A DNA stretch of 64,000 nucleotides from Verrucomicrobiota bacterium. GTDB taxonomy: Bacteria > Verrucomicrobiota > Verrucomicrobiia > Limisphaerales > AAA164-E04. The notes under the pieces were generated by a model that saw only the letters and a list, made by a program, of their open reading frames with translations, was not told the origin of the DNA and did no database searches. The DNA is taken from positions 5,728,001 through 5,792,000 of the forward strand of contig CP170459.1 of NCBI GenBank assembly GCA_047947115.1. Reading direction: 5' to 3'. Of the stretch, positions 1 to 64,000 are shown one piece after another. Position numbers and translations under genes: made by a program. Every line of letters begins with the position of its first letter. The stretch's first letter is position 1.

Positions 1-750
1 GCGCTCTTCGGATCGGAAAAAGTCGAGAATACGTGTCACTGACTGGGCGGCATTGGTGGTGTGTAAGGTGGAAAGGACCAAATGCCCGGTATCAGCCGCA
101 CTCATAGCTGCGGAAAAGCTGATTGCATCACGCATTTCACCAATCATGATCACATCGGGATCCTGACGTAAAACATGCTTCAAACCGGCAGAAAAATTCA
201 GCGAATCCAGACCTATTTCCCGCTGTTCAATCACCGATTTCTTGTCCGTGAAGACAAATTCGATGGGATCCTCCAAGGTCACAATGTGCTTGCGGCTGGA
301 TTCGTTGATGTGCTGAATCATGGCAGCCAGCGTGGTGGACTTACCGGAACCGGTGGTGCCGGATACCAACACAATGCCGCGAGGCGCGACGGCAATCTCC
401 TTCAGCACCGGTATCAACCCCAAGTCTTCAAAACTGGGGATATCCGTTTTGACGTAGCGCATGGAGAGCGCGAATGTTCCACGCTGCTGGAAACAATTGG
501 TACGAAAACGGCCAACTCCTTCGGAAAAATACGAAAAATCGATCTCCCGCTCAGCTTCAAGAACGTCCTTCAAGTGAATGGGGACGATGGCATCCAAAAC
601 TTGCCCCATCCATTCAACGGTGGGCTTGGGAGCTTCAATATCAACCAAATTGCCATCGATGCGAAAAATGATGGGGTGGCCGACTTTAATGTGTACATCA
701 GAAGCACCGCCATCAACGGCGGTGCGTAAAATTCGATTGAACAGTTCCAT
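1..750 (-). CDS. pilT: Type IV pilus retraction ATPase PilT/PilU family (3' end runs off window)
   Basis: Manual minus-strand translation from ATG at 750: MELFNRILRTAVDGGASDVHIKVGHP...VLRQDPDVIMIGEMRD...AADTGHLVLSTLHT. Not in the ORF track; the + ORF 175..729 is its antisense shadow. Confidence 0.9.
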   Translation of the reverse strand, partial: MELFNRILRTAVDGGASDVHIKVGHPIIFRIDGNLVDIEAPKPTVEWMGQVLDAIVPIHLKDVLEAEREIDFSYFSEGVGRFRTNCFQQRGTFALSMRYVKTDIPSFEDLGLIPVLKEIAVAPRGIVLVSGTTGSGKSTTLAAMIQHINESSRKHIVTLEDPIEFVFTDKKSVIEQREIGLDSLNFSAGLKHVLRQDPDVIMIGEMRDAISFSAAMSAADTGHLVLSTLHTTNAAQSVTRILDFFRSEER

Positions 751-783
751 AAATCTCAATTGTGAGGGGTTCCTCCCCCTCTT

Positions 784-1116
784 TTAAAGCGTCATACGCT
801 GCACGCGTGCCAGGGCTTCCACCTGGGATTGAGCCTCGGCTTCCATCCCGACAAACAGGATGGAGATAACGAAACCACTGTGCTTGTTGCCGCTGGCCCC
901 AACGACGATGCCGTTACAATGAATCGGCGCATCGGAATTGGGAGACTTGAGATCGATGGTCAATTCTGACCATACCGGAAGTTCTCGACTGGATAAAAAC
1001 TCAACTCCATTGGATCGGACACTCACCGCTTCAGGTGGCAATGTAAACTCAATTTCACTTGAACGAACCGTCATAGGTTCGAATACGCCCGAATTATCCA
1101 ATTTTGTTGTTTTCAT
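784..1116 (-). CDS. Small PilZ-like beta-barrel protein
   Basis: SNGVEFLSSRELPVWSELTIDL...CNGIVV...ISILF resembles the PilZ fold; likely ATG at 1116; directly upstream of pilT. Confidence 0.55.
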   Translation of the reverse strand: MKTTKLDNSGVFEPMTVRSSEIEFTLPPEAVSVRSNGVEFLSSRELPVWSELTIDLKSPNSDAPIHCNGIVVGASGNKHSGFVISILFVGMEAEAQSQVEALARVQRMTL

Positions 1117-1201
1117 ACGTCTAGGATAAATACAATACCACGAAATCACATTTCGTCAATAAACCCACTGAAGGAATCTTAACCTCCACCAAACCAGAAC
1201 G

Positions 1202-2245
1202 TTACCACTCAATTACCGCCGCCCCCCAAGTCAAACCGGCCCCAAAAACAACCAACAGGATCAAATCCCCACGCTGAATCCGCCCTTCTTCAACAACTTG
1301 ATCCAGCGCAATGGCCACAGAAGCAGCAGATGTGTTGCCAAATTTGTCAACATTGATAAAAATTTGTTCTTCTTTTGCACCCAATCGATCCCCCACCGCA
1401 CTCATGATCCGCAGATTGGCCTGATGAGGTATGATACACTTGATCTGACTGATATCCAACTGACAACGTTCAAGTGCCTTTTGTGCGGCTTTATACATGG
1501 CTGTTACCGCACTCTTGAACGTCTCTTTGCCATCCATTCGCAGGTAATGAAGCCGCTGATCCACGGAATCTCCCGTCGCCGGACACCGACTTCCCCCTCC
1601 CGGCATGGACAAGAGCCCGGCTTTTCCACCGTCAGCCCCCATGCAGGCGGTCAGAAGCCCATGAGACTGCTCCCTGTTTTGAAGTATCGCCGCCCCAGCA
1701 CCATCACCAAACAGAACGCAGGTATTGCGATCCTTCCAATCAATAATCGAGGAAAGCTTTTCCGCCCCAATAACCAACACCGTATCATAGGTGCGCGACA
1801 TGATGAATTGCTGGGCAATTTCCAATGCATATACAAAACCGGAACAAGCAGCCTCAAGGTCAAATGCGGCAGCGTTCACAGCCCCAATGTTGCTTTGCAC
1901 CAAGCATGCCGTGCTGGGAAAAGGCATGTCTGGAGTGATGGTGGCGACAATGATAAGATCAATTTCCTCCCCCTTGATACCAGCTTTCTCCATGGCATTC
2001 CTGGCAGCTTCGGTAGCCAAATCAGAGGTAAATTGTTCCGGCGAAGCTATGCGACGTTCCTTGATCCCGGTTCGAGACGTGATCCATTCATCACTCGTCT
2101 CAACCATTTTTTCCAAATCAGCATTGGTCAACCGTTTTTCAGGAACGTAAGAGCCAACAGATACAATAGAACACGTACGCCCCTTAAACCCATGCTCGGC
2201 ACGCGGATTGATGAATTCGACGTTGTCTGGCAATGAATCAGTCAT
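1202..2245 (-). CDS. fabH: 3-oxoacyl-ACP synthase III
   Basis: DLEAACSGF, PHQAN and GNTSAAS catalytic motifs; downstream of plsX. Confidence 0.97.
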   Translation of the reverse strand: MTDSLPDNVEFINPRAEHGFKGRTCSIVSVGSYVPEKRLTNADLEKMVETSDEWITSRTGIKERRIASPEQFTSDLATEAARNAMEKAGIKGEEIDLIIVATITPDMPFPSTACLVQSNIGAVNAAAFDLEAACSGFVYALEIAQQFIMSRTYDTVLVIGAEKLSSIIDWKDRNTCVLFGDGAGAAILQNREQSHGLLTACMGADGGKAGLLSMPGGGSRCPATGDSVDQRLHYLRMDGKETFKSAVTAMYKAAQKALERCQLDISQIKCIIPHQANLRIMSAVGDRLGAKEEQIFINVDKFGNTSAASVAIALDQVVEEGRIQRGDLILLVVFGAGLTWGAAVIEW

Positions 2246-2270
2246 AAAAAATTCTTCCAAGAAACAGCAT

Positions 2271-3284
2271 TTAAGAATCCAAACGACCGTTGGCAATGGA
2301 GATAGCCTCGGTCATTTGCTCGTTGATGTGATGCTCAAACGCTCTAGCTGTCATGCGAATGGCATTATTGAAAGCAGTGGTACCGGCAGAACCGTGGGCG
2401 ATAAAAACGTTGCCATTCAACCCCAACAACGGAGCACCGCCATAGGCATCGGGATCCATGCGACTCTTAATGGTCTTAAATGCGCCCTTTGCCATCATCG
2501 CTCCCATTTTCCGGACAGGAGTCGCTGTCAATTCACGTTTAAGCCAGGAAAACATGCCATGCGCCAAACTCTCACAAGTCTTGAGCACGATATTCCCTAT
2601 AAAGCCGTCGCACACCACCACATCCACCCGATTTGAAAACAGGTCATGCCCTTCGACATTTCCAATAAAATTCAGATCGAGTTTTTTACAAAGTTTAAAG
2701 GCCTCCAAGGTCAGATCATTCCCTTTGACATCTTCGGTCCCCACACTCAATACACCGACGCGCGGATCCTTGAGCTTGAGCACCTCGCGAGCGTAAACCT
2801 CTCCCATCACAGCGTAATGCGCAAGGTGAACGGGTTTGGAGTCAACATTGGCCCCGGCATCCAGCAAAACGAATTCATTTTCCGGCGCAGGAATCACGGT
2901 AGCAATACCTGCTCGCTCCAGCCCGGGAAGTCTCCGAAGCTTGACGGTCGAGACTGCGACCACTCCGCCCGTGTTCCCCGGCGACAGGAACGCATCGACT
3001 TCGCCACTCTTTACGAGGTCAACACCCTTGGCGATGGAGCAGTTCTTCTTGCGACGAACAGCATCCACCGGTTTGTCCTCCATTGTAAGGACTTCATCGG
3101 CATGATGTACAGAGATACGCGCATCCGCGTTCCCTTTGGCATCCAATTCGCGCCGGATTTCATCTTCTCGACCAACCAAAACGGCTGATTCAACAGAGGG
3201 AAGAGAATTGAGCGCCAATAAAACGCCGTCAAGAATCACGCCGCAGCCATGGTCTCCCCCCATGACATCGACCGCGATACGCAT
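2271..3284 (-). CDS. plsX: Phosphate acyltransferase PlsX
   Basis: MRIAVDVMGGD, GNTGG, LDAGAN, VVCDGFIGN, GGAPLLG motifs. Confidence 0.97.
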   Translation of the reverse strand: MRIAVDVMGGDHGCGVILDGVLLALNSLPSVESAVLVGREDEIRRELDAKGNADARISVHHADEVLTMEDKPVDAVRRKKNCSIAKGVDLVKSGEVDAFLSPGNTGGVVAVSTVKLRRLPGLERAGIATVIPAPENEFVLLDAGANVDSKPVHLAHYAVMGEVYAREVLKLKDPRVGVLSVGTEDVKGNDLTLEAFKLCKKLDLNFIGNVEGHDLFSNRVDVVVCDGFIGNIVLKTCESLAHGMFSWLKRELTATPVRKMGAMMAKGAFKTIKSRMDPDAYGGAPLLGLNGNVFIAHGSAGTTAFNNAIRMTARAFEHHINEQMTEAISIANGRLDS

Positions 3285-3341
3285 CGACTGATTAATGGAA
3301 TGAAATGAATTAAATCCTCACTGAAAACCCAAGATCAGAGA

Positions 3342-3527
3342 TCAATAGGCTTCAATGTTGACCACTTGCCGGCCTTTGTAATGCCCGCAAGCGGGGCAAA
3401 CACGATGCGGCACGAAGGGAGCGGCACATTGAGGGCAAACACTCAATTGCGGCAGGTTCAATACACTGTTGGAGGCCCGGCGTTTACGCTGCGCGCTCCT
3501 CGAAGGTTTTCTCTTAGGTACACCCAT
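3342..3527 (-). CDS. rpmF: 50S ribosomal protein L32 (Zn-ribbon form)
   Basis: MGVPKRKPS...CPQC...HRVCPACGHYKG. Confidence 0.97.
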   Translation of the reverse strand: MGVPKRKPSRSAQRKRRASNSVLNLPQLSVCPQCAAPFVPHRVCPACGHYKGRQVVNIEAY

Positions 3528-3530
3528 ATT

Positions 3531-4028
3531 TCAGTCTTTGTCGTTTTCCAATTTTAAATCGTCCAACGCAGCCCAAGGTGAAGAACCCGTAGCCTCCACC
3601 TCGTCATCCGAAACCGCCGCCGAGTCCACCTGAGAAACCATTCCCTGGCAGTCCTGACCGCAAACCGGATGCTGCGGTAAAACGAGCAAAATATCCTCTC
3701 TTAATACTGCGGTCAAGTCAACCGTATCATTATTTATCGGTAAACTTTCTTCTCCCTCCAACGCAACGAAGCCATGCCAGTCACAAATCGTGGCTTCATA
3801 CTCGAACGATTTCAAGCAACGAGCGCATTCACAACGGTAGATTTGAGAGAGTTCGCCCTGCAAAAGCAGGTTCTCCTCGTGCTTTTCAATCCATAAACGG
3901 TATTGAAGCGGACCTGCCGGATGAAGTAATTCGTCATGCAACCCCAAATCCAACTCCTCCTCAGGAATCTCTCCCTCATAGTTTTTCCCGTCGGATTCCA
4001 AATGCTTGATGTCAATTGTGAAAGCCAT
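3531..4028 (-). CDS. yceD: YceD/DUF177 family protein
   Basis: CARCL and LP..PVC..DC.G motifs, PWAALDDLK tail, canonical position before rpmF; likely ATG at 4028. Confidence 0.88.
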   Translation of the reverse strand: MAFTIDIKHLESDGKNYEGEIPEEELDLGLHDELLHPAGPLQYRLWIEKHEENLLLQGELSQIYRCECARCLKSFEYEATICDWHGFVALEGEESLPINNDTVDLTAVLREDILLVLPQHPVCGQDCQGMVSQVDSAAVSDDEVEATGSSPWAALDDLKLENDKD

Positions 4029-4032
4029 GATG

Positions 4033-4539
4033 TTATTCCGGTTGCAGACTATGACGTTTGATTTCTTCAGCCCGTTCCAGCATGGCGCGCAAAACCGGAG
4101 CAGGGACAAACTCTTTGATATCCCCTCCCAATGAAGCCACTTCCTTGACCATGCGTGAGCTGAGAAAAGTGTATTTATCTTTGGGCATCATAAAAATCGT
4201 CTCAATTGAAGAGTCCAGGTGACGATTCATCAGAGCCAACTGAAACTCAAATTCAAAATCAGAAATAGCTCGCAACCCGCGAATGATGGCCTGCGCCCCC
4301 TTACCTACCGCATAATCCACCAACAATCCGTCGAATGTCTCCACCGAAACACCTTCCATATCGCTCAAGGATTCACTCGCCAGCTCTACCCGTTCTTCTT
4401 TGGTGAACATCGGCTTCTTGCTCTCGTTGTTGGCGATGGCCACGATCACCCGGTCGAACAACTTGTCGGCCCTTCGTATCACATCCAGATGACCGTTCGT
4501 CAAGGGATCAAAGCTCCCCGGGTAAATGCCCAATTTCAT
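4033..4539 (-). CDS. coaD: Pantetheine-phosphate adenylyltransferase
   Basis: YPGSFDPLTNGHLD, IIRGLR, SSRMVKE motifs. Confidence 0.97.
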   Translation of the reverse strand: MKLGIYPGSFDPLTNGHLDVIRRADKLFDRVIVAIANNESKKPMFTKEERVELASESLSDMEGVSVETFDGLLVDYAVGKGAQAIIRGLRAISDFEFEFQLALMNRHLDSSIETIFMMPKDKYTFLSSRMVKEVASLGGDIKEFVPAPVLRAMLERAEEIKRHSLQPE

Positions 4540-4581
4540 AAGCGCAAATTACTACAAGACCTTTCAAAACACGAAGACTTT

Positions 4582-5649
4582 CTATTTCGCACGCGTCTCA
4601 AACCGACGCTGATGACCAGAGCCCGGCAAAGCCACCACATAGGCGCCTCCATCAGAATCCACACTCAAATGTATAGGATGACCCTCACAATCTTTTTCGA
4701 GATTGGCAATATGCACGTCGTCTGTGTTGTTCTCTACATCCGCCCGCAGATTCTTATGCACCTGATACATGGCCTGGATCGAGGAAGTCGCCTTGAGTGC
4801 CGCAAAGGTCGCGGGACCACATCCCTTGGTCACACCGTTGTTCATGATGGATACCGTCGGTTTCAGGGACTGAATCACGGCCGGATGATTGCTCTGATCC
4901 AAACCATGATGTGTCACCTGATACACATCAACCGTTCCCACCTTGTTTTCAGGGCAAATCAGTTTCTTCTCAACGTTCCAGGTCAGATCACCTGCATCAA
5001 AAAAACGAAATCCACCAAAATCCACGACCACCACCACGCTGTTGGCGTTGTCGGAAAGATCCTCAGGTTTGCTTGGAATGGATGCATCACACACGGAGGA
5101 ACCAGCCATCAGCGGCTTCTTCACAAAAACCTGATCAGCCCCCACGCACGTCAACGCCACGCCGGCAGTTCCAAAGGTTTGCTTCAAAGGCAATTGCATA
5201 CCAGGCTGAATGATCAGGCGTTCTTCGACCTCCATATCGCGGTAAGGCTTGATAAGTAAAGGGTACCGGGCGTCGTTCCTGTTTCGATCGGGGCTTTGTT
5301 CTGGAATCCCACGGTCGTAGACCACTTTTATCGGCATGAGTTGTGCCAACTGGGCTGCGCCACCAAAATGATCCAGATGAAAATGGGTGGTGATCAGATA
5401 ATCAATCTGCTTTAGACCAGCCATCTTGGTGGCCACCTCATGAATACGAGAAGCATCACGTGCCCCGGGATTCCCCGAATCAATCAAGACCGACTCCCCT
5501 GCCGGCGTCACGATCAGTGTCGAGGCTCCCCCTTCCACATCAACCCAATAAATGTCCAACTGACCATTTGCTTTGCCTGCAACCATATTCATAGAAGAAG
5601 TGATCGCGCACAAAAGGAACAGAAAAAGAGATAAGTAAGAGTATTTCAT
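4582..5649 (-). CDS. Secreted metallo-beta-lactamase-fold hydrolase (ComEC/Rec2 C-terminal-like)
   Basis: Signal peptide from ATG 5649; THFHLDHFGG, NANS, AGD, HHG metal-binding motifs. Confidence 0.82.
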   Translation of the reverse strand: MKYSYLSLFLFLLCAITSSMNMVAGKANGQLDIYWVDVEGGASTLIVTPAGESVLIDSGNPGARDASRIHEVATKMAGLKQIDYLITTHFHLDHFGGAAQLAQLMPIKVVYDRGIPEQSPDRNRNDARYPLLIKPYRDMEVEERLIIQPGMQLPLKQTFGTAGVALTCVGADQVFVKKPLMAGSSVCDASIPSKPEDLSDNANSVVVVVDFGGFRFFDAGDLTWNVEKKLICPENKVGTVDVYQVTHHGLDQSNHPAVIQSLKPTVSIMNNGVTKGCGPATFAALKATSSIQAMYQVHKNLRADVENNTDDVHIANLEKDCEGHPIHLSVDSDGGAYVVALPGSGHQRRFETRAK

Positions 5650-5827
5650 GACGGTTTGTTCAATGATTGACGACAGCAGATCGCAAACGGAAACGGGGCG
5701 CAAGCTAAATGAAAATCCAGGGCACGATTTGCGCATCAAATAAAAATCGTCAGATTTTTGCGATTTTGACTTGTCAAAGGCAGGGCCACTGCGTTGAATA
5801 CCTGCCCTTGCCGTCAAAGGCAAAAGT

Positions 5828-5903
<76 letters not shown>

Positions 5904-5917
5904 TTTTTTTGTACTTC

Positions 5918-5943
5918 TCCAGTCCTGATTTCCAGTCCTGATT
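5918..5943. repeat. 13-bp tandem duplication (TCCAGTCCTGATT x2)
   Basis: Read directly, 14 nt downstream of tRNA-Phe. Confidence 0.85.
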
Positions 5944-5946
5944 CGG

Positions 5947-6270
5947 TCATTTCCCCGTTAACCAAAGAAACAAAAGCACTGCTGCGAACAAAAGCACATC
6001 TTTGACTGTTGGTTTCACAAACAGTTTGAATTCTGTCTTCCTCCGCTCACTGCTTTCAACATCGTAGAAACCACCTGCAATGCAAACAATTAAGTAAACG
6101 GCAAAAGATATACTGAATAGTCCAAACAGTTCCCCGAAGAAATCAGGTCTAACCAAGGCAATGAATGGCAAGGCAAGCGAACCATAAAACAATCGAATGA
6201 AGAATCCTCGAAAAAAAGTGACCGAGGGATTGCTCGGTTCCAAAGGAATGCTGTTTTCACTTTTGTCCAT
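5947..6270 (-). CDS. Hypothetical small membrane protein
   Basis: About three hydrophobic segments, AT-rich, no family recognised. Confidence 0.55.
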   Translation of the reverse strand: MDKSENSIPLEPSNPSVTFFRGFFIRLFYGSLALPFIALVRPDFFGELFGLFSISFAVYLIVCIAGGFYDVESSERRKTEFKLFVKPTVKDVLLFAAVLLFLWLTGK

Positions 6271-6672
6271 ATTACACACTTAACAATTCTCGAAACATCG
6301 AAAAAACTCTCGTTACCCCAAAACTACCAAGCCCCCCCCTCATCCACAACAAGTTTCACTGACGGACCACCCATGATACGCCTGATCCAGTACCCTCTCC
6401 AATCCCTAAACGAATCAATGCCAATATTCACACAAGACTTCAATGAGATACCCATGTCATCTTCAATTCGTTACAGACGACAAAAATCAAGTAATCTGCG
6501 AACATCTGCGGTGAACCAAAACACAACCAATCGAAGACCAAAAAGCACTCACCTCCCACACGATTTACCTTGGCGAATGGTGAACTTGAATTAAAGTGAC
6601 GCCATTCCACTAGGTCAGCCATTTCAATGAACTTGAATTGCACTAAACACCCGTAAAGGAATTTTAAATAAT

Positions 6673-8238
6673 ATGATGAGATCAAATCATTACAAAGCAC
6701 TGACCATAGCCATCGCCGGCATGTGCGGGGCATGGCACTTGAACGCCGAAATCAGCGTTCCATCAATCATTGGCAACAACATGGTGTTGCAACGCGAGCA
6801 GGACAACCCGCTCTGGGGTTGGGCGGACCCGAATGAAGTTGTCACCGTCAGCATCCATGACCAAAAGGTCCAAACACGAGCTGCAGAAGACGGCGGCTGG
6901 AAAGCTACTTTGGCGCCTCTCCCTGTGGGTGGCCCCTACGACCTGACCATCAGCGGCAAGAACACCCTTCGCTTCGAAAACGTATTGGTAGGTGAAGTCT
7001 GGATCTGCTCCGGACAATCCAACATGCAGTGGTCGGTCAACGCGTCGAATGATCCCGACCTGGAACGACTCAGCGCCAATTACCCACAAATCCGACTCAT
7101 CACGGTCCCCCGCGTCGGGACTCAGGAACCACAATACGATTTTGAAGGTCAATGGGAGGAGTGCTCCGGAGACACAGTCGGCGGATTCTCAGCGGTCGGT
7201 TACTTTTTTGGCCGCCAATTGCATCAAACCTTGAACGTGCCGATCGGACTTATCAACAACGCCTGGGGCGGTTCCGCGGCGGAGGCATGGGTGCGGCGTG
7301 ACCTGCTGGAAGCGGATTCACGATACGTTCCACTCTTGGAACGATGGGCCAAAACAGAATCAGACGAAAAACTGACCGGTCAAATGGCGGATTACGAGAA
7401 AGCCCTCGCTGAATGGAAAGTGGCCGCCGCCAACGCACGTGCCCTGGGGGAAAACCCACCCCGCCGCCCGAACCGACCCAACAACCAACTCACCGGCAAC
7501 CACCGCCCCTCCAACATTTATAATGGTGTCCTCAATCCGACCATCGGCTATGGCATCAAAGGAGCGATCTGGTATCAGGGCGAAAGCAACGCAGGCCGGG
7601 CCTACCAATACCGCCACTTGTTTCCTCTGATGATCCAGAATTGGCGCGATGTCTGGAAGCAGGGAGATTTCCCTTTCTACTACGTGCAACTGGCGGATTT
7701 CAGGCTCGAAAAAGATCAACCGGCGGACAGCGACTGGGCCGAGTTGCGCGAAGCCCAAACCTTGACCATGAGCAAGCTTCCCAACACAGGGGAAGCCGTG
7801 ATCATTGATTTGGGAGAGGCCCAAGACATTCACCCTAAAAACAAGGAAGATGTAGGCAAACGCCTGGCACGCTGGGCACTGGCCAAAGATTACGGTTATA
7901 ACATCGTTTATCGCAGCCCTATCTACCAATCAATGGACCGCCAGGGCAGCAAAATCATTGTCTCTTTTGATCATGTGGGAGGTGGTTTGGACTTGTTCGA
8001 TGTGCAGAAACCAATCGGCTTCACCATCGCAGGCGCCGATCAAACCTTTGTCCATGCGGAAGCAAAAATCATAAACGAACGTCAGGTGGAAGTCTGGAGT
8101 GAGTCCGTCTCTGATCCGGTTGCCGTGCGCTACGCGTGGGCAGACAACCCAGTTTGCAACGTGCAAAACAAGGAAGGCCTGCCTTTGACACCTTTCCGCA
8201 CTGACGACTGGCCGGGAATCACCATCAACAACCGCTGA
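6673..8238 (+). CDS. Sialate O-acetylesterase family (SASA domain), secreted
   Basis: [31 protein letters not shown] motifs; signal peptide. Confidence 0.92.
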
Positions 8239-8261
8239 TTTGAGAACAATCTAATCAAACC

Positions 8262-8293
8262 AAAAAGGCGCATCTTCGGATGCGCCTTTTTTT
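8262..8293. terminator. Bidirectional intrinsic terminator
   Basis: AAAAAGGCGCATC-TTCG-GATGCGCCTTTTTTT between convergent genes. Confidence 0.88.
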
Positions 8294-8487
8294 ATAAGTC
8301 CTGATTAAAACGACTGAGCACTCAAATGACAGAAACCGGATCATAGGTCGGGCGCAATGCCTGCTCTGCCCGGCTCAGGAAAATTTGGACAGGATAGGAC
8401 AAGGTCACACCATTTCCAACCGCGCCCCCCCCTGACATCGTTCATCCCAAACTCCCTTTAATCATCGCTTCAGCACAGCACAAATCT

Positions 8488-9459
8488 TCATCCAGCCTTT
8501 GCAGCAGAACGATGGCCAGCCATCATGAAATCGAGGTAATAAGCCAGTTGCTCCTTGAGCTCCTTCCGAGGCACGATGGCATCAATCAAGCCGCGGTCCT
8601 GCAAAAACTCTGCAGTTTGAAATCCATCCGGCAAATCCGCCTTGGTGGTGTCTTTGATGACGCGAGGCCCTGCAAAACCGATGCGCGCCCCGGGCTCGGC
8701 GATGATCAGGTCCCCCACACTGGCAAAGCTCGCCATCACTCCTGCCATGGTGGGATCTGTCAGCAAACTGATGAACGGTAATTTTCGCTTGCCATGATAA
8801 GCCAAAGCACCACAGGTCTTGGCCATCTGCATCAAACTGAACATCCCTTCATACATACGCGCACCGCCACTCGTGGAACAGATAATCACCGGCAATCCCA
8901 GTTCGGTCCCTTTTTCAATGACGCGTGTCAGTTTCTCGCCGACCACCGATCCCATGGACCCACCGTTAAAACTGAAATCCATGACCCCCAGTGCGATTCT
9001 GTGATGTTCCATCTGACCGAGCCCGGTGATCACAGCATCCTTCATGCCGGTCTTCTGCTGATTGGCTTCCAACTTGCTGAGATATCCCGGAAACTCCAAC
9101 ACATCGACACTCGACATATCGGCATCCATTTGCTCAAAAGAATCTTCATCCACAAGTAGATGGACCCGGTCCCAGGCGGTCAACATGAAGTGATGCTCAC
9201 AATGGCGGCACACATTCAGGTTGGCCTCGAGTTCCTTTCGGAAAACGGTTTCTTTGCACTTGGGACATTTCGTGAATGTGCCCTCAGCAATCATCCGTTT
9301 TTTGGGTCCACCGGAAACGGGCTTGGGCTTTTTCAGCATCGACTGATCCGGGGCGGAGGACGGCGGGGTTACCATCGGCTCCTTGCTTTCCACTCCAGGA
9401 ATACGTCGGGTAAAAAACTTTGTTTCGTTCTTATCGCTCTTTTCAGGACGTTCGCTCAT
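8488..9459 (-). CDS. accD: Acetyl-CoA carboxylase carboxyltransferase beta subunit
   Basis: CPKC...CRHC Zn finger, GGSMGSVVGEK, SGGARMYEG, GFAGPRVI, FQTAEFL. Confidence 0.96.
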   Translation of the reverse strand: MSERPEKSDKNETKFFTRRIPGVESKEPMVTPPSSAPDQSMLKKPKPVSGGPKKRMIAEGTFTKCPKCKETVFRKELEANLNVCRHCEHHFMLTAWDRVHLLVDEDSFEQMDADMSSVDVLEFPGYLSKLEANQQKTGMKDAVITGLGQMEHHRIALGVMDFSFNGGSMGSVVGEKLTRVIEKGTELGLPVIICSTSGGARMYEGMFSLMQMAKTCGALAYHGKRKLPFISLLTDPTMAGVMASFASVGDLIIAEPGARIGFAGPRVIKDTTKADLPDGFQTAEFLQDRGLIDAIVPRKELKEQLAYYLDFMMAGHRSAAKAG

Positions 9460-9514
9460 TTTTATCGGTATGAAATTTTAAGGATTCATGACAGGTTCCG
9501 GCCGGCTTCGAGGA

Positions 9515-10282
9515 TCAAATTCCCAAGCCCCTGGCCAAGGTCCGAACCGAGACTACCCGGACGCCCGCTTTCAGCAGGACCTTCGCGCATGCGTTGGTGG
9601 TAGCGCCCGTCGTCAACACATCATCAATCAACAGAACACACTTGGAAGTCACCGCTTTGTCTCCAGTAACACAAAAGGCATTGGCGACGTTCTCGGCACG
9701 TTCACTGCGATTCAGCATAGTTTGCGAGGGCGTGGGTGCAATCCTTTTCAACACTTTCCCGTAAAAGGGCAAATCCAGTCCACTCGCCACTTTTTCCGCC
9801 AAAAGCGCCGATTGATTATATCCGCGTTCCCGTTGACGCACGGAATGCAACGGGACCGGCAATACACAGTCCCAGTTCTGCCGCATGTGATCATTGGACA
9901 ACATTTCCAGAAACAATCGTTCAAACAAGGGTTCCAACCACAAACATCCCTGGTATTTGAATCGGTGCAACAAATCCAGCATCAAGGTTTTGGCAACCAC
10001 ACTGGATTTTGCGGATTCAAAGAAAAATCGAACTCCATGACAGTTGGGACATTCGAAGCCCGACGAGATCTCTCCATCAAAAGGCAGCCCACAGCGTCGA
10101 CAAAACGGGGACTGGATACGACGCAGCGATCCGACGCACCTTTCACACACATAACCCTCTCCGGCAGAAGCAGCCGCATCCATGCAAACCTGACATACAT
10201 CGGGAAAAATCAGTCGCAGAGGCGCTTCGATCCATGTCCTGCATGTGTCAGCTAAGTTTTTGAGATGGAGAATCCTGCTCAC
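9515..10282 (-). CDS. comF: ComF family protein (double Zn ribbon + phosphoribosyltransferase domain)
   Basis: CQVC/CERC/CRRC/CPNC, PVPLH, RGYNQ, LLIDDVLTTGAT; start uncertain (GTG 10282 or upstream). Confidence 0.9.
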   Translation of the reverse strand: MSRILHLKNLADTCRTWIEAPLRLIFPDVCQVCMDAAASAGEGYVCERCVGSLRRIQSPFCRRCGLPFDGEISSGFECPNCHGVRFFFESAKSSVVAKTLMLDLLHRFKYQGCLWLEPLFERLFLEMLSNDHMRQNWDCVLPVPLHSVRQRERGYNQSALLAEKVASGLDLPFYGKVLKRIAPTPSQTMLNRSERAENVANAFCVTGDKAVTSKCVLLIDDVLTTGATTNACAKVLLKAGVRVVSVRTLARGLGI

Positions 10283-10411
10283 CAGTTCGCTTTCTTCCCT
10301 GTCCTGGTAATAAAAAACCTTGATCCAGCCAAGGTCTAAAACTAACACTTTGCGACATGCAGAATCATCATTTGAATCCAATCAAGATCTGGCGCACAGT
10401 CTCCCCGTGAC

Positions 10412-11275
10412 ATGTTGAAGTTTTTTGGCAACAAAGGGGGATCGGATGACTCCCCGACTGGGCCAGGCCCATTTGGTCCTTATCAACTGCAGGAACTGAT
10501 CAATACCGGCGGTATGGCGGACCTTTGGCTGGCGACCAATCCGGAAGGCCAGACCGTGGCGGTGCGCCTGCTGCTTTCAAAACTGAAAGGTGATGGCATT
10601 GCGCGCAAACGATTCATCGCAGGTTGCGAGATACTCGCTGCAGTGCATGATCACGAATATCTCATTCACTACGTCGAGCATGGCAAACTGCAGGGCCAGC
10701 ACTTCCTCGTCATGGAGTACGTGGAGGGGCTGAACCTCAAGGAAGCGATGGCGGAAGAGACCATGGACCTCAGCGACCTGATCGGCAACATCCTGATCGA
10801 CAGCGCCGAGGCTCTGGAACACGTCCATGACTGCGGCTACATGCACCTGGATTTCAAACCCGAAAACATTCTGGTCTCCCGCAACGGCAACGTGAGATTG
10901 CTGGATTTCGACCTTTCACAACCCCGCCCTGAAACACCGGTCAAACTTCAGAAAAACCCGGGCACACCAGCCTACATGGCCCCAGAACAACTGCAACGCG
11001 AACCCATTGATCATCGGGTGGATATTTTTGCATATGGTGTCATGGCTTATGAGGTTTTGACCGGACAAAAACCCTTTCAAGGAAGCACCCCGGACGAAAT
11101 CCTCCGCAGACAAATCCACCGAGGCAGCGAGTTCAAAACACCAAGAGACCTGAACCCACACATCCCGGTTGCTCTGGAAAAAATCATTCTGAAGGCCATT
11201 GAAGCAGACCCCAACAAACGGCATGGACATATCAGTGTGCTTTTGCATGAATTAAAGACCGCACTTTACGTCTGA
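10412..11275 (+). CDS. Stand-alone Hanks-type Ser/Thr kinase domain with atypical motifs
   Basis: GGMA, HLDFKPEN, GTPAYMAPE, DIFAYG present; VAVR and DFD replace VAIK and DFG. Confidence 0.88.
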   Translation: MLKFFGNKGGSDDSPTGPGPFGPYQLQELINTGGMADLWLATNPEGQTVAVRLLLSKLKGDGIARKRFIAGCEILAAVHDHEYLIHYVEHGKLQGQHFLVMEYVEGLNLKEAMAEETMDLSDLIGNILIDSAEALEHVHDCGYMHLDFKPENILVSRNGNVRLLDFDLSQPRPETPVKLQKNPGTPAYMAPEQLQREPIDHRVDIFAYGVMAYEVLTGQKPFQGSTPDEILRRQIHRGSEFKTPRDLNPHIPVALEKIILKAIEADPNKRHGHISVLLHELKTALYV

Positions 11276-11355
11276 TTCTCCAGGTATTTTTGCCTTTCGT
11301 GGAACCCCGGAATGACCTATCTTTCCGGTCGAATTCCAGAACATACAATCGAAAC

Positions 11356-12672
11356 ATGAAAGCAAGCACAGCCCTGGTAATCTTGATGGGTCTCGTACTA
11401 TTGACCCAATCCACACACGCCGCCAACTGGCCGCAATGGAGAGGACCTCACTTCAACGGTTCCACCGAAGAAAGCAACCTGCCCTTACAGTGGTCCAAAA
11501 CGGACAATCTGGCCTGGACGAGAGACCTGCCCGGCAGCAGCGCCGCCACACCAATCGTCTGGAACGACAAGGTGTTGATTTCGACCACAGATGATGCGGA
11601 TGAAACCCTGCTGGCCATGTGCCTGGATCGCAAAACAGGCCATACCATCTGGTCCAGCAAAGTGGCCACCGGGCTAAAAAGGGACAGCCGCAGCAACTAT
11701 GCCTCTCCATCTCCGGTGACAAACGGGAAACAAGCCATTTTCTTCTACGGCAACGGTGAGATGGTTGTTTTCGACATGGACGGCAACAAACTCTGGGGCA
11801 CCAACATCCAAAAACGTTGGGGCGATTTCTGCTTCCAATGGACCTTCAGCAGCACACCGCTGCTATACGACAACACCCTTTTCCTCCAGGTCTTGCAGCG
11901 CGATGTTCCCGTGCACGGCAAAGGATTCAGTGATCGCCCCAACGAGTCCTACATCGCAGCCTTTGACCCGGCAAACGGCGACTTGAAATGGAAGATCACG
12001 CGCCCCAGCAAAGCGCAGGCAGAGTCGCTGGAATCCTTTACCACTCCCATGCCTTACACTCATGATGGTCGCACGGAAATCCTCATTCTCGGGGGAGACG
12101 ACATCACCGGTCACGACCCGACCACCGGCAGGGAACTGTGGCGCTGGGGCACTTGGAATCCCTCACGCATCGGGCATTGGCGGTTGGTCCCATCGCCCGT
12201 TGCAGGTGACGGTATTGCACTGGCCTGCGCCCCCAAGCGAGACCCTATTTACGCAGTCAAGCTGGGTGGAAACGGCACCTTGACCGATGATGCCCTGGCT
12301 TGGGTCAGCCGTGACGATCGCAACTTAAGCTCGGACGTTCCCACGCCGGCTTTTGCACACGGCGACTTTTTCATCCTGAGTGATGTTCGCGGAGCGCTTT
12401 CCCGCGTTGAATCCAAAACCGGCAAAATTAAATGGAGCACCGAACTCCCTGGCCGCAGCAAATATGAAGCGTCTCCAACGGTGGCAGACGGCAAGGTTTA
12501 CATCATGAACTTTGCCGCCGAGGTGGTGGTTCTGGACGCCGAAACGGGCGAAATCAAGTCCAACATTCCCATGGGTGAACGCGGGGATGATATGACACGT
12601 TCAGCCATCGCGGTCTCTCACGGCAATTTATTCATTCGCACCAACAGCAAACTTTACTGCATCGGAAAATAA
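11356..12672 (+). CDS. PQQ-binding-like beta-propeller protein (BamB-like), secreted
   Basis: Signal peptide then NWPQWRGP; repeated SP/TP...W blades; LFIRT..KLYCIG end. Confidence 0.88.
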   Translation: MKASTALVILMGLVLLTQSTHAANWPQWRGPHFNGSTEESNLPLQWSKTDNLAWTRDLPGSSAATPIVWNDKVLISTTDDADETLLAMCLDRKTGHTIWSSKVATGLKRDSRSNYASPSPVTNGKQAIFFYGNGEMVVFDMDGNKLWGTNIQKRWGDFCFQWTFSSTPLLYDNTLFLQVLQRDVPVHGKGFSDRPNESYIAAFDPANGDLKWKITRPSKAQAESLESFTTPMPYTHDGRTEILILGGDDITGHDPTTGRELWRWGTWNPSRIGHWRLVPSPVAGDGIALACAPKRDPIYAVKLGGNGTLTDDALAWVSRDDRNLSSDVPTPAFAHGDFFILSDVRGALSRVESKTGKIKWSTELPGRSKYEASPTVADGKVYIMNFAAEVVVLDAETGEIKSNIPMGERGDDMTRSAIAVSHGNLFIRTNSKLYCIGK

Positions 12673-12673
12673 C

Positions 12674-13432
12674 ATGTTTTCAATTACAAGTATCATGAAA
12701 AAAAAGTTCGGAAAGCTCAGTCTCACAACCCTCGCTGTCTTGATGTCTATCTCAGCACACCTGCAGGCAGCGGAATCATCGGATAAGAAAAAGGACCAAG
12801 CGCCCCCCATTGTCACTCCGGGTGAAAATGGGTCAGCTCCATCGGATGCCATCGTGCTCTTTGACGGGTCAAATCTGGATGAGTGGCAAAGTGGAGACGC
12901 TGCCGCCAAATGGACACTTCTAAAGGCTGAATCTGCCATGGAGGTTAAGAAAGGAACAGGAGTGCTCCAAACAAAAAAAACATTCGGTGATGTACAGTTA
13001 CACATCGAATGGGCAACCCCCAGCGAGGTCACAGGATCGGGGCAGGGCCGGGGAAACAGTGGCGTTTACCTGCAAGGTCGCTACGAAATCCAGGTACTGG
13101 ACTCATTCAACAACGAAACCTATTATAACGGGCAGGCGGGTGCCTTCTACAACAATGCAGCGCCGCTGGTCAACGCATCACGTCCTCCCGGCAAATGGCA
13201 GACCTACGACATTATTTTCGTGGCGCCTAAACCACAAGAAGACGGTTCCGTCAAACCAGGTTCCTTCACCGTGCTACACAATGGCATCCTGATCCAACAT
13301 CAAACCCCCATCACCGGGAAAGCCTCAACCGCGGCCGCCTACTCAGGTGCGACACCCAAAGGTCCGCTGGTTTTGCAGGATCATGGAAATCCGGTTCGGT
13401 ATCGCAACATCTGGATTCGCGAATTAAATTAA
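12674..13432 (+). CDS. DUF1080 / 3-keto-disaccharide hydrolase family protein
   Basis: LFDG, GNSGVYL..RYEIQVLD, WQTYDI, LQDHG..VRYRNIWIREL; alternative ATG at 12695. Confidence 0.9.
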   Translation: MFSITSIMKKKFGKLSLTTLAVLMSISAHLQAAESSDKKKDQAPPIVTPGENGSAPSDAIVLFDGSNLDEWQSGDAAAKWTLLKAESAMEVKKGTGVLQTKKTFGDVQLHIEWATPSEVTGSGQGRGNSGVYLQGRYEIQVLDSFNNETYYNGQAGAFYNNAAPLVNASRPPGKWQTYDIIFVAPKPQEDGSVKPGSFTVLHNGILIQHQTPITGKASTAAAYSGATPKGPLVLQDHGNPVRYRNIWIRELN

Positions 13433-13477
13433 AAAGACTCCTCACTTTTTAAAATTCAAGGACGGCTTCGAACAGGA

Positions 13478-14524
13478 TCATTCCTGAGCCTTCGAAGCCG
13501 TTTCTCTTTTCTGAACCTGATGTATCTCCAACAAAGCCAAGGTGGCCCAGGCGGACGTGGAGATCCATTGCGCATGGCTTTCCTCCCCTGATGGCCGCGT
13601 GGTCTCCCGCCAGCTTCCATCCGGCAACTGCTCGGCAATGAGGAAAGACAAACCACGGTTCATGATCATGGCAATCCGCTCGTCCCTGGCATGCGGCAAC
13701 ATCGCGAGCAAGGCCAGTGCCGTATCAAACACTTCCGGAGGCCGGTGCGGGTAAGGCCCCCACCCACCAAGTGTGGTCTGCGAACGCATCAAATACTCCA
13801 ATCCAAGCACGGCATCCCCTCCTGCCTGAACACCGCTTTCACGAATGAACATAAGCTTGGCGGCGGTTTGGGAAACATTTTCCATAGACATGTTGCGCAG
13901 AAACCCGGACGCCATGCGAACGGATTCCTTCGTATCCTCTATGGGAGCATGATTCAAATAGATCCAGGCTTTCAAAGTGGCCAGCGCATTTCCGGGTGCC
14001 GCCGGTGAACCAAGCGAATCCTGTTTTTCGATCACCCAGTTACCGTCAGGAGTTTGATGATCCAGCAGCAGACGTGCCACTGATGGACTCCATTTGTCAC
14101 CTGGCAATAGCCCGGCATCAATGGCCCGAACCAACGCCGAAGCAAATTGTATGTCCGCCAATTGTTGATCACCGACATTGGGATCTCCCTGCTGCTTGTC
14201 CCATCGCTCGGGATTCGAAAGCCAATCCACAGTCGATGCCATGGAACCAGCCTCCACACCCCAACCAAACTGTTTTGCCCTGAACAATGCCTGGGCTGCG
14301 TCACTGTTGTTATGACACGAAAAACAACCATTCTCCTTCGGCCAGGAGGAAACCTGTTCTTCCAGGAAATCCAGGGCCAACCGGGTGGAATCCACCAATT
14401 GTTTGTTCGGAAACGGCCCTGACAAACTTGCAGCCCGCATGGTATGCAGGTTCTCAACCATCCAGGCAACCACCAAGATGCAGCTAAATAACATCCTTGT
14501 TCGCATGGGACTCAACTTACTCAC
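13478..14524 (-). CDS. Prenyltransferase/squalene-cyclase-like repeat protein with one CxxCH, secreted
   Basis: Q..DG.W repeats (HQTPDGNW, SQTTLGGW, EQLPDGSW); CFSCH near the N-terminus. Confidence 0.7.
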   Translation of the reverse strand: MSKLSPMRTRMLFSCILVVAWMVENLHTMRAASLSGPFPNKQLVDSTRLALDFLEEQVSSWPKENGCFSCHNNSDAAQALFRAKQFGWGVEAGSMASTVDWLSNPERWDKQQGDPNVGDQQLADIQFASALVRAIDAGLLPGDKWSPSVARLLLDHQTPDGNWVIEKQDSLGSPAAPGNALATLKAWIYLNHAPIEDTKESVRMASGFLRNMSMENVSQTAAKLMFIRESGVQAGGDAVLGLEYLMRSQTTLGGWGPYPHRPPEVFDTALALLAMLPHARDERIAMIMNRGLSFLIAEQLPDGSWRETTRPSGEESHAQWISTSAWATLALLEIHQVQKRETASKAQE

Positions 14525-14627
14525 CCGGGAGAGGATGAAAAAGCATTAATAATGACTGGCACAAGGAACCGAAAAACTACAAACCCAACCATGGAACACA
14601 ACCCCATGATGTGCTAAGATCGATCCC

Positions 14628-15149
14628 ATGCAGTCTCTCAATAACAAAATGAAAAGATACATCCAGGGGTGGATCATCGCCTTCTCTTACCTGGCAAGCT
14701 TGACTGCCCTCCCTCCTCTGTTGGCTGATCCTGAATCTCCGTTGGCAGGCATGGAGAGATATAAAAACCTGACCAAAATCCAAATCAAAGGCAACATCGT
14801 ATGCCTCCATGAAGCGATGAACAAGGAATTCGGCATGAACATCCCAACCGTCCATGACCATGTTTACGGATTCAAAACAGAAGAGGGCACCTTCTACCTC
14901 TTTCTGAAGAACAACCTGTCGGCTGCCGTGTTTGATGACGAGCGCGTGCGCGATCGGGAACTCATCCTGTCCGCCTGGCTGTTCCCCAAATCAAACATCA
15001 TCGACATCGTCTCCATGAAATCCGTCAAAGATGGAGTCCTCCACGACCTCTACTACTACTGCGTCATCTGCGCCATCCGCTCCGCTGTCCCGGGCCCCTG
15101 CATGTGCTGCCAGGATGATGTGGAGTTTGTCGAAAAGCCGTTGGATTGA
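14628..15149 (+). CDS. Hypothetical exported Cys/His-rich protein
   Basis: Signal-like N-terminus, VCLHE, HDH, C-terminal YYYCVIC...PGPCMCCQ. Confidence 0.7.
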   Translation: MQSLNNKMKRYIQGWIIAFSYLASLTALPPLLADPESPLAGMERYKNLTKIQIKGNIVCLHEAMNKEFGMNIPTVHDHVYGFKTEEGTFYLFLKNNLSAAVFDDERVRDRELILSAWLFPKSNIIDIVSMKSVKDGVLHDLYYYCVICAIRSAVPGPCMCCQDDVEFVEKPLD

Positions 15150-16161
15150 TTTTTTTAGACAGCCACCTGCTCACCCAATCCTTCATCGACTGCCACATCG
15201 CGTCGGAACATCCGTGCCCCACACCTTGGATCAGTTCTGACCTGAATGCCTCCGCTTTGTTGTAAAGCTCGTAGATCCTGCTCACTTCTTTTTCGGTCGT
15301 TCGGATACCCGGTAGTGGGGATAATCCATCCTCCATACCGTTCATGCATAACAAAGGTCGAGGCGCCGCAAGGGCGAGAATGGACTCCAGATCGCAGTAT
15401 TCCATGAGTCCAGGAACAAAGAAATACATCCCATGCAGATTCAGCGCCCTGGCTTGCACTAAATCCCGATAGCGCACCATGCAGGCAATGGCCACTCCGG
15501 CGACCAACTCCTCTTCGAAAGCCATCAACCATTGGGTGCGTGTGGCGCCCATGCTCATCCCGGCCGCAGCAATGCGTTTGGCATCGACCTCGCGACGTTG
15601 CTGCAAGTAGCGAAATGCTGTCCGGTCATCCCAAAGTATCCGCCCCCACAACGTGCTACCCTGCCAAAGAAAAAATTTGAACAAACTGTGCTCCCCCTCC
15701 TGTTCAAAGTCCTCACACGTCTCAGCGCCCGCACCATGACGCTCTCCAAAACCAAAAGTATCCACACAAAGCACGGACATGCCCATCTCAAGAAAACATT
15801 GAACCGGCGACTCGGGCGTGTGACGATTCTCAAACAGTTCGTCCTTTCCCACCTCATACTCACCTCCATGCCAATGACACCACAAAACGGCGGGACCGGG
15901 CTCGACAACATTCTTCGGAGCTGCATACCAGGCGGGCATGCCCGTCTCGGTTCCATTATCAATCCGGAGTTTCTCCACAACACCAAGCGTATGGTCCTGA
16001 CGCCATAACACCTCGGCTTCGACTGTTTTCGGAATGCACGGAAGACAACCCAGATGACGACCTATTCCCTCGCGTATCTCCTCCCGATGCTTCAGCCATG
16101 TTGCGTGATCGGAGGCGCACTGACTCAAATCGATCAAAGGAGGCTTCATGGAGTAAAACAT
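15064..16161 (-). CDS. Alpha/beta hydrolase (dienelactone hydrolase / acetylxylan esterase-like)
   Basis: HWHGG, GMSMG nucleophile elbow, APRPLL, D and GH triad candidates. Confidence 0.82.
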   Translation of the reverse strand: MFYSMKPPLIDLSQCASDHATWLKHREEIREGIGRHLGCLPCIPKTVEAEVLWRQDHTLGVVEKLRIDNGTETGMPAWYAAPKNVVEPGPAVLWCHWHGGEYEVGKDELFENRHTPESPVQCFLEMGMSVLCVDTFGFGERHGAGAETCEDFEQEGEHSLFKFFLWQGSTLWGRILWDDRTAFRYLQQRREVDAKRIAAAGMSMGATRTQWLMAFEEELVAGVAIACMVRYRDLVQARALNLHGMYFFVPGLMEYCDLESILALAAPRPLLCMNGMEDGLSPLPGIRTTEKEVSRIYELYNKAEAFRSELIQGVGHGCSDAMWQSMKDWVSRWLSKKINPTAFRQTPHHPGSTCRGPGQRSGWRR

Positions 16162-16946
16162 TTCCCGAGGGCATCCTTCATAGGGTTCGCCCCCCGTTCA
16201 CAAAAACCCATGTGCGCATGGGGGCGCCAGCCTTCGGCACATTCAAACATACCGGATTGACGTCCCATCTCGCGCGTCGTTTTCTCCATATCCTTCAGAT
16301 AGGAATCCATTCCCTGGGAAACATCCAACCATTCCTTCTGGCTGGCATGTGCTGAAAGAGCCGCGCGCTTTCGTTCCATCAAATCCCCGACATCCACAAA
16401 CATACGGGCCTTCACGGGATCCCCGAAACCATCCACCAGTTCATGTGGCATGGCGTGATAAAGGGTTACTTCCTGAGAGACGGGTGACACCGGTGGGTCG
16501 GTTTGATAATTGGGCATCCCCCTTGCAAACGCCGCTGACACTGCCAGTCGACAGGCATTCATGTGGTCCTCCATGTAATCCACAGGGGAGTGAATCAACA
16601 AGATTTCCGGAGCCACCTGCCGGATGATTGCCGCCAATCGACGCAACAAATCATCGTTGTAAAAAACCTCCAGATCTCCCGTCAGAGGCGGGTACCACTG
16701 CGCGCCCAATATTTGCGCCGCCTTCCGCGCTTCATCGGCACGTATGGCGGCGGTGGTTTGGGCGTCATGCTCCAAACTTCCACAGCAGCCATTGGCAATG
16801 TTCATGTAATGCAACTCCCATCCCGCTTCCCCAAGCCGCATCAAAGTCCCCGCCATCATGAACTCAATGTCATCCGGATGCGCGGCAATGGCCATGGCTT
16901 TCCGCTTCCCCGCACCTAAAACTGCTGCAGATTTCGTCTTATCCAT
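16146..16946 (-). CDS. PIG-L/LmbE family deacetylase
   Basis: AHPDDIE, R..E, DYMEDH, HASQ motifs. Confidence 0.9.
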   Translation of the reverse strand: MDKTKSAAVLGAGKRKAMAIAAHPDDIEFMMAGTLMRLGEAGWELHYMNIANGCCGSLEHDAQTTAAIRADEARKAAQILGAQWYPPLTGDLEVFYNDDLLRRLAAIIRQVAPEILLIHSPVDYMEDHMNACRLAVSAAFARGMPNYQTDPPVSPVSQEVTLYHAMPHELVDGFGDPVKARMFVDVGDLMERKRAALSAHASQKEWLDVSQGMDSYLKDMEKTTREMGRQSGMFECAEGWRPHAHMGFCERGANPMKDALGKCFTP

Positions 16947-16973
16947 GACTAGGAAATGGATATCTGACAGAAC

Positions 16974-18002
16974 CTAAGCAACCTTGACTGGTTTTCCGGT
17001 CTTGGCAGACCGATCCGCAGCGAAGATGATTTCGTGCGATCGAAGGGCGTCATCAATGTTTGTCAAAGGCATCGGCTTATTCTTCTTCAGCGCAGCGAAG
17101 AAGGCCTCAAATTGTGTCTGGTAAGGATGATCCGACACATCCCCGCTATCGAGCATCTTCATCGAAAGTTCGCTCCACCGGGTCTTGTCCAACCCACCCA
17201 TCTTTGAACTGTGCAATTTATTGTCCAGCAAACTGCCTTCGCTTCCAACCAGGTGGGTGTGGAAATAGTAAGGTTGAATAGAGTCAATCACCGAAGCCAC
17301 TTTACCGATCCGGCCGTCCTTGAACTTCAAAAGGGTCACGCTGCTGGTGTCGTATTCGTAGGCTTTGAAATCCTTGTTCTTCGACCCGGTCGAAAGACTT
17401 TGCACCGATTCAACATCAGAGCCCATGCAGAGCAACAGCGCATCCAAAGCGTGACATCCCGCAGACAACAGACTACTGCCCCCGGCATCCTTCCTGGTAT
17501 TCCAACGATACTGACCATACCAGGGACCGATGCCGTGATAATAATCAATTTCGCCATAATGAATTTCCCCGAGTAATCCCTGGTCAATGATGGCCTTGGT
17601 GGTCAGAAACTGGCTCGAATATCGGCACTCGAAACAAATGCAGGACTGCACCTTGGCCTTCTTCACCGCGTCGCGTATTGCCACACAATCCTTCCATGAA
17701 AGCGCCATTGGTTTTTCGAGAATGATGTGCTTGCCCGCCTTGGCGGCAGCCACGGCATGCTCGCGATGCTGGTAGGGATAACTACAGATCGAAATCACAT
17801 CCAGATTGGGATCCTTCAGCATGGCCTTGAGATCCTGGTAACACTGAATGTCACTCCCGTGCGTGGCACTGACCTCCGCTGAATCCAATGACCTGGAGGA
17901 AAACACCGCTGTGACCTGTGCATTGGCCGAAGCATTAATGGCCTGAATGTGCGCTCCCGCCACCCAGCCGTAACCGATGATACCGACATTAAACTTTTTC
18001 AT
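16974..18002 (-). CDS. Gfo/Idh/MocA family oxidoreductase
   Basis: GIIGYG Rossmann motif, EKP, GG.LL..GCH..D; likely ATG at 18002. Confidence 0.92.
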   Translation of the reverse strand: MKKFNVGIIGYGWVAGAHIQAINASANAQVTAVFSSRSLDSAEVSATHGSDIQCYQDLKAMLKDPNLDVISICSYPYQHREHAVAAAKAGKHIILEKPMALSWKDCVAIRDAVKKAKVQSCICFECRYSSQFLTTKAIIDQGLLGEIHYGEIDYYHGIGPWYGQYRWNTRKDAGGSSLLSAGCHALDALLLCMGSDVESVQSLSTGSKNKDFKAYEYDTSSVTLLKFKDGRIGKVASVIDSIQPYYFHTHLVGSEGSLLDNKLHSSKMGGLDKTRWSELSMKMLDSGDVSDHPYQTQFEAFFAALKKNKPMPLTNIDDALRSHEIIFAADRSAKTGKPVKVA

Positions 18003-18212
18003 GGATGCAATATGACAATTGGAAATATCACCTACCATAGACAACCCCGACTCCCAGGACAAGAACGAGCTGAGGGAAAGATATTTCCAGACAGGGTGAA
18101 CAAAAATTGGCCGAACGTGATGGCTCTCTCGCAGCTGCTTGTCGCGCAGCTGCGAGACAAAGCACTCAATCAGGAGATCGACGAACGACAGTCATTTGGC
18201 ATCAGGTAGAGA

Positions 18213-20828
18213 TCATCGAATCACCGCCACCCAATCCTGATCCGGATCATTCGGTGGCATCCCAATGGTTACGCTCTCCCCCCCCTTAAGCTCTCTCACC
18301 GAACCAACCAGCAGTGGACCACCTTCTCTTGGATTAAACCATCGAACACTGAAATCCCCATCTACTCCGGACAGATCCAACGTGGTTGAGCCACCCTCCG
18401 GAAGATAGATCAGGTAGTTTTCACCCGGGGCGGCAAGACAGTATTTACCATTGTTGAACTCTGGATTCCCGATGAGTTCATCAGCTGTGTTCATGTTCCA
18501 AAAAGGAATGTTCTGTTGCCGGAAGAAATCCAACGCAATCCGACAATAATTCCAGGACTGGTCACGACTTCTCCAATCCTCGCAAACCAAATCGTTTTGC
18601 GGCAGTTTGTATCCGAAGTAATACTCAACACCACCACCTCCACCCATGAGTGTTCCCCAAAGGGTATATTTACGGACTTCGTGTTGGGTGTGGATTTTCT
18701 TACCGTCTGCAGGATCGGTCCCGTCAAAACCCTGGTATCCCAGGTCGGGAACCTGTGCATATTGTGCCGTGCCGGATTCATCGAAAGCGACCACCCAGGG
18801 TTTTCCTGCTTCAGCGGAAGCCCGTGTCCATTTGACCACCTGCCAATGGGTGTCCCGGATGTTACTATTTTGCAAGGAGGGACCGGTCAACACAGAACCG
18901 TTCCCCAACAACGGGCGATACACCTTGTCCTGCTGTTCTGGAAAGGTATGTAGCACGATGTGATGATCGTAAGGATCCATGTCCCGTATGTATTGCGACA
19001 TGGCACGTTGCTCTTCCGTGGATTGAGTGTTCTCTTCACCAAGGTTCCAATTCAGCGCCAGCGCATGACCAAAGCGTGCTATCATTTCACGACAATAGAG
19101 TTTGCGTTCAATTCCGAGCGCCCCACCATCCAAGGAAGTGGGCACATTTCCATCGTTGGCCTGATGCCCCCGACGGTTGTCGTCCATTTCGGTCTCCTGC
19201 AATTTAAAATGCAAATAAAGGCCTTTCGCTGTGGCGTGATCGAAAACAATACCCCATTGATCCAACTTGGAACAATCGTAGTGTCGTTTTTCGTCACGCC
19301 CGACAAACGGCCACACATTATCACCATCCCCCCCCGCATTGTAGGTCAGAAAGGAAAACACATTGCAGCCTTTCCCGGATAAATAATTCAAAGCGCCAAT
19401 CATCCCCTTCCCTTTGCCGTTGCCCCAGGTTGGATCACCGCCGTGCCAATCCCTGATATGCGGTTCCCATGTCTTCAACGGAACACTCTGGGGTTTACCT
19501 GCAATCGTTCCGTCAAAGTCGGCATATCCCAGAAAAGTCTCGGGAGCATCGGCACCGGCTTTCAGGAAATACTCACCCGTCCCTGCGAACTGGAGATAAT
19601 GTCCGCCCACATATTGCAATCGACCTTTTGCCCGGAAGTCGGGTGCCTGTTTGTTGGTCGGCATGACGTCAAAACTCCCCTGAATTCCGTGATACGGACT
19701 GACCTCCCTGGTCTCCATATCGTGGTGACCAATCAATCCGTCACCTTGATGAAACTTTATGTCATAGTTCCATCTTCCGGTTTTATCGGGTGACAAGTGA
19801 GCGCGCCATTTGTTTCCTGAAGCAGCGGAAGTTTGAGCCGCGTTGCCATCGGCAGCAAAATACCCCGGCACCAGATAATCAGGACTTCCCGAAGCATGCG
19901 TAAAGCGAACCTGCATTCGCAGATCAGTAAAGGGGTTTGGTGAAGTGTCGGTTTCACGCGCAAAAGGACCATCCAGCGTCAACGTGAGTTTATGCCATTG
20001 ACGCCGTTCGCCTGAAACATGGACCGAACCGTCGCCATCAGGGAGACGTTCCTCTTGATTCTGCCCCAGGGAAACCGCCACTTTCGGGAAAGGCTTGGGC
20101 GCTTCTCCGGCAATCACCTTTGAAGCTGGAACCACACCCTCAACGCGTTCCAAAGATCGATCAAGTGTCAGAAGAAATTGATCAAACTCAAAACCATCTT
20201 CCCGCATGGAAAACATGATGTCATGAACACCCGGTTTCTCGACATCGAGGAAAATCTTGTAAGGCTCGCCGCAATGCTGATCCTGTGTACGCTGTTTACT
20301 CTCCCATCGCCAGGCACGCTTCCCCTCGCACCACTGCATGCGTTGACCGCTTTCCGGCCAGGTCCCGTTGAGCCCCACGTGAATTCCATTATCTTCACTC
20401 CCTGTGGAAAAGGCACGCACCCAGACATAATACCGCCCTGGGTTTTGAAAGTGAGCCCTGTAATGCAGCACCCCCAGCTTGCCTGGCTCATTGCTGAAAT
20501 TTTCCTGGTGAATGAGCTTCTCACCATGATTTCTCCTGGAATCAGGAAGAATCTCCAGATAGGCGTTGCCACTGGCACCTTCCAAGTGCGGTCCGTCCCC
20601 GTCAGGCTCAATTTGGGGATTTTCCTCATGGGAAATGACATGCCATGCCCGTGTTTCCGCCAGGGTTTGATCGTAAAAATGTTCAGCTTCGATGATCAAC
20701 AAGCCCTTCGACTCTTGGAAAACCGTCGCATCAGTGACGACCGGGGCAGGATTCGCGGCGAGCAAACCCTGCAGTGCAAAACACATAACAAAGCTTCTAG
20801 CGACCGAAAACACGAAATAATCTTTCAT
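18213..20828 (-). CDS. Secreted DUF5060-containing glycoside-hydrolase-like protein with C-terminal collagen-binding-like domain
   Basis: PNPF.D...F...SG...[25 protein letters not shown] tail; likely ATG at 20828. Confidence 0.72.
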
Positions 20829-20934
20829 AATAGTCTCGCATATCACAGGCCGCCTCCAAAAAAAGCATGAGGGATTTCCGACCATTTTGATAATTGTTGG
20901 AGTTAGTGAAGAATAAATGGGAGTAGCCCGCAAG

Positions 20935-20965
20935 CCAACATTAGAATCCAACATTAGAATCCAAC
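20935..20965. repeat. 13-bp tandem repeat (CCAACATTAGAAT x2 + CCAAC)
   Basis: Read directly in the divergent intergenic region. Confidence 0.8.
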
Positions 20966-21151
20966 GTTGGAAAAACGCTTTGGACATCCCGCTTAGATCA
21001 TCAGGAGGGAATTGACTTTGAACCTTCCCTTCCTCTAGGTTGTCCAACTCAATTGGAGACAAAGCAGCCTACGACAAGTATCGTCACAGCCTGGTATCGC
21101 ATATGCTAACGTTTGAATCGAGCAGCACACGGCTCCAATGGGGAAATGATT

Positions 21152-22549
21152 ATGCCGGAGAAACAGGTTACAGAAATTGATAAGTCACTGAGAGAGTTGT
21201 TCGAAAAAGGCAAGTTGGCCTACGAACGCAACAATCTGGACTATGCCATCACGCTGTTGCAGTCCGTTCTAAAAAAGGAACCCGCTTTTTACGAATGCCG
21301 TGAAGCGTTGAGAGCCACGCAGTTCAAGAAACAGGACGGCAAGACAAGTTTCTTTCGCAAGATGCTTGGCTCAGCCAGTTCTTCCCCCCAACTTGCCAAG
21401 GCCCAGATAGCTGTCCGAAACAACCCAACCGACGCGCTCGACCTGGCGGAATCCGTCCTGAACGGCGATCCGAACAACATAGCCGCACACAAAACACTCG
21501 CGGCGGCAGCCATGAAACTGGACATGGTAAAAACGGCTGTTTTATCCCTCGAACTCGCATTCAAAAACGCCCCAAAGGACAAGGAAATCGGCATACGCCT
21601 GGGGGAAGCCCTGGTGGCGGCCCGCCAAACGGGGCGTGCCGAAAAAATTCTTAAGGACCTGGCAGCTGAACACCCGGATGACCCCGACTTATACCAGGCC
21701 TACAAAGACGCTTCCGCCAACCATACCATGCAGGCGGGCAAATATGACACATTGGAAGGCGGCGAGGGTTCCTATCGCGACATCCTCAGAAACAAAGATG
21801 AAGCAGTACGACTGGAACAGGAACAACGCACCGTCAAGACCGAAGACGTTGCCGAACGCCTCATTCAGGATCAATTACTGAAAATAGAAGTCGAACCCAA
21901 CAATGTCAAAGCACTCCAAAAGATCGCCGAACTTTACACTCAGAAAAATGATCTCGAAAAAGCGGGCGAATTTTACCAACGCCTGCTCGATTGCACAGAA
22001 GGAATCCCAGACCCGACCATCCAAAAGGATGTGGACAATCTGAAGATCAGGGCCATCGATCACAAAATCCAGGCCTTGGATACGAATGAAGCCGAGTATG
22101 AATCTGTAAAGCAAGCGCTCGAAAAAGAGAAACACGACGTCGCATTCGAGAGCTGCAAAAAGCGATCCGAAAACTATCCCAGCGACCTGGCAATCAAATT
22201 CGAACTCGGCGTGCTGCATTATGAGCGGGAAGAATATAGGGAAGCCATTCAGTTATTTCAAAAAGCACAGGCAAACCCGCATATTCGCATCAAGGCACTG
22301 CACCACTTGGGACGCTGCTTTCTGAAACGCGGCATCCTCGACCTGGCCATCCGCCCCATACAAACCGCCATTGGTGAAAAGGAAATTTTTGACGATCAGC
22401 GCAAGGATTTGTTGTATGACTTGGGTTTGATCTACGAAAAAATGGGCAAACCCGAAGAATCCATAGAACAATTCAAACTCATCTACGAAGTGGACATCGA
22501 CTACAAAGACGTCAGCGACCGAGTCGACCATTATTATGCAAATTTGTAA
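21152..22549 (+). CDS. Tetratricopeptide repeat protein
   Basis: Multiple TPR-pattern helical repeats; C-terminal IYEVDIDYKDV. Confidence 0.85.
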   Translation: MPEKQVTEIDKSLRELFEKGKLAYERNNLDYAITLLQSVLKKEPAFYECREALRATQFKKQDGKTSFFRKMLGSASSSPQLAKAQIAVRNNPTDALDLAESVLNGDPNNIAAHKTLAAAAMKLDMVKTAVLSLELAFKNAPKDKEIGIRLGEALVAARQTGRAEKILKDLAAEHPDDPDLYQAYKDASANHTMQAGKYDTLEGGEGSYRDILRNKDEAVRLEQEQRTVKTEDVAERLIQDQLLKIEVEPNNVKALQKIAELYTQKNDLEKAGEFYQRLLDCTEGIPDPTIQKDVDNLKIRAIDHKIQALDTNEAEYESVKQALEKEKHDVAFESCKKRSENYPSDLAIKFELGVLHYEREEYREAIQLFQKAQANPHIRIKALHHLGRCFLKRGILDLAIRPIQTAIGEKEIFDDQRKDLLYDLGLIYEKMGKPEESIEQFKLIYEVDIDYKDVSDRVDHYYANL

Positions 22550-22585
22550 GTTCTGACGGACCGGAACCCTCAGCTTGTCGACGGT

Positions 22586-23824
22586 TTATTCGTAGCGTAA
22601 TGACTCAATCGGATCCAGATTTGCTGCTTTCATGGCGGGATAGGTTCCAAAGAGAATCCCGACCAGCGAACAAATGAACAACCCTAACAGGATCCAATCC
22701 ACCGGAATGACAACTGGCATCTCCAGGGCATAAGCCACTCCGTTACCGCCAAGGATCCCCAACAACACCCCCAGAACCCCTCCAACCTCACAAAGCACAA
22801 TGGCCTCAACGATAAATTGAGTCATGATGTTGCGTTTCTTGGCGCCAATCGCACGTCGCACACCAATCTCACGCGTACGCTCCGTTACGGAAACAAGCAT
22901 GATGTTCATGATCCCAATCCCTGCCGCGAGCAACGAAATGGAGCTGATCAAAGCCATCCCGACCCGCACCGCGAGGGTGAATGCCTGTAATTGTTTCACG
23001 AGTGAATCATTGGAAAAAATCTCAAAATCATCCTCGTCCCCCGGAGGCACCTTGCGAACGGTTCGAAGGATTCCTCGAACTTCCTCACGAGTATCTTCAA
23101 ATAATTCCCGGCTGGGAGCCTGTACTAAAATCGAAAGGCTTCGCCACCTTGCTCCGTACCTGTTTAATCCCGTGGTCAGTGGAATAATGACGTAATTATC
23201 CTGGTTTCCTCCTAGCATCTGACCTTTCTTTTCCAACACTCCTACCACCCTGTACTTAATCCCATCCAGTTTGACCTCTTCATCCAGGGCAGAACTGTGA
23301 GGAAAGAGAACTTCCGCCAATCCGGCAGCCAGTATGCAGACGGCAAGTGCGCTATCCAGGTCATGTTCCATCAGGGAACGTCCCTGATCCACCACCCAGT
23401 TCTTGGCCGGAAAACTGCCAGGTGTTTCGCCGAACAAGCGGACATTGGGCGGGGAATTCCCATAGCGCGATGTGGCCATGCCACCCCAAAAATCGGTTTC
23501 CAAACCAATGCTTTGGGCTAGAGTCGCGCGCTCATGAAGTTGGATCCCGTCGCCATAAGAGATGTCGCGTCGCCTCCAGAATTTCTCGAAATCCGTCACA
23601 CCGAAGAAGGCACCTGGAAACTTTCGAATTTGAAAGGAATTCGCTCCCAGCTGGCTGAGTTGCGATTCAATGTTGCTCTGCAACACGCGCACAGCGGTCA
23701 TGACAACGATGATGGAAAACACCCCAATCATCACACCCAACAATGTCAGTGCGGATCGCAGTTTGTGTCCTGCAATGGCAGCAAGCGCCATCAAGACGTT
23801 TTCCTTGAATTCATGAATCAACAT
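22586..23824 (-). CDS. MacB/FtsX-family ABC transporter permease
   Basis: [40 protein letters not shown]. Confidence 0.93.
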   Translation of the reverse strand: MLIHEFKENVLMALAAIAGHKLRSALTLLGVMIGVFSIIVVMTAVRVLQSNIESQLSQLGANSFQIRKFPGAFFGVTDFEKFWRRRDISYGDGIQLHERATLAQSIGLETDFWGGMATSRYGNSPPNVRLFGETPGSFPAKNWVVDQGRSLMEHDLDSALAVCILAAGLAEVLFPHSSALDEEVKLDGIKYRVVGVLEKKGQMLGGNQDNYVIIPLTTGLNRYGARWRSLSILVQAPSRELFEDTREEVRGILRTVRKVPPGDEDDFEIFSNDSLVKQLQAFTLAVRVGMALISSISLLAAGIGIMNIMLVSVTERTREIGVRRAIGAKKRNIMTQFIVEAIVLCEVGGVLGVLLGILGGNGVAYALEMPVVIPVDWILLGLFICSLVGILFGTYPAMKAANLDPIESLRYE

Positions 23825-23865
23825 GCCAAATCAATACTCCATAAAAGCCAAATCTCACGGGTATG

Positions 23866-25095
23866 CTACTCACTTCGCAAAGCATCCACGGGATCCATTT
23901 TCGCGGCGCGCCATGCAGGAATGAATCCCGAAATCAAACCTGTAGCAAGCGAAACCAGGATGGCCAGCGCCACCACCGACAAGGGCATGGAACCTCCCAA
24001 CCTGCTTTTCAACGCAAGGCTGATCGGAAAGGCGATTCCCAGACCTATCAATCCACCGATCAAACAAATCACCGCAGCTTCGATCAAAAACTGGGCAAGA
24101 ATGGCCCGTCGCTTGGCTCCAATCGCCTTTCGAATACCGATCTCACGAGTACGCTCAGCAACGGAAACCAGCATGATGTTCATGATCCCGATACCGCCAA
24201 CGAACAAGGACAACCCGGTAATGAACAACCCTGCGCTGCCGATCACGGTCAACACTCGATTGAAGGCATCGAGAAACTGATCCTGTTGGTTGATGGCAAA
24301 ATCATCCGGCTCCCCGGGACGCACACCTCGTATTCGACGAAAGGTACTTCGCAATTCCTCCTTGGCCGATTCCATTCGTTCGAGGTCGCCCACTTTGACC
24401 TGTACGGACAGATCCGGATTTGACCAGAACTGATAGCGCCACTGCTCGAGAGGGATGATGACAATGTTATCCGCTCCCATGTCCCCAAACAACCCTCCCT
24501 GTTTTTCGAGAACACCGACCACGGAAAACGGTTTTTCTCCGACCCGCATCGTTTCTCCGATGGGACGGTTGATCAGAAAGAGGTTGGAAGAAACGTTGGC
24601 GCCGATCACACAAACCGGGCGACCGCCATCCGATTCCGCACGACTGAAAAATCTTCCGTCGGCAATCAGGGAACCACTGGTCTTGAGATATTGTTCGGTG
24701 GTGCCTATCACCTGCACACCGCTGGATTTGCGTCCTTCGTAAGTGACCGACAGACCCATTTGCGCAACAGGCGCCACGGCTTCGGACAAGGCGAGTTCGG
24801 ATTCCAGATCACTTACCTGATCATGGGTGATATGTTCGCGCTTACGTGCATTCAGCCATTCCTGCTCGGAACTAAAAAACCAATTAAACCGCTGAACGTG
24901 GTAAACATCGGTTCCGAAATTGGAAATCACCTTCAAAAAAGAGGCTCGAAAGCCGGCAATGGCCGTCCCCATCAGGGTCACGGTCATAATACCGATCACA
25001 ATACCTAGCGTGGTGAGTACCGAACGCAGCTTGTTGGACCGGATGGCGTCCCAGGCGATCACCAATCCCTCAGATAGCTCATTGAGAAAGTTCAT
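23866..25095 (-). CDS. MacB/FtsX-family ABC transporter permease
   Basis: [40 protein letters not shown]. Confidence 0.93.
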
Positions 25096-25805
25096 AACGA
25101 CACTGAACTATTCGATCCACTGCCACCCGTGGGTTCATCGCTGGCGATCATGCCATCCCGGATCCGGATGATACGCCTTGAACGCATGGCCACCTCTTTC
25201 TCATGTGTCACGACGATGATCGTGTTTCCTTTACGGGAAAGATCATCAAACAATTGAAGAATCTCTTCGCCGGTTTTGGAATCCAGATTTCCGGTGGGTT
25301 CATCGGCAAGGATGATGGATGGATTCGTCACCAATGCACGTGCAATGGCGACGCGTTGACGTTGCCCGCCGGAAAGTTCGTTGGGTTTATGGAGTTTCCG
25401 ATCCGCCAGGCTTACCTGTTTCAATGCGGCATCAGCCGCCTCGCGCCGCCTTTCGAACTTCACTCCTGCATAGATCAAAGGAAGCTCGACGTTGTGAAGT
25501 GCTGTAGAGCGTGGTAGCAGATTGAATGTCTGGAAAACAAACCCGATTTCGCGATTGCGTATATCCGCCAACTCGTTGTCATCCAGATCACTGACATCGT
25601 GGCCGTTCAACTCATAGGATCCTGAGGATGGGGTATCGAGGCACCCAATCAAGTTCATGAGCGTCGACTTGCCGGAACCGGAGGGGCCCATGATGGAGAC
25701 ATATTCCCCCCGTTCAATACTCAACGAGACGCCTCGCAGGGCATGCACCACTTCACTGCCCATTTCATAACGCCGAGCCAATTGGTCTATACGGATCAGG
25801 CTCAC
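25092..25805 (-). CDS. MacB/LolD-family ABC ATP-binding protein
   Basis: [30 protein letters not shown]. Confidence 0.95.
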
Positions 25806-25812
25806 ATCAAGA

Positions 25813-27153
25813 TTATTTGAGGTTGGGAGGCGTTGACGGACCGCCCTTCACGATCTTTTTACCATCCTGCAATTCACGGCTGATGGCCAGGAATCCTCCT
25901 ATCACAATTTCCCGGCCTTCCTCCAATCCGTCTTCAATTTCAAAATAGCCATTGTCACTGACCCCCAGCGTGACGGACTGCTGTCGGACCTTGTCGCCAT
26001 CCACTACAAAGACGACCTCAATGGGTTTATTGGAGTCCTTATCCTGCTTCACGTCGTCTTGATTTTTCATTTTTGCCGGAAGAGTGGCTTCATTGGGATC
26101 CTTGGCCTCGGCTTCTTTGGATTCAAGAGCTGCGTTTTCTTCGTGCGACTTGTCCTCCTGTTTGGGTTTTGGAGGGCGAGTGGTGACGCTGGCGATAGGG
26201 ACTGCAAGCACACCCTCGCGATACCTCGTCTCGACATCCGCAGTGACCGACATGCCCGGGCGGAAATTTGCTTTCTCCTTGATGTGGATTTTGACTTCGA
26301 ATCGTGTGGCATCCTGACTCTGCCCACCTGCATTGCGAGCGGCATTGGCGATTTCAGTAACGATGCCTGTAAACTCCTTTTCCCGGAATGCGTCCACCTC
26401 CAGCCTGGCCTTCTGTCCCAATTCAATCAGAACAATGTCCATTTCACCGATATCCACACGAGCCTCCATTTCATTGAGATCCACGATAGACATCACGTCG
26501 GTCCCCGCCATCTGAGCCGTGCCGACCACACGTTCTCCCAACTTGGAATTCAACTGACTAACCGTACCGTCGATGGGAGACACAATGGTAGTCTTGGCCA
26601 ATTCTTCCTCGGATCGCGCGAGAGAAGCTTTGGCCATTTCGACTCGATGCATGGATGATTGGACATTCGCCTGGGCAATCTCGCAAGATGTTTGGATATC
26701 CATGAAGAGTGATTCAGAAATCAATTCGTCTTCAAACAGCTTTTTGTTGCGTTCAAGTTCTGCTTTTGCTTTGGCCAGATTCGCATTGGCGGTCACCTGA
26801 TCGGATAAAGATGATTTGTAATTCGCTTCGGCGGAATTCCGATTTGCCACATAAAAATCCGGCTTAATCCTCAGCAACAGATCGCCCTTGCGCACAATTT
26901 GGCCTTCCTTGACAGGCAATTCGATGATTTCGCCGCTGACTTCCGGACTAATTTTGACGGACAAAACAGGTTGAACACGTCCATTGGCAACCACAACTTC
27001 AGTGATATCCCGTCGTTCCACCTTACCCGTCTGAACGCTGACAACGTCATCTTTCTTACGCAGGAAGGCGGCAAGGAAAATCCCCCCCACAGCCACGAGC
27101 ATGACCGACAAGATGATCCATTTGCGCTTTCGTTTCTTACTTTTTACAGGCAT
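25813..27153 (-). CDS. MacA-like periplasmic adaptor (membrane fusion protein)
   Basis: N-terminal TM, lipoyl halves ([19 protein letters not shown]), coiled-coil hairpin. Confidence 0.92.
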
Positions 27154-27202
27154 GTCGATATATGATAGCAAATCCTATTAAAGCTTTGTGATGAAATAAT
27201 TC

Positions 27203-27638
27203 TCAAGATTTGGCTTCACCTCGTTTGAACACGGCGGCGCCAATGGCCCCTCCAATCAATCCGGATAAACAAGCAAACACCGTAGATGCAACAAATCCAA
27301 TAACAATGTTCTTCAAGCTCAGGCCTTCAGCCTTTTGTTGTTCCAATGCAAGTCTGGTCTGCTCAACGGCTTTCTCACCCCCGAGTTTTTCTGCCAAGGT
27401 CAAAGAAACCCATTCACTTTCCCTGGCCCCTACCTGGTAATCAAAACCAAGATACAACCCAATGGCCACCAAAGGAGTGAGAGCGCTCAGCCTGTTGATG
27501 GCAAACATTTGAAAACAAATGGTTCAGTACGCTGTGAGGCATCCAGGCGGACAGAATAGATAGCATCACGATGAAACCAAACAAGGTTCCAAGCAACATC
27601 CCTGCGATCAGCTGGGGGAAATGATTGTTGTCTTTCAC
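27203..27638 (-). pseudogene. Probable frameshifted DUF2085-like membrane protein remnant
   Basis: One frame gives FSNVCHQQAERSHSFGGH, another continues IGLYLGF; the usual CARC between them is missing. Confidence 0.5.
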
Positions 27639-27976
27639 TGTTAACCCGCCTTGAAGGCCTTCACCCAAATCTTCCTCAACGTTTTCTCGAAAATGGACAA
27701 ACACGGTTTTCTAGACGGCAATACCATTCTTTACACCGGCATGCTCAAATTTGTTACAACCGATTAAAGATTCCAAAAACTCTCACCCCCCAGCCAACCT
27801 GCTTCCTATTGAAGGACTGAACATTACCCTCCCCTCACATCAAGCAGCCGCTACGGTTCATTTTCAATTCTGAGAAAGGTATCGGGAATGCTTCTACTTT
27901 GACTGCAAGCAAGTTGGACCGACGCATGAAGTCCAGCTGAGCGGAATCCGAACATAGAGAAACAATCTGATAGAAG

Positions 27977-28588
27977 TTGATGAACGACCCTTCGGCCATA
28001 TCACAAGCAAAGACCAAGGCATCCTGCGGAGAATACAATACGCTTCAGGCAGCATTCAAAGATGCGCACCAAGAGGCGACGGATTGGACGCCAGCAGAAC
28101 AGGAATATTTAAGCCGGAATGAATCCTCAGATACATCCAGACCAACGGACTCAACCGTTCCTCTAAGAAAGCATCAGCCTAAGAACCACATGCATGCAAA
28201 CCATCTCCCCCAATCAGATGACGTAAACTCCGGTTTATTGCTTCGGAACAACCATGAACAACGACCATCAAGCCACTCGATACACGGCGCGGAGAAAATC
28301 CCCTTCTTCGGCTTGGTGTTTACCATTCCCTTCATGATCCTCTTGGGTGAACCATCGTTCTTCATTGCCGGAGCTGTCTTCCTGATCGCCATCATAAGGA
28401 TGATTTACGCCGGATTCAAAATCACCCCGGTCTGGGGGATTCTCAATGTATGCGGTTTCTATTTCCCGATCCTCTGGCTGGCATACGGGATTCTGAACTG
28501 GCATCGCGCAAAAAGAGAGTTCTTGTTCGCCGCCGCCGCCGCAGGATGCATCTTTTACTTGCATCAAATAAAAGGCCTCAGCCTGTAG
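27977..28588 (+). CDS. Hypothetical membrane protein
   Basis: Polar N-terminal half, about four C-terminal hydrophobic segments; start uncertain. Confidence 0.5.
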   Translation: MMNDPSAISQAKTKASCGEYNTLQAAFKDAHQEATDWTPAEQEYLSRNESSDTSRPTDSTVPLRKHQPKNHMHANHLPQSDDVNSGLLLRNNHEQRPSSHSIHGAEKIPFFGLVFTIPFMILLGEPSFFIAGAVFLIAIIRMIYAGFKITPVWGILNVCGFYFPILWLAYGILNWHRAKREFLFAAAAAGCIFYLHQIKGLSL

Positions 28589-28595
28589 ACACCGC

Positions 28596-29522
28596 TCAAC
28601 AGATTGGCTTGATGGGAAAACCGTTCAGGTGCTTATTTTGGATAGAAGCCACGCAAAGGTGCAAAAACGATTCCTCCATGGCATCCAAAGCATTTTGCTT
28701 TCGATGCACCACACCCCACCGCCTGCGCAGCACCTCCGATCCGGACGGGAAACACAACAATTGTCCAGAGTCAATTTCGCTTTTGGCCACCCAAGCCGGC
28801 ATCAAACCGATCCCCTGCCCAAGTTTTACAAAGGCCTTGATCGCTTCCATGCTCCCCATAAACGTGACGGATCGGGGTGAAAAATTCTTTTGTTTGAAAA
28901 AGGTTTCCACCAAACGACAGGTGTAACTCCCCTGATCGAAAATAACAAACCGCTGACGACGAACCGCTTCATCACCCAACTCTGGAGAAGCTTCCCACCG
29001 CAGCAAAGGGGACACAATCCAGGATAATTCGTCGGAAAAAACGGGTTGAAATTCGAGTTGAGATTCATTTTCAGGTTCCAGACTAAAAGCAATATCCACA
29101 TCACCTCGACGCAACGCTGTCATGATGACGGGGGCGTTGCCTGTAAGGATGCTGATAGTGCAGTGGGGATAACACTCGTTGAGTTCTCGTAAAACTTCTG
29201 GAATAAAACATACGGAAGCGGAAACACTGGCACCAATCGAAAACCGGCTTCGCCCCCACTTTCCTGCCTCACTGACGGCCTGCCGGGCCTCCTTCATCAA
29301 GCTCTCAATTTGTTGAGCATGCTCCAACAAACTGACCGCGGCATCTGTCAATACCATGCGTTTTCCCACCTTCTTGAACAACGTACAGGCAAGATCCTCC
29401 TCCAAATCTTTGATGGAGTGGCTGATGGTGGACTGAACTGTGTTTAAACTCCGAGCCGCATCCGTATAACTTTCGCAATGAGCCACCGTCAAAAAAACCT
29501 TTAACTTACGACTATCAATCAT
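28596..29522 (-). CDS. LysR family transcriptional regulator
   Basis: SYTDAARSLNTVQSTISHSIKDLEEDL..LF HTH, LT.A, substrate-binding domain; divergent from the nitrate operon. Confidence 0.94.
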   Translation of the reverse strand: MIDSRKLKVFLTVAHCESYTDAARSLNTVQSTISHSIKDLEEDLACTLFKKVGKRMVLTDAAVSLLEHAQQIESLMKEARQAVSEAGKWGRSRFSIGASVSASVCFIPEVLRELNECYPHCTISILTGNAPVIMTALRRGDVDIAFSLEPENESQLEFQPVFSDELSWIVSPLLRWEASPELGDEAVRRQRFVIFDQGSYTCRLVETFFKQKNFSPRSVTFMGSMEAIKAFVKLGQGIGLMPAWVAKSEIDSGQLLCFPSGSEVLRRRWGVVHRKQNALDAMEESFLHLCVASIQNKHLNGFPIKPIC

Positions 29523-29929
29523 TCTCGATAACCTGAATAAATCCCTTTTACGTGCCTAGGTGGTGGTATCCCAGCAGTCACCACCAGTGTGAGGTCATTA
29601 GCAGATCTTGTTCCACGGCTCTGAAGGATACTTCTGAGCCCATTGTCTGAATCAATCGCAACACCCTGGTCAAAATTCAACATCGGACCGTCTTTTTTGA
29701 TTCAGCAGTCAAAGTGCTTTCAGGGATTGGCATGCGAGAGCATACATCAAACCTATGCCCCAACAGGGTGCCAGTTCGGATTCAATATTGGTCTTCCTGC
29801 TCATTATCTGTCACTTAAGCCACCCATCACAATTCTTCACATCGTCCATTCAATTATTTCAACCCGACAATGATGTGATTTCAGGGCTGTGGTACCCCCA
29901 CTGCTAAACCCTGTCGCAGAGAAAAAGTC

Positions 29930-31012
29930 ATGGACCTCCTCATCAAAAAATCTTCACAAAGCATGATTCGGATAGGCTTCGTACCGCTCAATGATGCCGC
30001 ACCCTTTCTGATGGCCCAGGAACTGGACTTGTTCGGGGATTATGGTCTGAACGTTCAACTCAGCCGAGAGCTGGGCTGGGCTTCCATTCGGGACAAAGTG
30101 GCTACGGGTGAGTTGACCGCTGCTCAATCGATACTGGGGCTTCCCATGGCCATGTTTTCTCCTGAAAGTCCGTCTTCCTCCCAACCGTTTATTGCCCCCC
30201 TCATCACCAGTCTACAAGGCAACGCAATCACCATCGCCAAACATTTTCGAGATGAAGGATACCAAACACCTCGCTCAATAATGCATTGGCATCGCGACAA
30301 AGGCACTGCACGGCCACTGACTTTCGCCATCGTATCACGATACTCAAGCCATCACATACTGATAAGGCAGTGGCTGAAAAGTGATGGCATCGATCCCGAT
30401 ACGGATGTCAATCTGGTCGTCCTGCCTCCACCACAAATGGTTCACCACCTGAAAGCAGGCCATATTGATGGCTATTGCGTTGGAGAACCATGGAATTCGA
30501 TCGGCATCATGGCTGGGAGCGGCTTTTGCGTGGCGACCAGTGCGGAAATTTCACCTTATCACCCGGAAAAATTACTCATGATTTCCAGGCAATTTGCCGA
30601 ATCGAACAAAGACCAATGTGTCAGACTCGTCGCCGCAGTGTTGGAGGCTTGCAGACTGTGCAACCAGCCATCTTCATTGGACATGATGAGCCGGGTATTG
30701 GCACGCCATGATTATTTGAATCTATCACCTGACATCCTACAGGATACCCTTACCGGAACAATTATCCGCCAAAACAATTCCAAATTGGATACTTCCAGGG
30801 ATTTCATCGTGTTCAGCGGAGAAAGGGTCAATGTGCCCTGCTCCCGAAAACGCAATTGGATTGGAAAGCATTTAACCGAGATCGGATTGCTGAAATTGCC
30901 AGAGTCATCCAAAGCTTCGTTACTCAATACCATTTATTCCGAAAAACTTTATCAGTCTGCCACGGCACTAACGGAAGCATCCGCCATCCCCCCTCAACCG
31001 TCTGCAGCGTGA
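29930..31012 (+). CDS. Cytoplasmic NrtA/CmpA-like protein (NasS-like nitrate sensor)
   Basis: [38 protein letters not shown]; no signal peptide. Confidence 0.82.
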   Translation: MDLLIKKSSQSMIRIGFVPLNDAAPFLMAQELDLFGDYGLNVQLSRELGWASIRDKVATGELTAAQSILGLPMAMFSPESPSSSQPFIAPLITSLQGNAITIAKHFRDEGYQTPRSIMHWHRDKGTARPLTFAIVSRYSSHHILIRQWLKSDGIDPDTDVNLVVLPPPQMVHHLKAGHIDGYCVGEPWNSIGIMAGSGFCVATSAEISPYHPEKLLMISRQFAESNKDQCVRLVAAVLEACRLCNQPSSLDMMSRVLARHDYLNLSPDILQDTLTGTIIRQNNSKLDTSRDFIVFSGERVNVPCSRKRNWIGKHLTEIGLLKLPESSKASLLNTIYSEKLYQSATALTEASAIPPQPSAA

Positions 31013-31079
31013 ATTTGCCCTGATGCGTTTTAAACAAAACGAGGAAGGGTTTGTGAACCCATAAAGCGAAAGAAAACAC

Positions 31080-32549
31080 ATGACATCCATACAATATATC
31101 ACCACACATTCCAATAGAGTGCGCAAAAAGCACAAAAAGGGGCGACTGTATACATTATCAATCATCTACATTGCATGTCTCGGCATGCTCGGGGGCATCA
31201 CCCATAAGGTCCACGGAGAACTGCTGGATGTGGAAAAAGATGAACTCACTTTCGGTTTCATCAAGCTCACCGACTGCGCCCCTTTGGTCATTGCCAAAGA
31301 AAAATTGTTCTTCGAGGAAGAAGGCTTGGATGTCAAATTGGAAGCCCAGGCGAATTGGAAAATCCTTCTGGACCGTGTGATCAGTGGGGAACTGGATGGC
31401 GCGCACATGCTGGCAGGCCAGCCCATCGGCGCCACCATCGGATTCGGCACACAAGCTCATATCATCACTCCATACAGTCTTGATTACAATGGAAATGGCA
31501 TCACTGTTTCCAACGAATTGTGGGAACGAATGCAGTCAAATGATGAAGCCCTGAAGTCCCCCACCCCCAAGCACCCCATCACGGCAGACTCGCTGAAACC
31601 TGAGGTGGAAGCTCGCAAGACCAAAGGAGACACCATGCGCATGGGGATGGTGTTTCCAGTCTCAACACACAACTATGAAATCCGGTACTGGCTTGCAGCT
31701 GCAGGAATTCGTCCTGGCTATTATCTGGATATCGCGTCGGGAGCCATTGATACCACCGGCACAACGGATGCGGATGTGCTGCTATCAGTGACACCTCCCC
31801 CGCAAATGCCGGCAACGCTGGAAGCGAAAACAATCGACGGATACTGTGTAGGCGAGCCATGGAACCAACAAGCCGTCGCGCGCGGAATAGGTGTACCCGT
31901 CACCACCAATTATGACATTTGGAAAAACAACCCGGAAAAGGTCTTTGGCGTAACCAGTCAATGGGCCAAGGAGAATCCGAACACCATCATTGCGATTACC
32001 AAGGCACTGATACGAGCAGGCATGTGGCTTGATGAACAGGATTCAAGTGGAGTTTACAAAAACCGTCATGAAGCTGCGCGCATACTCTCACGTCCGGAAT
32101 ATGTCGGTGCGGATTATGCCGTCATTAAGAACAGCATGACGGGATACTTCTATTTCCAATCCACAGACAAACGCCCCATGCCGGACTTCAACGTCTTCTT
32201 CAATCATCACGCGAGTTACCCATGGTACAGCGACTGTGTATGGTTCCTCACCCAGATGCGACGTTGGGGCCAAATTCCACAATCCAAATCAGCAAGTTGG
32301 TATCACGAGACGGCAAAAAAAATCTACCGCCCGGATATCTACATGGCTGCAGCAAAACACTTGATGGAGGAGGACTACATGAAAAAGGAACAACTTCCCG
32401 CCATCGACGAAGATGATACCTGGGCAGGGTATCGTCCCCCCACGAACGATTTCATTGATGGCAATCATTACGATGCCCGCAAACCCATCGAATACATCAA
32501 CAGCTTCAAAATCGGCATCAAGGAAGAAATCCAATTGAGCAAGCAGTAA
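31080..32549 (+). CDS. nrtA: Nitrate/nitrite ABC transporter substrate-binding protein
   Basis: [51 protein letters not shown]; signal peptide. Confidence 0.9.
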
Positions 32550-32632
32550 CGCATTCAACTGCACAAGGCCAGCTACCCGAACTTGGACAAAAAATTACCA
32601 GAGCACACACACGCAAAAACCAACAAGAATTC

Positions 32633-34243
32633 ATGAAAGACGAAGCATTTTATCGTTGGATCACGTTCCTGAAAAAAATCCGTTTCGGGTGGCTGGCCCC
32701 TTTTTTCCTCCTGCTAAAAGGAGAAGACGCCAAAACACAATGCAAAGCCATATTCAGCGGAGTCATGATGCCCATTTTTTCCATTCTGCTATTCCTGTGG
32801 ATATGGGATCTTGCCTCAAAAGAGATTGTCACCAAATTCGGTACCGTCCCGGGACCACGACAGGTTTGGTCCGCCTGGAAATCTCTCGGCAATGAAACAA
32901 GACTCGAACGGATCAAGGCATTGGAACACCAGCATCGTGCCAGAGAAAAAAGAATTGTCAGCGCGAAAAAATACAAAGAGGTTTTGAATGATTTTCCGGG
33001 AGAAATGCCAACAGGATTGCTCTCGCCCGGAACAGAAGACGCTCTGTCTACCTCCTCGGACGCCTTCCAGCAGGCAAACGAACTGCTCGAGGTGTACAAC
33101 AAGATTTCCATCACCCTTTCAAAGGAAGAAGCCCAATCAGTTGCCGCTTTATTCCAGTACGAAACCAGCAGACAATACGCCGAAAAGGTGATCCAACAAG
33201 CACTGCCTCTAGAAATTCGCCACAGGGAAAGAGTGGAGGCATTGAGAATGGCTCCTGAATGGAATCCTTCTCCCGATGATCCCGACAAGGTGGTCGAATC
33301 AAAGTCGGCCTTGAAAAAATCGGAATCTAAAAAACTGGCCAGAGAAAAAGCTATTCTTCTGATCGAAAGACAAAGGTACGCCACCGAAGCAACGAAAGCC
33401 GCATACGCTTTGATCACTTCGCTGCCCAAGAGTGTTCGAACACTGCTGGCACAAAGCGACAAATCCGCATCCAAACTCTACCCGGAACTCAAGGCCTGGC
33501 ATGAAAATCTGCTGGCAGAAGAAGCGGCCACAGGTGTCAAATACGCGGGAAAGGTGAAACTTAAAATGCTTCTCAAAGCATTCGAATACAAACCCTATCC
33601 GGGCAAAGACACCTATTTCGCGCAAATAGCCACGAGCCTGAAAACGGTGTTTTTCGGATTCTGCATTGCTTCATTGATTGCCATCCCCATCGGCATCATC
33701 TGTGGTTTGAGCCCCAACATGAACAATGCCATCAACCCACTGATTCAAATCTTCAAACCCGTTTCTCCTCTGGCCTGGCTGCCCATCGTGATGATCCTGG
33801 TCGGAGCACTGTATGTTTCGGATGATCCCATGTTTGAATTGTCTTTCTTGAATTCGGCGATCACCGTCGCTCTCTGTTCGCTTTGGCCGACTTTGGTCAA
33901 CACTTCCCTGGGAGTGTCCTCGACCGATAAAGATATCATGAACGTGGCCAAGGTCCTGAAATTGGGATGGTACAAGAAAGTCACCAAGGTCATCATCCCC
34001 TCCGCCATGCCCCTCATTTTCACCGGACTTCGATTATCTCTGGGAGTGGGCTGGATGGTACTGATCGCAGCTGAGATGTTGGCACAAAACCCTGGACTGG
34101 GAAAGTTTGTTTGGGACATGTTCCAAAACGGATCCAGTGAGACACTGTCCATGATCATGGTCGCCGTCTTCACGATTGGCATCATTGGATTCATGCTCGA
34201 TACCATCATGCTGAGCCTGCAGGAACTGGTCAGCTTTGATTAA
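32633..34243 (+). CDS. nrtB: Nitrate ABC transporter permease with large soluble insertion
   Basis: [39 protein letters not shown]. Confidence 0.9.
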
Positions 34244-34262
34244 TCCACATGGGGCCAAAAAC

Positions 34263-35186
34263 ATGAAACCTCTCATTTCACTTGAAGGCGTGTCGAAAAG
34301 TTTCGGCTCTGGTCAACAAAAAACAAATGTCCTGAGCAACATTCAGCTCGAGATCAAGGAAGGTGAATTTGTCGCCATTGTCGGATATTCCGGCTCGGGT
34401 AAAACCACGTTGATCTCCATTTTGGCCGGGCTGATCCATCCCGACAAAGGAGTGGCAATGTATCGCGAGCACCCCATCAGGGAACCCGATCCCGGACGCG
34501 CCTTGGTTTTCCAAAACTATTCACTGCTGCCTTGGCTGAGTGTATGGGACAACCTCGCCCTGGCGGTGAATCAGGTCTTCCCCCATTGGTCCACATCAAA
34601 ACGCGAAGAACACATGAACCATTACCTCGACATGGTTCGATTGACACCGGCCAAACGCAAAAGACCGTCGGAACTTTCAGGTGGCATGCGACAAAGGGTG
34701 GCACTGGCACGCGCCCTGGCCATAGATCCGGAAGTATTGTTGTTGGACGAACCACTGGGAGCCCTGGATGCTTTGACCCGTGGAAATCTTCAAGAGGAAA
34801 TTGCAAGGATCTGGTCTGAAAACAAAAAGACGGTGGTTCTGATCACCAACGATGTGGATGAAGGCATTCTACTGGCAGATCGGGTCATCCCTCTGACTCG
34901 AGGACCGGAAGCCACACTGGGGCAACCCATCCATATCAATCTCCCCAGACCTCGCAACCGCAAGGAACTCAATCATGACGCATCTTTTAAAGATTTCCGC
35001 AAACGAATCATCGAGTCCCTGATGCACGAAGGACGTCAACCATCTACCACCACGGTGCGAAGGACGTTCGTTCTTCCCAACATTCTACCGGAAGACCTGA
35101 ACGCACCGGGCACGTTCCGGTTCGGCAGAAGATCACCGGTGCGTCATGAGGAATTCAAACAGGAACCCCTGGAAATAGAAATATGA
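34263..35186 (+). CDS. nrtC: Nitrate ABC transporter ATP-binding subunit 1
   Basis: [30 protein letters not shown]-loop reads TND. Confidence 0.88.
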
Positions 35187-36115
35187 ATCCTTTCTGTATC
35201 TTATCACAACTCACCAAAAGCTATCCTACCCCAAAAGGGGATGCGGTCATCGTCAAGGATTTCAATCTCAAAATCAAAAAGGGGGAATTTGTTACCTTGA
35301 TTGGTCATTCAGGTTGCGGGAAATCCACCGTCCTGTCGATGCTGGCGGGACTCAATCCCATCACATCCGGTGGCATCATCCTCGCCGGCAAGGAACTGAG
35401 CGGTCCCGGCCCGGATCGCGGTGTGGTGTTTCAATCCCCCAGCTTGCTACCCTGGCTGAGCGCACTGGACAATGTCCTTTTGGGTGTCAATCAAGCTTTC
35501 TATACCGCCAGCCGGCTCGAACGCAAACAAATCGCCGAATACTACCTCGCCATCGTCGGCCTGGCGAATGCCATGCATAAAAAACCCGCAGAACTCTCAC
35601 AAGGCATGTGCCAGCGCGTCGGTATCGCCCGCGCATTTGCATTGTCTCCACGCATGTTGCTGCTGGATGAACCTTTTGGCATGCTCGACGCTTTAACACG
35701 CTTTGAATTGCAGGAAATACTACTGCGACTCTGGTCCAAAAACCAGATCACCGCCCTCATGGTCACACATGATGTGGATGAGGCGCTGTTTCTCTCTGAT
35801 CGAATCGTCATGATGACAAACGGACCGGAAGCCGAGGTCGGGGACATCCTTCCTGTCCATTTTGAACGACCGAGGGACCGCGCTGGCATTCTTGCCCATC
35901 CCGATTACTATGATATGAGAGAGTACCTCATCACCTACTTGAGTGATCGTTCCCACATCAAGGGACAATACAAAGCCTCTGTGGAAAACCAGGGATTTGA
36001 TTTCGCAGCTTTAAAGGATCAAGACGAAAAGTGCACCCCACTCGTCATGGAAGGAAAACACATCGCGGAAAGACGCAACCGTCCCGTGCTGGAGGATACA
36101 ACCAAACTGAACTGA
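35183..36115 (+). CDS. nrtD: Nitrate ABC transporter ATP-binding subunit 2
   Basis: [30 protein letters not shown]. Confidence 0.88.
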
Positions 36116-36152
36116 TCAACTCTCCGCCCCTCCCGATAGATACGTCACCTAC

Positions 36153-37742
36153 ATGGAGCAGCCCCACACATTGATTGATCTGAACAGGGCCAACGATGCA
36201 TCAGCTGTCGAGATTTTCGCCCGCCAGCAAGATGCCGCCTCCCAATGGTCAAGGGACAAGACGACTGGCACCTACCGCTCATTGATTCCAACCCAGTTAC
36301 CGGCTCCCGGGGAGCAATATGCTTTTGAGGTTAATCTGGATAAGTGCTCGGCCTGCAAATCCTGTGTCAGCGCATGCCACCACATGAATGGATTAAGTGA
36401 TGAGGAATCATGGAGAAGAGTCCATCAATGGTTCGGAGAAAATCAGGGTGAGCAATGGGTACAGACCGTCACCAGTGCATGCCATCACTGTGTGAATCCT
36501 GAATGCATGCATGGATGCCCCGTCGGCGCCTATGAAAAACACCCCATCACCGGCATCGTAAAGCACCTCGACGACCAATGCATAGGGTGCGAGTATTGCA
36601 TCTGGAAGTGCCCTTACGAAGTGCCGCGCTACCACGAGTCCTACGGCATCGTGCGCAAGTGCGACATGTGTTCGGAAAGATTGAGCAACCAGTTGGAGCC
36701 GGCCTGCGTGCAAGCCTGCCCTCATGACGCCATACAAATTAAAATCGCAGATCAGGAAAAACTGACACACAACGCCAAACCGAGGATGTCAGGTAAAAGA
36801 CTTTACCCCGGGGCACCCGATTCTTCCATCACTACCCCGTCTTCCACCTATTATTCCAAAAGGTCACTTCGAAAAACCCGATGGAGCAAAGCCGATTCCC
36901 ATCCTCCACAAAATAAACCCCACTGGCCATTGGTATGGATGTTGATTCTGACCCAATGGGGTGTGGGAATACTTACCTCGCATTTCATCCGGACTGCCGC
37001 ATCAGAAAGCATTCAAACCCCTCTTTATGGAACAGCTTTTTGGATGGGTACTTTGCTCATTTTTACTGGACTGCTGTGCAGCTTTTTCCACCTGGGACAA
37101 CCAACCAAGTCCTGGCGCTTTTTCCTTGGCCTGAAAACTTCCTGGTTAAGCAGGGAAATTTTGATGTTCAACACGTTGGCAGCCTGTCTGTGCATCGCAT
37201 CTCTGGATGCATTGGTGAACATCATTCCGGTTCATTTCAAAACATCAATCGCGATCACTATTGTCCTGTGCGGGTGGTTGAGTGTGTTCACTTCGGCAAT
37301 GATTTACCACGACACTCAGCGCCCGGAATGGTCGATCCATCGAACCGGATCACAATTCATGGAGTCCCTATTATCGGGAGTACTTGCCTGCAGCTTTATC
37401 GCCTCCTTCATCAACAACAATACCAACTCCAAACTGCCGCTCTATACCACGTTTGTGATCACGCTATTCATGTTACTCACCAAATCCATCAAGATAACCT
37501 CCACGAGAAATGCTGCCAATCATCAAGGATCTCATCGTTTGAAGGGAGTTTTGATCGGTTCGGCAATGCTCCTGTTTGTCTTTGCCGTGGGAACCATCCA
37601 TCAGATGCCTTGGTTAACAGGGACTGCCGCAGGGCTCTCAACAGGATGTTTGTTCCTGCTGGATCTGGTTGGCAGACGAGATTTTTTTCTTCAAACCAAA
37701 TCACCCATGACGAAACCCCTTGAAGAAGGAAACAACTCATGA
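36153..37742 (+). CDS. Fused 4x[4Fe-4S] DmsB-like domain + DmsC-like membrane anchor
   Basis: [37 protein letters not shown]...PACVQACP; then HWPLV...TQ, HLG.P, SWLSREI and about eight TM helices. Confidence 0.88.
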
Positions 37743-39949
37743 AACTTCCCCCATTTCTGGAGCGTGTCTTTAAAAGCAAATCGGGGCGATTAACGGATAA
37801 ATTGCGGCTGAAACAGAATCGGCAACTTGGTTTGATCCCCGCCCGATACGATTCGAACAACATCCAGAAGTCCATCTGCGGTTACTGTTCCACCGGCTGC
37901 CAACTCGACATCCACACGAAATCAAGCAGACCGGTTTTACTCACTCCGGACACAAACCATCCAGTCAACCTTGGAATGGCGTGCCCCAAGGGCTGGGAAG
38001 CTTTGGAACCTTTGAATGCACCCGATCGAGGTCGCGTGCCTCTCATACGTGATGTCGATCACACCTTTAGGCAAGCAGAATGGCCGGAGGCATTGGATTA
38101 CTTTTGTCAACGTTTCAAAGAAATACAAAATCAACATGGCAACGAATCAGTTGCATTTCTGGGTACAGGACAAATAACGAATGAAGAGCTGGCTTTAATG
38201 GGAGCACTTGCCAAGTTTGGCATGGGATGGGTGCATGGCGACGGGAACACCCGCCAATGCATGGCTTCTGCAGTAACGGCTTATAAGGAATCCTTTGGAT
38301 TTGATGCCCCTCCCTATACCTACGCGGACCTGGAGCTATCGGACACTCTTATTTTCATCGGAGCAAACCCCTGTATCGCCCATCCCATTTTATGGCATCG
38401 AGTCATGCGTAATCCGCATCGTCCAAAAATAATCGTGATTGATCCACGCGCCACGGAGACAACGGCAGCTGCAACCACACACCTGGCCATACGCCCGAAA
38501 TCTGATCTGACTTTGTTGTATGCCATAGCCAGTATCCTGATTCAGAATGACTGGATCGACCACTCCTACATTGACCAGCACACCGAGTTATTCGATGCAT
38601 TTGCGAGGTTTGTGAAGAGCTATTCCATTGATCGAGCAGTTGATGCAACCGGGTTGCCGGCATCCTCTGTCATGGAACTTGCAAGCAAAATTCACGAAGG
38701 AAAGGCGGTTTCATTCTGGTGGACCATGGGAGTCAACCAAAGTTACCAGGGAACGCGCACCGCCCAGGCGATCATCAATCTTGCCTTGATGACCGGCAAT
38801 ATCGGCCGACCAGGAACGGGGGCCAATTCCATCACGGGTCAATGCAATGCCATGGGCTCACGATTATTCAGCAATACAACCTCGCTGTTTTGCGGGCGGG
38901 ATTTTGAGAACCCCGCTGATCGTGAGGACATCGGAAACCGGCTCAATATCCCCGTAGATCGCATCCCCAATAAGAAAAGTCTCCCCTACCACGAGATCAT
39001 GAAAGGGATTGAAAAGGGGGCCATCAAAGGACTGTGGATCGTCGCCACCAATCCCGGGCATTCCTGGATTGATCAATCCAGCTGGTTCAAAAGTATTCGA
39101 TCCAAGCTGGAATTCCTTGTGGTGCAGGATATGTATGAATCCACAGAAACGGCACAAGAAGCAGACCTCTTTCTACCGGCGGCGGGATGGGGTGAGAAAT
39201 CAGGCACCTTCATCAATTCAGAGCGCAGGTTTGGTGTGATTGAAAAAGTGCAAGATCCGGTCGGCGAAGCACGCAGTGACTTCGACATATTTAAAGACAT
39301 CGCCGATCACTGGGGTTGTGGTGAACTGTTTGAACATTGGAAAACGCCCGAGGACGTGTTCCAAATCCTGAAAACGCTTTCCATGCATACTCCCTGCGAT
39401 TTTTCAGGCATCAAGGATTACTCGATGCTGCAGAAGAACGGAGGCATCCAGTGGCCCCACATCCAAAACCAGCAAAATGGTGATCTGCCGGAAAAGGAGC
39501 GCAGGTTATTTGAAGATGGCCGTTTCCATCACCCTAACGGAAGGGCCCACTTTGTCTTTGAAGAAACCACCCCCAATCCTGAATCAGTTTGCCCGAATTT
39601 TCCGGTGTGGCTTCTGACAGGAAGGGGCACATCGGCACAATGGCATACGCAAACACGCACTGCAAAATCCAAGATGCTCAGACAAATGGCCCCAGGGAGT
39701 GTTTATGTAGACTTACATCCGGCGGATGCGCGCGAACTCGGAATAAAAACGAATGACTTGGTTGTGATCCGTTCAAGACGCGGATCGTTGGAAGCCCATG
39801 CCCGGGTTCAAGCAAGTGTCCAGCAAGGTCAAATCTTTATCTCAATGCATTACCCTGAGGTCAACCAACTGACTCATCCTTCGTTTGACCCCTATTCTCA
39901 TCAACCTTCCTACAAGGCATGCGCTGTAAGCCTGTCAAAAAGAACATGA
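37739..39949 (+). CDS. nasA: Molybdopterin nitrate reductase catalytic subunit (assimilatory NasA/NarB type)
   Basis: CGYCSTGC...CPKG, RQCMASA Mo-ligand Cys, [22 protein letters not shown]...QWHT.TRT; no Tat motif. Confidence 0.9.
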
Positions 39950-41748
39950 CAACACCCCCCCTTAAATCTCAATCCACCGGAAGCATTCCCTATATTCCAG
40001 CCCAAGCCCCCTTTTCACCCGAACAAAGGGCATGGCTGAACGGATACCTCGCGGGAATGTTTTCCAGAGCCATTCAAGACGGTCCTCAAGTTCAGCAGCC
40101 TGCATCAGAGCCGACACCCGGTGCAACCATCCATATCCTTTATGGAAGCCAAAGCGGAACGGCGGAAGGAATCGCAAAAGACCTTGCAAAACAGGCGAAG
40201 GTAAAAGGTTTTGAATCCGTTTTACTTGAACTCAATGACCATCAAAAAATGGATCGTGCTCAGGAACAAACGGCCTTGATCGTTACCAGCACATGGGGAG
40301 ATGGCGAACCACCGGACAATGCGGTCAAGTTCTGGAAAGACATCCAATCATCGGATGGAAGTGATTGGAAAAATGTATCTTATTCAGTGCTCGCTCTGGG
40401 TGACAGCAATTACGCCGAGTTCTGTGGGGCGGGGAAATGTTTTGACGAGCGTTTGCATGAATTGGGGGCCAAACGTCTACATGAACGCGTAGACTGCGAC
40501 GTGGATGAGGAAACGGCCGCACAAGAATGGACGCGGCGCATTTGGGAAATTCTTGAAGCCATACCCAGCGCAGCCCATTCGAACCCGGATGACCAAACAG
40601 CTGCCTCAGCAACAGTGCGAACAGCAAGCTCAACCAGCAAGCAACCAAAGGACAAAACCAAATATCATCGGAAACATCCGTTTCAAGCACGACTCATCCT
40701 TCAAAAAAAATTGAACCTTCCCGGTTCCGCCAAAGACACCCGGCATGTGGAAATCAGCTTGGACGGATCGGGTCTACAGTATCAGGCGGGAGACGCTCTC
40801 GGCATCTATCCGTCCAACGACCCTGATTTGGTGGAAGCACTTTTAGAACATTGCCAATTGAGCCATGGAGCAGAGGTTCAATCCAAGGACGGAAAACGAA
40901 AACCGATAAAGGAGGCCCTTACCTCGGATTGCCAAATCACAAAAATCAGCCAACGGTTAGTGACAGAACTTGAAAGTTTAAAAGGATTCCCCCCCTTGAG
41001 TGCCGCCTTCAAGTTGCGCGAAGGGATGGATTTATTGGATGTGATTCCTCTGGGAGCTGAATTGGATAAACAGGCTTTCGTGGATCTGCTGCCCAGGTTG
41101 CAACCTAGACTTTACTCGATTGCCAGCAGTCCACTGGTTCATCCCGATGCTGTTCACCTAACAGTCGGAGTTGTCCGATATGAAATGAATGAACGCATGC
41201 GTCATGGTATTTGTTCCACGTTTCTTGCGGATCGTTTATCTCCTTCCGACAAGATGCCGGTCTTTATTCATCCTTCTGCCTTCAAACTTCCAGAACAAAC
41301 AGATCAATCCATCATCATGGTTGGCCCCGGAACCGGAATCGCACCATTCAGAGGATTCCTTCAGGAGCGAAAGATCAACGGTGGATCAGGAAAGAACTGG
41401 CTGTTCTTTGGCGATCAAAAAGCATCCACCGATTTTCTCTATCAGGAGGAATTGAAAGCATTTCAATCCGAAGGCGTGCTCCATCGATTCCATACAGCTT
41501 TCTCGAGAGATCAGGTCCAGAAAGTCTATGTCCAGGACCGTATGAAAGAGCAGGCTTCCGAACTGTGGAAATGGATAGAAGGAGGCGCGGCATTTTATGT
41601 GTGTGGAGATGCCAGACGGATGGCAAAAGACGTTGATCAGACACTCTTCGAGATCATCATGAAGGAGGGAGGGATGTCAAGGGACCAAGCCTCCGCCTAC
41701 GTGGAACAAATGAAAAAGGAGAAACGGTATCAGCGCGATGTATATTGA
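39946..41748 (+). CDS. CysJ-like NADPH diflavin reductase (FMN/FAD)
   Basis: [54 protein letters not shown] overlaps the nasA stop (ATGA). Confidence 0.9.
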
Positions 41749-41785
41749 TCCACCACTCCATGCACTCGTTCAAAACAACCACCCT

Positions 41786-43555
41786 ATGAAACCTATCTTC
41801 GAAAAAATTGCAGGAACTGACATCAACGCAGAACAAACTTCCTATCTCGACGGTTTTTTTAACGGACTGGCACAACAGGGCGTCCGCTTTACCGACATGG
41901 AACCGGACCCGACCGTGTCACATGCTGCTTCACAGGATACCGACTCATTCTGCAAAGAAGAAAAGCTGAAACACAAAACCGACCTCAACAAAACCTACCA
42001 ACTGGTCGATAAGGTTTCATCATCCGTAACCGATCCGGATCCTGAAGAAACTTTCCTCTTGAAATGGCATGGTCTTTTTCACCTCGCCCCCAAACAGGAC
42101 GGATTCATGTGTCGTTTAAGGATACCCGGAGGATATGTTCGAGATTATCAACTGCGTGAACTGGCTCACATTTCGCGGGACAGAACTACCGGGTACATCC
42201 AACTGACCACAAGAGCCAATTTCCAGCTGCGTGTTATCCCGTTAAAACATGCTTCAGAAGTCCTGCAGCGGATACAATCCGTCGGTTTGCATTCCAAAGG
42301 TGCCGGAGCTGATAATGTGCGAAACATCACAGCATCTCCATGCGCCGGTCTTGATCCGCTGGAATTGATCGATGTCAAACCCATCTGCCAGCAACTGGCC
42401 CAACTTATCATCAATACGGACGAATTTTACAATCTTCCCAGAAAATTCAACATTGCATTGGATGGAGGGGGCGCTGTCGGCCTTGTCGAAGACACCAATG
42501 ATATCGGAGCCAAAGCAGTCCGCATCGAGGATTCCATCGCAGGCGTTCCACCGGGAGTTTACTTCCTGATCGCCCTTGGAGGCGTGACGGGTCACAAGAC
42601 CTTTGCCAATGACGCGGGAATTCTCATTTCAAAAGACGAACTTGTGGAAGTCATCCTCAACATGGTCCGTGTGTTTATTGAAAACGGAAACCGATCTTCC
42701 AGAAAGAAAGCACGTCTCAAATACCTCCTGGAGGACTGGGGATTTGAAAGATTCCTCGCCGAAGTAGACACCAAACAATCTAAACCGTTGACGCGCCTGA
42801 CTAGGGAGAACATGGAACAAATCAAATCCTGGAATCCACCCCGCGAATCAACATCCACGCACCCACAATTGGGTATCCATCCACAAAAACAAAAGGATCT
42901 CAACTATGTGGGAGTCGGGATTCCGACGGGAGTCCTAACCCCGGATCAGTTGGAAAGCCTGGCCACACTATGCGGGAAGTATGGAAACGGTGAAGCCAGG
43001 CTAACCGTCTGGCAAAATCTCATCATTCCCAATGTGGCATCCGATCAACTCGAACCCCTGAAAAAGGAAATTCTGGATTTGGGACTCTATGTCGATGCTT
43101 CCCCCATTCGAAGCGGTGTCATCGCCTGTACCGGAAACGCATACTGCAAATTTGCAGGAGCAAACACCAAGGCGCACGCCAAACTGCTGATGGATCACCT
43201 CGAAAGATCGTGTGGATTGGATCAGCCCATCAATATTCACATCACAGGATGCCCCCACTCCTGCGCACAGCATTACATTGGAGACATAGGTTTGCTGGCC
43301 ACACAGGTGAAGAGCGGTGACAAGGTGGAAGAAGGTTATCATGTTTTTGTTGGAGGTGGATTTGGTGAACACCGGGAGATTGGTCGGCAAATTGCCAAAG
43401 CAGTCAATATGGAATCACTTCCAGGCATGCTTGAGGCACTCTTCAACGAATACCTTGCTTCCCGGTGGCCAAACGAAAGCTTCCAGGAATTCACTTTGAG
43501 ACATCCGGTTGAGGCACTTCAGTCCTTCTTGGGCGATCCCAAGATTCATCCGTGA
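41786..43555 (+). CDS. nirA: Siroheme nitrite reductase (NirA family)
   Basis: LTTRANFQLR, ADNVRN, LPRKFN, CTGNAYC and GCPHSC ligands. Confidence 0.9.
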   Translation: MKPIFEKIAGTDINAEQTSYLDGFFNGLAQQGVRFTDMEPDPTVSHAASQDTDSFCKEEKLKHKTDLNKTYQLVDKVSSSVTDPDPEETFLLKWHGLFHLAPKQDGFMCRLRIPGGYVRDYQLRELAHISRDRTTGYIQLTTRANFQLRVIPLKHASEVLQRIQSVGLHSKGAGADNVRNITASPCAGLDPLELIDVKPICQQLAQLIINTDEFYNLPRKFNIALDGGGAVGLVEDTNDIGAKAVRIEDSIAGVPPGVYFLIALGGVTGHKTFANDAGILISKDELVEVILNMVRVFIENGNRSSRKKARLKYLLEDWGFERFLAEVDTKQSKPLTRLTRENMEQIKSWNPPRESTSTHPQLGIHPQKQKDLNYVGVGIPTGVLTPDQLESLATLCGKYGNGEARLTVWQNLIIPNVASDQLEPLKKEILDLGLYVDASPIRSGVIACTGNAYCKFAGANTKAHAKLLMDHLERSCGLDQPINIHITGCPHSCAQHYIGDIGLLATQVKSGDKVEEGYHVFVGGGFGEHREIGRQIAKAVNMESLPGMLEALFNEYLASRWPNESFQEFTLRHPVEALQSFLGDPKIHP

Positions 43556-43604
43556 TTCAATCATTGTTCCGTTACTCCAACAGCCGATCTCCAGCAATTC
43601 GCTC

Positions 43605-43639
43605 ACCGGATCCTGATCTACCAGGCTCCGGTTTTTTTT
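43605..43639 (+). terminator. Intrinsic terminator of the nitrate operon
   Basis: ACCGGATCCTG-loop-CAGGCTCCGGT (one mismatch) followed by a T-run. Confidence 0.75.
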
Positions 43640-43749
43640 ATTTTAAAACTAATTAATTAGTTAACACTCCACCGGACTGCTGGCACGTTAACTCCATCAA
43701 TTAATTCTTTAGTACTTAGACAACTCAACGTAGAAGCTATCCGTCCATC

Positions 43750-44147
43750 ATGGCCAGACCCAAGTCCAACACCCTTACTGATTCCGAACACCGCATTATG
43801 GAGGTCCTGTGGGACCAGGGTGAGTCGACGGTTGCGGATGTGGCGGACACCCTGGAGGGGAAACCCGGTTCCGCCTACAACACGGTCCTGACCATGATGC
43901 GCATTCTCCATGAAAAAGGATATTTGAAATGCCGCAAAGAGGGACGTGCTCATTTTTACAAACCTATCGTCAATCGCCATACCGCCGCAAGACATGCCGT
44001 TAAGCAATTGCTTGGAAAATTTTCAACGACTCTCCGAGTCAATTGGTGTTGAGTTTTCTGAAAGATGAAGATCTGAGCAAAGAAGATTTGAATGAATTGA
44101 CCAAGCGCATCAAAGCCTCGCCGGATCAACCCAGGAAAAAGTCATGA
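43750..44147 (+). pseudogene. BlaI/MecI/CopY family repressor with 1-nt frameshift
   Basis: LTDSEHRIMEVLW...AYNTVLTMMRIL.EKG; adding one T to the T-run at 44020-44023 restores FFNDSPSQLVLSFLKDEDLSKEDL, ending at a TGA that overlaps the next ATG. Confidence 0.85.
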
Positions 44148-44817
44148 ATATCCTGTGGAGTCAGTATGCCGACACGATTCTTTCCGCCTTGATAAACGGA
44201 GTTATGCAAGGGCTGGTACTTTGTGGGATGATCTGGACCGTGCTTAGGATTTCCCGAAAATTGAACGCATCAACCCGTTACCTGATCTGGCTCAGCACAT
44301 TGGTTGCAGTTTGCCTGTTGCCATGCACCCATTTCCTATTGGCGAGGACCGGCGTGGGCCAGAACGTTCAGAAGGACACTTCCGAACGTTCCACGCCGGT
44401 CCATTCGTCGACATCCTCCAAACCACCACAATCTGCTGAGACCATTTTCCACACGCCCCGTTCAGACCTGCCCGGCATCCCTGAACCACTGGAGCCGGAA
44501 CATTACTCCGTGATCACTTCAAGAGGAGAACAACCGATCACAGCCTCTTTTGAGTCAGAAAACCCCATGGACGCTTTGTTCCTGGCCGATGTCGTTTCCG
44601 AGGGTTCAAACGAGGCATTGAACGAAACAAGTCCAATTTCCAAACAAGCACCATCTGCGCAAACAAACCAAACGGAAATCCAACAATGGTTTCCTGTCCA
44701 ATCCATCACCTTTCAAACGCTTTGGCCACCTTTCCTCAGCTTGGGAATACTGGTTACCCTCTTGCTGATCACCCTTTTCAAAGGGTCACGGCTGGTACGG
44801 GACCTTTTCTTGCTTAA

Positions 44818-46300
44818 CAGCCCGTTAAAAAAGTCACAATTCTTCACGAAAAGATTCGTGATTGATCACATGATCAAGTAAAGTATTTGCCATGGCACTT
44901 GGCAAACGGAAAACGAAACAGCAAGAACTGTTCATTGCCTCCAATCAGATTCCCAAAACGCCGGCTCACCCGTTTTATTCCAAACTCAATCAGGTTTTTG
45001 ATGAGTGCGGATTTGATGCTTATGTCGAAGAGTTGTGCGCCCCGTTTTACAAGAATTTTGGTAGGCCAGGCATTGCGCCCGGTATTTATTTCCGGATGAT
45101 TTTCATCGGATACTTTGAAGGGCTCAACAGTCAACGTGGTATCGCATGGAGATGTCATGATAGCCTTTGCCTGCGTGAATTTCTCGGCATCAGTTTGACA
45201 GAGAAAACTCCTGTTCACGCATCGATGACAATTATCCGTCAACGCTTGTCCGATGAAGTGTTTCACAAGGTTTTCCTTTTTGTCCTTGAACAACTCAAAG
45301 AGAAAAAGCTTTTGAAGGGAAAAACTCTTGGTGTTGATGCCACCACCCTGGAAGCCAATGCAGCCATGCGTAGCATCGTGCGCAAAGGGACGGGTGAGGA
45401 TTGGAAAGAATACCTTCGTGAACTGGCCAAAGAAGAAGGCATTGAAAATCCGAGTGATGAAGACATTCAGCGCATCGACCGAGGGCGCAAGGGGAAGAAA
45501 GTTTCCAACAAAGAATGGCAAAGCAAGTCAGATCCGGACAGCCGCATTACCAAGATGAAAGATGGGCGCACACATCTTGCATATAAGGCTGAACATTCGG
45601 TGGACTTGGAAACCGAGGCAATTGTTTCTTGTCATGTCACACATGCAGATCAAGGCGATACAACCACGGGGCCTGAGAGCCTCATCTTGGCTGAAGCCAA
45701 TCTACAATTAATCGAATCAGAAAGGACCGTTGAAGAGGCGGTGATGGACAAGGGATATCACAGCAACGCATTGTTGGAACGGCTCACGCAGTGGGGTATC
45801 CGCACATACATACCAGAGAAGAAGCAAAAGAAGCGTAAGTGGGTGGACAAGCCGGAAAGCTACGAACACGCATTCCGTGGTAATCGACGAAGAGTTCGGA
45901 GTGTCAAGGGTAAGCGACTGAGTCGAAAACGAAGCGAACTTGTGGAGCGAACATTTGCTCATGTGTGCGAAACAGGAGCTGGACGTCGAACCTGGCTCCA
46001 GGGAATGGAAAATGTCACCAAGATTCACACACTGAAGTGCGCAGCATTCAACCTCGGATTGCTGATGCGGAAAATCTTTGGCCTCGCCAAGCCAAGAAAC
46101 TGGGAAGCGAGCCTCGCTACCGCTTTGACGGCTGCTTTTGTCATAATTTTTGGCGAATGGATGACTCAGGGGGCGATAAATATGGCTCCCGCCGTCCTTT
46201 TACTGATTTCCACCATTTTATTATGCAGCTTGATGAAATCGAAGCCGGACGAGATTCGGATCATTCGGTTTTTCGAAATTGGCACTTATTAAACGGGCTG
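44818..46300 (+). mobile_element. Insertion sequence, 1483 bp (IS1182/IS5-like), TTAA target duplication
   Basis: IRL CAGCCCGTTAAAAAAGT vs IRR (revcomp) CAGCCCGTTTAATAAGT, 15/17 match; TTAA at 44814-44817 and 46301-46304. Confidence 0.93.
44892..46292 (+). CDS. DDE transposase (DUF772-type N-terminus; IS1182/IS5-like)
   Basis: GRP, REFLG, VDAT..EANA, DPD, YK.E..VD, DKGY, R...VE..F motifs. Confidence 0.92.
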   Translation: MALGKRKTKQQELFIASNQIPKTPAHPFYSKLNQVFDECGFDAYVEELCAPFYKNFGRPGIAPGIYFRMIFIGYFEGLNSQRGIAWRCHDSLCLREFLGISLTEKTPVHASMTIIRQRLSDEVFHKVFLFVLEQLKEKKLLKGKTLGVDATTLEANAAMRSIVRKGTGEDWKEYLRELAKEEGIENPSDEDIQRIDRGRKGKKVSNKEWQSKSDPDSRITKMKDGRTHLAYKAEHSVDLETEAIVSCHVTHADQGDTTTGPESLILAEANLQLIESERTVEEAVMDKGYHSNALLERLTQWGIRTYIPEKKQKKRKWVDKPESYEHAFRGNRRRVRSVKGKRLSRKRSELVERTFAHVCETGAGRRTWLQGMENVTKIHTLKCAAFNLGLLMRKIFGLAKPRNWEASLATALTAAFVIIFGEWMTQGAINMAPAVLLLISTILLCSLMKSKPDEIRIIRFFEIGTY

Positions 46301-48054
46301 TTAAGCGACTTAAAAAGGAATCAACAGCAACGACACCTGAGCTGGAACGATGGATCGTGCGTTTGAATTTCCATGAACGCGGCCAACGTCGCGTTCAGGT
46401 CAGAGTGCATGAAGCCATCAAAACACCCCTTGCACTTGGCTTTTTCAATCCAATGATCTTGCTGCCACAATCGCTGGCAGAAACCATGGAGGAGCAAAAA
46501 CTCTCCTGCATACTCCGACACGAATGGGCACATATCGTGCGGTATGATGACTGGACCAATTTCTTTCAGCGGCTTATGGAGGCGCTGTTCTTCTTCCATC
46601 CAGTGGTCGCCCTGATCGGGCGCCGTTTGGATATCGAACGGGAGATTGCCTGTGACGACCACGTTCTGGCCGATGGTTCGCAGGCGAAAGCATATGCACT
46701 GATGCTGACACAATTTGCCAATAGGGAGCGGGACCGTCATCTGGCGACGGCAACCGCAGGTTGGAACAAAAAACATCAAATCAAAGAAAGAATAGATATG
46801 TTACTCGATTATCATCGAAACACCGCTCCCCGTCCCGCCCGTGTTGGTGCCGGACTGTTTACCTTGGCCATCCTGGCAGCCGCCATCCTGGCCATGAACG
46901 TGAGTCCCAGACTCGCTTTCGCTCAATCCGAAAGCAGCTCGATCTCTCAAAATTCATCCTCTGCTGATGACCTTTTTGAAGCTCCCGTTGCCGAACCCCG
47001 ATCCAAAGACAATAGGAGAGTCCGAGTCCAGGGAACAATCCAGAACAACGCCGACGTCGAAGCTTCACCAAGGGAAAGCTCTATCTTCATGCAAAGAGAA
47101 GCTGAACCAACATTAGAGTCGAATGGTTCGGATTTACTGCTGACATCACCCGCAGGTGCTACCTTGAGGTTACCAGGATCGCCCACTGCCCCCACAGCTA
47201 TTAGTGTTCCTGTAGAGATAGCAATTCCCGAGTTTCCAGAGCCTGAGGTAATACCATCGCCTCAAACAAGCACTGGCGCCAGCGATGCCGCGCCCTCCCA
47301 AGCCTTCCCTGCTGCAGATCCTTATCATTTCCCACAGTTCCCTCATGATGAACAACTGGCAGCCCATGTCGAAGACGCCATCGCCCACGCCCACGAATGG
47401 CAAGCCTGGGCTGAACATCAACAAGCATCCGCCCAGCGCCTGCAAAATGATTCCGAACTGGAAAAAAGAATCAAAGCGCTGGAAAATCTAGTCCATCGAC
47501 TCGTAGAGGATAAAACAGCGCAAAGCGTGGGAAGAAGAGGAAGAAGCGTTCCTTCACAATACAATAACACCCCTGCCGAGGAGTCTATCCCTGGAAGAAC
47601 CTATCGGATATCGAACAACCCTTTTGCGTCTGTAGCTTCCGTTCCCCAGGCAGTTGACCATGCGGAAGAACTGACCGAACGAACCATCCGTCTGGCAAGA
47701 CAGGATGCGCGCCTCGTCAGACAGGACGCTTTACGCGGATTGGAGAAACTGAAGCAAGAGCAAGCCAAACTGGAAATGGAGCGTCAAAGGTTGACAGAGC
47801 AACTCCAATTGCTTGATCGAAGAGCACATTCATTGCTTCTCAAAATGTCTCAGGAAATGGCCGAAATCGAGTCCAGACAGACTCAAGGAAACGCCCCCTG
47901 AACCTCCCACGCATCCTGCTCATAGGACATTGAAATGGTAGTCAGATGAGCGGGAGTCACCCAATCAAACTTCACTGAATCCTCATAGAGATGAGGACAT
48001 GTCTTTCGGCATCGTGACACGTTGTCGTGAGGAAACCATTACCCACGACAACGT

Positions 48055-49344
48055 TTGTTCCGAATTCAGTTCAAGCGCATACTCGCGCGTAGCGATTCTG
48101 TTTCGCTGCCTGAAATCGAAACAGTATTCCAACACTCACTCGCACCGAAAGCCCAACCGTTCCAGAGTCCATCACACATCATGAACAAGCCCCTTGAATC
48201 ACCAAAAAAGACAACAGATCCAGCTCCATCAGATCCCCAAACCCCGATTCATTTGGAATACATTCGCCATCTGGCAGACATCTCAGAGGACAATGGAGAA
48301 GAACAAATCACAAATTACCACCGGGCCGTGTTCACGAACAAACATGGCGCGGAACTGGAACAACTTGCCCATCAAATCAAACATTCGGAAACCCGCCTGA
48401 ATGGTCTTGAACCGGAATGGCGTCGTGCGACAGAGAAGCTGAATGCGATCGATCCGCTTTTTCCAAACAATGGGAGCGCCGCCAAAACCGAAGAATCACC
48501 TCAACCCTGGAACCACTGGGATCGATGGATGTTTGTGATGGCGGGCATTGGAGTCGTTTGTCTGGTTGTGTTCGGGGTCCTGAATATTTCCTTCAATCTG
48601 ATCGAATCAGGTCTGGTTTTGTTCGGTGACCACCCATACCGAGCTTATTTCTGGGCAGCATTGTTACCGGTCGGAGCATTGGGCATCAAGATCGGGTGGG
48701 ATCTGATCACGTCCCGGAGTTTCAAGTCGATCTATGTGTGGTGTTGCCTCGGCACGGGATTCCTTGGAGTGCTTGTCTGGTTGCTGTCTTATGCCTCCAT
48801 CTACCCTTCCCTTTCGATGAGCACGGCTGAACAGCTCGAATCCATTCATTTGTTCACCGATCAGGAAACCGCTGATCCGACGGTTCCCTTTGGGAAGGTC
48901 AACTGGGGGGACATGATACTGGTTGTTTCTCAGGCGATTGCCGAACTGTTTCTCTCCGCACTATTGGGCATTTACATGACCATCATTTACCAGAAACATC
49001 GCACCATCAAACCCTCCATCCATCCAGAATACCTATATTGGGATGGGGAACGGTTAAAACTCGAGCGTTCTGTTTTTGATGAGAGGAAAACCCTGGCAAC
49101 TGCACGCGGGCGCATGAAGGAGTTGGACAGTCAACTTGCCGTTTACCTCGGCTATGCCAAATCCGTTTATCAACGGGAATTGGTATTGAGTCAAAATCAC
49201 AGTTTCCGAAAAGAACGTTTGTTGACCGAGCTGACATCGGATGTCATGGAACGACTTCAGTCCATACGCGCATCCAGTGACATCAACCACCTCATCGCAG
49301 ACTCGCCCGGTGAACCCGCCTCTTTGGAAACCAAAACAGCTTAA
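48055..49344 (+). CDS. Hypothetical membrane protein (four TM flanked by coiled coils)
   Basis: Long ORF, hydrophobic core, heptad-like flanks; start uncertain. Confidence 0.7.
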   Translation: MFRIQFKRILARSDSVSLPEIETVFQHSLAPKAQPFQSPSHIMNKPLESPKKTTDPAPSDPQTPIHLEYIRHLADISEDNGEEQITNYHRAVFTNKHGAELEQLAHQIKHSETRLNGLEPEWRRATEKLNAIDPLFPNNGSAAKTEESPQPWNHWDRWMFVMAGIGVVCLVVFGVLNISFNLIESGLVLFGDHPYRAYFWAALLPVGALGIKIGWDLITSRSFKSIYVWCCLGTGFLGVLVWLLSYASIYPSLSMSTAEQLESIHLFTDQETADPTVPFGKVNWGDMILVVSQAIAELFLSALLGIYMTIIYQKHRTIKPSIHPEYLYWDGERLKLERSVFDERKTLATARGRMKELDSQLAVYLGYAKSVYQRELVLSQNHSFRKERLLTELTSDVMERLQSIRASSDINHLIADSPGEPASLETKTA

Positions 49345-49363
49345 CTTTTACAGAGAACTTCCT

Positions 49364-50716
49364 ATGCGCTTAAACAAGAACCATCCATTCCTCCTGTTCC
49401 TGCTGAGCATGTTGATCGGTTTCGGATCTGCCTGCAAACAGGATTCCGAGCCCGTTGGCGGAAAACAAATGAAAATCCTCGTCGGAATTTCACCATTTCT
49501 TCCAGAAAAGGAAAGAGAAGAAGTGTTCGGTCAACTGATGTTGTTGGTATTGGACAAAATGCCACTCAACGCATCCCTCGTGGTATACGACGCATTCCAC
49601 ATTCAAACCATCTCCACGTTTGACATTCCCAACAGAAACGCGTTCCGTTCAACACGAACCCGACTGAATCAATTCAAGAAGTCGATTCAATTACTCCGTT
49701 TTTTTCTTCAGCCTCCTTCTTCGGAGACTGAGGGTCGGGAAATCCATCAACAGGGCGCCATCCGTTTTCCACAATGGTCGGATTTCATCGGAAAGAACCA
49801 GATCCTGGGCAACGTCGACACCCGCTTGGTCGTCCTTGGCAATCCACTCTACATCGATGTAAGAGAGCCGGCCTATTCGATGCATGCTGATTACTTCCCC
49901 TCCGACGGACACATCCATCTAAGCGCCCGGGAATCGGTTTATGGAACGATTGGAAAAGAGAAACAGCTGCTGAACATTCCGGTTCATTGGGGTTACTTGC
50001 AGGAACCATGGATCAATCCGGCACATGAGGAAGCGGTTTCAAGGTTCTGGAAACTCTACACTCAAAACCAGGGAGGCCATTTGGAAACGTTTTGCCTGGA
50101 TCTCCAGACAGTGTTTGAGCGACTCATGATTCATAACCGGGACACCAATGCTTTCGAAGAAAGCAACATCACCCCACTCCATACACGGGTTGAAATGATC
50201 CGCATACAACGTCAAATCGGCAGCACGGACTGGATCACTTCCAATCTGACAAGAAACGGCAACACCAAACCTCCAACCTTGTTGGAGGGTCCCATCAAAA
50301 TAGGCATCCGCTGGCGTGGAGAAATGGATCTGGATCTGTATGCGAAATCAGACGCTGAAGCGGAAACCTTGTTTTTCGAGCATCCGGAAAGCCAGGAGGG
50401 ATACTACTACAAAGATCACAGGCAGTCACCTGATCGGGAGTTTGAATTCATCGAATACCACCAACCGATCCAGCTCAACCGAATCAAGGTATGGGTTAAC
50501 TTTTTCGAAGGACAAACCGTTGAGCCGCCTGAGTTCGAAGCACGCATTGAGTTCGACCGGCAAATCTATTCCAGAATGATCAGCATCCCATCTCTCAAAG
50601 GAAACCAAGGTCAAACAGGCTCGGATCATGAAGATTGCTGGGTTGAAGTTAATTTAATTCAACTCATGGGCATTCCTGCATCACCGTCGCTCATTCTACA
50701 GGAGAGAGGGGAATAG
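49364..50716 (+). CDS. Hypothetical lipoprotein with C-terminal YfaP/DUF2135-like motif
   Basis: MRLNKNHPFLLFLLSMLIGFGSAC lipobox-like signal; IRW..MDLDLY motif. Confidence 0.68.
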   Translation: MRLNKNHPFLLFLLSMLIGFGSACKQDSEPVGGKQMKILVGISPFLPEKEREEVFGQLMLLVLDKMPLNASLVVYDAFHIQTISTFDIPNRNAFRSTRTRLNQFKKSIQLLRFFLQPPSSETEGREIHQQGAIRFPQWSDFIGKNQILGNVDTRLVVLGNPLYIDVREPAYSMHADYFPSDGHIHLSARESVYGTIGKEKQLLNIPVHWGYLQEPWINPAHEEAVSRFWKLYTQNQGGHLETFCLDLQTVFERLMIHNRDTNAFEESNITPLHTRVEMIRIQRQIGSTDWITSNLTRNGNTKPPTLLEGPIKIGIRWRGEMDLDLYAKSDAEAETLFFEHPESQEGYYYKDHRQSPDREFEFIEYHQPIQLNRIKVWVNFFEGQTVEPPEFEARIEFDRQIYSRMISIPSLKGNQGQTGSDHEDCWVEVNLIQLMGIPASPSLILQERGE

Positions 50717-50822
50717 TAGCCCTTGCTCCTGCGAACAGGTGAGCGTCAAAAAAATGTGGCAGCGCAGAAACAACGAGAACCAAAAAGGTCAGTAATGCCT
50801 CACTGGTTAGATTCCAGCCAAC

Positions 50823-51734
50823 CTAAGAAAGCAATCCGAGCTCTTTGAACTGCGGCATCAGATCTTCAAGCACCTGTTCCATACTGGAATTGCTGACAGA
50901 CTCAAGGGGCAAACGCACATCTCCGCAATCCAGTCCGAACTGCTTCATCAAGGCTTTGGCAGAGGCCAGATAACCTGATTGAACCAAACGGTTAACCACA
51001 CTCAGTGAGCGATACTGCCACTTTTGCGCACTGGCAAGATCCCCATTTTTAAAGGCCTTGATCATCTCCCAACAAACTGGAGCCATAAAATTATAGGTGC
51101 TGCCAATGGCCCCATGTACGCCTAATGCGAGACCGGTCAACAAGGATTCATCATTGCCATAATAGATCTCATGTGAATCTCCGAATCGTTGAAGACATTC
51201 CAGAATTTCGGCAGGTTGAATCGCTGAAAACTTGATACCTTTCAAGTTCGGGATCTGGTTGATTCCCTCCCGAAGGAACTCGCTCATGGAAAAGTTCACA
51301 CCGGTCAAGCCCGGTATATGATAATAATAAAATGGACAATCCGGAGCTTCAGCCGCAATGGCCGACATCCAATCCACCAACACCGGGAGACGTTCCGGTT
51401 TCAGGTAGGAAGGAGCGACCGCGCTGATGGCATCGGCCCCACACGAGGCGGCATGGGAGGTCAATTTGACGCAATCCGAAAGGCTGTTGGCTCCGACATG
51501 CACCATGATATCGAGTTCATGCTCACGTCCGGCATCCATCCACGCTTCGGTCAAAAGGCAACGCTCGTCCATGGTCAAAGAGGAATACTCCCCCGTCGTT
51601 CCGTTCACGAACGCAGCATGTACTCCATGACGCTTAAGATGGCCGGCCATTGGAAGAACCAAATCAACATTGATTTCTCCATCTTCATGAAATGGCGTAA
51701 AAGGTGCCGCCGTTAATTTGAATGCCCCGTTCAT
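50823..51734 (-). CDS. nanA: N-acetylneuraminate lyase-like (DHDPS family)
   Basis: NGTTGE, YYHIP.LTG, GIKFS Schiff-base Lys, GAIGSTYN. Confidence 0.8.
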   Translation of the reverse strand: MNGAFKLTAAPFTPFHEDGEINVDLVLPMAGHLKRHGVHAAFVNGTTGEYSSLTMDERCLLTEAWMDAGREHELDIMVHVGANSLSDCVKLTSHAASCGADAISAVAPSYLKPERLPVLVDWMSAIAAEAPDCPFYYYHIPGLTGVNFSMSEFLREGINQIPNLKGIKFSAIQPAEILECLQRFGDSHEIYYGNDESLLTGLALGVHGAIGSTYNFMAPVCWEMIKAFKNGDLASAQKWQYRSLSVVNRLVQSGYLASAKALMKQFGLDCGDVRLPLESVSNSSMEQVLEDLMPQFKELGLLS

Positions 51735-51885
51735 ATCTGTTTTCGTGGTAATTGAGGGAATCATCCGCTCAGAAAGCATCCGATTCAATCAGAATGTTTT
51801 ATTTTCTGAATCTTGTTCAGATGAACTAAGCATTGGAATCTTCGGCATCATCGCGTATGATCGAACCTCATCCAGCAAGTAAACC

Positions 51886-53907
51886 ATGAATTGGCAAACA
51901 GCACATGCTTCAGTCAAGCTATTGAAAAGGATAGCCTTCCTCGGAATCATCCAAAGCAGCCTCTGTTGCCTGCTTCAGGCTGAACAAAAAGAACCTGACT
52001 GGCAAACAGACATAGAGCCGGTCTTGAATGACCACTGTGTCAAATGCCATGGCCCGCTAAAACGTAAAGGAGACCTCGATCTCAGCACCTTTCATGGTCT
52101 GATTAAAGGAGGCGAGAACGGTCCGGTCCTGATTGCCGGAATGCCCGACACAAGTCCGGTCTACACCGTGCTGCTGGAGGGATCCGACCCTCACATGCCT
52201 CCCAAAAAACAACTGGAAACCAGGTCCATTGATTTAATCAGGGAGTGGATTCTTCATTTCAAGGAAATTGCCCCCATTGCAGGCGACCAAGAATGGACGG
52301 ATGCCAGTCCTGAACCTGCGGAACCGGAGAATTTACCCGCCCCTCCGAAAAACCTTACCCCTTCGCAAGCCATCGACTACTTCATCGAGACCAGGCTCGA
52401 ACAGGAGGGTATCACTCCGACCCCGGTATGTGATGACCGAACATTCCAGCGTCGCCTTTATCTGGATCTCATCGGACGGCCCCCCTCGATACAGGAATCC
52501 GAGCGATTTCTACGGAGCGGTTCCATTGCCAAACGAGCTGAAGAGGTCGACAGATTGCTCAAAAATGAATCGTTCGCGGTTCACTTTACCGAGTTATTCG
52601 ATGTATTCCTGATGGAGCGTCGCGGCAAACGGTGGGAGGATCGGCGCAAGGAGAATGGCTGGCATGATTTTTTAAAATCATCCTTTGCGGAGAACAGGCC
52701 CTGGGACCAGGTCACTCGTCAGATCATCCTGGCCAGACCGGATGAAACTCATTCAACGCCTATGGGAAGCATGTGGTTCCTGTATGAACGGGAGGACAAC
52801 CATCAGGCCATGGCTGAAGCCATCGCCCCCATCGTGTTCGGCACTCAAATCAAATGCGCCCAGTGCCACGACCACCCGCTGGCTCATGAGATCAAACAGG
52901 GCCACTATTGGGCCATGGTGGCGGCATTCAATCGCAGCAGGAATGTCAAAACCCCCAGAGGCATAGGCATCGCTGAATCCGCCGTTGGCGGTTTCATCAG
53001 TTTCGCCAATTTAAAAAAGGAATCCCAACCGGCAACACTTACCTTTCTCAACGGCGTCTCCGTTGAAGAGACGCGTCCCGATCCGGATGCCAATGATTCC
53101 GACCTTCCTAAGTATTACCTGATCGCTCCGCCCGAGGGAGATCAACAGCCTCAAGAACCTTCCATCCCCAAATTCTCCCGCCGAGAGGTCCTTGCAGATG
53201 CGGTCACAGTCGACAACCCATTGCTTGCCCGTTCCATGGTCAACCGTCTTTGGGCACTCATGATGGGGCGCGGCATCGTGCATCCGGTGGATGAAATGAA
53301 TTCGAAACACCCACCCAGCCATCCGGCACTGCTCCATTGGCTGTCGCTGGATTTTGAAGAGCATGGATATGACGTGCAACGCCTCGTTCGGACATTGGTT
53401 CTGAGCGAAACCTATCAACGCTCGACCTGGATCGGACAGGATCGACCGCACGCGGTCGACACTTTCGCTTGGGCTGCGGAGAAACCACTCTCGGCCGAAA
53501 CAGCGTTCCGGTCACTGCTGGCAGCCACCGGGCAGGATCTCGGCAAACCGTCGTCAGATAACGCCGTTCAGGCATTACGGCAGGCATTCATTGAACATTT
53601 CCCGGATCTGCTCCCGGTTGAATACAACGCAACCCTTCAGCAAGCCATGTTTCTGTCCAATTCACCGCTGGTTCAGTCCCTGCTGGAACCCAAAGCCGGG
53701 AACACTGCCGAAAAGCTGTTAGATATCGAAAACATCAACCAACGCGTTCGCGAGGCGTTTCTCTTTGTCTACGGCAGATGGCCGGATGCCTCTGAAAAGG
53801 AAGCAGCCACACAATTCCTGATCCATCGCGAGGATCGCCCCAAAGAAGGCGTTCAACAATTGTTGTGGACCTTGATCACAAGCGCGGAGTTTCTGACCAA
53901 TCACTAA
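51886..53907 (+). CDS. Planctomycete cytochrome c + DUF1549 + DUF1553 protein
   Basis: CVKCH..MPP, RRLYLDLIGRPP, CAQCHDHP, VNRLW..MGRG.V.PVD, PSHP.LL, S.EF..NH. Confidence 0.9.
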   Translation: MNWQTAHASVKLLKRIAFLGIIQSSLCCLLQAEQKEPDWQTDIEPVLNDHCVKCHGPLKRKGDLDLSTFHGLIKGGENGPVLIAGMPDTSPVYTVLLEGSDPHMPPKKQLETRSIDLIREWILHFKEIAPIAGDQEWTDASPEPAEPENLPAPPKNLTPSQAIDYFIETRLEQEGITPTPVCDDRTFQRRLYLDLIGRPPSIQESERFLRSGSIAKRAEEVDRLLKNESFAVHFTELFDVFLMERRGKRWEDRRKENGWHDFLKSSFAENRPWDQVTRQIILARPDETHSTPMGSMWFLYEREDNHQAMAEAIAPIVFGTQIKCAQCHDHPLAHEIKQGHYWAMVAAFNRSRNVKTPRGIGIAESAVGGFISFANLKKESQPATLTFLNGVSVEETRPDPDANDSDLPKYYLIAPPEGDQQPQEPSIPKFSRREVLADAVTVDNPLLARSMVNRLWALMMGRGIVHPVDEMNSKHPPSHPALLHWLSLDFEEHGYDVQRLVRTLVLSETYQRSTWIGQDRPHAVDTFAWAAEKPLSAETAFRSLLAATGQDLGKPSSDNAVQALRQAFIEHFPDLLPVEYNATLQQAMFLSNSPLVQSLLEPKAGNTAEKLLDIENINQRVREAFLFVYGRWPDASEKEAATQFLIHREDRPKEGVQQLLWTLITSAEFLTNH

Positions 53908-53915
53908 ACTCACCC

Positions 53916-55250
53916 ATGAACCCAAAACCATCCAATAACAGCCCCCAGCACTGCGTCACCCATGAACACACATGGCACCGTCGCAAATTCCTACAAGGCC
54001 TCGGTACAGGCATCGCAGGATCGATGTTCAGTTGGTCCGGATTGATGACACCCCAAATGTTCGCTGAGGCAGCGAAAAAGCAACAGAAGAGCTGCATCCT
54101 GCTCTGGCTCTGCGGTGCACCCAGCCAATTTGAAACATGGGATCCCAAACCAGGGCGTGCAACAAGCGGTCCGTTTGGCCATATTCCCACGAAAATTCCA
54201 GGTGTTCATTTCAGTGCGCTGATGCCAAAGTGCGCATCAATTGCGGATAAAATCTCAGTCATACGCTCCATGAAAACGGAGCCGACCGAACATTTTCAAG
54301 GCATCGACCGATTGAATCGAGGCGACGCACCGCGTCCCCCCTTCATACGTCCCTCCCTGGGAAGCGTCCTGGGTCAACAACTCGGTCAATTGGACAGCCC
54401 CATCCCTAATTTCATCCTCTTGGACCCCTGCCCTGAGGGCAATGAGTTTAAATCTTTCAAAGCTGGAAATTGGGCCGGATGGCTGGGGGCGGAGTACGGC
54501 CCCGTGAGACTTGGGGGTGAATACAGAATTCCAGATGTACAAAAACTCCCTGACATCACCACCCAGGACCATGAAGAACGTGAAGCGTTGAGACGTTTCC
54601 TGACACGTAAATTCGAGAACGATCGAAAAAGCGCTGCAGCAGCGTCGCAAAATGCCGCTTTTGAACGCGTCAAAGGACTCATGAGCTGCTCCCACCTCTT
54701 TGACCTGCAAAAGCTGCCTCAAAAGGATCGTGAGCGATACGGACAGGGCACCTTTGGCCAACACACACTGCTGGCCAGACACCTTGTAGAAAATGGGGCT
54801 CCTTTTGTGATGGTCGCCAATGGCATGCCTTGGGATTGCCACGTCTTTCAGCACGAAAACTACCAGATGCTCGTCCCTGATCTCGACAACATCATCTTCC
54901 AACTGATCAATGACCTGGACGATCGAGGCATGCGGGAAAACACCCTCGTGGTCATGATGGGCGAATTTGGACGCACACCATGGCTGAACGCCAGCCGAGG
55001 GCGAGATCACTACCCAAATGCCTGGAGCCTGGCCATGGCCGGTTGTGGTATCCAACAAGGCGTGGTAGTGGGTGAAACGGACCCTGACGGTATCGAAGTC
55101 ATTGACAAACCGTTTGATGAAAAAAACCTGTTTGCCACCATTTTCACCGCACTGGGAATTGATCCTTACGCAGCCTACGACCTCCCAGGGCTTCCGACCT
55201 TTCACCGCGTGGAACAGGAAGCATCGCCCATTCAGGAAATTTTGCTATAA
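53916..55250 (+). CDS. DUF1501 domain protein (Tat-like RRKFL)
   Basis: LWL.G.PSQ.ETWDPKP, LAR.LVE.G, WD.H, GEFGRTP, GRDH. Confidence 0.92.
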   Translation: MNPKPSNNSPQHCVTHEHTWHRRKFLQGLGTGIAGSMFSWSGLMTPQMFAEAAKKQQKSCILLWLCGAPSQFETWDPKPGRATSGPFGHIPTKIPGVHFSALMPKCASIADKISVIRSMKTEPTEHFQGIDRLNRGDAPRPPFIRPSLGSVLGQQLGQLDSPIPNFILLDPCPEGNEFKSFKAGNWAGWLGAEYGPVRLGGEYRIPDVQKLPDITTQDHEEREALRRFLTRKFENDRKSAAAASQNAAFERVKGLMSCSHLFDLQKLPQKDRERYGQGTFGQHTLLARHLVENGAPFVMVANGMPWDCHVFQHENYQMLVPDLDNIIFQLINDLDDRGMRENTLVVMMGEFGRTPWLNASRGRDHYPNAWSLAMAGCGIQQGVVVGETDPDGIEVIDKPFDEKNLFATIFTALGIDPYAAYDLPGLPTFHRVEQEASPIQEILL

Positions 55251-55282
55251 TCCATATCTGACAATCATTTGAACCTCTTCCC

Positions 55283-56344
55283 ATGAAACTGAACCTGAAC
55301 AAGGAAATCAAAATACCCACCGCAGCACTGGGAATCAGCACAATCCCCCAAAGCCGGCGCCTTCTGGTCAGTTGCTTCGATGGATCTGTTGTATTGGTGG
55401 ATCCAGACAAGGAATCTTTGGTTCCTCTTGGCACCCACTCGAGCTATGCCTCGGGTGTGATGTCTGTCCTGGAGGGTACCATGGCCGTATCAGCCGGATA
55501 CGACGGCATCCTGCAGTGGCATGACATCGAATCTCAGAAAACAGTGACTGTGGAAAAAGCTCATGATTTCTGGTCATGGCAGCTCAAAGCATCCAACAAC
55601 GGAAAGCTCGTCGCCTCCACCACCGGACAATATTTAAGCGGCGGATATAAATATGAACCAGCTCCCGAAAAAGAGCCTTCCATCAAGGTGTACGACACCG
55701 AAACCACAAAACTGCTCGCATCTTTCAGCCACCTTCCTCCGGTCTTGAGCGTTGCCTTCAGTCCAGACAATCGTTTCCTGGCCGCAGCAAACATGATGGG
55801 TGATATCAGGGTTTGGGACCTTGAATCGAAAGAACTCCTCAATGAATGGAATACTCCCGATTTCACGAGTTGGGGCATCATCAAGAGTCATCACTATATC
55901 GGAGGCATCTTCGATTTAAGCTTCGCACCGGATGGCAAAACCATTCTGGCATGCGGCATGGGACCCATGCGTGATCCGATGGCTGGCAACGGAAAACAAA
56001 CATGGCAGGAATTCGATTGGCAAAAACCCGAACCCGAAAAAATACGTGAAATCATGGACGATGAGCGCGGACGTGGATTAATGGAAACACTATCCTGGCA
56101 TCCTGATAATAAATCTTTCTGCATGGCTGGACGTATGGCCCAAGGAAACTGGAACACCGCACTTTTCGCTCATGAAACCGGTCAAATACTTCAAGGAATT
56201 GACAATAAAACCCGGGTCACAAAATCTGTATTCACAGAAGATGGAAATCAACTGATCCTTGCCGGGGCAAAAAGCCAGGGAGCCCCGGAAAAAGGTAAGT
56301 GGAAGGATTTTGGTAGATTATACATCTACGATGTTGTGCCATAA
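55283..56344 (+). CDS. WD40 repeat protein
   Basis: SAGYDG.L.W.D, VAFSPD..LAA...G.IRVWD, FAPDGK repeats. Confidence 0.88.
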   Translation: MKLNLNKEIKIPTAALGISTIPQSRRLLVSCFDGSVVLVDPDKESLVPLGTHSSYASGVMSVLEGTMAVSAGYDGILQWHDIESQKTVTVEKAHDFWSWQLKASNNGKLVASTTGQYLSGGYKYEPAPEKEPSIKVYDTETTKLLASFSHLPPVLSVAFSPDNRFLAAANMMGDIRVWDLESKELLNEWNTPDFTSWGIIKSHHYIGGIFDLSFAPDGKTILACGMGPMRDPMAGNGKQTWQEFDWQKPEPEKIREIMDDERGRGLMETLSWHPDNKSFCMAGRMAQGNWNTALFAHETGQILQGIDNKTRVTKSVFTEDGNQLILAGAKSQGAPEKGKWKDFGRLYIYDVVP

Positions 56345-56347
56345 AAA

Positions 56348-56424
56348 TGGCGGGAGCGACGGGACTCGAACCCGCAACCTCTGCCGTGACAGGGCAGCGC
56401 TCTAACCAATTGAGCTACGCCCCC
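56348..56424 (-). tRNA. tRNA-Asp (GTC)
   Basis: Revcomp GGGGGCGTAGCTCAATTGGTTAGAGCGCTGCCCTGTCACGGCAG...TTCGAGTCCCGTCGCTCCCGCCA, 77 nt. Confidence 0.97.
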
Positions 56425-56493
56425 GTTTCAAACGGGAATCGGAATGTATGCGAAATCCACGATGTTCGTCAATAGCTTATTGAAAAATTTCGC

Positions 56494-56573
56494 AAAAAAG
56501 ATTCGAGTAGCAGACGCCAAGGAGGTGGGGGTGGGGAACCCCTCTGAAGAAACGCACCACTACTCGAATCTCT
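56494..56573 (-). ncRNA. Candidate ~80-nt small RNA (long hairpin, C-rich loop, U-tail)
   Basis: 12-bp perfect inverted repeat 56499-56510/56560-56571, U-run at the 3' end, sigma70-like promoter just upstream. Confidence 0.55.
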
Positions 56574-56578
56574 GGTTA

Positions 56579-56606
56579 ATGTTAACAATTGCGTAACACA
56601 TGTCAA
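56579..56606 (-). promoter_or_regulatory. Sigma70-type promoter TTGACA-N16-TAACAT with extended TG
   Basis: Revcomp TTGACAtgtgttacgcaattgtTAACAT directly precedes the hairpin. Confidence 0.6.
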
Positions 56607-56866
56607 CGTTCCGTTGGTCGGGAAGTTGAACCTTTTACATTATTTACATATGAATCCACTAAGCCTGAGCTCCATACAAGCCAGGAGTTTGACAATAGGA
56701 ATGCATTGAGTAAATCAACTGAATGACAATCCCAAGATTGATACCTATTGCCAAAAATGGTTGAGGAATTGAATCCACTGAGGTTTCTTATCCAGACATC
56801 AACTGCACCAGAACCGCGGTGATGCAGATGTGATTCAGCTTTTTCCTTTGCCATCGTAATTAAAAA

Positions 56867-57460
56867 TCACACTGCCAAGAGATGCCTTTGAATCGATTCC
56901 CATTGCATAATGGTCGTAACAATTGTGGCGTCAGTCCAAATAACAAAATCACTCGCTTCCACTTTATGTTTGAGAGATAACTGTGCACCCAATCGCTTTT
57001 GAATGTGAGATTCGTCCCATCCCCTGCTGATCAAACGAGCATGTTGAGTTTTTGAAGAGCATGCCATGGCAATGATCTTGTCGAATCTTTTTTCAACTCC
57101 AGTTTCAAATAACAACGGAATAACCACTACTCCAAACGAAACACCCCTATCATCCCATTGGACCACCATGTTCTCCCAAACTTCGCGAATGCGGGGATGT
57201 AAAATTTGTTCCAGTTGTTTAAGCGAGTGATGATCATTGAAGACTATCCGGGATAACCGTTGCCGATTCAAAGAACCATCTGAAGCACAGACATCCTCAC
57301 CAAACATTTGTTTCACCAGATCAAAGGCAGGTTGACCAGGAACCAATAGTTCTCGGGAGATATCATCAGTGTCGATGACCGGCACATTCTCTGTTAAAAG
57401 GTGGCGAGTCAAAAAGCTTTTACCACAACCAATGCTTCCGGTTAATCCAACTAATTTCAT
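56867..57460 (-). CDS. coaE: Dephospho-CoA kinase
   Basis: GLTGSIGCGKS, IDTD, LNR..L...VF, ILHP.I, PLLFE. Confidence 0.95.
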   Translation of the reverse strand: MKLVGLTGSIGCGKSFLTRHLLTENVPVIDTDDISRELLVPGQPAFDLVKQMFGEDVCASDGSLNRQRLSRIVFNDHHSLKQLEQILHPRIREVWENMVVQWDDRGVSFGVVVIPLLFETGVEKRFDKIIAMACSSKTQHARLISRGWDESHIQKRLGAQLSLKHKVEASDFVIWTDATIVTTIMQWESIQRHLLAV

Positions 57461-57463
57461 AAC

Positions 57464-57494
57464 AAAAAAAGGAACCGCCGCGGCGGTTCCTTTT
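57464..57494 (-). terminator. Intrinsic terminator (perfect palindrome)
   Basis: AAAAGGAACCGCCG|CGGCGGTTCCTTTT, T7 tail on the minus strand. Confidence 0.82.
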
Positions 57495-57516
57495 GCAAAG
57501 TCAAATTTAAATATCC

Positions 57517-60500
57517 TTACTCGGATACCGCTCTGAAGAACGACTGGGACTTGCCGCCATTTTCAACACCTCGAACCTGAAGTCTACCTTCATGATTGGT
57601 TCGACCATTGTAAATCTGCTGCCACTTGTCCAATCCTTTCGATGTTTCAAGGATATATACCTGATCGGGTTGTCCGACGATTTCAAAATCAAGACCTCCT
57701 TGATCACCTTGAGAAACATACACAGAGGCGGTTTGTTGAGGTGCTGACACGATTTCCAAAGGAAGATCGATATTATCCAAGAAAACGGCATCCTTGCCTT
57801 CGCTATTGGAAAAATCTTTCACGTATCGCCATTCAAGCAAATGTTCGCCGGCATCAATGAGAAATTCAAATCGTTGCCACTCGAGATCGCCTGACCATTC
57901 ATTAACCAGCCGTCCGTCAATAAGGAAAGAAACCACATCCCAACCTTCCTCAGTGCTGACCTTGATATCAAATTTGCCCCGTCCTCCTGAAAAGTTTTGA
58001 CGGAGACTCAAGGTAGTCGTTTGGCCATGGCCAATTGAACCTGACATCAGTGAATAACTACCCGTGAAGCTTTCGGCGTCGGTGACTGTCCAGTTAGCAC
58101 CCTCACTCTGGAATGGCTGGGAAATGACCCCTGACTCAAAGTTATCACTCACCGTGATGGGTAAAAACTGAGCCTGCACCTCGAGATTCGAATCGATTAC
58201 CAAATTCAGTGGATTATCAGTGGAATCCACACTTCCTGCCCAACCGGCAAACTGAAATCCAGCATCAGGAACTGCTGTTAGCAAAACCTCAGAGCCGACG
58301 CCAAACAGTCCGGAAGCACCATCGATAACGCCTCCCTCACCGGCAATCAATATCAACTCACGTAGTTCGGTCGGTGTGTATTGGTAACGGATTCCAAAAC
58401 TACCACCGGCGCCACCAAACCCGTCAATCACTATCCAATATTGTTTACCAGCTTCCAACGCCTGGGTAATTCTGCTTCCTGAGCTGCTTGGTGTTGCGTC
58501 ATCATTGGAGGCGACAGCAACAAGATCAACAACCTTGGAACCGGTATAGATGGCCATTAAAGTGTCAAATCGTCCTCGGCGAACAGCTATGTCGATCTGC
58601 CCATCAGCTTCAGGAGTATAAGTATACCACATCGAACGTCCACCTGCGTTTCCTGCATGAAATGGCTCACCAAATTGTTTGGTTGCATTGGAACTGTCTC
58701 CTTCAATATCCCCCTCAAGTCCCTCCAAAACCAATGCATTTTTCAAATGATCATTAACCGGGTCCGAAACGACATATGAAACAAACACTTTAGAAATCTC
58801 AGATCGATTCCCTGCAAAATCAACTGCTTGTGCTTGGATGGTATTTAAACCTGGAACCAAATAGGCAATGGTTTCCCAATCTGATACGCCTTTGGCTGAA
58901 CCACCCGAAATCTCGCCGTTAACCCGTAATTGCACCTCCTGAACACCTGAAGCGCTGGGTTCCGGATCAAATGAATAACCCTTGATCACAATTTGCTGTT
59001 GTGAGCTGATGAGTCCACTTGATGGGGATTGTATTTTAACTACAGGTGCCATTAAATCAGGAGTTCCGTTTGGCTGGATGCGAAGACGGATAGTTCCTGA
59101 AGAAGTTTCATCGTGACTTGCCACAACAATCCGGTAACTGGCACCTTTGGTTACATTAAGGTTGAGGAAACCTGCCTTGCGTGATCCACTGTTGTCCACA
59201 CTGCCAACCTCCCGAAGACTATTGAGCTCATTGCCCTCGTAAACAGCCAATATAGTGTCAAAACCACTACCGGCAGTGTCAAGAATAACGGGACCAGAGA
59301 CTGCTGGAGACCAGCTCCACCACAATGAGTGGTCTGAGAAAAAGAATCCACCGTGTGCTGGTTCGTCCTCTTCTTTCGTAGCAAACTGATTATTGGTAAT
59401 GAACCTGCCACCAGAAGGGGACACCTTGGTTGCTAAACGAAAATCATCATTAGATGGGGAGGGAACAAGTATATAAGTTAAAGATATTTCTACAGGAGCT
59501 TTACCTTCTGCCTCCACCCTGACCACCATATCGTATTCGCCTGTATTACCCGGTAAATTAATGTTGGCACTGTAAATGGCGTCTCCTGCCTTAATGTCAG
59601 GAGCAGCTCCGTCATTGGCAAAGGTTGTAACTGTCCCGTCGGGACCTGATGCGGTAACTGTGGCATCGGGAATTCCAATCAAGTCGGTTACACGAACAAA
59701 AACAGGTTGTGCTGAACCGGTTAGCAAAACAGATTGAGAAGGTGGTGTCACCGAAGCTTCTAATGTCCCATCCGGTTCTACCTGAAGAGCATTCCATGCG
59801 TTAAGACGACCTCCGGTGGAAACTTTACTCAAAAAAGCTGAAGATTTCACAGCGGAACTAAGTATCCGTTCCTTTAATTCTGCAGCTTGCGAATCTGGAA
59901 AGACAGATTTGATAAGTGCCGCAACACCGGATACGTAAGGCGCTGCAAAACTGGTTCCGTCAAGAATATCGTAATCCTCGTCTGGAGCGACAGTTGTTGA
60001 TCCGGTTCCGGTGCCAATGTTGCCAGCTTCATCCCCGCTTCCCGCAACATGAATTTCGCTACCTGGAGCCGCAATATCGACAGATGTCACACCATAATTT
60101 GAAAAATCAGCAAGAAGATCATGTCGATCAGAGGCTGCGACGGAAATGATGTTGTCGATTTCGTAGTTTGATGGGAAATGGGTAAAAATATCGTTGTTAA
60201 GACCGTCATTACCGGCTGCAGCTACAAAAAGCACTCCGTTTTCCTGCGCCAAAGCAATGGCATCAAAGAGACCTTGACCATAAGATCCCCCACCCCAGCT
60301 GGCGTTGATAATGTGAGCGCCCATTCGAACAGCGTATTCGATGGATTCAATCAAATCGGAGTCCTGACCACCGAAAGGGCCCAGGGCTTTGCATGCCATA
60401 AGCTGGACTTCCCAAGCAACACCCACAACATCTTTGTCGTCTGCAGAAGCTCCGATAATGGAAGCAACGGCGGTTCCGTGATCTTCGACATCCAATGGAT

Positions 60501-61224
60501 CACCAGTGTCATTCACTGCATTGATGCCATAAATATCATCCACCCATCCGTTGAAATCATCATCAAGCCCATTCCCTGGAATTTCACCGGAATTGACCCA
60601 CATGTTGGCAACCAATTCCTGATGAGTATAACGTATGCCTGTGTCGATAACGGCGACCAACACATCTTTGGATCCTGTTGTAATATCCCATGCTAGATCA
60701 GCATCAATATCAGCATTTTCCACACCTCCGCTCTCACCAGTGTTTTTCAAACCCCAAAGTCGGCCATCTACGTATGCTGGATCTTCTGCATCTTTATATA
60801 TACGACGAATAAAATTAGGCTCTACGTATTGGAACAAGCCAGATTGTTTCAGAACATCAATTCGTGCTTGCAAGTCCTCTGCCTGCTGCTCCTTGTTAAC
60901 CCCGGGACGATATCCCGCTCTGGGAGCATTGTGATTCACGGCAACATCCAAAAGGACTAATCCGGGGATACCTGGATATTGGCGACCAACCACCGAACCG
61001 GACTCCTGCAAGGCGGATCTAACGTCAGCGGATGTAAGCGCGCTTGTGTTATGATTGTTAAGCCTGGCCAATATGCGTGTGGGATGAACTTCGCCACCGT
61101 TTAAGGATATCCAAGGGGAACCTTCCTGTGCATTGGCAATCATACACATTACATAAAAAGTGAAGATCCCAGTTGTTAAAAACTTCATACCCTGTGTGCT
61201 TAGCCTTTTAAGAGAGTTTTTCAT
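57517..61224 (-). CDS. Secreted multidomain S8 (subtilisin-like) serine peptidase
   Basis: VAVIDTG, HGTAVAS, AAAGN, GTSFAAP triad; two PPC-like repeats (ND.F..A...ATK..EP.H...S.W..W/Y.P...FDT.LA.Y.G), Ig-like and InlB-B-like modules. Confidence 0.92.
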   Translation of the reverse strand: MKNSLKRLSTQGMKFLTTGIFTFYVMCMIANAQEGSPWISLNGGEVHPTRILARLNNHNTSALTSADVRSALQESGSVVGRQYPGIPGLVLLDVAVNHNAPRAGYRPGVNKEQQAEDLQARIDVLKQSGLFQYVEPNFIRRIYKDAEDPAYVDGRLWGLKNTGESGGVENADIDADLAWDITTGSKDVLVAVIDTGIRYTHQELVANMWVNSGEIPGNGLDDDFNGWVDDIYGINAVNDTGDPLDVEDHGTAVASIIGASADDKDVVGVAWEVQLMACKALGPFGGQDSDLIESIEYAVRMGAHIINASWGGGSYGQGLFDAIALAQENGVLFVAAAGNDGLNNDIFTHFPSNYEIDNIISVAASDRHDLLADFSNYGVTSVDIAAPGSEIHVAGSGDEAGNIGTGTGSTTVAPDEDYDILDGTSFAAPYVSGVAALIKSVFPDSQAAELKERILSSAVKSSAFLSKVSTGGRLNAWNALQVEPDGTLEASVTPPSQSVLLTGSAQPVFVRVTDLIGIPDATVTASGPDGTVTTFANDGAAPDIKAGDAIYSANINLPGNTGEYDMVVRVEAEGKAPVEISLTYILVPSPSNDDFRLATKVSPSGGRFITNNQFATKEEDEPAHGGFFFSDHSLWWSWSPAVSGPVILDTAGSGFDTILAVYEGNELNSLREVGSVDNSGSRKAGFLNLNVTKGASYRIVVASHDETSSGTIRLRIQPNGTPDLMAPVVKIQSPSSGLISSQQQIVIKGYSFDPEPSASGVQEVQLRVNGEISGGSAKGVSDWETIAYLVPGLNTIQAQAVDFAGNRSEISKVFVSYVVSDPVNDHLKNALVLEGLEGDIEGDSSNATKQFGEPFHAGNAGGRSMWYTYTPEADGQIDIAVRRGRFDTLMAIYTGSKVVDLVAVASNDDATPSSSGSRITQALEAGKQYWIVIDGFGGAGGSFGIRYQYTPTELRELILIAGEGGVIDGASGLFGVGSEVLLTAVPDAGFQFAGWAGSVDSTDNPLNLVIDSNLEVQAQFLPITVSDNFESGVISQPFQSEGANWTVTDAESFTGSYSLMSGSIGHGQTTTLSLRQNFSGGRGKFDIKVSTEEGWDVVSFLIDGRLVNEWSGDLEWQRFEFLIDAGEHLLEWRYVKDFSNSEGKDAVFLDNIDLPLEIVSAPQQTASVYVSQGDQGGLDFEIVGQPDQVYILETSKGLDKWQQIYNGRTNHEGRLQVRGVENGGKSQSFFRAVSE

Positions 61225-61253
61225 TATTATTTCAGGCAATCCGGATTGGCTCC

Positions 61254-64000
61254 TCATGGTGCATAACTGACCCGATAGAACCTACCGTGAATATCGGATC
61301 CTACATTATCTTCTACGCTGATGACCTGTCGTTCACGAGATGGATTTGAAACTGATTTCAAATAATTCCAACCCTGTTCAAAAATGTCATTCTTGAACTC
61401 AACTTTATAGGTTGTACTACCAGCAGCCATCCAAGAAATGCTGGCTGTTTGTTGAGCACCATTATCGACGCTTATTTCATTCAGTACGACCCCGTCGAAA
61501 GGGTTCACATCAAGACCGTTAGCAACACCATCCCCATCATCATCAAGAATCAGGCTTTCCTTACGTGCCTGGTTGACCAAAATTGAGGTTCCGTCCGATA
61601 ATACGACAGGAACTCCACTTAGAGGACCGGCATACTCGGGAACCCATTGAAGTTTTCCTCCAAAAGCGCCGTCCAGCTCCTCGACAGGTATGTTGGAACT
61701 TGCAAAATAAATCATCATACCCTCTTCAATGGACACTGTGCTTTGCCAGTTTTCAGCAAAATTGTCATTGAACAGCAATCTATCCACGTAAATGGCCGCA
61801 CTACCACCTCCGGAGGAGAATTTAGCTTTTGCACCGATAGGTCCTTCGATAACCAATGTGCCGATGGCAGAATTATTTTTAAAACCTGACACAGATCTAC
61901 CCAAGTCCCGGCTTTTCCAAATGTGGCTCACATTGGCAAATCTGGGAATGTTACTTTCCAACCTAGTTCCCAATAAATCACCGTTTGCAGGAGTTTGTAG
62001 CATTTGGAATCCATTATTAACCCGTATATTGTTGTTAGCATTCGGCCCTGAATCGGTCAATGTACCGGTGATATCCAAAAATAATTTGGAAGATGTATCT
62101 ATTTGGTTGTCTCGCAACTTGAAATTTGTTCCTTTCAAAACTAAATCTCTACCGGCTCCCACCGTTCCAGATTCTAATTTGCCATCAACTGCCTCAATTT
62201 CGACTCTACCACCGCTGGCAATCAAACCGGTGTTCTCGAAATAATCAGCTTTAAATCTCTGACTGAAAGCGACCACTGCACCATTGTTGATAAAGGAATC
62301 CAGTCCATCATCGATATCTGAACCATATTCGGCGAGCTCGTTTACGCTTAACGCTCCGTTCACTGTAATGTTGCGCGTTTCCGGCCAATTGGATTTGCCC
62401 AGTTGCTCGATGTGACCAAAGAAGTTTAATTCAGAATCCACGGTGAGATTCTCGGATTTAACCTGAAATGATTGAATGACGTTTAGATCATCTCCAATAA
62501 CAACGTCCGTGGCTTCAGCAACCAATTCATGTGTCAAGACATTGGCACGCGTCCTTAGCTGAGTGGCGTCAATGACAGTCATGTGGTAAAAATATGTAAT
62601 GACATTCGTGGTCATTGTCGGCTCAGCAGCAGGATCCTCTGCGGGCGTTTCTATTACGATACCAGACAAGTTTGTCCAAACGGTACTATAAGCGTAAATT
62701 TCGCCACTGAATCGATCAACCTGCGGCTTTGAAACACCGGTCATATCGAGCACACCGTTTGTGGATGCCAAACTGTAACTGATATTTTGAACATCAATTG
62801 CAGAGTTGGCTGTGTTGACCAAGTGCTTGGTGTTTACACTGATTAAACCTTCGCCTCGAATACGCGTCCCGTTTAAATCCAAAACATCGGCGTTGATTTC
62901 GACTCTCCCAGGCTGACTCTCCGATGCGGGTATCCTAGCAGAAGTGATATCTCGTTCTGTAGAACTTTCCACCAGCGCTGCATAAGCTGCATAGAAGTTG
63001 GTTACAATCGTATTTGAGAAACTGGCATTGTAAAGCAGATCAGGAGATAGCTCAGCGTTTGGTAAAGTACCATCGGACCAGCTGTAATCCTGGGTAAATG
63101 GTGCAATACGTGAGAGAGAATACGTGGAAGGTTTGTATGTGGGCTCATTTCCATTCTGCTGGAAAACAAGATTTGTATCCCAAGCCAGTGTATCCGTCAT
63201 GTAGAGAGTAAACAGATCAGAGCTACCAGTAACAACGTTGGTTAATGGAACGCTGTATTCAATCATGGCTGTACTGATATTGTTAGTAACAGGACTTGTG
63301 TCAAAACGAACCTGAGTCTGAATTCTACTGTCTCCCAAGGCTGAAAAAACAGCTTGTACGATGATATTTGTTTCTGTAATAGCATTGGAGATGATAAAGG
63401 CATCCGCACCTTGCAATGCTACAGTGGCAAATTGTGGAAACAAAGCAGTGTTTGTTACTTGATGACCAGGAGAAATGATATTGGCACTGCTACCTACAAC
63501 ATTTAGAAAACCGGACGAATCAACTAAACCATTTGTCAGGCCACCCCAATATTGATCAAATACACCAGCTTCGGGATTAAAATTTGTCCCAAAAGAAGAT
63601 GAACCAGTTCCCCGTAAGGGGGCAACGAGTAAACCACCATCACTTAAATCGACGTGGTCACCGTTAATGCTCAATAATCCAGATGAACCGACGGAAATAA
63701 GTCCGTGGTTTTGAATATTGGTGGCATTCACAACGACTCGATTGGGAGTGTTGGAAAGAGCATTCACTTGAGCCCCCACTCCATTAAAAAATGAACTGGC
63801 TTTCGAATGTGCTCCACCGTCGCTGATATGTTCAAAAATAAAACCAGCTTGACTGTTCATCACGCCATAATTGGTATAGTTTAGCGTGTTTTGAGTATCG
63901 AATGGCAGGGGTGAAGAAAACTCGGAAAAAGATCCTTGATTTATGAAAGTAACCGCATTGACAGGGAGATCATCGAGTGCATCGACAAATCCCTTATTGA
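61254..64000 (-). CDS. Large secreted/surface protein, beta-rich (5' end outside window)
   Basis: Frame stays open to the window edge; Asn/Thr/Ser-rich; DDDGDGVANGLD Ca-binding-like motif; C-terminal RFYRV domain. Confidence 0.8.
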   Translation of the reverse strand, partial: NKGFVDALDDLPVNAVTFINQGSFSEFSSPLPFDTQNTLNYTNYGVMNSQAGFIFEHISDGGAHSKASSFFNGVGAQVNALSNTPNRVVVNATNIQNHGLISVGSSGLLSINGDHVDLSDGGLLVAPLRGTGSSSFGTNFNPEAGVFDQYWGGLTNGLVDSSGFLNVVGSSANIISPGHQVTNTALFPQFATVALQGADAFIISNAITETNIIVQAVFSALGDSRIQTQVRFDTSPVTNNISTAMIEYSVPLTNVVTGSSDLFTLYMTDTLAWDTNLVFQQNGNEPTYKPSTYSLSRIAPFTQDYSWSDGTLPNAELSPDLLYNASFSNTIVTNFYAAYAALVESSTERDITSARIPASESQPGRVEINADVLDLNGTRIRGEGLISVNTKHLVNTANSAIDVQNISYSLASTNGVLDMTGVSKPQVDRFSGEIYAYSTVWTNLSGIVIETPAEDPAAEPTMTTNVITYFYHMTVIDATQLRTRANVLTHELVAEATDVVIGDDLNVIQSFQVKSENLTVDSELNFFGHIEQLGKSNWPETRNITVNGALSVNELAEYGSDIDDGLDSFINNGAVVAFSQRFKADYFENTGLIASGGRVEIEAVDGKLESGTVGAGRDLVLKGTNFKLRDNQIDTSSKLFLDITGTLTDSGPNANNNIRVNNGFQMLQTPANGDLLGTRLESNIPRFANVSHIWKSRDLGRSVSGFKNNSAIGTLVIEGPIGAKAKFSSGGGSAAIYVDRLLFNDNFAENWQSTVSIEEGMMIYFASSNIPVEELDGAFGGKLQWVPEYAGPLSGVPVVLSDGTSILVNQARKESLILDDDGDGVANGLDVNPFDGVVLNEISVDNGAQQTASISWMAAGSTTYKVEFKNDIFEQGWNYLKSVSNPSRERQVISVEDNVGSDIHGRFYRVSYAP

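What the first reader, a model, noticed from the sequence alone, without database searches (positions are those of the whole stretch)
36153..39949. Assimilatory-type nitrate reductase coupled to a fused Fe-S/quinol membrane anchor
Seen: a single ORF fuses four [4Fe-4S] motifs (DmsB/NrfC-like) to an ~8-TM DmsC-like anchor. Its stop overlaps the start of a NasA/NarB-type Mo enzyme with no Tat motif and no C-terminal BFD-like Fe-S domain, all inside an Nrt-NirA operon. Known: characterised assimilatory nitrate reductases are soluble and use ferredoxin or NADH diaphorases, while DmsBC/NrfCD modules usually serve Tat-exported respiratory enzymes. Inference: a cytoplasm-facing, quinol-fed nitrate reductase with inverted anchor topology, linking N assimilation to the respiratory chain or acting as a redox sink. 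This is the best candidate for an undescribed system here.
Basis: partly seen in the sequence, partly recalled or inferred. Interest (0 to 1): 0.85.

Follow-up and report, generated by a model that had tools for sequence, protein, structure and literature searches.

The report
Membrane-anchored, quinol-fed assimilatory nitrate reductase
This nitrate-assimilation operon pairs a nitrate-reductase-like molybdenum enzyme with a fused iron-sulfur/membrane-anchor protein that is predicted to face the cytoplasm, which likely lets many Verrucomicrobia and Planctomycetes draw the electrons for nitrate assimilation from the membrane quinone pool rather than from NADH or ferredoxin.

Summary
Observation confirmed, with one omission: a CysJ-like diflavin gene follows the molybdoenzyme.

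The 529-aa protein fuses a DmsB-type 16-Cys domain to a predicted 8-helix DmsC-family anchor. The DmsC quinol-site His and Glu are invariant (101 of 101). Loop charges predict an inverted, cytoplasm-facing anchor (101 of 101), as in SoeC-like proteins and unlike E. coli DmsC. No Tat motif was found in 75 molybdoenzymes or 100 fusions.

The molybdoenzyme has nitrate-reductase active-site residues. Fusion and enzyme occur in the same 29 of 301 Verrucomicrobiota and 14 of 201 Planctomycetota genomes. A nitrate or nitrite gene lies nearby in 77 of 78 loci. The diflavin follows NirA instead: all 18 loci lacking this NirA lack it, yet keep fusion and enzyme.

Best reading (0.65): a cytoplasm-facing quinol:nitrate oxidoreductase serving assimilation. 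Inverted anchors are known (SoeABC). Coupling one to a NasA/NarB-clade enzyme was not found in 10 paper searches and contradicts a 2020 phylogeny. The scan noted this system before on other DNA (e1-4494360).

The parts
36153..37742 (+). Fusion protein (529 aa): conserved N-terminal helical arm, DmsB-type 4x[4Fe-4S] domain (aa ~55-200), linker, DmsC-family anchor of 8 predicted helices (aa ~257-513) with quinol-site His313 and Glu335; predicted to face the cytoplasm
37739..39949 (+). Mo-bisPGD enzyme (736 aa), NasA/NarB/NapA-type active site (Cys174-Met175, Met329, Arg375, Lys84, four FS0 Cys), ~45-aa conserved N-terminal arm, no Tat motif, no C-terminal BFD or diaphorase domain
39946..41748 (+). 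CysJ-like diflavin reductase (flavodoxin + FAD + NAD(P)H domains); the only PF00667 gene found in the genome; likely electron donor to NirA (longest ORF starts at 39919)
41738..43555 (+). NirA-family nitrite reductase (NF007126 above cut-off); shares an N-terminal 'EQ..(W/Y)L.G(Y/F)..G' motif with the diflavin
31080..36115 (+). nrtABCD-type nitrate/nitrite ABC transporter (31080-32549, 32633-34243, 34263-35186, 35183-36115)
29930..31012 (+). Second NMT1_2 protein without a signal peptide, likely a NasS/NasR-type nitrate sensor (label recalled)
28596..29522 (-). Divergent LysR-family regulator, present at 19 of 65 related loci with long flanks

Best explanation
The fusion protein and the molybdoenzyme likely form a two-subunit, cytoplasm-facing quinol:nitrate oxidoreductase that carries out the first step of nitrate assimilation. 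Proposed path: menaquinol is oxidised at the His313/Glu335 site near the cytoplasmic face of the 8-helix anchor. Electrons run through the four [4Fe-4S] clusters of the fused DmsB-like domain to the FS0 cluster and Mo centre of the catalytic subunit, which reduces imported nitrate to nitrite. Nitrite is then reduced to ammonium by NirA, fed by the CysJ-like NADPH diflavin, or by NirBD in Planctomycetes, Myxococcota and Acidobacteriota loci. Shown by sequence and calls: domain content, conserved cofactor and quinol-site residues, no export motif, charge asymmetry, co-occurrence. Inferred: physical complex, orientation, nitrate as substrate, quinol as donor, role of the diflavin.
For: (1) Topology: K+R in loops on the Fe-S side 12.9 vs 1.2 opposite, Fe-S side higher in 101 of 101; E. 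coli DmsC is reversed, 3 vs 6. With slightly wider loops: fusions 12.5 vs 1.7, SoeC-like proteins 13.2 vs 1.8 (24 of 24), other stand-alone anchors 5.5 vs 10.7 (3 of 12), E. coli DmsC 4 vs 8. (2) No Tat-like motif in 75 of 75 Mo N-termini or 100 of 100 fusions; a similar pattern flags E. coli NapA. (3) His313, Ser333, Glu335, Tyr385 and Arg508 align to DmsC His65, Ser85, Glu87, Tyr137 and Arg271 and are invariant in 101 of 101. His65 mutation blocks quinol oxidation (PMC8076601 passage); Glu87 matters for menaquinol binding (reference title seen). (4) Same 29 of 301 Verrucomicrobiota genomes carry fusion and Mo clade; same 12 + 2 of 201 Planctomycetota genomes. Mo gene directly downstream in 80 of 100 loci; elsewhere in the genome in 5 of 5 exceptions tested. 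(5) 77 of 78 loci with long flanks have nirA, nirB, nrt or narK nearby; all 18 lacking this nirA lack the diflavin but keep fusion and Mo enzyme. Two Verrucomicrobiota loci with nirA + diflavin, in genomes without a fusion match, use a different ~1,170-aa NasA; the one read in full carries its own flavoprotein and BFD-type extension. (6) Cys-Met active site and clade support with haloarchaeal NasA, apart from FdhF. (7) Two PF02621 menaquinone-pathway genes in the genome; nitrate/nitrite is +0.42 V (PMC12300631 table), menaquinone about -0.07 V (recalled).
Against: No biochemical or genetic data. No NCBIfam nitrate-reductase model reaches its cut-off, and the best score is Fdh-alpha (499.7 bits vs NasA_Halo 476.5); Foldseek ranks a formate dehydrogenase and NapA about equal. 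The diflavin is translationally coupled to the Mo gene in this window and full-length in 43 of 78 loci; NasN is a precedent for diflavin-fed nitrate reductase (PMC7816997). NirB-type proteins can also feed NasC (PMC6618116). In 20 of 100 loci the fusion is not directly upstream of the Mo gene; 17 have no Mo gene in the locus, most of these end the operon after nirA, and 12 of them were not checked genome-wide. Close relatives of the Mo enzyme exist without an adjacent fusion: Cetobacterium (43%, beside a small Fe-S protein and an FAD oxidoreductase) and one G071 copy (54%). Related genomes are not independent, so co-occurrence overstates.
Confidence: 0.65

Rival explanations
1. The Mo enzyme takes electrons from a soluble donor (the CysJ-like NADPH diflavin as a split NasN, or NirBD). 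The fusion is a membrane scaffold and Fe-S relay, or exchanges surplus electrons with the quinone pool.
For: Diflavin overlaps the Mo stop here and is full-length in 43 of 78 loci. NasN precedent (a NasN-type fusion is seen in L223). Paracoccus NasC draws on NADH with NasB/NasG.
Against: Diflavin absent in 18 of 18 loci lacking this nirA, absent within about 8 kb of 4 of 4 relocated Mo genes, and cut to the flavodoxin part beside nirA in 7 loci. Quinol-site residues are invariant, which a pure scaffold would not need.
Confidence: 0.15
2. The complex is quinol-fed but works mainly as a redox valve or low-yield nitrate respiration under low oxygen, with assimilation as a by-product.
For: Architecture is that of respiratory complex iron-sulfur molybdoenzymes. 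The nearest unanchored relative is in an anaerobic gut bacterium. A type-B cluster in G071 adds multihaem and globin-like genes and a second Mo enzyme.
Against: Context is assimilatory: ABC nitrate uptake, nirA or nirB, a NasS-like sensor. A cytoplasm-side quinol site would release protons where nitrate reduction consumes them (inference).
Confidence: 0.1
3. The Mo enzyme acts on another substrate, such as formate or another oxyanion, and only travels with nitrogen genes.
For: Best NCBIfam score is Fdh-alpha; top Foldseek hit is a formate dehydrogenase; the clade has an unusual 'NTRQCM' and '[11 protein letters not shown]' signature. M. smegmatis NarB was dispensable for nitrate use, so the label can mislead.
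Against: Cys-Met instead of Cys/Sec-His, conserved Met329 and Arg375, tree position, 77 of 78 loci with nitrate or nitrite genes. The genome's other three PF00384 genes look like FdhF, NuoG and an unrelated NifU-tailed protein.
Confidence: 0.06
4. The complex faces the periplasm like DmsABC, PsrABC or Nap, exported by a cryptic signal.
For: Closest solved anchor is periplasm-facing PsrC; closest solved catalytic subunit by sequence is NapA. No dedicated signal-peptide predictor was available.
Against: 0 of 75 and 0 of 100 Tat-like motifs; positive-inside bias in 101 of 101; no PF02613 chaperone found in the 95.8% complete genome (weak).
Confidence: 0.04

Closest known systems
SoeABC sulfite:quinone oxidoreductase (Allochromatium vinosum, Aquifex aeolicus)
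   Same: Tat-less Mo subunit, 4x[4Fe-4S] subunit and an 8-helix NrfD/DmsC-type anchor expected to be inverted, with His65/Glu87-type quinone site (PMC8076601 passages). SoeC-like proteins show the same charge bias as the fusion.
   Different: Here Fe-S subunit and anchor are one chain; the catalytic subunit is of the NasA/NarB/NapA clade, whereas the SoeA-like protein of L198 scores best to PhsA/DmsA models; electron flow would be quinol to substrate; context is nitrogen assimilation. Descent from SoeC is not shown: SoeC-like (80-105 bits) and other stand-alone anchors (70-104 bits) score alike against the fusion profile.
DmsABC (E. coli) and PsrABC (Thermus thermophilus)
   Same: DmsB Cys pattern, DmsC Pfam family, quinol-site residues, PsrC fold.
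   Different: Those are Tat-exported and periplasm-facing, with separate B and C subunits and a different catalytic clade; E. coli DmsC has the opposite charge bias.
Assimilatory nitrate reductases NasA/NasC/NarB and NasN
   Same: Cytoplasmic, Cys-Met Mo site, one FS0 cluster, operon with nitrate uptake and nitrite reductase genes.
   Different: Described as NADH-, NADPH-diflavin- or ferredoxin-fed (ferredoxin use recalled). Wells et al. 2020 state that no member of this clade is associated with the four-cluster or membrane-anchor subunits (PMC7331816 passage). Identity to annotated plasmid nitrate reductases is 33-36%; no NCBIfam cut-off is met.
Respiratory NarGHI
   Same: Cytoplasm-facing, quinol-fed nitrate reduction through a four-cluster subunit (PMC6618116).
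   Different: NarG is a different catalytic clade, NarI is a dihaem cytochrome b with a periplasm-side quinol site (PMC6303296 passage), and the role is anaerobic respiration. The system here would be a convergent solution without haem.

Membership tests
NasA/NarB/NapA-clade nitrate reductase | Cys Mo ligand followed by Met; FS0 CxxCxxxC...C with Lys; funnel Met and Arg | tested here: met
   C47/50/54/82, K84, C174-M175, M329, R375 invariant in 45 sequences and aligned to references
NasA/NarB/NapA-clade nitrate reductase | Groups with Nas/Nap enzymes, apart from FdhF | tested here: met
   FastTree on 31 of 46 collected sequences (near-duplicates dropped), rooted on FdhF: clade with haloarchaeal NasA 0.969; the node joining all Nas/Nap-type clades 0.823; few references
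NasA/NarB/NapA-clade nitrate reductase | Curated family cut-off (NasA_Halo, NasC, NapA) | tested here: not met
   476.5/1000, 437.5/1100, 343.9/904 bits
Classical soluble assimilatory nitrate reductase | C-terminal BFD [2Fe-2S] or fused diaphorase/diflavin domain | tested here: not met
   none in Pfam scan; 75 homologues end near the Mo-binding domain. NarB-type enzymes also lack it (recalled)
Classical soluble assimilatory nitrate reductase | In an operon with nitrate uptake and nitrite reductase genes | tested here: met
   77 of 78 loci
Classical soluble assimilatory nitrate reductase | Nitrate reduction, ammonium repression, soluble donor | not testable with these tools
   needs assays
DmsABC/PsrABC periplasmic complex iron-sulfur molybdoenzyme | Four-cluster subunit with 16 Cys | tested here: met
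   101 of 101
DmsABC/PsrABC periplasmic complex iron-sulfur molybdoenzyme | NrfD/DmsC-type 8-helix anchor with quinol-site residues | tested here: met
DmsABC/PsrABC periplasmic complex iron-sulfur molybdoenzyme | Tat signal on the catalytic subunit | tested here: not met
   0 of 75 by pattern
DmsABC/PsrABC periplasmic complex iron-sulfur molybdoenzyme | Quinone-site face in the periplasm | tested here: not met
   predicted by charge bias only
SoeABC | Inverted anchor with Tat-less Mo subunit | tested here: met
   predicted
SoeABC | SoeA-type catalytic subunit | tested here: not met
   different NCBIfam profile from the SoeA-like protein of L198; the SoeABC label for L198 is recalled, the record is unannotated
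SoeABC | Anchor descends from SoeC | tested here: inconclusive
   profile scores overlap with other DmsC-family anchors
NasN (diflavin-fused nitrate reductase) | Diflavin fused to or always with the Mo enzyme | tested here: not met
   separate gene; absent in 18 of 18 loci lacking this nirA
Any stable complex | Physical binding of fusion and Mo subunit | not tested

The most novel reading that the evidence does not exclude
This is a third way to power assimilatory nitrate reduction, from the quinone pool through an inverted DmsC-type anchor. It is the prevailing route among nitrate-assimilating Verrucomicrobia and common in Planctomycetes. Because quinol is made by proton-pumping complex I, the first step of nitrate assimilation would conserve energy instead of only costing it, and could double as a redox valve.
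Probability: 0.5. Interest if true: 0.8.

Novelty: new variant of a known kind. Interest (0 to 1): 0.64.

Why it matters
Textbook schemes separate soluble NAD(P)H- or ferredoxin-fed assimilatory nitrate reductases from quinol-fed respiratory ones. A published phylogeny says the NasA/NapA clade never uses the four-cluster and anchor subunits (PMC7331816). This system would break that rule in two abundant phyla: 29 of 301 Verrucomicrobiota and 14 of 201 Planctomycetota genomes searched, with further loci in Myxococcota and Acidobacteriota. Databases label the fusion as a DMSO reductase anchor or formate dehydrogenase subunit, so metagenome studies may misread it as anaerobic respiration. It is testable in cultured genera such as Luteolibacter and Haloferula, and a two-chain, Tat-independent complex is a simple model for studying NrfD-type anchors.

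Tried and rejected
VIA-align comparison of the fusion model was not available.

Natural fusion of the two proteins: the search of longer proteins gave 2 hits. P0179 has out-of-frame stretches and looks like an assembly artefact; P0180 comes from a eukaryote gene set and was not examined. Neither was used.

Hydrophobic-leader score separates poorly at the extremes (family maxima 1.55 and 2.06 vs controls 1.57 and 1.97), though the window proteins score 0.02 and 0.24.

RNA: 6 metatranscriptome runs hold the stretch, and 4 were laid. One contig spans 35963-38271 and another 39533-42766. These are contigs without strand or a DNA control, so transcription is not shown.

No sigma-54 motif in the four intergenic stretches scanned. 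The idea that the anchor is simply SoeC was tested and is inconclusive. A first tree run returned nothing and was redone with FastTree.

Paper searches found no description of this architecture. Methylacidiphilum papers describe NasA + NirBD with no anchor (passages). A Limisphaera paper lists NarB and NirA without the anchor in the passages seen (supplements not read). Three reviews or primary papers on assimilatory nitrate reductases were not held, and subscription journals are not searched.
Full report
What is in the window. The + strand from 29930 to 43555 holds a NasS-like gene, nrtABCD, the 529-aa fusion (36153-37742), a 736-aa molybdoenzyme (37739-39949), a CysJ-like diflavin (39946-41748) and a NirA-family nitrite reductase (41738-43555), with a divergent lysR. 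The fusion/Mo and Mo/diflavin junctions are both ATGA overlaps. The window lies in a 6.08 Mb single-contig genome whose close homologues are named as Verrucomicrobiota.

The fusion. Pfam finds 4Fe-4S dicluster domains and DmsC. All 16 Cys follow the DmsB pattern and are invariant in 101 of 101 sequences. AlphaFold gives 8 long helices in the C-terminal half, well modelled, while the Fe-S half is poor. Foldseek ranks PsrC first, then FdnH, ArrB and PsrB. Aligned to E. coli DmsC, His313, Ser333, Glu335, Tyr385 and Arg508 match His65, Ser85, Glu87, Tyr137 and Arg271, and all five are invariant. His65 is needed for quinol oxidation (PMC8076601, passages) and Glu87 for menaquinol binding (reference title in PMC6303296). 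The family is large: the protein search returned 7,956 hits among 7,999 scored candidates, which may include proteins matching only the Fe-S part.

Orientation. In DmsC and PsrC the N-terminus, the quinone site and the Fe-S subunit share one face, the periplasm. In the fusion that face carries 12.9 K+R against 1.2 on the other, higher in 101 of 101; E. coli DmsC gives 3 against 6. With more controls, 24 of 24 SoeC-like proteins and a Burkholderia SoeC-like protein behave like the fusion, while 9 of 12 other stand-alone anchors behave like DmsC (the SoeC label is mine, from recalled motifs and the Tat-less Mo/Fe-S/anchor order of L198). No Tat-like motif was found in 75 Mo N-termini or 100 fusions. 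An inverted anchor is therefore strongly predicted. It has precedent, since SoeC is described as inverted. Whether the fusion's anchor descends from SoeC is unresolved.

The molybdoenzyme. It has FS0 cysteines, Lys84, Cys174-Met175, Met329 and Arg375, the nitrate-reductase pattern rather than the Cys/Sec-His of FdhF. Its model is confident (pLDDT 88.5) and matches NapA and formate dehydrogenases about equally. No NCBIfam cut-off is reached and Fdh-alpha scores highest, so substrate rests on residues, tree and context. In a 31-sequence tree it sits in a clade with a Cetobacterium enzyme, a type-B group and haloarchaeal NasA, apart from proteobacterial NasA, NasN and NapA. A conserved ~45-aa N-terminal arm is present in 73 of 75 by pattern. 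It is absent from the two relatives that lack an adjacent fusion, Cetobacterium and one G071 copy, which makes it a candidate docking arm (inference).

Co-occurrence. Of 301 Verrucomicrobiota genomes, 30 matched the fusion; 29 are family members and one is an Fe-S-only hit. The same 29 carry the Mo clade at E <= 4e-214. One of them, G071, has a divergent type-B pair plus a separate armless copy. Of 201 genomes in the phylum of a Planctomycetaceae record, the same 12 carry type A of both and the same 2 carry type B. The Mo gene is directly downstream in 80 of 100 loci with enough flank (107 examined). Three exceptions have it further on in the locus; of the other 17, five were searched genome-wide and all five have it elsewhere at 56-58% identity. 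Of 117 loci, 78 had long flanks and 77 of these have nirA, nirB, nrt or narK nearby. These genomes are related, so the counts are not independent tests.

The rival donor. NasN shows that a diflavin can feed a nitrate reductase (PMC7816997, passages). Here the diflavin follows NirA. Among 58 nirA-only loci it is full-length in 43, partial in 8 and missing in 7; it is missing in all 11 nirB loci and all 7 loci with neither (two of these have a distant NirA below my 38% threshold), and those 18 keep fusion and Mo enzyme. NirB architecture was confirmed by Pfam at six loci. No diflavin lies within about 8 kb of four relocated Mo genes. Conversely, two genomes without a fusion match keep nirA + diflavin beside a different, ~1,170-aa NasA; the one read in full carries its own flavoprotein and BFD-type extension. 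The electron-input module of the nitrate step thus looks swappable, with the fusion as one option. The diflavin and NirA also share an N-terminal motif. The diflavin is the only PF00667 gene found in this genome and may also serve the sulfite reductase in the cys cluster.

Mechanism. Most likely menaquinol gives electrons at a cytoplasm-side site, through four clusters and FS0, to Mo and nitrate. The genome has two menaquinone-pathway genes and a NuoG-like gene beside a NuoH-like gene (identified by resemblance). Nitrate/nitrite at +0.42 V (PMC12300631, table passage) is far above menaquinone (about -0.07 V, recalled), so the step is downhill. NirA needs a low-potential donor (recalled), which fits the diflavin. 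The quinol step itself would be electroneutral unless the anchor channels protons; upstream complex I would still pump (inference).

Comparison with what is known. It works like SoeABC run in reverse, or like a haem-free NarGHI, but is a member of neither. Wells et al. 2020 state that the NasA/NasC, AioA, NapA clade is not associated with four-cluster or anchor subunits (PMC7331816, passages); their 2023 survey has no mention of these phyla in the main-text passages searched (PMC10100899; supplements not read). The NrfD-family review lists no nitrate-linked fused member in the passages seen. Paracoccus work contrasts quinol-fed Nar with NADH-fed Nas (PMC6618116, passages). Ten searches found no description, within a library that lacks most subscription journals. 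An earlier agent note on another genome reached the same reading (e1-4494360); I saw it after my own tests and count it as no support.

Verdict. A real, widespread, apparently undescribed combination of known parts. Quinol-fed assimilation 0.65; soluble donor with scaffold anchor 0.15; mainly redox valve 0.10; other substrate 0.06; periplasmic 0.04. New variant of a known kind, interest 0.64.

Noticed in passing
window 44144-47901: A BlaR1/M56-like gene after a BlaI-type repressor (43750-44052) appears split by an insertion sequence: transposase at 44892-46292 (DUF772 + DDE); RNA-run contigs have loose ends near 44815 and 46300, consistent with element ends.
   Followed up: partly
L187 (G168:C1) 5741-11811: A second architecture around a NasC-like Mo enzyme: membrane protein, Mo enzyme, stand-alone multi-cluster Fe-S protein, Rieske-type protein and NarK-like transporter. 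Another possible membrane-linked Nas-clade system.
   Followed up: partly
L057, L226, L227: Type-B version: fusion about 31-36% and Mo enzyme about 41-44% identical to the window's, with a different N-terminal arm and 'NTTLCM' site, beside NirB-like genes; in G071 also multihaem cytochrome and globin-like genes, a second Mo enzyme and a nifH-like gene.
   Followed up: partly
L228, L229, L230; proteins P0134, P0137, P0148: A separate family of DmsB-anchor fusions with the same cytoplasm-side charge bias (5 of 5 proteins); in L228 and L230 they follow an unrelated Mo enzyme with no leader before its first Cys motif and no nitrate genes were detected. Substrate unknown.
   Followed up: partly
L250 5883-9947 (-), G000:C1 about 770883-774947: A 1,354-aa protein: divergent molybdopterin oxidoreductase ('NSEHCLASA' site), a long unassigned middle part and a C-terminal NifU-like CxxC domain.
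   Followed up: no
L251 6151-7833 (-): CysI-like sulfite reductase in a cysI-H-C-D-N cluster without cysJ; the only diflavin gene found in the genome is the one in the nitrate operon.
   Followed up: partly
L068, L069, L072, L078, L091, L104, L112, L116, L130, L135, L137 and similar loci: In many Akkermansiaceae/Luteolibacter-type loci the diflavin is cut to its flavodoxin part between nirA and the fusion, and the Mo gene has often moved elsewhere. The fusion staying beside nirA there is unexplained.
   Followed up: partly
L199 7097-10855 (Cetobacterium somerae plasmid): The closest plasmid relative of the Mo enzyme (43%) has no N-terminal arm and sits with a 135-aa Fe-S protein and an FAD oxidoreductase, a soluble version of the same clade.
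   Followed up: partly
window 32633-34243: NrtB is 536 aa, with a long hydrophilic insertion before the permease domain, shared by some related loci.
   Followed up: no

Follow-up and report, generated by a model that had tools for sequence, protein, structure and literature searches.

A conserved RNA family, apparently undescribed, has a member on the minus strand of the window analysed here (64,000 nt of a Limisphaerales genome, phylum Verrucomicrobiota), where a gene of about 80 nt is predicted to encode one long hairpin with an exposed anti-Shine-Dalgarno (anti-SD)-like motif. Our best explanation, held tentatively and a little short of an even chance, is a chaperone-free antisense RNA directed against the SD-bearing minority of mRNAs. 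It would give Verrucomicrobiota, an abundant phylum of soil and water, a conserved small RNA family, and we found no comparable RNA described there.

Locus and fold of the hairpin RNA

Read along the minus strand, TTGACA (56606-56601), a 16-nt spacer and TAACAT (56584-56579) precede the hairpin (56573-56494) and its U-run (56499-56494), and the tRNA-Asp that follows has its own TTGACG-N18-TACATT at 56472-56443, all in agreement with the initial annotation (Table 1). Transcription of the hairpin RNA is predicted to start at about 56572-56573, and the promoter match upstream of it, taken alone, is at chance level (3 found vs 2.5 expected). The closing stem and the U-tail probably double as an intrinsic terminator, possibly a leaky one; the terminator scan, with its loop limit of 8 nt, did not list the hairpin. 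Around the locus we also noted a perfect 12-bp inverted repeat with a T-tract, terminator-like, between the subtilase gene and coaE (57467-57494, minus strand); a 1246-aa S8 subtilase surface protein encoded after an 869-aa protein with no Pfam match (window 57517-63863, minus strand); a cluster of DUF1549/DUF1553 cytochrome c, DUF1501 and WD40 genes typical of PVC bacteria (window 51886-56344, plus strand); and, elsewhere in the source genome, a tRNA-Sec and a second, 99-nt tRNA-Asp-like call (2340339-2340435 and 6049112-6049210).

Table 1. Features of the hairpin RNA locus, in window coordinates
Feature	Position	Strand	Basis or remark
Hairpin RNA gene (predicted), about 80 nt, folding as a single long hairpin interrupted by an internal loop	56494..56573	-	Fold, covariation (85 homologs), RNA-library contigs up to 56521-56560
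Sigma70-type promoter-like site TTGACA-N16-TAACAT	56579..56606	-	10/12 consensus matches; conserved upstream TTGAC-like -35
Closing stem, 5′ arm, ending in conserved CGUU	56551..56572	-	Fold and covariation
Internal loop, 5′ strand UCUUCAGA	56543..56550	-	Near-invariant in own order, variable in other classes
Apical 5-bp hairpin GGGGU-UCCCC-ACCCC	56528..56542	-	Compensatory variants; divergent members lack or replace it
Exposed anti-SD-like motif CACCUCCUU, internal loop 3′ strand	56519..56527	-	16S match, unpaired in fold, conserved
Closing stem, 3′ arm, beginning with conserved GGCG held by two U-G wobble pairs	56498..56518	-	Fold and covariation
U-tail (six U) of hairpin RNA	56494..56499	-	Sequence; conserved across groups
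tRNA-Asp promoter-like site TTGACG-N18-TACATT	56443..56472	-	Promoter scan
tRNA-Asp(GTC)	56348..56424	-	Syntenic with hairpin RNA within own order only
coaE, dephospho-CoA kinase, upstream neighbour	56867..57460	-	PF01121; not conserved beside the RNA past the closest relative

The hairpin folds at -36 kcal/mol (z = -5.07; 0/200 shuffled sequences were equally stable) into a 21-bp closing stem, an internal loop of 8 x 9 nt and a 5-bp apical hairpin. The 16S of the source genome ends GGAUCACCUCCUUUCU, and the motif CACCUCCUU, identical to part of that end over 9 nt, is unpaired in the fold with a probability of 0.6-0.9. The anti-SD had originally been placed in a C-rich apex; its 16S match stands, and its position is corrected to the internal loop, below the apical hairpin and outside the apical loop. 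The source genome has 66 occurrences of CACCTCCTT; the feature rises above chance because of its conservation across genomes.

Covariation and the conserved motif

We aligned 85 selected homologs to covariance model R1, so that the alignment is fitted to the model; within it, 21/24 pairs showed double-sided (compensatory) change and 95.0% of cells paired, a level that 0/500 shuffles equalled, with slid controls at 39-53%. Double-sided change was already present in 6/24 pairs of an unfitted alignment of 20 sequences. Pairs changing on both sides comprised 14/14 in the outer stem, 2/5 in the inner stem and 5/5 in the apical hairpin, and this covariation bears out the earlier reading of a structured RNA; one G-C pair of the junction never varies in the 85-homolog alignment. 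The frequent U-G pairs fix the transcribed strand.

The unpaired columns C-U-C-C-U-U were kept in 83, 84, 85, 85, 84 and 83 of the 85 homologs, with CTCCTT intact in 80/85 and ACCTCCTT in 71/85. The two Gs 3′ of CUCCUU, kept in 81/85 each, lie opposite U, not C, and so pair weakly, and TTCTTCA, from the 5′ strand of the internal loop, was present in 45/85. Inside the window's own order the entire apex is near-invariant, beyond what a seed would require, which counts against antisense action; in divergent members the apical hairpin is replaced or lost and CGUU...CUCCUUG(G)CG is kept. Several variants were also seen: L263 and L264 (in G138 and G168) have a longer form whose loop contains two small hairpins and which has CUCCUCCUAGG ahead of the closing stem; L094, L096, L100 and L101 are minimal forms without the apical hairpin that keep CUCCUUG or UUCCUUG behind GAAC...GTC promoters; and one locus (L074:1501-1699, G412:C280) holds a tandem pair of RNA copies separated by 118 nt, of which the first lacks a U-tail.

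Distribution and novelty

The hairpin RNA is single-copy in the source genome by both BLAST and covariance model. With the 441-nt interval as BLAST query, 28/40 relatives matched at E ≤ 2.2e-6, mostly over the hairpin alone, and model R1, built from 20 sequences, matched 59/150 genomes of the class, including 18/19 of the own order. Across the phylum, BLAST gave matches in 28/301 genomes at E ≤ 0.01, a few of them by chance, and model R2 in 18/150, a patchy distribution in Verrucomicrobiota outside the own order; R2 found no match in families f23 (0/14), f24 (0/8) and f25 (0/15), with 30 candidates scored per genome. Weak model matches in four further genomes (E 0.13-0.99) were judged chance after folding and excluded. 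A pattern scan of GTDB returned at least 120 loci; among the 80 listed, most belong to Verrucomicrobiota (Limisphaerales, Pedosphaera, Kiritimatiellia, Lentisphaerota) and a few bear other names, one Patescibacteria among them. Carrier genomes hold 1 to 8 copies, with paralogs numbering up to 6-8 in some.

The family had earlier been called unrecognised, and a search of Rfam 15 agrees, returning no family for the window, nor for 19 homolog loci (12 with best matches at chance level, 7 with tRNA only). A divergent 6S or SRP RNA was rejected, since the SRP (65.1 bits) and 6S-like matches map elsewhere in the genome; the 6S-like RNA (L229, G000:C1:1157649-1157830, minus strand) scored 44.3 bits, just below the Rfam cut-off of 46.4. 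We found no published account of the hairpin RNA in the literature, mostly open-access. Earlier motif surveys may, however, have listed it as an unnamed candidate. The string 'Verruc' is absent from the main text of PMC11109978.

Evidence for a stand-alone gene

Promoter-like sites and U-tails recur at the homologs (nine loci that could not be parsed are left out of these counts). A TTGAC-like -35 lies upstream in 33/35 loci of the own order, 11/24 of other orders, 15/36 of other classes and 5/5 of Patescibacteria, against a background of 17%; a GAAC-N16-19-GTC site, which we take to resemble ECF sigma promoters, in 1 locus, 12/24, 9/36 and 0, respectively (background 1.2%); and a U-tail follows in 30/35, 23/24, 29/36 and 3/5 (background 26%). 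No conserved neighbour gene was found among the 60 of 169 flanking ORFs scanned, the proteins varying in identity and direction, and these varying neighbours, together with the RNA's own promoter-like site, argue for a stand-alone gene and not a leader.

Eight RNA runs (metatranscriptome contigs without strand or ends) were chosen because they contain a stretch of the locus. Contigs of runs X6, X8, X7, X10 and X12 reach from the tRNA up to 56560, 56553, 56530, 56521 and 56537, respectively, extending past the tRNA promoter and ending short of the predicted RNA start; the X9 contig ends at 56483, and X1 and X4, with cover over the entire region, are uninformative. Runs X6, X7, X8, X9, X10 and X12 show a gap in cover from 56561 to about 56865, which alone proves nothing. 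Together the contigs give a weak hint of transcription from the hairpin promoter with some read-through into tRNA-Asp. The independent transcript proposed in the initial annotation is thus upheld in part: promoter and U-tail are kept while neighbours change, but the contigs of five runs join the hairpin to the tRNA, which is weak evidence against it.

These data also bear on whether the sequence is a mere terminator, a tRNA-Asp leader or a REP/MITE-like repeat without an RNA function of its own. The downstream tRNA-Asp in 17/19 relative loci, the contigs linking the two and the 6-8 copies in some genomes would suit such a reading, but the hairpin occurs once here and at most 6-8 times in relatives, which is not the abundance of the dispersed repeat considered earlier, and its promoter-like site stands directly upstream with no intervening gene. 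Upstream genes, moreover, lie in either orientation, and the loop is invariant while the stems covary. The tRNA-Asp, present within about 260 nt in 65/120 pattern loci (of at least 120), is absent from 55/120 and from the Patescibacteria loci. Mobile carriage was likewise not seen, with 0 matches to two patterns in viral contigs, none in plasmids and three phage matches attributable to chance. We find this reading scarcely credible, and terminator, leader and repeat are largely excluded.

Proposed pairing with Shine-Dalgarno sequences

The sequence features of a trans-acting anti-SD small RNA are present, namely promoter- and terminator-like ends and a conserved accessible seed, and the invariant CUCCUU on freely changing stems is the usual pattern of a seed on a scaffold. 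This invariant seed, with its adjacent weak pairs, the paralogs and the stress-type promoters, points to antisense action on AAGGAG sites. Under this explanation, the RNA would be transcribed as an 80-nt product whose exposed CUCCUU(GG) loop pairs in trans with AAGGAG-type SD sequences and so keeps ribosomes from loading onto the SD-bearing minority of mRNAs; melting of the two weak U-G pairs may extend the seed to CUCCUUGGC. The G-C-rich pairing could be chaperone-free as in 6C RNA, a published precedent for chaperone-free C-rich pairing (PMC6486639); neither Hfq nor CsrA had a match in the source genome. In SD-poor hosts the targets would be those few messages led by an SD, namely from operon-internal coupled genes and from genes that were recently acquired or belong to phages; in other lineages, where many copies lie behind an ECF-like promoter, the RNA would act conditionally.

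Strong SDs are few in the source genome and lie mostly at operon-internal genes. Using gene calls made in this analysis (4067 genes, with rpsU missing from the set), we counted SD matches at starts vs control windows of 364 vs 354 of 4066 at ≤ -8 kcal/mol and 64 vs 49 at ≤ -12 (separate count, 166 vs 159 of 4067). Genome-wide, C is enriched at start codon position -1 (39-42%), in place of SD signals. Verrucomicrobiales are described as likewise SD-poor, with anti-SD occlusion left open there (PMC10798248), and Kiritimatiellae as having 63% SD use (PMC10783764), so that carriers of the RNA include SD-rich lineages.

Within the source genome, seed pairing with start regions was no better than with coding controls, CCAAGGAG lay upstream of 0/4067 predicted starts (a few alternative starts have it), and no conserved mRNA target was found; rpsU and the RpoS-like sigma gene, checked across the order, gained no support. 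An 'RBS clamp' (UUUCUUCA vs AUGAAGAAA plus the anti-SD) was dropped, its three exact bipartite sites near starts belonging to unrelated genes that form no convincing set, and was further weakened by a 5′ loop strand that is variable outside the own order. Pairing with 16S, 23S, tmRNA, 6S and SRP RNA did not rise above random controls; the best of these, near position 1180 of 16S, was reached by 2/20 controls and requires the covarying apex to melt. A CsrB/RsmZ-type sponge on the opposite strand was also rejected, with CsrA not found and with the promoter, U-tail and U-G pairs favouring the C-rich strand. The SD-poor hosts, the missing targets and the carriers without a 16S anti-SD limit our confidence in antisense action, and any targets would form a minority or foreign set; with SD matches equal to control, the RBS targeting first suggested for this RNA is plausible but unproven.

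rpsU, bS21 and the 16S tail

bS21 was found in 41/41 genomes of the own order. In 27/30 order loci the pairing of the rpsU leader with the 16S tail is at ≤ -8, and none of the 27 is weaker than -13.7; the extended SD of rpsU precedes mostly a TTG or GTG start (L268, G000:C1:1316636-1316833, plus strand; L269-L327). Residue 54 of bS21, assigned by gapless alignment to Tyr54 of 9I5V and of residues 4-53 to F. johnsoniae 7JIL, is Phe in 30/30 order loci. Outside the order, a strong rpsU SD was present in 14/15 carriers vs 5/11 non-carriers (4/30 loci unparsed), one non-carrier later giving an RNA match. By analogy, Bacteroidia-like anti-SD occlusion and bS21 autoregulation are likely in Verrucomicrobia; the autoregulation is known in Bacteroidota (PMC9976891, PMC7797042), and the passages of PMC9976891 concerned leave Verrucomicrobia unmentioned. 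The strong rpsU SD and Phe54 thereby bear on the question of verrucomicrobial anti-SD occlusion posed in PMC10798248, which is now testable. As a direct target of the RNA, rpsU, the only conserved gene with a strong SD that was found, was rejected: its leader pairs more strongly with the 16S tail (-15.6) than with the RNA loop (-9.6), and cofolding brought no gain.

An alternative that we consider unlikely, if worth weighing, is that the RNA is a decoy mimicking the 16S 3′ tail (a short hairpin followed by ACCUCCUU) and binding proteins that grip the anti-SD, be it the bS21/bS18/bS6 platform pocket, free bS21 or an anti-SD-cutting nuclease, so as to tune the occlusion or protection of the real anti-SD. 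Its conserved letters are those of A1534-U1541, which bS21 Tyr54 and bS18 contact in Flavobacterium (PMC7797042); the order is Bacteroidia-like in being SD-poor, in its very strong rpsU SD and in the Phe at the Tyr54 position; anti-SD-cutting toxins exist; and a decoy would account for the link to rpsU-type regulation. The real tail, however, is a free 3′ end, whereas the motif of the RNA is closed in an internal loop and comes without GAUCA (0/85) and without the terminal UUCU. Furthermore, Phe or Tyr at position 54 does not follow the RNA (2/15 other carriers, 8/11 non-carriers), the rpsU co-occurrence is among kin and hence not independent, and in the Patescibacteria carriers there is no such tail for the RNA to mimic and the bS21-like proteins are all divergent.

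Carriers in Patescibacteria

Two of the pattern matches (among at least 120 loci) lie in 0.7-Mb genomes of one Patescibacteria family. R2 matched 6/41 genomes of this family and 3/150 of its order, one of them weakly, and among 150 genomes of the Patescibacteria phylum only the centre genome matched. Synteny is lacking among these copies, which are surrounded by core genes, are preceded by promoter-like sites of their own and contain new compensatory pairs; contamination was rejected as their source, two matches being located on 292-kb and 523-kb contigs with core genes. The 16S end was readable in 4/5 carriers queried (G637, G639, G618, G628; L339-L342), and 4/4 were without CCUCC, an anti-SD loss already described for roughly half of Parcubacteria (PMC9297842). 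At ≤ -7, two carriers had no more SD matches than control (33 vs 64 of 531 and 35 vs 37 of 548, control second), although carrier G639 had 16 vs 5 control at ≤ -10.

One carrier, G618 (L406:5941-7134, minus strand, C3), encodes an RpoS-like sigma factor that is 61-68% identical to most of its best matches in the window's order and about 45% identical to the RpoD of its own family, and that nests among sigmas of the window's order with support of 98/98 in a tree holding no other phyla and no clade test. Extra sigma factors were also seen in G607, G629, G636 and G642 (L425-L428). The RpoS-like sigma was rejected as a partner or target, since it was not co-distributed with the RNA in 41 family genomes and the loci that could be parsed, 27 of 30, showed no conserved site. 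The RNA in Patescibacteria was probably acquired from Verrucomicrobia, and the shared RNA and the Limisphaerales-like sigma in one carrier hint at Verrucomicrobia-Patescibacteria gene flow and may be a lead to hosts.

The distribution presents a paradox, with an invariant anti-SD in bacteria that barely use SDs and in Patescibacteria without a 16S anti-SD. A rather improbable reading is that the RNA serves some unnamed protein, as a small ribonucleoprotein or a protein sponge, through its CGUU/CUCCUUGGCG junction, the anti-SD likeness being incidental. The junction with its tandem U-G pairs and invariant G-C pair is indeed the smallest conserved unit, persisting also in members that have lost the apical hairpin, and it is kept, with new compensatory pairs, in anti-SD-less genomes. 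On the other hand, comparison of two Patescibacteria carriers with the source genome turned up no common partner, giving one Verrucomicrobia-like protein, the RpoS-like sigma that does not co-occur with the RNA across the 41 genomes; and since most members match the 16S tail exactly over 8-9 nt, we infer that coincidence is unlikely. A decided long shot is that the RNA is a free-standing copy of the anti-SD tail: verrucomicrobial ribosomes would hide their tail in the bS21 pocket, the RNA would compete for that pocket and switch SD-dependent translation on or off, and anti-SD-less Patescibacteria would have taken the gene from Verrucomicrobia to serve as their anti-SD in trans or to manipulate a verrucomicrobial host. 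Antisense pairing with SD-bearing mRNAs remains the reading we prefer.

Comparison with known systems

The resemblance to 6C and cuckoo RNAs proposed in the initial annotation holds as an analogy, but the defining motifs of cuckoo RNAs, 6C RNA and Yfr1 did not carry over. 6C RNA comprises two hairpins whose terminal loops have runs of six C, whereas CCCCCC occurs in 1/85 homologs of the hairpin RNA, whose apex C-runs are paired in a covarying stem. The 6C RNA of Actinobacteria likewise combines accessible C-rich loops with chaperone-independent mRNA pairing (PMC6486639), as we propose here. Yfr1 of cyanobacteria is likewise short (54-69 nt), phylum-wide and found in a low-SD lineage, with one ultraconserved unpaired C-rich motif (PMC2190773), but that motif, ACUCCUCACAC, lies between two separate stem-loops, and the hairpin RNA has neither the motif (0/85) nor the layout.

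The cuckoo RNAs of Alphaproteobacteria (RSs0680/CcsR; PMC4615179) share with the hairpin RNA a single-stranded anti-SD-like CCUCCU motif on variable stems, the occurrence of paralogs and, in some, stress-sigma promoters. They are described as 2-4 adjacent hairpins with CCUCCUCCC in each terminal loop, and as binding Hfq, whereas the hairpin RNA is one hairpin with CCUCCUU(GG) in an internal loop, in a host in which Hfq was not found; CCUCCUCCC was present in 0/85 homologs, and 84/85 folds had one terminal loop. The 16S 3′ end itself (h45 and the anti-SD) differs in that the hairpin RNA is a separate 80-nt gene without GAUCA, the h45 sequence or a free 3′ tail. The 16S end is likewise a hairpin followed by ACCUCCUU, which in Bacteroidia is sequestered by bS21/bS18/bS6 (PMC7797042, PMC9976891), and the host order resembles Bacteroidia in having few SDs, in its very strong rpsU SD and in the aromatic residue at position 54 of bS21.
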